From an uncultured Chloroflexia bacterium (lineage in GTDB: Bacteria; Chloroflexota; Dehalococcoidia; DSTF01; JALHUB01): a stretch of 29,662 nucleotides of DNA. The stretch lies in NCBI GenBank assembly GCA_963726245.1, contig CAVSBT010000032.1:1-29662 (forward strand). Reading direction: 5' to 3'. Below, piece by piece: positions 1 to 29,662 of the stretch (positions are counted from its first letter, which is position 1; each line of letters begins with the position of its first letter). The notes under the pieces were generated by a model that worked only from the letters and a program-made list of their open reading frames with translations, was not told the DNA's origin and did no database searches. The translations under genes were made by a program, and so were the position numbers.

Positions 1-91
1 ACGGCAGGTGTCAAGCTGGTGAAGAGCCTCCCTCCCTCTGTCTCACGTGTCTGGGAACGCAGATCGGCTGGCTGTGCACAAGGGCCCCTTC

Positions 92-100
92 TGATAGAAT
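92..100 (+). promoter_or_regulatory. Putative extended -10 promoter (TGaTAGAAT) for the PHP/GH38/GH4 cluster
   Basis: TGnTAGAAT about 87 bp upstream of ATG 187; no convincing -35 box. Confidence 0.35.
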
Positions 101-186
101 GGCGTGCTATCCCTCCCACCACCATCGGCGCCGAGGCGGCTCTCCTCGTCCAGGGAGGAAGAAGCTGGCCTCGGTCGGAGGCGCAC

Positions 187-1677
187 ATGCGACAGAGCTT
201 CTTCTTCGAGGGCCAGGTGACCAAGAAGACGGGCACCCGCAGGGACCGCGCGCGGCCGTTTGTCTATCTGCCCTTCACGGTGCCGCCGCGGACGGTGCGT
301 CTTGAGGTCAGCTATCACTTCGAGCACCCGTTGGAGGGCGACCTCGGTGCCGGCGGCGGCAACGCCCTCGACCTGGGCATCTTCGACCCGCGGGGCACCG
401 ACTTCCTGACCGGCGGCTTTCGCGGCTGGAGCGGCCGCGCCCGCTGGAATTTCTACATCACCCCCACGTCGGCCACGCCGGGCTATCTGCCCGGCCCCCT
501 GACGCCCGGCCGCTGGAACGTATGCCTGGGCGCCGCTGAGCTCGAGGACCCGTCCTGCCGTTACTGGCTGAACGTGGACCTGGACGTGCTGACGGAGGAC
601 CAGCAGCCGCAAGATGTCGAAGCATCCTTCGGGCTCCACGAGCGTCTGCCCGCCGCGCCAGACCCACAGCCGGTGTCAGGCGCTGGCGGCGGCTCTCCGG
701 GGCCAGCGGCCGCTGGTACCGCGGCGACCTCCATAGCCACACCGTCCACAGCGACGGCCTCAACACCATCACGGAGCTGGCAGCCTATGCCCGCCAGCGC
801 GGCCTCGACTTCCTGGCCATCACCGACCACAACACTTGCAGCCACCACGCCGAGATAGCCCTCCTGGGCGACGCCGGCATCTTGCTGGTGCCGGGCGAAG
901 AGGTCACCACCTATGGGGGCCACGGCAACGTCTGGGGCCTGCGTGAGTGGGTGGACTTCCGCTGCCAGGACGACGACGCCCTCCGACGTGTCATCGAATA
1001 TGCCCTGCGGGAAGGGCGCCCTCTTCTCCATCAATCATCCCAAGAACATAGGGCCGCCCTGGGAGTCTCCAGCCGTCCGGGCGCCCTGCATGGAGGTCTG
1101 GCAGGCGGTTTGGCGCTGGTACAACTGGGAGTCGCTGGACGCCTGGGAGAGGATTCTGGTCGAGGGGGAGCGCGTCATCGCCGTGGGGGGCAGCGACTGC
1201 CACTCCGTCCCGCCGGCGCGCCCCTCGCACCCCCACGGCCCCGGTGAGCCGACTACCTGGGTCTACGTGCCGGGGCCTCTGAGCGAGGAAGCGCTTCTAG
1301 AAGCCATCCGACAGGGGCACGTGTTCATCTCCGAGGACCCGGGGGGACCCTTCCTCACCCTCTGGGCCGACGTCGACGGCGACGGCCGATTCGAGCACAT
1401 GATGGGCGATACCCTGGAGGTGCCCGAGGGATCGCGGGTGACCATCCGCGTCCAGTACCGCGGCCTCGCCGGCAAGAAGCTCCGCCTTCTGCGAGGGCGC
1501 GACGTTATAGAAGAGACAGTCGTCGAAACGGAGGAAGTGACGCGGGACCTGCCTCTGGTCGTCTCGGAGCCGGGGTACCTGCGGGCCGAGGTCAAGGGCT
1601 TCCGCGGCCGCCCGGAGCGAGGCGAGGTGGTCCACGCCATGACCAACCCGCTCTACCTGCGGCCCCGCTCGGCCTGA
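187..1677 (+). CDS. CehA/McbA-family PHP-domain metallohydrolase (split by ~2 frameshifts near 650 and 1010)
   Basis: GGAGG RBS before ATG 187. Stitched frames give the PHP motifs WYRGDLHSHTVHSDG, GLDFLAITDHNT, PGEEVTT.GGHGN, INHPK and GGSDCH, ending in AMTNPLYL. Confidence 0.8.
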
Positions 1678-1749
1678 GGCCGTCCCGGTTCTCCGTTCAT
1701 TGGTTTGTGGTTGCAGATGCCCTCTCAGGGCTAGAAAGGGTCTGAACTC

Positions 1750-4437
1750 ATGAGCGCACCTCCCCCTTGGAAGCTCATCGTCGTCTCCCACACGCACTGG
1801 GACCGCGAGTGGTACTTCCCCTTCGAGGTCTTCCGGACGCGGCTGGTGGGCATGTGGACCAGCTCCTGGACCTCCTGGACAGGGACCCCGGCTACCGCTG
1901 CTTCATGCTCGATGGCCAGACCATCGTCCTGGACGACTACCTGAAGGTGCGCCCGGACCGCCGCGCCGACATCGAGCGGCTGGTGCGGGCAGGCCGCCTC
2001 CAGGTGGGGCCCTGGTACATCCAGCCGGACGAGTTCCTGGTGGGCGGCGAGTCGCTGGTGCGCAACCTGATGTGGGGCCTGCGGACCGCCCGTCAGTTCG
2101 GCGAGCCGATGATGGTGGGCTACCTGCCGGACTGCTTCGGCCAGATCGCCCACATGCCGGCCCTCCTGCGCGGCTTCGGCATCGAGAACGCCGTCATCTG
2201 GCGGGGCGCCGACGAGAGTCTGGCCAAGACGGAGTTCTTCTGGCGCGCCCCCGACGGCAGCGAGGTGCTGACCGTCCACCTGCCCGATGGCTACGGCATC
2301 GCCAACGCCCTGCCGGCCGAGCGGGAGGCCCTGCTGGAGGCCATCCGCCGCATACGCGAGACCCTGGAGCCTCGCGCCACCACCCCCTACCTCCTTCTGA
2401 TGAACGGAACCGACCACACGCCGGCCCAGCTCGAGCTCGCCGGCATCATCGCCACCGCCAACGAGGCCCTGAGCGATGCCGAGCTGGTGCACGGGCACCT
2501 GCCGATGCTGTTCGCAGGCATCCGGGAGGCCATGGGAGAGCAGTCCGGGGCCTGGCCCCGCTACCAGGGCGAGTTCCGCAGCGGCCAGCGCGCCCACGTG
2601 CTGCCGGGGACGCTCTCGGCGCGCATGTGGATCAAGCAGCGCAACCAGGAGTGCGAAGACCTGCTGGCCCGCTGGGCGGAGCCCCTTTCCCTGTGGTCGG
2701 CCCTGCTTCGGAAGCGCCTGGGCGAGGGGTGGCGGGAGCCGGCGCTGCCGCCGGGGCCGCCCAGCCCCTATCCCTCGCAGCCGGCCTCCGTGGCGGCCCT
2801 CCTGGACGCCGCCTGGGGCGAGCTGCTCCGCAACCAGCCCCACGATTCCATCTGCGGCTGCAGCATCGACCAGGTGCATGACGAGATGCGCGTGCGCTTC
2901 GACCGCTGCTGGCAGATCGGGGAGGAGCTGACGCGGCAGGCCATGCGCCGCCTCTGCGCCCAGATGCCCTCCGGCGACGGCCTGGGCGTGGCCGTCTTCA
3001 ACCCGTTGAACGGCCCCCGCACCGATTTCGTCACCGTGGAGCTGCCAAGGCGCGAGGGCGAGGAGCCGCTGGAGGTGGTGGACCCGTCGGGGCGGGCCAT
3101 CCCCTGCCAGGTGCTGGCGCGGGACGGCAGGGTGTCGCCCCTGGGGCCGGTGGAGCAGGTGGTGTCGGCGCTTTTTCACATCCAGGTCGGCTTTGTGGCG
3201 CCCGACGTGCCCGGCTTCGGCTACCGGACCTTTCGCGTCGTGTACGGCCCTCCCCGCCCGGCGGCCGCCGGAGGGGGCACCAGTATCGAGAACGAGTTCT
3301 TCCAGGTGACGGCCGACCCCGAAGACGGCACGCTCACCGTTCTCGACAAGGTCAGCGGTCGCCGCCTCTCCGGCCTCAACCGCTTCGTTGACGGCGGCGA
3401 CCGGGGTGACGAGTACAACTACTGCCGGCCTGGCCCGCGATGAGGTGGTGGACCGCCCCTCCCGCCCACCGCGCATCGCCGTGGTGGAGGGCGGCCCTTC
3501 TCGCTGGACGCTGGAGGTGGCAGCTCGACTACAGCCTGCCGCGCGCCCTGGCCGAGGACCGCGACGAGCGCTCGCGGGAGCGAGTGGAGTGTCCCATCCT
3601 GAGCAGGGTCAGCCTCTACCCCGGCCTGCGGCGCATCGATATCCACACGGAGGTGGACAACCGCGCCGGTGACCATCGCCTCCGCGTCCACTTCCCGGCC
3701 GGCCTCCAGACTGACGTCTCCCACGCCGAGCAGCACTTCGGCGTGATCACGCGTCCAATGGCCCTGCCCGCCTGGGACGAAACGTGGGCCGAGGAGCCGA
3801 TGGGCACCTACGCCCAGAAGTCCTTCGTGGACGTGTCCGACGGCGAGCACGGCCTGATGCTCGCCAACCGCGGCCTCCCGGAGTACGAGGTGCTGCCCGG
3901 CGAGAGAACAACTGTCACCATCGCGCCTCACTTTGCTGCGCTGCGTGGGACTACCTGGCCCGCTTCGACCTGACGTCGCGTCCCAGCATCTGGCGGGCCC
4001 GCTTGTCCCCACGCCGGGCGCCCAGATGCTCGGCCGGCACGCGTTCGACTACGCGCTCATCCCCCATGAGGGCGACTGGGAGCAGGCCTGGCCGGAGGCG
4101 CACCGGTTCGCCGTGCCGATGCGGGCGCGCCGGGTGGAGGACGGCTCCGGCGCCCTGCCGGCGGAAGGGGCCCTCCTGGCCCTCGAGGGCCCGGCCTTCG
4201 TCGTCTCCGCCCTCAAGCGGGCCGAGGACGGCAGAGGGCGCCGTCGTCCGGCTGTACAACATCAGCTCCAGGCCCGCCTCGGGCCGCGTGCGGTTGGCGG
4301 AGCCCTTCCAGGGCGCCGAGTTCGTCAACATGGAGGAGGCCTTCCTGGCGGAGGCGCCCCTGGAGGACGGCTGGGTGCGGCTGGAGGCCCAGCCCAACCA
4401 GGTCCTCAACCTTCGCTTCCGGACCGGAGGGCTATGA
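1750..4437 (+). CDS. Glycoside hydrolase family 38 alpha-mannosidase (MngB/mannosylglycerate hydrolase-like), several frameshifts
   Basis: N-terminal VSHTHWDREWY, then FMLDGQT, GPWYIQPDEFL, GYLPDCFG, NGTDH, NQPHDSICGCSIDQVH, DGGDRGDEYNY, DHRLRVHFP and ANRGLPEYE across ORFs 1750, 1767, 3440, 3933 and 3784. Confidence 0.9.
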
Positions 4438-4480
4438 AGCTGGTCGCCGGTAGGAGACTGTCATGGGGGACCATCGTCAC

Positions 4481-5785
4481 ATGAGCCAGCCCGCGAGCCC
4501 CAAGCTGGTGGTGGTCGGCGCCGGCAGCGTCATCTTCGGCGTCGACCTCCTGAGCGACCTCTTCCAGACGCCGGAGCTCCGGGGCTGCCGGCTCGGCCTG
4601 GTGGACGTGGACGCCGCCAAGCTGGAGCGCATGGCGGGGCTGGCGGCCCGCCTCAACGAGGCCTCCGGCTGGGGCGTCTCCCTGGAGGCGTCCACCGACC
4701 GGACGGCGGTCCTGGACGGCGCCGACTTCGTGGTGACGGCGGTAGAGGTGCGCCGGGACGACCTCTGGAAGCTGGACCACGAGCTCTGCCTGAAGCACGG
4801 CTTCCCCTCCGTCCTCAGCGAGAACGCCGGGCCCGGTGGCCTCTCCCACGCCCTCCGCTCCGTTCCCCTGGTCATCGACATCTGCCGGGACATGGAGCGC
4901 CTCTGCCCGGCGGCCCTTCTCATCAACTACACCAACCCGGAGGGGCGCGTCTGCCTGGCCGTCCGGCGCCACACAGGGGTGCGGGCCGTGGGCCTCTGCC
5001 ACGGCGTGGCCGGGACCGTCCTCTGGGCGGCGTTTCTCCTGGAGCGTCGACTGGAGGACATCGAACTCCTGGCCGCCGGCGTGAACCACTTCACCTGGGT
5101 CACCAGCCTGCGCGACCGGCGCTCCGGCGAGGACCTCTACCCGGAGTTCCGGCGCCGGCTGGGGCAGCAGCCGCCCGAGGTGCAACCTCTGTCGCGGCTG
5201 CTTTTCGAGCGCTTCGGCCTTTTCCCGACCACGGGGGACGACCACGTGGGCGAGTTCATCGGCTGGGCGGCCGAGGTGATAGGCACGAAGGGCTTCGACT
5301 TCGCAGGCCAGGAGGCGGAGCGCACGCATCTGGGTCGCCAGCTCGAGGTCTGGAACGCGGGCGCGGAGACCGTGGGCTCGTTGCTCAGCCAGCCGTCTCG
5401 CGAGAGGGCGCTGGGCATCTCTGCCGCCGGGCTGGCGGCCGACGTCGTCGCTGGGCGGTCGGCGCGCAAGCACTCCCTCATCCTCCCCAACGACGGCTAC
5501 ATCGACAACGTTGACGCCGGCGCTGTGGTCGAGGTGCCGGGGGTTGTCGAGAAGGGGAAGGTGGGCGGCCTCCCGGTGGGGCCCCTGCCGGGACCTATCG
5601 CCTCCATGGCGGCCCGCGAGGTGGAGATCCAGGAGCTGGTCGTGGACGCCGCCGTCTCCGGCTCCCGGGAGCTCGCTCTCCAGGCCCTCCTTATCGACCC
5701 CGTGGTGCACAGCGCCCGCGCCGCCGAGGCGTTCCTGGACGAGGTGCTTTTCGTGCACCGCCCATACCTACCTTCGTTCGCGTAG
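4481..5785 (+). CDS. NAD+-dependent glycoside hydrolase family 4 (alpha-galactosidase/alpha-glucosidase type)
   Basis: VVVGAGS Rossmann motif, LDGADFV, ENAGPGG, INYTNP, GLCHG, AGVNHFTW, ALLIDP. Confidence 0.9.
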   Translation: MSQPASPKLVVVGAGSVIFGVDLLSDLFQTPELRGCRLGLVDVDAAKLERMAGLAARLNEASGWGVSLEASTDRTAVLDGADFVVTAVEVRRDDLWKLDHELCLKHGFPSVLSENAGPGGLSHALRSVPLVIDICRDMERLCPAALLINYTNPEGRVCLAVRRHTGVRAVGLCHGVAGTVLWAAFLLERRLEDIELLAAGVNHFTWVTSLRDRRSGEDLYPEFRRRLGQQPPEVQPLSRLLFERFGLFPTTGDDHVGEFIGWAAEVIGTKGFDFAGQEAERTHLGRQLEVWNAGAETVGSLLSQPSRERALGISAAGLAADVVAGRSARKHSLILPNDGYIDNVDAGAVVEVPGVVEKGKVGGLPVGPLPGPIASMAAREVEIQELVVDAAVSGSRELALQALLIDPVVHSARAAEAFLDEVLFVHRPYLPSFA

Positions 5786-5809
5786 TTCCTTCCTACCTCC
5801 TCTCCTGCC

Positions 5810-5838
5810 TTGCCACGGGGTCGTGCCAGGGCTAGTAT
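5810..5838 (+). promoter_or_regulatory. Putative sigma70 promoter TTGCCA-N17-TAGTAT
   Basis: Near-consensus boxes with 17-bp spacing upstream of the enoyl-CoA hydratase gene. Confidence 0.45.
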
Positions 5839-5881
5839 GATTGCCCAGTACCCGCGCGGGTCCCGCCAGAGGGAGGTGTCC

Positions 5882-6643
5882 TTGCCCGAAGAGGTCGTTA
5901 TCTGCGAGAAGAAAGGGCCCGTCGCCGTTCTCAGGCTCAACCGGCCCGACAAGCACAACGCCATCAACCGCCGGCTTTCTTCGGCCCTGGTGGCCCGCCT
6001 GGACGCCCTGGCCGACGACGACGGGGTGCGCGTGGTCGTTATCACCGGGGTGGGCGAGAAGGCCTTCTGCGCCGGCGCCGACATGACGGAGGCTCTGGGC
6101 GCCTCACGGGGTGAGGGCCGCGGCGACGGCACCGTCGACGTCATCATGCGGCTGGTGCGCTTCCCGAAGCCGGTCATCGCCGCCGTCAACGGCTTCGCCT
6201 ACGGCGGCGGCGCCCTGCTGGCCATCACCTGCGACCTGCGGGTGGCGGCCCACACGGCCCGCTTTCGCTTCCCCGGCGCTACCTACGGCCTGGTGGTCGG
6301 GGGCAGCCAGTTGCCCCGCATCGTCGGCCTGTCGCGGGCCAAGGACCTCATCTTCACGGCGCGCGTGGTGGACGCCGACGAGGCCCTGCGCATCGGGCTG
6401 GTGGACCGGCTGGTCGTCCAGGCCGACCTGGAGGAGGCCGCGCTGGAGCTGGCCGGCCAAATCGCCGAGAACTCGCCGGAGGCGGTGCGCGCCTCGAAGG
6501 AGGTCATCGACGCCGTGCTGCCCCTGGAGCCGGCGGCGCGCCGGGAGCTGGAGGCGAACTTGACGCTGCGGGCGTCCGAGGAGCACCGGCGCCGCTTCCG
6601 GGACGCCGCGGAGCGCATGGCCGGGAGTCGAATGATCTCGTAG
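5882..6643 (+). CDS. Enoyl-CoA hydratase/isomerase (crotonase) family protein
   Basis: GGAGG RBS before TTG 5882; LRLNRPDKHNAI, AFCAGADM, PKPVIAAVNGFAYGGG, ALRIGLVDR. Confidence 0.9.
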   Translation: MPEEVVICEKKGPVAVLRLNRPDKHNAINRRLSSALVARLDALADDDGVRVVVITGVGEKAFCAGADMTEALGASRGEGRGDGTVDVIMRLVRFPKPVIAAVNGFAYGGGALLAITCDLRVAAHTARFRFPGATYGLVVGGSQLPRIVGLSRAKDLIFTARVVDADEALRIGLVDRLVVQADLEEAALELAGQIAENSPEAVRASKEVIDAVLPLEPAARRELEANLTLRASEEHRRRFRDAAERMAGSRMIS

Positions 6644-6692
6644 GGGCCGAGCTTCAGCTCGGCCCAGGACAGAGCTGAAGCTCTGTCCCCAC
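6640..6692. repeat. REP-like doublet: GTAG-GGGCCGAGC(TTCA)GCTCGGCCC and an inverted GTGG-GGACAGAGC(TTCA)GCTCTGTCC
   Basis: Two perfect 9-bp hairpins in inverted orientation, each preceded by GT(A/G)G. Confidence 0.7.
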
Positions 6693-6745
6693 GGGTAGCC
6701 TACGGAGCGCGTCGCGGGGAGTCAGTCGCAAGAGTGAGGAAGCGC

Positions 6746-6800
6746 GTAGCTGCAGACCTTCAGGTCTGCCCCGGGGGCAGGGCTAAAGCCCTGCAGCTAC
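6746..6800. repeat. REP-like doublet: GTAG-CT-GCAGACC(TTCA)GGTCTGC ... GCAGGGC(TAAA)GCCCTGC-AG-CTAC
   Basis: Inverted pair of 7-bp hairpins bounded by GTAGCTGCAG / CTGCAGCTAC. Confidence 0.7.
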
Positions 6801-6829
6801 GGGGGACACTGGCAAGGGGGAATGAACCC

Positions 6830-7356
6830 ATGGTGACCGAAGACGCCCGTCAGCGACTCGTCTCCTACCTGGGGCACCAGGCATCGAAGGACGTGCCGGC
6901 GCTGGTCGAGCTCATCGAGGAGCAGCGGGCGCGGCTGCTGGCCCTCCTCGACGGGGTGAGCGAGGAGCAGGCCGCCTTCCGTCCGGCGCCCGACAGTGGT
7001 CCATCGCCGACGTGCTGCGCCACGTCATCGCGGCCGAGGAGGGCGTGGCGCGCATCGTCGAGTCGCTGGCCCGCGGCGCCGTCCCGGATGGCCAGCGCGC
7101 GCTGGGGAGCCAGATAGCCGACGAGGGGCAGCCGCTGGCGGCCCTGATCGAGCGGCTGCGCGCCGCCCGCGCCGACCTGCTGGCGCGGGTCCGGGGCTGG
7201 CCGGCCTCGCCCGACCTGGCGGCAACCTTCGAGCACCCCTTCTTTGGGCCCCTCAACTGCAAGGGCTGGCTGGCCTTCCAGCGCCTCCACGACGCCGACC
7301 ACATCGGCCAGCTCGAGCAGATCAAGGCGGCGGAAGGGTGGCCGGGGCCGGCGTAA
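6830..7356 (+). CDS. DinB-family protein (frameshift near 6996)
   Basis: LLDGVSEEQAAFRPAP followed by WSIADVLRHV in the next frame, then EHPFFGPLN and LHDADHIGQL (His triad). Confidence 0.8.
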
Positions 7357-7484
7357 CAGGCTGCTAGGGAGAACCGCGAGTCCCAAGATCGGCTCGATAG
7401 GGTGGAGGCGCACGTCGCAAGCCGCCCGCGCGCTGGGCGCAGCGATCGGAGAGGGCTAGCCCGAGGGAGACTCGTTCACTCTGG

Positions 7485-7988
7485 CTATGGCAGGACTGGC
7501 TGAATCAGTTCTGACCGAGTGAGCTTCTCTTTGTTATAGAGAGATGTCGCTGTCTGGCCTGATTTGCTCGCGACGAATTCGAGCTGCTGAAGCGGCGTGA
7601 TGTGACTAGTGCGTCCCGGGGCTCGGAGAATCCAAAGTTGCCCCAAGCGACGCACGGTCTGTCTAGCGACATGCCCCAAGTGTATCAACAGAAGCCCGGT
7701 GGCCAGTATCGGATCGTGGCCAACGCGCTCCAAGACAACGAGGGTGAGCCTCGTTTGACGAAGAACGGCTAGTTCCTTCGGAAGCGATGCCATGGCGCTG
7801 TCAAGCGTGATGAAGCCGTCGAAGTCTCCTAGCTGGTGTAGCGCTAGAAGGATTTGCCAATCCTGGCAGTCCCTGGTTAGCCTCTCATCCACTTGCTTGA
7901 GGGGTACGAGCTTTGCCTCACGTATGTATCCCAGCGCCTCGACGACGGGCTGAGGAAAGTTGTGGTCGAGGGCGAACCTTGGAGGCAC
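7485..7988 (-). CDS. PIN-like domain putative toxin (DUF5615/VapC45-like)
   Basis: N-terminal RFALDHNFP, central DWQIL and FITLD acidic motifs; lies directly downstream of the DUF433 gene. Confidence 0.65.
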   Translation of the reverse strand: MPPRFALDHNFPQPVVEALGYIREAKLVPLKQVDERLTRDCQDWQILLALHQLGDFDGFITLDSAMASLPKELAVLRQTRLTLVVLERVGHDPILATGLLLIHLGHVARQTVRRLGQLWILRAPGRTSHITPLQQLEFVASKSGQTATSLYNKEKLTRSELIQPVLP

Positions 7989-8001
7989 TCTGGCGGCAAT
8001 C

Positions 8002-8685
8002 CTAGGCAGCTGCGCTCAAGTTCCTCTGTAGCTGCCGCTCTAGATCCAGTGAGTCCTCGACGCTTGGGGAGTCCAGAAATGGATACAACTGCAGGATGTT
8101 GGGGACCGTATAGCCATGCTGTGCGAGTGCATCTATGGCAAGCGTCTCCACGCGCGTATCCCGAACGTGTGGCTCACCGCCCAGCTTCCCGGGGATAATG
8201 CGGACACGAGGCCGGGGTTGCAGCAGGTGTGGCCCCAGCAGGCTGCCGCCCGGCTGGTATTCGCAGAGAAGGTCTATGACAGTCCCGGGAGACACGAATT
8301 GAGCAACCCCGCCCCGAAGCGGATAGAGCAGCTTGTCCTCTATCCCCAGATGCGGACGCCCTCTAGTGTCTACCCGCAGGACTACGCTGCGATCGGCAAG
8401 GTCGTCTCCCAGGCGATCGCCGAGGGCCTGTAGCGTCTCCAACATCCCGCGGACTTGCGACATCGTGGTCCTCTCTAGGGCTATGTTGAGCTTTCCCTGG
8501 CGCAGCCAGTAGATTGCCCGCAGCGCCAGAAGATCTGGCCATGACCACAGAATCACCCTCGTACGCGAAATGCTGGGCTCGTAGACCCTCTGCCTGGCCC
8601 AGTAATACACAGTCGACACTGGCACGCCAGCGAGGGCAGCCGCGCGGCCAGTTGAGTAAGCTCCCCTCAGGCGAAAATCAAGCAT
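8002..8685 (-). CDS. HTH + DUF433 putative antitoxin (VapB45-like)
   Basis: N-terminal MerR-like HTH (YSTGRAAALAGVPVSTVYYWAR); C-terminal DUF433 signature IIPGKLGGEPHVRDTRV...GYTVPNILQLYPFL. Confidence 0.8.
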   Translation of the reverse strand: MLDFRLRGAYSTGRAAALAGVPVSTVYYWARQRVYEPSISRTRVILWSWPDLLALRAIYWLRQGKLNIALERTTMSQVRGMLETLQALGDRLGDDLADRSVVLRVDTRGRPHLGIEDKLLYPLRGGVAQFVSPGTVIDLLCEYQPGGSLLGPHLLQPRPRVRIIPGKLGGEPHVRDTRVETLAIDALAQHGYTVPNILQLYPFLDSPSVEDSLDLERQLQRNLSAAA

Positions 8686-8861
8686 GCTTGCGCTCCGAAG
8701 GCCCTCAGACTACATTGCGGCGACGAAGCAAGGATACCATACCTTCAAGTCCCATGACGAGCGGTTAGCAGAGATTGCCGTTTCTCGACCCTTCTGCACG
8801 CGGCAACCTGGTGAGGTCGTCACCTAAGACTACGCTTGCACAAACAGGGCGTCCCGCCCCT

Positions 8862-9653
8862 TCACGCCATCTCGCTGCCGCCGGTGACGTTCAGGGCCTC
8901 GCCGGTGATGTTCTCCGCCCGGCAGAGGAAGACCACCGCCTCGCCGATGTCCTCCGGCGTCTGGGGCCGGCCCAGGGGCACCCGCGTCGCGATCCACTCC
9001 TGCCACGCCTCCTCCGGCGTCTTGCCGGTGAGAGCGCCTATGGCTGGGGCTAGGACGTCGCGGAACATGGCGGTGTCCACCTCGCCCGGGCAGACGGCGT
9101 TGACGGTGACGTTGGAAGGCCCCATCTCATAGGCCAGCGACTGAGTAAAGCCGATAACGCCGAACTTGGAGGCGCAGTAGTGGGCGTTGCCCGGGTAGCC
9201 TCGCTTGCCGGCCTGTGACGACAGGTTGACGATGCGCCCCGAGCGGCGCTCCATCATGTGGGGCGCCACCGCCTTGCTGCACAGGAAGGTGCCCTTCAGG
9301 TTCACGCCCAGCACGCGGTCCCACTCCGACTCCTCCATGGTGGCCACGGCCGCCACGGAGGTGACGCCGGCGTTGTTGACCAGGATGTCGACGTGCCCGA
9401 AGCGGTCGATGGCGGCCTTCACCATGCCCTGCACCTGCTCCCAGTCGCGCACGTCCGCGTTCACGGTCAGCGCCTCGACGCCGTGGGCCCTCACCTGCCG
9501 GGCCGTCTCCTCCATCTCCCGCGCGATGTCCTGGTTCTGCCCCAGGTCGGCGATGACCACGTGCACGCCCTCCCTCGCCAGGCAGACGGCGATGCCGCGG
9601 CCTATGCCGCGGGCCGCCCCCGTGACGATGGCTACAGTACCCTTCAGTTCCAC
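8862..9653 (-). CDS. Short-chain dehydrogenase/reductase (SDR), acetoin/polyol dehydrogenase-like
   Basis: TGAARGIG, NNAG, SS, YCASK catalytic motif, VCPG; GGAGG RBS upstream of the GTG start. Confidence 0.9.
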   Translation of the reverse strand: MELKGTVAIVTGAARGIGRGIAVCLAREGVHVVIADLGQNQDIAREMEETARQVRAHGVEALTVNADVRDWEQVQGMVKAAIDRFGHVDILVNNAGVTSVAAVATMEESEWDRVLGVNLKGTFLCSKAVAPHMMERRSGRIVNLSSQAGKRGYPGNAHYCASKFGVIGFTQSLAYEMGPSNVTVNAVCPGEVDTAMFRDVLAPAIGALTGKTPEEAWQEWIATRVPLGRPQTPEDIGEAVVFLCRAENITGEALNVTGGSEMA

Positions 9654-9730
9654 CAGCAGCCCTCCTCTTCCTTGCTTGTCCTACGGTCCCGATTAGCCAC
9701 AGTTTGTCACAGATTCCAGTGCTTCGTGTC

Positions 9731-9827
9731 TGTCATGCTGAATCCGCCAGAGGCGGATGAAGCATCCGTCGCACGACGCCTGCCATCACGGATTCTTCGC
9801 CCGCCCTTGGGCGGACTCAGAATGACA
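9731..9827. repeat. 97-bp nested palindromic (MITE-like) element with TGTCAT...ATGACA ends
   Basis: Left arm TGTCATGCTGAATCCGCCAGAGGCGGATGAAGCATCCGT matches the reverse complement of the right arm (TGTCATTCTGAGTCCGCCCAAGGGCGGGCGAAGAATCCGT); each arm has an internal hairpin. Confidence 0.7.
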
Positions 9828-9930
9828 TTTGGATTTCGGAAATCATAGGGCAGGGCCAGGGCGCGGGCAAGCGCAGAGCGGTCCCCGCAGCCTGGGTCCG
9901 GGGGCCGGTCGATGCTGCTCGGCGCGTCGC

Positions 9931-11388
9931 CTACAGGCGGCCGCGGTACGCCCGCCGGTGGTGCGAGGCGGCGCCGGTGCGGTAAGCGGCGTTGGCCACC
10001 TCTCGCGCTACGGCCCGCTGCACCGATTTGTTGAAGACGCTGGGGATGATGTACTCCTCGTGCAGCTCGTTCCTGGAGACGCCAGACGCTATAGCCTGGG
10101 CGGCGGCCACCTTCATCTCCTCGTTGATCTCGTGGGCGTGAACGTCCAGCAGGCCGCGGAAGAAGCCTGGGAAGCAAAGGACGTTATTGATCTGGTTCGG
10201 GTAGTCGGAGCGTCCGGTAGCCATGACGCGGACGTAGGGCAGGGCCTCCTCGGGGTCAATCTCCGGGTCTGGGTTCGCCATGGCGAAGACGATGGGGTCA
10301 CGGTTCATCTTCTTGACGTCGTCGGCGCTGATGACGTTGGGCCCCGACAGGCCGATGAACAGGTCGGCGCCCTCCATGGCATCGTGGACGGTGCCGCGGA
10401 GGCTGCGGGTGTTGGTGACCTCGGCGAGCCACTCCTTAGCCCGGTTCATCCCTTCCTTGCGGCCCTTGTAGACGATGCCGTTTCGATCGCACCCCACGAT
10501 ATCGCTGACGCCGACAGAGAGGAGCATCTTGGCACAGGCGATACCGCTCGCTCCCGCCCCGGAGACCACCACGCGCAGGTCCTCTATGTTCTTGCGCACG
10601 ATCTTGAGGGCGTTGAGGAGGCCGGCCAGGACCACCACCGCCGTGCCGTGCTGATCGTCGTGGAAGACGGGGATGTCCAGCTCTTGCTTGAGCCGGTCCT
10701 CGATATCGAAGCAGCGGGGAGCGGAGATGTCCTCCAGGTTGATGCCGCCGAAGACGGGGGCGATGAGCTTGACACAGCGCACGATGTCGTCCGGGTCCTT
10801 GCTGGCCAGGCAAACCGGCCAGGCGTCGACGCCGCCGAATTCCTTGAACAGCATAGCCTTGCCCTCCATGACGGGGAGGGCTGCCTCCGGCCCAATGTCA
10901 CCCAGGCCGAGCACCGCCGTTCCGTCGGTCACCACCGCCACCGTGTTGCGTTTGATGGTCAGCGCCCACACAGAGTTGGGATCATCGTGTATGGCCATCG
11001 AGACTCGGGCCACGCCCGGGGTGTAGGCCATCGAGAGGTCGCTGCGGGTCTTTATGGGTACTCGCGGGCTGACCTCGATCTTGCCGCCCAGGTGCATGAG
11101 GAAGACCGGGTCGGCGACGCTGCGGATGGTCACTCCCTCTACAGCCTTCAGCCGCTCTACGATCTCGCGGCCGTGGAACTCGTCGCGGGCGGCCACGGTG
11201 ATATCGCGGGTTATGCGGTCGCGGCTTGCCTGTACGATGTCTATGGCGTCGATGTTACCCCCGGCCTCGCCGATGGCGGAGGCGATCTTGCCGAGCATGC
11301 CGGGGCTATTGGGGTACTGGGCACGAATGGTAAAGCTGTAGCCACCGCCCGTGGCTTCCTTTTCGACGACGCCCGTCCTGTGCACCAT
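9931..11388 (-). CDS. NAD(P)-dependent malic enzyme with N-terminal ACT domain
   Basis: ACT motif NSPGMLGKIASAIGEAGGNI; LSMAYTPGVA, VTDGTAVLGLGDIGP, GGINLEDI, FHDDQHGT, GAGASG, ATGRSDYPNQINN; AAAGGAG RBS before ATG 11388. Confidence 0.93.
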   Translation of the reverse strand: MVHRTGVVEKEATGGGYSFTIRAQYPNSPGMLGKIASAIGEAGGNIDAIDIVQASRDRITRDITVAARDEFHGREIVERLKAVEGVTIRSVADPVFLMHLGGKIEVSPRVPIKTRSDLSMAYTPGVARVSMAIHDDPNSVWALTIKRNTVAVVTDGTAVLGLGDIGPEAALPVMEGKAMLFKEFGGVDAWPVCLASKDPDDIVRCVKLIAPVFGGINLEDISAPRCFDIEDRLKQELDIPVFHDDQHGTAVVVLAGLLNALKIVRKNIEDLRVVVSGAGASGIACAKMLLSVGVSDIVGCDRNGIVYKGRKEGMNRAKEWLAEVTNTRSLRGTVHDAMEGADLFIGLSGPNVISADDVKKMNRDPIVFAMANPDPEIDPEEALPYVRVMATGRSDYPNQINNVLCFPGFFRGLLDVHAHEINEEMKVAAAQAIASGVSRNELHEEYIIPSVFNKSVQRAVAREVANAAYRTGAASHHRRAYRGRL

Positions 11389-11440
11389 GATGACTCCTTT
11401 CCCCCGCCGGCCCAAGGAAAGCTCCTGCTCCGATACGTCA

Positions 11441-11470
11441 ATTATAGGCGGCGACTGGCCCGGCTGCCAG
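11441..11470 (-). promoter_or_regulatory. Putative sigma70 promoter for the malic enzyme gene (CTGGCA-N18-TATAAT)
   Basis: Perfect TATAAT on the minus strand at 11446-11441 in a high-GC background. Confidence 0.5.
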
Positions 11471-11529
11471 ATACAGACACCGCAGGCCGGACGGCTGCCC
11501 GTTTGCGGGAGTCCCCTTTGTCGTCCTCA

Positions 11530-11559
11530 TTGGTTCTTAGACCCGCCAGTCTGTATACT
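11530..11559 (+). promoter_or_regulatory. Putative divergent promoter for the DUF1080 operon (TTGGTT-N18-TATACT)
   Basis: TATACT at 11554-11559, about 40 bp upstream of ATG 11598. Confidence 0.4.
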
Positions 11560-11597
11560 GGCGTCGTTGTCACCCGAGAACCCCCATCTTGCCTTTC

Positions 11598-12194
11598 ATG
11601 AGCGCTGAAGACCGCCCGTCTGCTCGTAAACAGCTCTTCAACGGCCGGGACCTAGCTGGCTGGGAGATGGTCGGCGACGGCAGCTTTGTGGTCGAGGACG
11701 GGGCGCTCAAGACCCAGGGCGGCATGGGTCTCCTCTGGTACACAGAGTCGAAGTTCGGCAATGCCACGCTGCGGGTGGTGTACCGGGTGAGCCGTGTTGA
11801 GGACAACTCCGGCGTCTTCATCCGCATCGCCGAGCCCCCGCCGGACGCCTGGTATGCCGTTCACCACGGGTACGAGGTCCAGATCCTGGCGACCGGCGAC
11901 GAGTGGCACCGCACCGGCTGCATCTACTCCATCACCCGCGCCCTTGCCGATGCCCAGAAGCCTGCTGGGGAGTGGAACGTGATGGACATCGCCATGCGAG
12001 GTGCGCGCGTGGATGTCACCCTTAACGGCGCCCTCGTCACCACCTTCGACCCGGCGCAGCCGGTGCCGCCGCGCCGCTTCGACTACGAGCCCGAGCGAGG
12101 GCCGCGGCCGGAGTACGGCTACATCGGCCTGCAAAACCACGACGCCGATTCCGTCGTGTACTTTCGAGAAGTGAGTGTGGAGGCGCTATCGTGA
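11598..12194 (+). CDS. DUF1080 / 3-keto-disaccharide hydrolase-family protein
   Basis: LFNGRDLAGW, DNSGVFIR, GYEVQI, TGCIY, GEWN and GYIGLQNHD...VYFREV are family motifs. Confidence 0.9.
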   Translation: MSAEDRPSARKQLFNGRDLAGWEMVGDGSFVVEDGALKTQGGMGLLWYTESKFGNATLRVVYRVSRVEDNSGVFIRIAEPPPDAWYAVHHGYEVQILATGDEWHRTGCIYSITRALADAQKPAGEWNVMDIAMRGARVDVTLNGALVTTFDPAQPVPPRRFDYEPERGPRPEYGYIGLQNHDADSVVYFREVSVEALS

Positions 12195-12998
12195 CGGACT
12201 CGGAAAGCGAGGCGAGCGGCCTGAAGATCTCCCTGGCAGCCTGGTCCCTGCACCGGACGTACTTCGCGCGGGAGACCGACATGCTCGGCATGGTCGAGAC
12301 CTGCGGCGACCTGGGCATCACCGGGTTCGAGCTGGTGAATACCTTCTTCCCGTCGCCCCAGTACGTCTACCTCCGCTACCTGAAGCAGAGGGCGGAGGAG
12401 CGGGGCATCGAGCTGCTGCTCATCATGTGCGACCTGGAGGGCGACCTGGGAGATGCCGAGCGGGAGAACCGCCTGCTGGCGGCCCGCAACCACCGGAAGT
12501 GGGTGGACATCGCTGCCGTGCTGGGCTGCCACGCCATCCGCTGCAACGTCCGCGGCGACGAGAGCGACCCCGACGCCATGCGCGAGCGCGCCGCCGAGGC
12601 GTTCGGCGCGCTGCTGGACTACGCCGCCGGCACCGGCGTCGATATCCTCATCGAGAATCACGGGGGGCTGTCGTCGGATGCGTCGTGGCTGCGCTCGCTG
12701 ATCGACCTGGTGGGCAGCCCGCACCTGGGCACGCTGCCTGACTTCGGCAACTTCCCCGCTGGAGTGGACCGCTACGACGCGGTGGCCAAGCTGATGCCCG
12801 TGCGCGAAGGCCGTCAGCGCCAAGTGCTACGATTTCGGCCCCGACGGCGCGGAGACGACCATCGACTTCCCTCGAATGATGGACATCGTCAAGGCTGGCG
12901 GCTACCGCGGCTACGTCGGCATCGAGTATGAGGGCGAGCGGCTGCCCGAGCGCGAGGGCATCCTGGCAGCGAAGGCGCTCCTGGAGCAACTGATTTAG
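12191..12998 (+). CDS. Sugar phosphate isomerase/epimerase (xylose-isomerase-like TIM barrel), frameshift near 12800
   Basis: KISLAAWSLHR, LGCHAIRCN, IENHGGLSS, TLPDFGNF, then SAKCYDF...GYRGYVGIEYEG in the shifted frame; GTGA overlap with the DUF1080 stop. Confidence 0.88.
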
Positions 12999-13023
12999 AC
13001 AAGTTTCTTGTGAGGTTCAAGGG

Positions 13024-14068
13024 ATGAGTGATCTGAAGATCGTCGTCGTCGGGGCGGGCTTTGCCGGGCGCGTGGTCCACCTGCCCGGGTATGCGGCCAA
13101 CTTTGTGCGGGTGGCCGCCATCTGCGACCAGGCGAAAGAGCGGGCGCAGTCGCTGGCCGACCAGTACAAAGTCCCCAAGGTCTACACCGACTGGCGGGAG
13201 ATGATCGAGCAGGAGCAGCCGGACATCGTCAGCGTCTGCCTGCCAAATGCCCTGCATCGAGAGGTGACCATCGCCGCGCTGGAGGCGGGCGCCCACGTCC
13301 TCTGCGAGAAGCCGCTGGCGACGAGCGTGGCGGAGGCGCACGAGATGTTCGACGCGGCCCGAAAGGCCGGACGCGTGCTGATGGCCGCCCAGAACTTTCG
13401 TTTTGAGCCGGCGGCGCAAGCCATCAAGCGCGTTGTCGAGAGCGGCGCTCTGGGCCAGATCTACCACGCCGAGGCTATCGCCATGCGCCGCATGGGCATC
13501 CCCACCTGGGGCGCCTTCCACCAGCGTGCCGCTCTCCGCCGGCGGCTGCCTGCTCGACATCGGCGTGCACATGCTCGACCAGACGGTCTGGCTCATGGGC
13601 AATCCCACGCCGACCAAGGTGTCGGCGGTGACGCAACAGCTATTCGGCCGGCGGCCGGAGATCGCCGCCGCCCACGGCAACGGCTACAACCCCAAGCTCT
13701 TCGACGTGGAGGACTCCGCCGTCGCCTTCGTGCGCTTCCAGGACGGCGCTTCTCTGATCCTGCGCGTCTGCTGGGCCGCCCACATCAAAGATAGCCGGTT
13801 CAGCTCGCAGCTCCTGGGCACGGAGGGCGGGGCCATCACCGATCCTCCCACCATCTACCGCCTGCGGGACGGAATGCAGGTCGACGAGGAGATCAAGAAC
13901 CTGCCCCGCTTCAGCGGCTGGGAGCGTGAGGTCGTTCACTTCCTGGCCGTCGTGCGCGGCGAGGCCGAGCCGCTGGTGAAGGAGGAGGAGACGCTCAACG
14001 TGCAGCGAATCCTCAACGCCGCCTACCGGTCGGCTGAAGAGGGGCGGGAGGTAGAGGTAGAGGCGTAG
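13024..14068 (+). CDS. Gfo/Idh/MocA-family oxidoreductase (frameshift near 13530)
   Basis: VVGAGFAG, HVLCEKP, AQNFRF, then GGCLLDIGVHMLD in the second frame. Confidence 0.9.
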
Positions 14069-14128
14069 GGGCAGGGCTGGCCCCTGCCCGGCTGTCCTCC
14101 TTGGGGCGCCCGCGAGGGGCGCCCCTAC
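14065..14128. repeat. REP-like doublet GTAG-GGGCAGGG...CCCTGCCC / GGGCGCCC...GGGCGCCC-CTAC between convergent genes
   Basis: Two 8-bp hairpins bounded by GTAG (containing the upstream stop codon) and CTAC. Confidence 0.65.
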
Positions 14129-14143
14129 CCCATCACTAGAGCC

Positions 14144-15383
14144 CTACGGCCGCCAGGTCCCCTGCGCCACCGCCGGGACGAAGCTCTCCAGTTCCGGCGC
14201 CGGGAGCTGAACCACCTGCCCTCGCTCTGCCGACAGGTAGCACGCCATCAGCACCGTCGTCACCGCGAGGCCGTCCTCCCACGTCTCGTCGGGCTGCCGG
14301 CCCTCGAGGAAAGCCCGCACCATGTGCCGGTTCTCGGCCGCGTAGCCGTAGCTGGCGGCTTCGTCCGGGACGACGGGCATCAGTCCCTGCTCCGCGTTCT
14401 GCTTCTCGACGAGGTCCTCGCCGCCCGGGCCCGTAACGCGCCGGCTGAGAAACACGGAGAGCTCGCTGTTCAGCGTATCCACCTGCATGGAGTACTCGGG
14501 GCCCAGGAGCTCGATGCGCAGCCGCAGGCCGGGACCGACGAAGCTCCACGATGTCGTCGCTTCCACCAACGCGGGGAAGCCTTCCGGCGTGCGCAGCCGG
14601 ACGGTGGCCCGGGCGAAGTCCTCGGCCGGCGCCCTGGCGTAGTCGACGGCGCCGCCCGATCTGCTCCCGGAGGATCTCTGCGTACTCCTTGCGGGTCCAC
14701 TTCAGCGACGCGATCTGGGCGTTGACATCGGTGACGGTCAGCGCGTCGCGAGGCTCGCCGGGCGCTGTCAGCAGGAAGCGAGCCGCCTCGTAGCTGTGGC
14801 AGAGCATGTCGTTGAGCACGCCGCCGCCCTGTCGAGAGCCGAGCCAGAACCAGGGCATGTGAGGGCCGCTGTGCTCTTCGGCGGCGCGGGCCAGGTAGGG
14901 CCGCCCGGCGATGGCCGCCGCCCGCCGCCAGATGATCTCCTTGCCCCGGGCGAGAGCGGGGGCGAAGACCTGGTTCTCCAGATAGCCATGCAGCAGTCCC
15001 GCGCGCTGCACGAGCTCAAGCATGCGCTTCGCTTCGGCGACGGTGCGGGCGAGCGGCTTCTCGCAGGCGACGCCGATGAGGCTCGCTCCACGCTCCACTG
15101 CATCGACGATCTCCTCCACCACGGCGACGCGGGTGTCGTTCGGCGAGCAGATCCACAGGGCATCGACCGCGGGGTCAGCCGCCATCTCGGCGATGCTTCG
15201 GAACACCTTCGGCGATCCCACGCCGAGCTGCTTCGCCAGGGTGGCGGCGGCCTCGGCGTGCTCTCGTGTCGGGCTCGTCACCCCCGCCACGTCCGCGTCG
15301 CGCACGCCTACGAGGCTCCGAATATGGAACTGGGAGACAAAGCCGGAGCCAATGAGACCGATACCCAGACGTTCCTTCGTCAT
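14144..15383 (-). CDS. Gfo/Idh/MocA-family oxidoreductase (frameshift near 14660)
   Basis: IGLIGSGF, ACEKPLAR, GYLENQVF, EEHSGPH, GGGVLNDMLCH; the C-terminus is in ORF 14144..14569. Confidence 0.88.
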
Positions 15384-15664
15384 GCCCAGCCTCCGAGCAC
15401 TAGTCTATGGTCCTTATGACCGGCCCTCTGCTCGGCCTCCTCGATCGCCTCTCGAAAACCGAGGAACTGTACCAGGCCCATGATGGTGTCGATGCCGGCG
15501 TTGAGGAACACCTCGATGACGTCGGCCATTCTCTGTGATGTCATGGTTTCTTTGATTTGCTTGTCTCTCGCCGCGCTGCTGTGAGAGAAGCCGAACAACG
15601 AGTTGCTGCCGACGATCATCCTTGAGACGGAAACGTCGCCGATCATCGTTCGAGGGAACGTTAT
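15380..15664 (-). pseudogene. Truncated N-terminal fragment of a conserved hypothetical (aldo/keto-reductase-like N-terminus) protein
   Basis: FPRTMIGDVSVSRMIVGSN..GFSH resembles AKR-like N-termini; GAGGAAGG RBS is followed by ATA rather than ATG; coding ends after ~85 aa. Confidence 0.45.
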
Positions 15665-15889
15665 TGAGTTACCTTCCTCAGTCGCTGCTGACCCAGCGGC
15701 CAGGGCATTGCATCGTTAAGCGCGATCGCGCTGGACTCCTGCTGGCCTGAGTCAACCTCAATCCTACCACGCTCTGTGTGAATGGGTCTCCTGTGACTCT
15801 TCTTCGGGGAGCGGCTGCAGGTTGTGGATGGCGATACCTCGCGGTATAGAGTCTCGAGAGTACCGGGGAGAGTCTTCCCCAGTGGTGGA

Positions 15890-16120
15890 CCTGTGACTTG
15901 CGGAAGCCCGGCTGCCGCTTCTCCAGGGAGGCCGTCACTGCTTCCCCAAGGCCGGCCGTCGGGTGGCCGCCGGCAGCTCCTCGGGCCTCGTGGATCATGA
16001 CCCGGCCGGTGGTTGGATCCCGGTTGTGCGCCTCAATGGCATTCCTTGCCTCGTCGTCCAGCGTGCTGCTCAGGTCGTTCCGCCTTTCGGGTCAGTTGAG
16101 CGTCACCATCTTGATTTCTC
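15890..16120 (-). pseudogene. Internally deleted enoyl-CoA hydratase remnant
   Basis: Minus strand reads IKMVTLN*PERRNDLS...RDPTTGRVMI (crotonase N-terminus with an in-frame TGA) joined to EAVTASLEKRQPGF (crotonase C-terminus). Confidence 0.6.
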
Positions 16121-16125
16121 AGCTC

Positions 16126-16191
16126 CTCTGCTTCCACGGCAGAGGGTCGCGGGCCTGCCCGCCGGCAGGCAGGTTCGACTCCAGTTCTCCA
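16126..16191 (+). pseudogene. Possible tRNA 3'-half remnant interrupted by a 20-bp palindrome
   Basis: CTCTGC-TTCCACG-GCAGAG stem/7-nt loop, GGTC, GCGGG[CCTGCCCGCCGGCAGGCAGG]TTCGACTCC, ending TCTCCA; no 5' half. Confidence 0.4.
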
Positions 16192-16404
16192 AGAAATGAC
16201 AAAGAGATCGAGGCCCGGCTTCGCCGGGCCGAGTCTGTGCCTTCAGCCCTCCTTCAGGGGGAACGCTGACGTCGCGCGAGACGCCAGCGGTGGTAACATC
16301 TGTCCAGGCCGCCAGTGGGTGGTCAAGCGAACATCATCCAGTTAGCGGGTCGCTCACCCCTGCGTTTGTCCGCGCATCCGTGCAGCGTTGAGGAGGCATT
16401 GCCC

Positions 16405-18207
16405 ATGACCGCCCGAACTCTGTCGCCGTTTGACCCGAATTACAGGGAGGCGTTCAGGGAGACGCTGCTGACGGCAGACTCGCTCATTGAAGTCAACAGC
16501 AGGCCACAGATCGGCCTTGACGGTCTCTGGAGATTCCACATCGACCCTTACGATGTCCACAGAAGGCGGGCTGCGTCTGACCCGCATTACTTCGAGCTGT
16601 TGACCAAGCCGGAGGAGGAGGCACTGCTTAACCCGCAGGCCGATTTTCCGGCCGGCGCCTGGGAGACGATCAAGGTGCCGGGCTGCTGGAACGAGGAGCG
16701 GTCGGAATTGATGCACTACGAGGGCTGCGCTCTCTACCTGAGGGAGTTTGACGGCCCGGCCTCCGGCCCGCGCTATTTCCTCTATGTGGGGGCAGCCAGC
16801 TACGAGGCCACCCTCTGGCTAAACGGGGTCTTCATTGGCAGACACGAGGGTGGGTTCACCCCCTTTTGCATCGACGTTACGCCTCACTTGCAGCCCCGAA
16901 ACGTCCTGGCGATAGTCGTCGACAACCGGCGGGAGGCGGACCGGCTGCCGGCGCTCTGGTGCGATTGGTTCAACTACGGCGGCATCTTCCGCTCTGTGCG
17001 TCTCGTCGAAGTCCCGCGGTCTCACGTAAAGCGAACCTTTCTGCGTCTGCTGCCGGGCACAGGTTTCCGACGCCTGCGCCTGGATGTGGAGACGTCAGCC
17101 GCTGAGGGCGAGCAGGTAACTCTCACCGTGCCGGCTCTCCACGTAGCAGAGAGGACTCCCGTGGATGGGCAGGGCATGGCGTCGCTGGAGCTCACTGCCG
17201 AACCAAGGCTTTGGTCGCCGGAGGAACCGTATCTGTATGAGGTCGAGGTAGCGCTGGAAAGCGGTGACCGCCTGGAGGAAAGCGTGGGCTTTCGCGAAGT
17301 GAGGGTCGAGGGTGATAGGCTGCTTCTCAATGGGCAACCGATTTTTCTCCGCGGGATCTGCGCTCACGAGGAGTTCCCGGGGCGAGGACGCGCTGCGACG
17401 GAAGAGGACACACGCCAGATGCTGGAGGCAGCGCGTGACCTGGCCTGTAACTTCGTGCGGCTCGCTCACTATCCACACCACGAGAACACCGCCCGTCTTG
17501 CCGACAGGGCGGGGCTGTTTCTCTGGGAGGAAGTCCCCGTCTACTGGCATGTCGATTTCGCGAACCCTGCGGTGTTGGCCGGCGCCCGCAACCAGCTACG
17601 CGAGCTGGTTATTCGCGATAGGAACAGGGCCAGCGTCATAATCTGGTCGATAGCGAACGAGACGCTGACGACAAGTGAACGCTTGCCGTTCTTGGAGGAG
17701 CTCGCGGCCTGCGCCCGCCAGCTCGACTCGACTCGACTGGTTTCAGCCGCCCTCCTGCCACTGCCCGATGACCCGCTCCTGCCGCACATGGACGTAGTCG
17801 CTGTGAACGAGTACTTCGGCTGGTACTACGGCCAGGTGGAGCAAGTGCAAGATCTCCTCAAGAACCTGGCGTCCTGTGGCAAGCCCATGCTGGTCTCAGA
17901 GTTCGGGGCAGACTGCGTGGCGGGCCTTCACGGCGCGGTGGACGAGATCCGAACCGAGGAGTTCCAGGCCGACTTCTATCGCCGACAGTTCGCCACCATC
18001 CTCGGGTTTCCGTCCGTAATCGGCACGTCCCCTTGGGTCCTGTATGACTTCCGGACTCCTCTGCGCCAGAACAAGTATCAGCGGGGGTACAACCGAAAGG
18101 GACTGATAGGGGAAGACCATCAGTCCCGGAAGATGGCCTTTGAGACCGTGCGTAAGATCTATCAGGGTCTGGTGAGCCGCTTCAGCGAGAAGGATGGCCG
18201 GGGCTAG
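16405..18207 (+). CDS. Glycoside hydrolase family 2, beta-glucuronidase-like
   Basis: GAGGAGG RBS; VPGCWN, HEGGFTPF, DWFNYGGIFR, GICAHEE, NFVRLAHYPH, IWSIANE (acid/base), SEFGAD (nucleophile), YNRKG (N-x-K glucuronidase motif). Confidence 0.9.
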   Translation: MTARTLSPFDPNYREAFRETLLTADSLIEVNSRPQIGLDGLWRFHIDPYDVHRRRAASDPHYFELLTKPEEEALLNPQADFPAGAWETIKVPGCWNEERSELMHYEGCALYLREFDGPASGPRYFLYVGAASYEATLWLNGVFIGRHEGGFTPFCIDVTPHLQPRNVLAIVVDNRREADRLPALWCDWFNYGGIFRSVRLVEVPRSHVKRTFLRLLPGTGFRRLRLDVETSAAEGEQVTLTVPALHVAERTPVDGQGMASLELTAEPRLWSPEEPYLYEVEVALESGDRLEESVGFREVRVEGDRLLLNGQPIFLRGICAHEEFPGRGRAATEEDTRQMLEAARDLACNFVRLAHYPHHENTARLADRAGLFLWEEVPVYWHVDFANPAVLAGARNQLRELVIRDRNRASVIIWSIANETLTTSERLPFLEELAACARQLDSTRLVSAALLPLPDDPLLPHMDVVAVNEYFGWYYGQVEQVQDLLKNLASCGKPMLVSEFGADCVAGLHGAVDEIRTEEFQADFYRRQFATILGFPSVIGTSPWVLYDFRTPLRQNKYQRGYNRKGLIGEDHQSRKMAFETVRKIYQGLVSRFSEKDGRG

Positions 18208-18238
18208 CGGCGCCGCCCGGCTCGCATGGAGAGGTGTC

Positions 18239-18685
18239 TTGAGCATCGGGTTTTTCATCGACAAAGCGCGCCAGCCGACACCTGCAGAAGTGGGCGAGGT
18301 CTTAGGAGAGAAACTGCCCCTCTGGAATGATCTCGTTCGACTCCTCTCGGGTGGATATGGCGCCGAGGGCGAGTTCAGATTCTACGGCAGGCACTATGGA
18401 TGGGCACTGAGATTCCGAAAGTCCGGGCGGGCTCTCCTATCCATGTATCCAGGTAAAGGGTTCTTCACTGTTCAAATCGTTCTCAATCCGACTCAGGCCG
18501 AAGAGGCGATGAGACTCAGGCTTGGGCAAAGGGTCAGCGGAACACTGGAGACCGCCCGCGAATACCCTGAAGGGCGGTGGCTGTACATACGGGTAGCGTC
18601 AAACCGGGACGCCCAAGACATCCAGCATCTGTTGTCGCTCAAAGCCGGGCCAATGAAGCATCGTGCCCGCGGATCCCTGGGATGA
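18239..18685 (+). CDS. DUF3788-like protein
   Basis: GAGG RBS before TTG; FYGRHYGWALRFRKSGRALLSMYP...FTVQIVL...EGRWLYI pattern. Confidence 0.7.
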   Translation: MSIGFFIDKARQPTPAEVGEVLGEKLPLWNDLVRLLSGGYGAEGEFRFYGRHYGWALRFRKSGRALLSMYPGKGFFTVQIVLNPTQAEEAMRLRLGQRVSGTLETAREYPEGRWLYIRVASNRDAQDIQHLLSLKAGPMKHRARGSLG

Positions 18686-18717
18686 TGGCCTCGACCACAT
18701 GTGCAGAAAGACGAGCT

Positions 18718-19722
18718 TTAGGTGATCACCTCATCGCTAGCGAATCGCCTTTGAGCCCGTGTCAGTATCTCCTCCGCCTCTCTCATCATTCTCGCCAGCA
18801 GTTCTTCGCAGCTAACGATATCCTGAATCAGCCCGATAGACTGGCCGACGGGAAGCGGGCTGGAATCGACGTCACCGGTTTCCCAGGCGCTCCCCTGGCG
18901 CTCGCCCAAAATGAGAGGAATGATCTCCTCGAGGCCCCCTCCTCCGGCTTCCACTTCTAGCACCTTCTCGACCTGCGCGTTTCTCATAGCCCGCATCTGA
19001 AGGTTGACGGTCTTGCATATCATGACCGTGGCATTCTCCTGCCGCCGAACCAGTTCCTGCTTGATACGAGAGTGTGCAAGACACTCAGTCGTGGCTATGA
19101 ATCTGGAAGCCATCATCACGCCCTCTGCTCCCAGGACCATGGCAGCGGCCATTCCCCTTCCATCCGCGATGCCGCCCGCAGTCACAACCGGTATACTTAC
19201 TGACTGGCAGATCCTGGGTGTTAGGAGCATCGTCGTCACGTCTTCGTGCAGGGGGTGACCGCCTTCTTCGAAGCCGGCGGCAATCACTGCATCATAGCCG
19301 GCCTGCTCAGCGTGCAAGGCGTGCTTCACTGAGCCGACCTTGTGTATTAGTGTTATCCCTGCGTCTTTCGCTTGACGAATTGGATCAGGCCCCAGGTACC
19401 TGTCTAGAGGCGCACCTGACACGTCAATGGAATTGACCTTTTCTTCGCAGCAGACCCGAAAGTAATCCTGGTGCAGCTCCTTGCCAATTCGGACCGAGGG
19501 CAGAAAAGTCAAATTCACACAGAATGGCTTGTCGGTTAGTTGCCTGGTTCTGGCGATTGCTTCGCGTAGCTCATCTCCGGAGGCGTAGTTGCCCGCTGTT
19601 AAGTCACCCAATCCGCCTGCATTGGATACCGCGGCACAAAGCTCGGGCTTAGCCAGCCACATCATCGCTCCGCAGAGAATCGGATATCTAATGCCGAATA
19701 GCTCCGTAATCCTGGTGTTCAA
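18718..19722 (-). CDS. Nitronate monooxygenase / FabK-like FMN oxidoreductase
   Basis: TRITELFGIRYPI, AAVSNAGGLG, TDKPFCVN, GFEEGGH, TAGGIADGRG, GAEGVMMASRF, GQSIGLI. Confidence 0.9.
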   Translation of the reverse strand: MNTRITELFGIRYPILCGAMMWLAKPELCAAVSNAGGLGDLTAGNYASGDELREAIARTRQLTDKPFCVNLTFLPSVRIGKELHQDYFRVCCEEKVNSIDVSGAPLDRYLGPDPIRQAKDAGITLIHKVGSVKHALHAEQAGYDAVIAAGFEEGGHPLHEDVTTMLLTPRICQSVSIPVVTAGGIADGRGMAAAMVLGAEGVMMASRFIATTECLAHSRIKQELVRRQENATVMICKTVNLQMRAMRNAQVEKVLEVEAGGGGLEEIIPLILGERQGSAWETGDVDSSPLPVGQSIGLIQDIVSCEELLARMMREAEEILTRAQRRFASDEVIT

Positions 19723-19784
19723 CGGTCCCCTCCTTGTCGATACCCGCCGCCGTGTCGGCTTGAGCGTGTTCCCTTGGCATTTCG

Positions 19785-20300
19785 ATGGTCCCTGGAAAGA
19801 GCTCTTCTGATCAGGTCGGCGCTCTGGATAGCCTCCTGCGCTTCCCCACCGATACCCTGCGTGCGGCCTTCAAGCGCCTCAACTGGCTGATGGTCGGGAT
19901 GTTCCACCTTGGGCTGGGCCCTTACGTCAGCGACTCCTATACTGGCTACATCATGGTGCTTGCCACCACCGGCCGCAAGAGCGGCCTGCTGCGCTGTACG
20001 CCCGTCAACTTCGTCATGGGCGATGGCAAGGTCTGCTGCCTCTCCGGGTTCGGCCGCAGGTCTGATTGGTACGAGAGTATCCTCGCCGACCCCCAAGTAC
20101 AGGTCTGGATCGGAAGCGAGGGCTGGATGGGACACGCCGAGGTGATAGAGGACCCGGCGGGGGTGGCTGGCCCGCGCGAGCCCAGGGGACAACCTGAGGG
20201 CGAGGCTGCGGGTGCGGAGGGGCCGGCCTTCCTTGGGCGCATGGTGCCCCAAGTTGACAGCGGGTGTAGAATTGACGCAGTTATCTCGCCCAATGCGTGA
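19785..20300 (+). CDS. Deazaflavin (F420)-dependent nitroreductase-family protein (DUF385), C-terminus probably degenerate
   Basis: VLATTGRKSG..RCTPVN and SDWY..ILADPQV motifs; sequence after EDP is low-complexity and unlike the family. Confidence 0.65.
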   Translation: MVPGKSSSDQVGALDSLLRFPTDTLRAAFKRLNWLMVGMFHLGLGPYVSDSYTGYIMVLATTGRKSGLLRCTPVNFVMGDGKVCCLSGFGRRSDWYESILADPQVQVWIGSEGWMGHAEVIEDPAGVAGPREPRGQPEGEAAGAEGPAFLGRMVPQVDSGCRIDAVISPNA

Positions 20301-20309
20301 CGTGTCCTC

Positions 20310-21665
20310 ATGAGATTCCTCCTTCTGATTCCGCCTGTTGTTGCCCTTCTCTTTGTCGCGCTGGCGTGTGAGGAAGAAGGACCAGGGGCCACCTCAGCGC
20401 CTACTCCAGTGGGACTCCTGCTATGCCGTATTCGTTGATCTACTACGATGGCCACATACACACGACCCGGTCCGACGGCACGGGCTCGGTGGAAGACGTG
20501 AAGGCGACCGCACTTCGCCGCGGCCTCAGCCTGGTCATCATCACCGACCACTGCGGGGAATTGACGAGAGAGAAGTGGGAGTCGCTGGTTGCCGACACCG
20601 CTGCCGCGTCGGAGCCCGGCACCTTCCTCGCCCTGCCCGGCTTCGAGATCACGGGTAACGAGGGCATATTCAACCGCTCACACATGCTCGCCTTCAACGT
20701 TGCGGACCCCTTCGTCGGTGACGACGCCAACGAGCTCTGCCCTGAGGAGGTGTGGCCGGATCCGCCTAACCCGGCCGGCACCGGCCCCAGCAGTACCCGG
20801 AGAACCTGGCAAAGTGGGCCGACTACGTTCACTCCAACGGCGGAATCGCCGTGCACTGCCACACGTCAGGCTCCACCCTGCTCGCGATACGGCGTGGACA
20901 GCCATCGAGGTCTACAACCAGAGCCCATCGATGACATCTTTCGCTACGCGAAGCTGCTCGGCTTCTCGGACGAAGCAGGCGCTGGCGTTCGCGAAGACGC
21001 TGAACGACATTGGCCTCACCGGCGAGAGGGACCTGAACAAGCCGGTTGCTCTTGGGGGCCAGTCGGTGCCCCTGAGGGAGGCCGTCCACTCCGCCACCGA
21101 GATGCTGACCGGCGTCGGCCAGTGGCTGGGCGCGCCCGAGGCGCCCGTGAAGTCCTGGGACCAGCTTCTGATGGCCTACGTGGACGGCACCACCGACAAG
21201 CCCATCTTCGGCGTTGCCAACAGCGACGCCCACAACACCGCCGATCCCGACTCGACAGTGGGCGTGGCGAAGAACGGCCTCTACGTGAAGGCGCTGACCG
21301 CGGAGGAGGTCTACGCGGCCATCAAGGCAGGACGCAGCTTCGCCACCACCGGGCCGTCCCTCGCTTTCGACGTCAACGGGGAGCTTATGGGAGGTACCGC
21401 CCACATAGCCAGCGGCGGGTCGGCCAAGCTGAACCTAAGGGTGAGCTCCGAGAGCGCGACCGCCATACTGGTCAAGATAGACATCATCAAGAACGGCGAG
21501 CTCTGGCAGACGATCAGCCCCATGCAGCCTGTCTACGAAGACACCCTGGTCGATGACAGTGTGAGGGAAAACGGCTACTACCGTGTTGAGGTTACGTCGC
21601 AGGACCAGCCCAGCGGCCCCTACTACTATGCCTGGTCCAACCCAGTCTCCGTGAGCGCCCCCTAA
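20310..21665 (+). CDS. Secreted PHP-domain (CehA/McbA-like) lipoprotein, several frameshifts
   Basis: ATG 20310 gives MRFLLLIPPVVALLFVALA-C (lipobox), absent from the ORF track; then DGHIHTTRSDG, IITDH, GFEIT, HMLAF, IEVYN, ANSDAH, AIKAGRSFATTGP, AWSNPV. Confidence 0.75.
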
Positions 21666-21695
21666 GGATCCATAGAGGAAGACGACAGAGGAGCC

Positions 21696-21720
21696 ATAGC
21701 AGGGTGCTTGGCCCTGCTAT
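21696..21720. terminator. 9-bp hairpin ATAGCAGGG-N7-CCCTGCTAT between convergent genes
   Basis: Perfect inverted repeat 30 bp after the PHP stop; no clear U-tract. Confidence 0.35.
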
Positions 21721-21730
21721 ATGCTACTGC

Positions 21731-21790
21731 TATCCTTCGGTGCTCGCGAAGATGGCGGTCACTGTCAATCACATCAGCGGCGGTCGCCTT
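21731..21790 (+). pseudogene. Short remnant of an LLM-class flavin/F420-dependent oxidoreductase
   Basis: Translates YPSVLAKMAVTVNHISGGRL, matching the luciferase-like family motif P..LAKMA.T.D.ISGGRL; no flanking gene body. Confidence 0.6.
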
Positions 21791-21854
21791 GGAGCGGCGT
21801 CGCAATCTCCACCGGCACGCGCGCCGGCCGCCGTTCAGTCTATCGCGAGCTAGG

Positions 21855-22803
21855 TCACATCTCTAAGGAAGCTGACGAGCCTGCGTTGACCTCTTCCGGG
21901 CGCTCTTGCTGCGTCCAGTGGCCGCAACCGGGGAGCATCACGACGCCTCGCAGGTTGGGCACGTTAGCCTGCATCGCCTCTATGCTCGTGAACCCACGCA
22001 CGGTGTCGCGGTCGCCCGCGATGAACAGCGCCGGCTGCTGAACCTTGGCGCCGGCCAGATGCGGCAGCTCCTCCCAGTCGCGGTCCATGTTGCGGTAGCG
22101 GTTGAGCCCGCCCCGAAAGCCGGTGCGCGTGAACTCGGCAACAAGGTAGTCTAGGTCCTCCTGCTCGAGCCATGGCGGCAGCTCTTCCGGCTCCGGCATC
22201 CCATCGAGGAATCCTGCGTCCGCTCGCCTTCTGTGACAGCCCGAGACCAGCGGGTGCGTCGCCCGAGGCTCCATACAGCACGAGGCGCAGCGTTCTGCGG
22301 ACATCCGCCTGGAGTTCCGCTTCGGCGACGCCGGGCTCTTGAAAGTACAGCATGTAGAAGAACCTGCCGGCGAACATCTGCTCCAAGAGCTGGAGCGGCG
22401 GTATCGGCGGGCGCGGTACGTAGGGGACGCTGAGCGCCACGATGGCTGGAAAGCGGTCGGGATAGAGGAGCGCGCAGTGCCAGGCGATAGGAGAGCCCCA
22501 ATCGTGGCCGACAATCACGGCCGTTTTCTCGCCGAGCGCGTCAAGCACGCCGACGGCGTCCGCCGTCATGTTCAGCATGCTGTAGGCCTCGATTTTCTCG
22601 GGCGCGTCGGTGCGGCCGTAGCCGCGAAGGTCCGGCGCAACAGCATGGTATCCAGCGGCCGCGAGCGCAGGAAGCTGGTGGCGCCAGGAGTACCACAGCT
22701 CCGGAAACCCATGAAGCAGCAGCACCAGCGGACCGTCCCCGGCCTCCGCGATGTGCACGTTGATGCCGTTGGCCTGTATCGCTCGGTGAGTGATGTTTGA
22801 CAC
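21855..22803 (-). CDS. Epoxide hydrolase (alpha/beta hydrolase, EphA-like), frameshift near 22230
   Basis: LLHGFPE, APDLRGYG, GHDWG (Asp nucleophile), FYMLYFQ, GGLNRYRN, CGHWTQQE. Confidence 0.9.
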
Positions 22804-22844
22804 GGCGCCTTCCTAGCTGTTGAGCGACCTGTTGGCCAGAGAGA

Positions 22845-23264
22845 TTAGCTGGCGCGCCGTCTCTTCGCCACAGGCTGCCGGCCGCTGCCCACCCGCTCGC
22901 GGATGAACTCACCGATCCGGTCAACGGCCTGCTGCCCTTCCGGCAATACCGAGGCGAAGATGTGCCAGACGTGGATCATGTCCTCCCACGGCTCCAAGGC
23001 AACATCCACGCCGGCGCACCTGGCGCGCTCGGCGAGGCGGGTTGAGTCATCGAGGAGCGTCTCCGCAGTGCCGACGTGGATCAGCAGTGGGGGGAGCCCC
23101 GTCAGGTCTGCGTACATCGGCGCCGCAAGAGGCGTGCGGGCGTTCGCACCACCCAGGTAGGCCTTTGCCATCTCGAGCAGGCCCTCCCGTTCTATTAGCG
23201 GGTCGACCTCCGCCTTTGCCGTCATGGACTCTCCTATTCCCTCCAGGTCTACCCATGGGGAGAG
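22845..23264 (-). pseudogene. C-terminal half of an HSL-family esterase/lipase, 5'-truncated
   Basis: LSPWVDLE...GLPPLLIHVGTAETLLDD...MIHVW; the frame hits TAG at 23288-23286 just upstream, with no HGG or GDSAG half. Confidence 0.8.
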
Positions 23265-24229
23265 ATCCAGAGGTACTGAAAGATCCTATATTCAAAGACA
23301 AAATGAAAGAAAGGAGTGCGAAAGCAAGAAATAGAGATGAATATATAGAAATGGTCATAAGTGAAAAAGACTTCTGGCTAAGCATGGACAGAAAATATCC
23401 AATCGGCAACAACATCATTTACTATGAAAATGCTCTTGGCGCAAAGCCATTCATTTTTGTCTTATCTCTCACGCCAAGATTATTCACAGGGTTTCCAGTT
23501 GAGCAAGCTACGGCAATCGCCCAAATGGGCGTTGTCCCGTATCTCAATGCAAGCCCTGGGTTTTACTTTTCGGCGAATACCGGATTTGGCGTCGATGAGA
23601 TTGCACAAGGTAGACGTGACAGTTTTATCAGAGAATTTGCTCTAAGCACTGCAACGTTTGGAAAGGAAAACGGAGGTTTCTTCTTTACAACAATGATCGA
23701 GTCTAATGGAAGGTGGTTTTACTGGGGGCAAGACCCCAACTTCATTCCGGCGTGGAGGCACATCTGGCAGATATTCGAAGATGAAGGAGTAAACCAATAT
23801 GCCACCTGGGTCTGGGAGGCATATTGCCCTGAAGGGGTACCAGGCTATGGGGATGATCCTGAATTATACTATCCGGGGGATAAGTACGTTGATTGGATAG
23901 GTCTCAATGCTTTCTCGGCAGTAAAAAAACCAAAAACAGATTATGCGCTTGATGTATTGATACACAGGACCTACAGACGCTTGCTTGACAAACACCCACA
24001 AAAGCCAATTATGCTATCAGAGTTTGGGAGAACAAATCGATCTGATCAAGCAGCCTGGTTGCAAAATGCTTACAGAGGCATAAAAAAGGATTTCCCGGCG
24101 ATTAAGGCCGCCACCTGTTATGACAATGCTACACCTGAGTGGTTCACAGGCGACCATACATTAAACCCGAAGAGCTTGGAAACGCTTAAAGAAATCTTCA
24201 AAGACCCGTATTGGGTAATGGGAAAATGA
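23255..24229 (+). CDS. Cassette 1: glycoside hydrolase family 26-like protein (probably 5'-truncated)
   Basis: IESNGRWFYWG, FIPAWRHIWQIF, TWVW, YYPGDKYVDWIG, KPIMLSEFG; AT-rich; the start is uncertain (ATG 23255 or 23303). Confidence 0.75.
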   Translation: MGRDPEVLKDPIFKDKMKERSAKARNRDEYIEMVISEKDFWLSMDRKYPIGNNIIYYENALGAKPFIFVLSLTPRLFTGFPVEQATAIAQMGVVPYLNASPGFYFSANTGFGVDEIAQGRRDSFIREFALSTATFGKENGGFFFTTMIESNGRWFYWGQDPNFIPAWRHIWQIFEDEGVNQYATWVWEAYCPEGVPGYGDDPELYYPGDKYVDWIGLNAFSAVKKPKTDYALDVLIHRTYRRLLDKHPQKPIMLSEFGRTNRSDQAAWLQNAYRGIKKDFPAIKAATCYDNATPEWFTGDHTLNPKSLETLKEIFKDPYWVMGK

Positions 24230-24233
24230 CAAG

Positions 24234-24297
24234 ACATAACAAGCGGCTCCACCGGATCGCCGATAAACCCGGCTCCCGGTGAGCCTTAGCGTTAGGC
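24234..24297 (+). other. attC site 1 (64 bp)
   Basis: R'' ACATAAC, L'' GCTCCACC, L' GGTGAGC, R' GTTAGGC. Confidence 0.92.
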
Positions 24298-24338
24298 CGT
24301 GACCGAATCTATTCACACCCGTAAGGAGATTTTCTGCA

Positions 24339-25085
24339 ATGGACATTCCACGGATCTTCAACATCACCGAAAGTGCTCACCGCATCCATAACCCATTCAC
24401 ACCCGAAAAGCTCGCCACTCTCGGCGCGGCGCTGCGTCTGGAAACGGGGACCCGAGTGCTCGACCTCGGCAGCGGTTCGGGGGAGATGCTGTGCACCTGG
24501 GCACGCGATTACGGAGTCATCGGCACCGGCATCGACATGAGCCAGTTGTTCACCGAGCAAGCGAAACTCCGCGCTGAAGAACTCGGCGTCGCCGATCAAG
24601 TCAAGTTCATCCATGGCGATGCTGCCGGCTACGTCTCTGACGAGAAGGTCGGTGTGGCAGCCTGTCTCGGTGCCACGTGGATCGCTGGGGGAGTCGTCGG
24701 CACCATCGAGCTTCTGGCGCAGAGCCTCCGCACCGGAGGGATCATCCTCATCGGCGAGCCCTACTGGCGGCAGTTACCGCCGACGGAAGATGTTGCCAAG
24801 GGGTGTCTTGCCGGCTCAATCTCCGACTTTCTCATGCTTCCAGAACTTCTCGCGTCTTTCGGCCACCTCGACTACGACGTCGTGGAAATGGTTTTGGCAG
24901 ACCAAGACGGCTGGGACAGATACGAGGCGGCCAAGTGGCTCACCATGCGCCGATGGCTTGAAGCCAATCCCGACGACGAGTTCGCGAAAGATGTTCGAGC
25001 CAAACTGACCTCGGAACCCGAGCGCTACGCCACTTACACGCGTGAATACCTGGGCTGGGGTGTGTTCGCGCTGATGACGCGGTGA
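24339..25085 (+). CDS. yjhP: Cassette 2: class I SAM-dependent methyltransferase, YjhP-like
   Basis: 248 aa, MDIPRIF...HRIHNPFT, VLDLGSGSGEMLCTWARD, GEPYWRQLP, DRYEAAKWLTMRRWLEANPDD; closely resembles E. coli YjhP as recalled; AAGGAG RBS. Confidence 0.88.
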   Translation: MDIPRIFNITESAHRIHNPFTPEKLATLGAALRLETGTRVLDLGSGSGEMLCTWARDYGVIGTGIDMSQLFTEQAKLRAEELGVADQVKFIHGDAAGYVSDEKVGVAACLGATWIAGGVVGTIELLAQSLRTGGIILIGEPYWRQLPPTEDVAKGCLAGSISDFLMLPELLASFGHLDYDVVEMVLADQDGWDRYEAAKWLTMRRWLEANPDDEFAKDVRAKLTSEPERYATYTREYLGWGVFALMTR

Positions 25086-25222
25086 TGCGTTGGGGCATCC
25101 GGCGGATTGTCAACGGCTGTGCCGCGCAACAGCTGGTGGCTCGCCGAGATGTGATTGCGCCTGAATTCATTTCTTATGGTCTAGTTATCCGTGCAATCAA
25201 CAGAAAGCTCTGTCTCAAGCAG

Positions 25223-25282
25223 GCCTAACAATTCATTCAAGCCGACGCCGCTTCGCGGCGCGGCTTAATTCAGGCGTTAGCC
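25223..25282 (+). other. attC site 2 (60 bp, aadA/aadB-type)
   Basis: GCCTAACAATTCATTCAAGCCGACGCCGCTTCGCGGCGCGGCTTAATTCAGGCGTTAGCC. Confidence 0.97.
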
Positions 25283-25303
25283 CAAAATGAGAGGAGATAA
25301 AAA

Positions 25304-25597
25304 ATGGAATGTATTATCATTATTCATCCACCAAAGGTACGGTACACCGAGAACTTTGAGACCGTTGAATACGTAAAATGCGTATCCAATCTATCAAAAT
25401 TACAAAAGCAGCATACAAACTGGAAATTGTTAGCAGAAAACACTCTGATGCTAACAGGAGTCGACGTATTAGGTATGCTTCAGGATGTGGTTGAAATCCT
25501 CCCGGAAGGGACGATCTATACTTACACAATATTGAACGAACAACCTCAATGGATTGATAAGGAAAAAGTAATACTCGATAAAAAAATCTTGGCCTAA
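25304..25597 (+). CDS. Cassette 3: hypothetical protein (97 aa)
   Basis: GAGGAG RBS; the ORF fills the space between attC2 and attC3; no recognisable motif. Confidence 0.7.
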   Translation: MECIIIIHPPKVRYTENFETVEYVKCVSNLSKLQKQHTNWKLLAENTLMLTGVDVLGMLQDVVEILPEGTIYTYTILNEQPQWIDKEKVILDKKILA

Positions 25598-25627
25598 CAC
25601 ACATAATCACCTCCATAAATTAAGATG

Positions 25628-25691
25628 GGCTAACAAATCATTGGAGTTGACGGTCAACAAACCTGACCGCAACTCAATTCAGTCGTTGGGG
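25628..25691 (+). other. attC site 3 (64 bp)
   Basis: R'' GGCTAAC, stem TTG(G)AGTTG(A)CGGTCA / TGACCGCAACTCAA, R' GTTGGGG. Confidence 0.92.
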
Positions 25692-25697
25692 GTAGGT

Positions 25698-26171
25698 ATG
25701 AACGTAAAAGGGAATATCATAAAAGCAAATATCACAATGCCAGCAATCGAGATCAAACCTCCTTCTCCGTCACTAAGTTTTTTAACGGCAGCTCGATACT
25801 TCTTCCCAGGAGTTAGGACATTATCCCAGGGAGATCCAACTGTTGCGATTGCATGTACATTTCTTGCTGCACAGACTCTCGAATGTGCCTTGAAAGCATA
25901 TTTGTCCAATGCAGGCGTTCCCATAAAAGAACTGAAAAACAAGAAGAGTTACGGCCATAATCTTGAGGCATTATGGGTAGGGGCAGCAACCAAGGGATTA
26001 GCAGTACAACCGCAGCCACCAGATTGGTGCGTTATTCTCAATCAAACCCATGATGATCCATATTATCTTCGCTATCCGATAGGAATTAACGGTTTCCAAT
26101 ATCCAGCCTTCTCCGTGATGGTGCCAGAGCTAAGTAAACTCATCGACCTAGTAGGATCTATCGTAAGGTGA
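25698..26171 (+). CDS. Cassette 4: HEPN-domain-like protein (157 aa)
   Basis: FLAAQTLECALKAYL...GHNLEAL...LRYP matches the HEPN pattern (E..LKA, H.L..L, RY); the true start is ATG 25698, after attC3. Confidence 0.65.
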   Translation: MNVKGNIIKANITMPAIEIKPPSPSLSFLTAARYFFPGVRTLSQGDPTVAIACTFLAAQTLECALKAYLSNAGVPIKELKNKKSYGHNLEALWVGAATKGLAVQPQPPDWCVILNQTHDDPYYLRYPIGINGFQYPAFSVMVPELSKLIDLVGSIVR

Positions 26172-26191
26172 GTAAATTCATGAAAAAGGTA

Positions 26192-26279
26192 CCCCAACAA
26201 CCGGCTTGACCTGACCGCGAGAAGCGAGGTTATCTGAAGGTCACCGCCTTGTCGCGTCAGGTCAGCCGGAACGTTATCT
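26192..26279 (+). other. attC site 4 (88 bp)
   Basis: R'' CCCCAAC, stem CGGCT(T)GACCTGAC(C)GCGA / TCGCGTCAGGTCAGCCG, R' GTTATCT. Confidence 0.92.
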
Positions 26280-26313
26280 GCCATAGCCCAAAATGGGCAG
26301 AAAGGAGATTGAC

Positions 26314-27065
26314 ATGAAAAGCACAACGGAAATCACTAAGCTTCCTCGGAAGTTCGCATGGGGATCGGTCGTGCTCGGGTTAACACTCTCGTTGGCATTT
26401 TACTCCGCTCCGGCCCTGGCCTACGAACCATTTCTGATCACTTCTCCACCTGAGGGTTCCGCTATCCCTCAGGAATTCCTTTTACGATCTTGTGGACAGG
26501 AGGAGACCCATCGTGGAATGTCAAAGTCGCGCTGGTTGACGTAGATCAATGGAGTGTCGTTGCCGTTCCAGCTACGAACATGCAGAATAGTGGGAGTCTC
26601 ATCTGGGAGTTCCCGTCGAGCTTTTACGGCAACCCCGGCCCGTGTGGGCGCACATACCAATTCTACGTGGAGAGCCTCAATCAACCGGCTTGGACGTATG
26701 GCCCACACTTCCTGGTTGTTTGCGAGATCCCAATTGCCATGAGCATTGAGCCCGGCAGCTTCCCGAACAGCATTAACCCTAGAAGCAGGGTGATCCCGGT
26801 GGCCATCCTGACAACCGATACCTTCGATGCAACCTCCGTCGACACTTCCACCGTTTTCTTTGGCCCAACTGGGATTGAAGCGGCTCCGGTGCATGCGGCC
26901 ATAGAGGATGTCAATGGAGATGGTAGACCCGATATGATCCTTCACTTCAAGACCCAGGCCACGGGCATCCAATGTGGGGACACATCCGCCTTCCTCACGG
27001 GACAGACCTTTAGCAGGCAGCCGATCGAGGGGTCTAATTCTATCAATACGGTCGGATGCAAGTAA
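26314..27065 (+). CDS. Cassette 5: secreted protein (~250 aa, frameshift near 26475) with a C-terminal DVNGDG Ca-binding-motif domain
   Basis: AAGGAG RBS; signal peptide ending APALA; ITSP...WTGG beta-rich domain; IEPGSFPNSINP..VIPVAILTT...EDVNGDGRPDMILHFKTQ. Confidence 0.7.
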
Positions 27066-27100
27066 CGAGGTTACCATAACACCATGGAATTGACGATGGC

Positions 27101-27162
27101 AGATAGCAACCACTTCGAGAGGGACGCCTAAAAAACGGCGCCCTTCAAGCGAAGCGTTATGA
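27101..27162 (+). other. attC site 5 (62 bp; R'' is AGATAGC instead of AGATAAC)
   Basis: ATGGCAGATAGC is the inverse of the cassette's core GTTATCTGCCAT with one mismatch; stem GGG(A)CGCC / GGCGCCC; R' GTTATGA. Confidence 0.8.
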
Positions 27163-27178
27163 GAGAAATAAAGACAAT

Positions 27179-27490
27179 ATGAAATCAATTTGGTCCAAAA
27201 GTCTGGCTGTTGCGGCCTTAGCACTAATTGTGGGTGGGGCTGCACTTCTAAACATCTATCCCTATCGACCCCGGTCAACAATTGGCTGGTGCCTGTTGTT
27301 CATCCTGGCTCTCCCCCTCTGGTTTTTCTTTGAATTTGTCGGGGAACGTTTCACTGCTTCGAGATTTATCGCCAGTCTCAGTCCAGCCGCAAGAATTACC
27401 TTTGGTGTCTTGATTGTTGGTGGATTTGTGCTGCTCACACTTGTGGCTTTCAGTTTTCTGGAGCCCTTTATCAGTAAATGGAGTTCATAA
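27179..27490 (+). CDS. Cassette 6: small membrane protein (103 aa, ~3 TM)
   Basis: Three hydrophobic stretches; the TAA stop lies inside R'' of attC6. Confidence 0.8.
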   Translation: MKSIWSKSLAVAALALIVGGAALLNIYPYRPRSTIGWCLLFILALPLWFFFEFVGERFTASRFIASLSPAARITFGVLIVGGFVLLTLVAFSFLEPFISKWSS

Positions 27491-27547
27491 CAAGTCGGTG
27501 CACCGGATCGCCGATAAATCCGGCTCCCGGTGACCTTTTCGTTGGAC
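27485..27547 (+). other. attC site 6 (63 bp, same family as attC1)
   Basis: R'' TCATAAC, L'' GGTGCACC, L' GGTGACC, R' GTTGGAC. Confidence 0.92.
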
Positions 27548-27556
27548 GGAGGAAAT

Positions 27557-28102
27557 ATGAACATGACCAAACGTGATATCGCAGACATCGTCCTGGTGTG
27601 GATGGCGGTTTCATTCATCCTTGCACTTCTCACCAGCATCCTGACACTCGGCTCAATCATCGGAATGCCTGACGAGCAATCGAAGTTCATGACGACATCT
27701 GTTGCCCTCGTATTCCAGGTCCTTCATCTTCTAGTCGTTGCGTTCTTGATTTATATCCTACTGTTCAAGCGCAACCTCGTGCTGAATATCGTCTTCCCAG
27801 ACGCAGAGGGAAAGGAGCTGTCAGTCTCGGATGGCCTGACAGCTCTTACGTCCTACGTATTCTGGATCCGTCTTCTCGGCATCTTCACCCTGTTGTCTTC
27901 AGGAATAGGGTTCTTCGCCGATCTCGTAAGCGGATTGGCCATGAACAGACAATTTGTGATCGATTCGTTCTGGAAGGTAAAAACGTTCCCGCACATTGTC
28001 TCTGCAATCCTCGCATTCGTTGTCATCTGGAAAGCAGACTGGATCGCGAACAGACTGGAAAGAATAGGATCGTCCAACAAACCGGATGCAGACGACGGCT
28101 GA
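27557..28102 (+). CDS. Cassette 7: membrane protein (181 aa, ~4 TM)
   Basis: GGAGG RBS before ATG 27557; four hydrophobic segments; the ORF reads into attC7. Confidence 0.8.
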   Translation: MNMTKRDIADIVLVWMAVSFILALLTSILTLGSIIGMPDEQSKFMTTSVALVFQVLHLLVVAFLIYILLFKRNLVLNIVFPDAEGKELSVSDGLTALTSYVFWIRLLGIFTLLSSGIGFFADLVSGLAMNRQFVIDSFWKVKTFPHIVSAILAFVVIWKADWIANRLERIGSSNKPDADDG

Positions 28103-28130
28103 TAGCCGCGCCTGATCCGCAACGTTATAA
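28072..28130 (+). other. attC site 7 (59 bp)
   Basis: R'' GTCCAAC, stem CGGAT(G)CAG / CTGATCCG, apical CGGCT...AGCCG, R' GTTATAA. Confidence 0.88.
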
Positions 28131-28138
28131 GCAAGAAA

Positions 28139-28546
28139 ATGAAAAATACAAACTTCAAGATCATATTCGTTGGCTTGCTTCTCGCGCTGGGCAGTTTTTA
28201 TTTGATCACCTTTATACATACCCTGCTTGATCTGTTGACACAAATTAGGCTCAAGAAACCTTTAAATGCATATCTTTTGTGGGGTTATTCCCCCATGATC
28301 GTATCAGGGATATATATTGGTTTTTCAGGAGTAAGGGAAAAGGTACTTAATGGTGCGCTTGTCGGTGCACTATTTTATTTCATTTTATGGTTGATAAGCG
28401 ATGTCTTGATACCAGCTCCACATTTTGATCATTCATTTAAACCCTTATCTTTTGGCCTTGGACTTGTGCGCAATGGATTTGTATGCTCTATCGTTGCATG
28501 GCTAACCTATACCGTTTTTAAAAAAAGAAGACGGGAAGTCAGGTAA
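28139..28546 (+). CDS. Cassette 8: membrane protein (135 aa, ~4 TM)
   Basis: Four hydrophobic segments with Gly-rich motifs (SGIYIG, NGALVGAL) and a basic C-terminal tail. Confidence 0.8.
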   Translation: MKNTNFKIIFVGLLLALGSFYLITFIHTLLDLLTQIRLKKPLNAYLLWGYSPMIVSGIYIGFSGVREKVLNGALVGALFYFILWLISDVLIPAPHFDHSFKPLSFGLGLVRNGFVCSIVAWLTYTVFKKRRREVR

Positions 28547-28558
28547 GAACACATCATC

Positions 28559-28648
28559 TTATAACAAAACAATCAACCCGACGCGGAACAAGCCTCGTTT
28601 GGTTTTATCATAATTGGTTGGCCGCGCGGGTTATTCTTATCGTTATGT
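28559..28648 (+). other. attC site 8 (90 bp)
   Basis: R'' TTATAAC, L'' AATCAACC, CCG(A)CGCGG / CCGCGCGG, L' GGTTATT, R' GTTATGT. Confidence 0.92.
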
Positions 28649-28679
28649 GAAATAAAAGAAGTAAAATGAGGAGAACCAT

Positions 28680-29008
28680 ATGGCTAATTTTGCCCATTTC
28701 TTTTCTCTTTACGCGGCCTGGGTTTCAATTCCCTGCTTAGCAATAATCAGCATTATGTTTTGCATAAAACAAAGCACTAAAGAAAGCCTGATATTTGCCT
28801 CAGGAATAGTGCTCATAGCGATCGGATCATTGATTCAGATCTTTTCTCCCTTCGGAAGAATTACAATGGATGAAGCGGGAAGACTATTGTCATCTTCGGG
28901 ACCACCTTAATTTGGTACGCCGGAAGTATTATTACGTCTATTGGCCTTATTGTTACAATGGTTGGGTTTGCAACAGTTACTTGGAAAATAAAAAGAAAAG
29001 CCACATAA
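28680..29008 (+). CDS. Cassette 9: small membrane protein (~109 aa, frameshift near 28905)
   Basis: GAGGAG RBS; ORF 28680 continues after a one-base shift as LIWYAGSIITSIGLIVTMVGFATVTWKIKRKAT*, with the stop inside R''. Confidence 0.7.
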
Positions 29009-29093
29009 CCAATCAATCAAGGCGATGGGGAATAAACCTGTGCGGTTTTTTGCAAGGGCCGGTTGCCCCCGCGCCTTATTTCAATCGTTAGAC
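29003..29093 (+). other. attC site 9 (91 bp)
   Basis: R'' ACATAAC, L'' AATCAAGG, GGCG..GGGG / CCCC.CGCC, L' CCTTATT, R' GTTAGAC. Confidence 0.9.
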
Positions 29094-29103
29094 CCAGAAG
29101 AAT

Positions 29104-29414
29104 ATGAAAGAATTAATAAATAAGGGGATAGGTTGGTTACTTTATGTATTAATTTGTAATCGTGTGCTCTTCCTCATAGCCGGTGGCGTAGGTTTCTTAT
29201 CAGGGGTGCAGAACTCAACATTTTTGTCGAGGCAATTATACTTTTAGTGATAATTGCTATATCATTTTTTTTGGCCATTCAAATAAATAAAAGGATTACT
29301 GCGGTTCTAGAAACATTACCATTTACAATTCGGCTTGTCTTGACTGTATGTGCTTTATTATCGCTTATTGTTACTTTGCCTCTGCTCATAAATGCGTTAC
29401 CTGATAGAATTTAA
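29104..29414 (+). CDS. Cassette 10: small membrane protein (~103 aa, frameshift near 29215; absent from the ORF track)
   Basis: MKELINKGIGWLLYVLICNRVLFLIAGGVGFLSG joined to FVEAIILLVIIAISFFLAIQINKR...LLINALPDRI*. Confidence 0.65.
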
Positions 29415-29419
29415 GAAAG

Positions 29420-29508
29420 GTCTAACCGTATCAACCTGACCGCGGAATAGCCGCGTCAGATTTTTTTACAACGGTGATTGCCGCCGCAGGTTATACAGAT
29501 CGTTAGGC
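29420..29508 (+). other. attC site 10 (89 bp, short R''-L'' spacer)
   Basis: R'' GTCTAAC, L'' TATCAACC, L' GGTTATA, R' GTTAGGC. Confidence 0.85.
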
Positions 29509-29514
29509 AAGACT

Positions 29515-29662
29515 ATGAAAATAAACCGATTCAGTATTTTTCTGGCGATCATGGTTTGCAGTCTCGTGAGCGCTGGCTGTCGAGACGTAATAACGTACTC
29601 CTTCTCGCCTTCGCCGGATGGCAGCGTCATGGCCTCAATTAAAAGCGTAAAATAAGGGCCTT
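29515..29662 (+). CDS. Cassette 11: putative lipoprotein, incomplete at the window edge
   Basis: MKINRFSIFLAIMVCSLVSAG-C signal peptide with lipobox; in-frame TAA at 29653-29655 may be real or a frameshift artefact. Confidence 0.55.

What the first reader, a model, noticed from the sequence alone, without database searches (positions are those of the whole stretch)
23255..29662. Integrase-less integron cassette array with 10 attC sites and mostly unknown genes
Seen: ten palindromic attC sites (59-91 bp), each separating one plus-strand ORF. In all nine complete cassettes the left core is complementary to the right inverse core, often beyond 7 bp: GTTAGGCC/GGCCTAAC, GTTAGCCCA/TGGGCTAAC, GTTGGGG/CCCCAAC, GTTATCTGCCAT/ATGGCAGATAGC (one mismatch), GTTATGA/TCATAAC, GTTGGACG/CGTCCAAC, GTTATAAG/CTTATAAC, GTTATGTG/CACATAAC and GTTAGACC/GGTCTAAC. 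Established: this is the signature of cassettes inserted as circles by an IntI integrase. No intI, attI or Pc lies upstream, and the array runs off the right edge. Inference: a CALIN or decapitated integron carrying a pool of uncharacterised mobile genes, attached to a high-GC backbone of very different composition.
Basis: partly seen in the sequence, partly recalled or inferred. Interest (0 to 1): 0.88.

Follow-up and report, generated by a model that had tools for sequence, protein, structure and literature searches.

The report
Beheaded integron cassette array in Dehalococcoidia
The last 6.4 kb of this contig is a genuine string of at least ten mobile integron gene cassettes with no integrase, cut off at its head and fused to a broken gene of a high-GC Dehalococcoidia genome; this is a well-known kind of element, and the join itself still needs read-level proof.

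Summary
Ten attC sites lie at 24234-29508, all on the + strand. Their stems covary: 92.9% of cells are paired against 68.4% in shuffles (0/500). A covariance model trained on five sites finds the other five with exact ends and nothing else in the window. Each cassette's left core is complementary to its own inverse core (0/100000 permutations).

The integrase-less reading holds for the DNA in hand:
- The window has no intI or intI remnant.
- The 2.68 Mb, 82.8%-complete MAG has no intI above the TIGR02249 cut-off.

The array's head is not an attI. It is a sharp breakpoint at 23264. To the left, homology to a same-genus genome ends inside an Abhydrolase_3 gene. To the right, cassette 1 begins inside a GH26-like gene, whose 99%-identical copy elsewhere keeps its N-terminus.

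The backbone is Dehalococcoidia at 66% GC. The cassettes are 38-59% GC and recur, in other orders, in freshwater-sediment contigs.

Verdict: a decapitated CALIN, a new member of a known kind. An assembly chimera at 23264 is not excluded (about 25%).

The parts
22845..23264 (-). 3' remnant of a backbone Abhydrolase_3 (esterase/lipase) gene. The ORF is 22845-23225 and homology runs on to 23264. About 175 N-terminal residues are missing, judged against the full-length G001 gene.
   Evidence: Pfam PF07859 matches profile positions 126-209 of 210 only. Same-genus genome G001 aligns at 89% over 21850-23264 and carries the full-length gene. The missing half is not found anywhere in G000.
23264..23264 (.). 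Breakpoint between backbone and array, with 1 nt of ambiguity. It is not an attI or attC crossover.
   Evidence: G001 homology ends at 23264. In 4 of 4 runs laid, contigs carrying cassette 1 match only from 23264 rightwards and carry other letters before it. The 99%-identical protein P0055 diverges from the window immediately before the residue encoded at 23264-23266.
23264..24291 (+). Cassette 1, truncated at its 5' end. It holds a GH26-like gene remnant (to the stop at 24229) that lacks its Tat-signal/lipobox N-terminus.
   Evidence: Pfam GH26 at 28.2 bits, cut-off 20.2. Homologues are about 385-400 aa and carry RREFLK...GC N-termini. Full cassettes are 1321-1329 nt in L114 and L125, against 1028 nt here.
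24234..24297 (+). attC 1
   Evidence: R1 74.6 bits. R2, from which it was held out, 42.3 bits.
24339..25085 (+). Cassette 2 (24292-25276): class I SAM-dependent methyltransferase, followed by a 135-nt non-coding tail.
   Evidence: Pfam Methyltransf_31, _25 and _11 above their cut-offs. It has the highest contig depth in the sediment runs.
25223..25282 (+). attC 2
   Evidence: R1 56.6 bits.
25304..25597 (+). Cassette 3 (25277-25685): 97-aa protein of unknown family.
   Evidence: No Pfam, NCBIfam or PADLOC match.
25628..25691 (+). attC 3
   Evidence: R1 69.1 bits. R2, held out, 39.3 bits.
25698..26171 (+). Cassette 4 (25686-26273): 157-aa all-helical protein, possibly a divergent HEPN fold.
   Evidence: AlphaFold2 pLDDT 89.2 with six helices. 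Atlas feature hits at 0.95 include a 'putative HEPN' cluster. 4 of 36 family members hit PF05168 weakly. Foldseek finds nothing at E<=0.001.
26192..26279 (+). attC 4
   Evidence: R1 51.8 bits.
26293..27065 (+). Cassette 5 (26274-27156): secreted protein gene split by one frameshift near 26470-26490.
   Evidence: ORFs 26293-26544 and 26490-27065 overlap in different frames. No family match.
27101..27162 (+). attC 5, with its inverse core degenerate (AGC in place of AAC).
   Evidence: R1 49.0 bits; alignment.
27179..27490 (+). Cassette 6 (27157-27541): 103-aa membrane protein.
   Evidence: ORF list. No family above cut-off.
27485..27547 (+). attC 6, the same sequence type as attC 1.
   Evidence: R1 63.5 bits. 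R2, held out, 20.5 bits. This type is highly repeated in the sediment runs.
27557..28102 (+). Cassette 7 (27542-28124): 181-aa membrane protein.
   Evidence: ORF list. No family.
28072..28130 (+). attC 7
   Evidence: R1 56.0 bits. R2, held out, 35.8 bits.
28139..28546 (+). Cassette 8 (28125-28642): 135-aa membrane protein.
   Evidence: Only sub-threshold DUF3792 and TIGR04086 matches.
28559..28648 (+). attC 8
   Evidence: R1 65.7 bits.
28680..29008 (+). Cassette 9 (28643-29087): small membrane protein gene with a 1-nt deletion at 28906-28908. The right end given here is approximate.
   Evidence: The ORF stops at 28910. Contigs of X1 and X12 carry one extra T after 28906, which keeps the frame open.
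29003..29093 (+). attC 9
   Evidence: R1 64.5 bits. R2, held out, 58 bits.
29104..29414 (+). Cassette 10 (29088-29502): two short overlapping ORFs (47 and 55 aa), or one frameshifted gene.
   Evidence: ORF list.
29420..29508 (+). attC 10
   Evidence: R1 56.5 bits.
29503..29662 (+). Cassette 11, cut by the contig end. It holds a 46-aa ORF with a lipoprotein-like start (29515-29655).
   Evidence: ORF list. The window is the whole contig.

Best explanation
This is a real integron gene-cassette array: ten complete attC sites, nine complete cassettes, a truncated first cassette and a last one cut by the contig end. It has lost its platform (intI, attI, Pc). As assembled, it sits in the chromosome of a high-GC Dehalococcoidia bacterium, so it is a CALIN of the 'decapitated' type.

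Origin. The cassettes were built and ordered by IntI-mediated attC x attI/attC recombination in some integron. That is shown by each cassette's left core matching its own inverse core. The head of the array was then removed by a non-site-specific event, either a deletion or an illegitimate join. That event fused the middle of cassette 1's GH26-like gene to the middle of a backbone esterase gene.

Consequences, which are inferred rather than shown:
- There is no Pc and the upstream gene points the other way, so the cassettes are mostly silent unless they carry their own promoters.
- Cassette 1 is dead.
- The remaining cassettes keep intact attC sites, so they could still be excised and captured by an integrase supplied in trans.
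- The element therefore acts as a passive reservoir of foreign, mostly small membrane or secreted genes of unknown function.
For: The attC sites are real:
- Covariation and slide controls, and RNAalifold compensatory pairs.
- Bottom-strand bulges.
- Held-out cross-validation, 5 of 5 sites found.
- No other hit in the 2.68 Mb genome.
- The same model hits sites beside bona fide intI genes of two genomes of the same order: L095 at 387-512 and 887-1012, divergent from intI, and L096 at 3188-3251.

Integrase-made cassettes: the core/inverse-core permutation test gives 0/100000.

Cassettes are mobile units:
- Relatives of the GH26 gene are followed 8 nt later by an attC hit in 10 of 44 metagenome loci. 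15 of the 44 loci have at least one hit.
- L127 carries the methyltransferase cassette end plus attC2 (94.8% identity) followed by a GH26-like cassette, the opposite order to the window.
- Contig joints 24287->27153, 24282->27501 and 24246->29004 show other cassette orders.
- One locus, L144, has an intI homologue 2.3 kb upstream of a GH26 homologue.

No platform.

Breakpoint at 23264 inside both genes.

The backbone belongs to the MAG's lineage:
- The GH4 protein's best match (89% identity) is to an uncultured Dehalococcoidia MAG.
- Window 3300-14060 and 21850-23264 align at 88-94% with same-genus G001.
- A REP-like repeat is shared with other G000 contigs.

No shared stretch longer than 1 nt exists at the join. 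A de Bruijn-graph chimera would need one (inference).
Against: - The join is not seen in independent data. The contigs of the four runs laid carry cassette 1 at about 99% identity but continue leftwards into other sequence, and they carry only 90-95% relatives of the backbone.
- The assembly is indel-prone. The essential rpoB gene reads through three frames within about 400 nt. That is compatible with a long-read assembly, in which a chimeric read could create an overlap-free join at a contig end.
- The array lies at the contig end, differs from the host by 7-28 GC points, and has no counterpart elsewhere in the bin.
- The bin has 6.3% estimated contamination.
- No intI over the cut-off was found in 17 genomes of the same family, and only one single attC-like hit. 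The lineage is therefore not a habitual integron host.
Confidence: 0.66

Rival explanations
1. Assembly or binning chimera. The array is genuine integron DNA from another, lower-GC member of the community. It was joined to the Dehalococcoidia contig only in silico, for example through a chimeric long read at a contig end. The organism would then have no cassette array.
For: - Both genes at the join are cut at an arbitrary point with no microhomology, which is also what a chimeric read would give.
- The MAG has clustered indel errors in rpoB and 6.3% contamination.
- Near-identical cassette 1 occurs in other samples where the backbone is only 90-95% identical.
- Source names of GH26 homologues point to Deltaproteobacteria and Syntrophales MAGs.
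- There is a large GC gap.
Against: - There is no shared k-mer at the join, so a short-read graph chimera is unlikely.
- The array region is clean against short-read contigs of other samples: 2-3 substitutions and no gaps over 23264-24246. It is not raw single-read sequence.
- The flank just left of the join is itself a variable region. Synteny with G001 breaks at 21850 and 14.1-21.8 kb has no counterpart there. Real rearrangements are expected in such a region.
- CALINs are about as common as complete integrons in complete genomes: 2961 against 2760 (PMC9024848, passages read).
Confidence: 0.25
2. Split integron. The genome still has a working intI/attI elsewhere, in the roughly 17% of the genome not recovered. 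A rearrangement merely separated this block of cassettes, which stay exchangeable with the parent integron.
For: - The MAG is 82.8% complete.
- Cury et al. list this route and found half of CALINs in replicons encoding IntI (PMC4889954, passages read).
- Draft genomes inflate CALIN counts (PMC9024848).
Against: - No TIGR02249 match over the cut-off in the 2.68 Mb recovered.
- None in 17 genomes of the family, and 2 of 93 in the order.
- No second attC cluster in the bin.
Confidence: 0.07
3. Cassettes were inserted one by one, or as a block, by an integrase at a secondary genomic site (attG-type insertion), so that the array was never attached to an attI here.
For: Integrase-mediated insertion outside att sites has been shown experimentally (bioRxiv 10.1101/2022.09.11.507474, abstract and outline only).
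Against: Such an insertion would leave a complete first cassette bounded at the G|TT crossover. Here the left boundary lies inside the cassette's ORF, about 300 nt short of its start. No GTT core lies at the join.
Confidence: 0.02

Closest known systems
[quoted passage not shown] 2016, PMC4889954)
   Same: - At least 2 attC sites in one orientation, spaced less than 4 kb apart, with no intI nearby.
- Cargo unrelated to resistance cassettes and mostly of unknown function.
- Size within the known range. The paper reports 6.6% of CALINs with more than 10 sites.
   Different: - The origin of the head can be read at base resolution: a truncated first cassette fused to a truncated host gene, with both parental sequences identified. 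The paper found no nearby intI pseudogene for 95% of CALINs.
- The host is an uncultured Dehalococcoidia MAG, so the arrangement rests on an assembly.
Complete chromosomal integrons of the same order (G058 contig C230 and G022 contig C85)
   Same: - The attC architecture is recognised by the same covariance model.
- The cassettes are arranged beside intI.
   Different: - Those elements have intI at 459-468 bits and attC sites of 70-73% GC, matching their hosts.
- The window's sites are 42-61% GC and score far higher against each other, 49-75 bits against 25-28 bits. The window's cassettes therefore do not look native to this lineage.
Mobile integrons of classes 1-5
   Same: A short array of heterogeneous attC sites (mean column identity 52%), with cassettes of mixed composition.
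   Different: - No intI, attI or Pc.
- No resistance gene recognised.
- No transposon or plasmid context was seen in the 23 kb upstream. I did not search specifically for transposon ends.
Sedentary chromosomal integrons (Vibrio and Xanthomonas type)
   Same: Chromosomal location, and mostly small unknown or membrane proteins.
   Different: - Those have homogeneous attC sites and host-like composition, and Cury et al. required more than 19 sites or species-wide conservation.
- Here the sites are heterogeneous, the composition is foreign, and the same-genus genome G001 has no attC hit.

Membership tests
Integron attC recombination site | Imperfect palindrome R''-L''...L'-R' with conserved AAC/GTT ends and paired L boxes. 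| tested here: met
   AAC/GTT pairs are kept in 10, 9(+1 G-U) and 10 of 10 sites. The 14-pair inner helix is 91.4% paired, with 10 pairs changed on both sides.
Integron attC recombination site | Strand asymmetry: extrahelical bases on the folded bottom strand.
   Bulges lie on the 3' arm of the bottom-strand folds. Column 17 gives bottom-strand G in 6 of 10 sites and column 24 gives bottom-strand T in 9 of 10. Model scores are more than 30 bits higher on the + strand than on the - strand.
Integron attC recombination site | Recognised by IntegronFinder's attC covariance model. | not testable with these tools
   That model is not available here, and Rfam has no hit in the window. As substitutes I used self-built models with held-out validation and hits beside true intI genes.
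Integron gene cassette | The cassette's first bases (after G|TT) are complementary to the inverse core of its own attC, the trace of a circular intermediate. | tested here: met
   8 of 9 cassettes show 7-9 contiguous nt, and the ninth shows 12 nt with one mismatch. 0 of 100000 permutations reach this.
Integron gene cassette | Excision and integration by an IntI integrase. | not testable with these tools
   This needs an in vivo recombination assay. Indirect support: the same cassettes occur in other orders and contexts.
CALIN | At least two attC sites clustered, with gaps under 4 kb. | tested here: met
   Ten sites, with a largest spacing of about 1 kb.
CALIN | No intI or intI pseudogene nearby. 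| tested here: met
   tblastn best E is 0.12 across the 29.7 kb window. TIGR02249 finds no match on contig C32. The downstream side is unknown because the contig ends.
CALIN | The arrangement exists in the organism's genome. | tested here: inconclusive
   The contigs of the four public runs laid carry cassette 1 in other contexts. Source reads are not available.
Complete integron | intI with the IntI-specific domain, adjacent attI, and a Pc promoter. | tested here: not met
   No intI. The left end is a breakpoint inside a gene. Promoter-like sites number 7, against 8.6 expected by chance.
HEPN superfamily (cassette 4 protein only) | Four-helix core with an Rx4-6H catalytic motif (definition recalled, not read here). 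| tested here: inconclusive
   The confident model is all-helical. Foldseek's top hit is a HEPN toxin, but at E 0.97 and TM 0.37-0.42. 4 of 36 relatives match PF05168 at best E 2e-4. I saw no Rx4-6H among the invariant columns.

The most novel reading that the evidence does not exclude
A Dehalococcoidia lineage with no integrase of its own took up a ready-made block of ten or more foreign cassettes in one illegitimate recombination event. The block came from an integron circulating in freshwater-sediment communities, possibly of Desulfobacterota/Syntrophales type. Both parental sequences are still recognisable at a 1-nt junction. That would be a caught-in-the-act example of cross-phylum, integrase-independent transfer of a whole array, and of how a CALIN is born.
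Probability: 0.3. Interest if true: 0.45.

Novelty: new member of a known kind. Interest (0 to 1): 0.3.

Why it matters
CALINs are about as frequent as complete integrons, yet how most of them arise is unknown. Cury et al. found no nearby intI remnant for 95% of them.

Here the head of the array can be read to the base, if the join is real. A near-identical intact copy of cassette 1 exists elsewhere, and an intact copy of the host gene exists in a sister genome. The event can therefore be reconstructed as a non-site-specific truncation, not an integrase-mediated insertion.

It also places integron cargo in a family of uncultured Dehalococcoidia in which none of 17 sampled genomes has an integrase. 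That bears on how far cassette pools leak beyond integron-bearing hosts.

The cargo itself gives a small set of candidates for function screens: a recurrent Tat-lipoprotein GH26-like cassette, a very abundant SAM-methyltransferase cassette, a possible divergent HEPN protein and several tiny membrane proteins.

None of this changes what is known about integrons. It is a clean, well-delimited example.

Tried and rejected
Rfam (gathering thresholds) found nothing in the window. I take this to mean that Rfam holds no attC family (my assumption), so it is not evidence against the sites.

Read support for the join. I laid four freshwater-sediment runs (X1, X2, X3, X12) on 20000-29662. No listed contig bridges 23264, and several bins (for example 26460-27105) have no cover. 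These runs hold only 90-95% relatives of the backbone, so the gap proves nothing.

Cassette decay. I first read the frameshifts in cassettes 5 and 9 (and perhaps 10), and in the backbone epoxide-hydrolase-like gene (extra base near 22221), as pseudogenisation of a dead array. I dropped this. The essential rpoB gene of the same MAG shows three frameshifts within about 400 nt, so indel errors of the assembly explain them at least as well. Four large backbone genes in the window are intact, so the error rate is patchy.

Secondary-site (attG) insertion is rejected because cassette 1 is truncated inside its ORF.

Promoter scan: 7 sigma-70-like sites against 8.6 expected. No Pc candidate.

tRNA or tmRNA integration site: none in the window.

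Cassette 4 as HEPN remains only a lead. The profile search of PDB sequences gave only chance-level NifU rows.

The viral-contig scan with an 18-nt core shared by attC1 and attC6 gave one contig, L160. Model R1 does not recognise a site on it at E<=0.1. Not followed further.

Literature. No paper in the library holds 'integron', 'Dehalococcoidia' and 'gene cassette' together. Integrons in Chloroflexi/Chloroflexota are already reported (PMC4889954 and PMC8618304, passages read). Supplementary tables of these papers, which may list such genomes, were not seen.

Full report
WHAT THE WINDOW IS

The window is the whole of contig C32 of a metagenome-assembled genome: 2.68 Mb in 46 contigs, 82.8% complete, 6.3% contaminated. 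All contigs are 62-70% GC.

GC is 58-73% up to about 23.2 kb and falls to 39-56% after that. By script, the backbone 1-23263 is 66.1% GC and the eleven cassette intervals are 37.6-59.0%.

THE attC SITES ARE REAL

Reading the sequence and folding each candidate gives ten sites of 59-91 nt:
- 24234-24297
- 25223-25282
- 25628-25691
- 26192-26279
- 27104-27162
- 27485-27547
- 28072-28130
- 28559-28648
- 29003-29093
- 29420-29508

All have the AAC...GTT ends on the + strand. In bottom-strand folds, the single-base bulges fall on the 3' arm.

On the MAFFT alignment, RNAalifold predicts 16 pairs, 9 of them with compensatory changes. For a 17-pair structure that I specified:
- 92.9% of 170 cells pair, against 68.4 +/- 2.6% in shuffles (0 of 500).
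- Only 31-44% pair when the partners are slid by 1-3 columns.
- 10 pairs change on both sides.

Model R1, built from all ten sites, matches only those ten in the entire genome at E<=1. That result is circular for the ten themselves but shows specificity.

Model R2 was trained on sites 2, 4, 5, 8 and 10. It recovers all five held-out sites with exact ends (58, 42.3, 39.3, 35.8 and 20.5 bits). It finds nothing else in the window with filters off. The same sites score only 13-19 bits on the minus strand.

R1 also hits sites beside two bona fide integron integrases in genomes of the same order. That is an external positive control.

THE CASSETTES CARRY THE MARK OF INTEGRASE-MADE CIRCLES

In 8 of 9 complete cassettes, the bases after G|TT at the left end are complementary over 7-9 contiguous nt to the inverse core of the cassette's own attC. 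The mean is 7.3 nt against 3.9 nt for all other pairings, and 0 of 100000 permutations reach the observed sum. Cassette 5 fits as 12 nt with one mismatch, because its inverse core reads AGC instead of AAC.

NO PLATFORM

TIGR02249 (integron integrase, cut-off 265 bits) scores at most 74 bits in the MAG. Those matches lie on three generic tyrosine recombinase genes on other contigs.

tblastn with the IntI proteins of G058 and G022 finds nothing in the window (best E 0.12). In the rest of the genome it finds only the same three recombinases, at 31-34% identity apart from a short 49-83-residue local match of 40-63% on C46. Promoter-like sites are at chance level.

THE HEAD OF THE ARRAY IS A BREAKPOINT AT 23264

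To the left lies ORF 22845-23225 on the minus strand. It matches only positions 126-209 of the 210-position Abhydrolase_3 profile.

The same-genus genome G001 aligns at 89% over 21850-23264 and then diverges. G001 continues with the N-terminal half of a full-length esterase carrying HGGG and GDSAG motifs (motif names recalled). The missing half is found nowhere in G000.

To the right, the evidence for the truncation is:
- In 4 of 4 runs laid, contigs carrying cassette 1 at about 99% identity match only from 23264 onwards and have 43-148 other letters before that point.
- Protein P0055, 99% identical, continues upstream with 39 further residues, including the conserved motif ...VYPPLPYHKIHPPKEGCLVGFYS. 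The window replaces this with backbone-derived codons.
- Eleven homologues examined have Tat-type RREFLK signals and a lipobox cysteine, in open frames of 351-433 aa.
- Complete cassettes in L114 and L125 measure 1321-1329 nt, against 1028 nt here.

Both genes at the join are therefore cut mid-ORF, with at most 1 nt shared. That excludes an attI or attG-type crossover and points to deletion or illegitimate recombination, or to a chimeric assembly.

THE CASSETTES ARE MOBILE UNITS IN SEDIMENT COMMUNITIES

Of 44 metagenome loci encoding relatives of the GH26-like protein, 15 have at least one R1 hit at E<=0.01. In 10 of them a hit begins 8 nt after the gene match, the same spacing as in the window.

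Other orders and contexts:
- L127 carries the end of the methyltransferase cassette with attC2 (94.8% identity) followed by a GH26-like cassette, the reverse of the window's order.
- Contig joints in X2 and X12 link attC1 to the start of cassette 6 or to attC6/attC9.
- The attC1/attC6 sequence type reaches summed depths of 220-580, with many loose ends at its borders.
- One locus, L144, has an intI homologue (41-46% identity to the Dehalococcoidia IntIs) 2.3 kb upstream of a GH26 homologue, but only one weak attC hit.

HOST AND FREQUENCY

- The backbone GH4 protein is 89% identical to one in an uncultured Dehalococcoidia MAG, and the next matches are Dehalococcoidia and Chloroflexota.
- Window 3300-14060 and 21850-23264 are syntenic with G001 at 88-94%. 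The stretch 14.1-21.8 kb has no counterpart there, so the join lies in a variable region.
- IntI over the cut-off is found in 0 of 17 family genomes, 2 of 93 genomes of the order (G000 included) and 9 of 401 sampled genomes of the class.
- attC-like hits at E<=0.001 occur in 7 of 92 other genomes of the order, mostly as singletons. G082 has 7 and G022 has 3.
- The intI-linked sites of G058 and G022 are 70-73% GC and score 25-28 bits against R1. The window's sites are 42-61% GC. The window's cassettes therefore do not look native to this lineage.

CARGO

- Pfam: GH26 (28.2 bits, cut-off 20.2) for cassette 1 and SAM methyltransferase families for cassette 2. Nothing is above cut-off for the others.
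- NCBIfam: nothing above cut-off.
- PADLOC: only a methyltransferase-domain match to mad2.
- Cassette 4 belongs to a family of 54 mostly metagenomic proteins. It folds confidently as a six-helix protein (pLDDT 89.2). The HEPN leads are weak.
- Cassettes 6-11 encode small membrane or lipoprotein-like peptides.

QUALITY CAVEAT

rpoB in this MAG reads through three frames within about 400 nt. The frameshifts in cassettes 5 and 9 and in the backbone hydrolase near 22221 may therefore be consensus errors rather than decay.

For cassette 9, related contigs in X1 and X12 carry one more T after 28906, and that keeps the frame open.

The same indel-proneness is compatible with a long-read assembly, where an overlap-free chimera is possible. 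Against a raw-read artefact, 23264-24246 differs from short-read contigs of other samples by only 2-3 substitutions and no gaps.

COMPARISON WITH WHAT IS KNOWN

The element meets the published definition of a CALIN. Its size, 10 sites or more, is at the upper end but within range. Integrons are already reported in Chloroflexi/Chloroflexota (PMC4889954, PMC8618304 and PMC9024848; passages read).

The routes proposed for CALIN formation include intI loss and rearrangement. The anatomy here fits those and not secondary-site insertion (bioRxiv 10.1101/2022.09.11.507474, abstract only).

VERDICT

- The array is real (about 0.97).
- It lacks an integrase in cis; this is shown for the contig.
- It is most likely a decapitated CALIN in a Dehalococcoidia chromosome (0.66).
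- An assembly chimera is the main rival (0.25).
- It is a new member of a known kind and of modest interest.

Noticed in passing
G000 contig C37:114100-114480 (not in the window): The essential rpoB gene reads through three successive frames within about 400 nt, with homology kept in each frame. This points to clustered indel errors in the MAG consensus, so any single frameshift in this genome should be distrusted.
   Followed up: yes
window 21855-22803 (-): An epoxide-hydrolase-like alpha/beta hydrolase gene is split into two overlapping frames. Relatives' contigs and G001 lack one base near 22220-22221. It may be a pseudogene or an assembly error.
   Followed up: partly
window about 9720-9830: An intergenic palindromic (REP- or MITE-like) repeat of about 110 nt. 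Partial copies lie on at least six other G000 contigs (C1, C7, C15, C16, C27, C39), and four copies at 86-90% identity lie in same-genus G001.
   Followed up: partly
window 25086-25222: A 135-nt non-coding tail follows the methyltransferase ORF inside cassette 2. It contains a 10-nt stretch complementary to the L' arm of attC2 (25158-25167 with 25267-25276). In run X2, one contig replaces 128 nt of this tail with 37 other letters.
   Followed up: no
L095 (G058:C230) and L096 (G022:C85): Two genomes of the same order carry bona fide integron integrases (468 and 459 bits) with high-GC attC-like sites. In G058 the sites are divergent from intI. In G022 the site lies downstream of intI on the same strand.
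   Followed up: partly
L144:4169-9602: A metagenome contig has an intI homologue followed by four same-strand genes, the third a GH26-like homologue, before the first detectable attC. It is either an unusually large multi-gene cassette or has attC sites of a type that my model misses.
   Followed up: partly
window 24292-25276 (cassette 2): The SAM-methyltransferase cassette is by far the most abundant piece of the array in the four sediment runs, with summed contig depths of 48-560 and many sequence variants.
   Followed up: no
window 14100-21800: This backbone stretch (GFO/IDH/MocA oxidoreductase, GH2, nitronate monooxygenase and others) has no counterpart in same-genus G001, apart from one 73% match. 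It looks like a strain-specific region directly upstream of the array.
   Followed up: no
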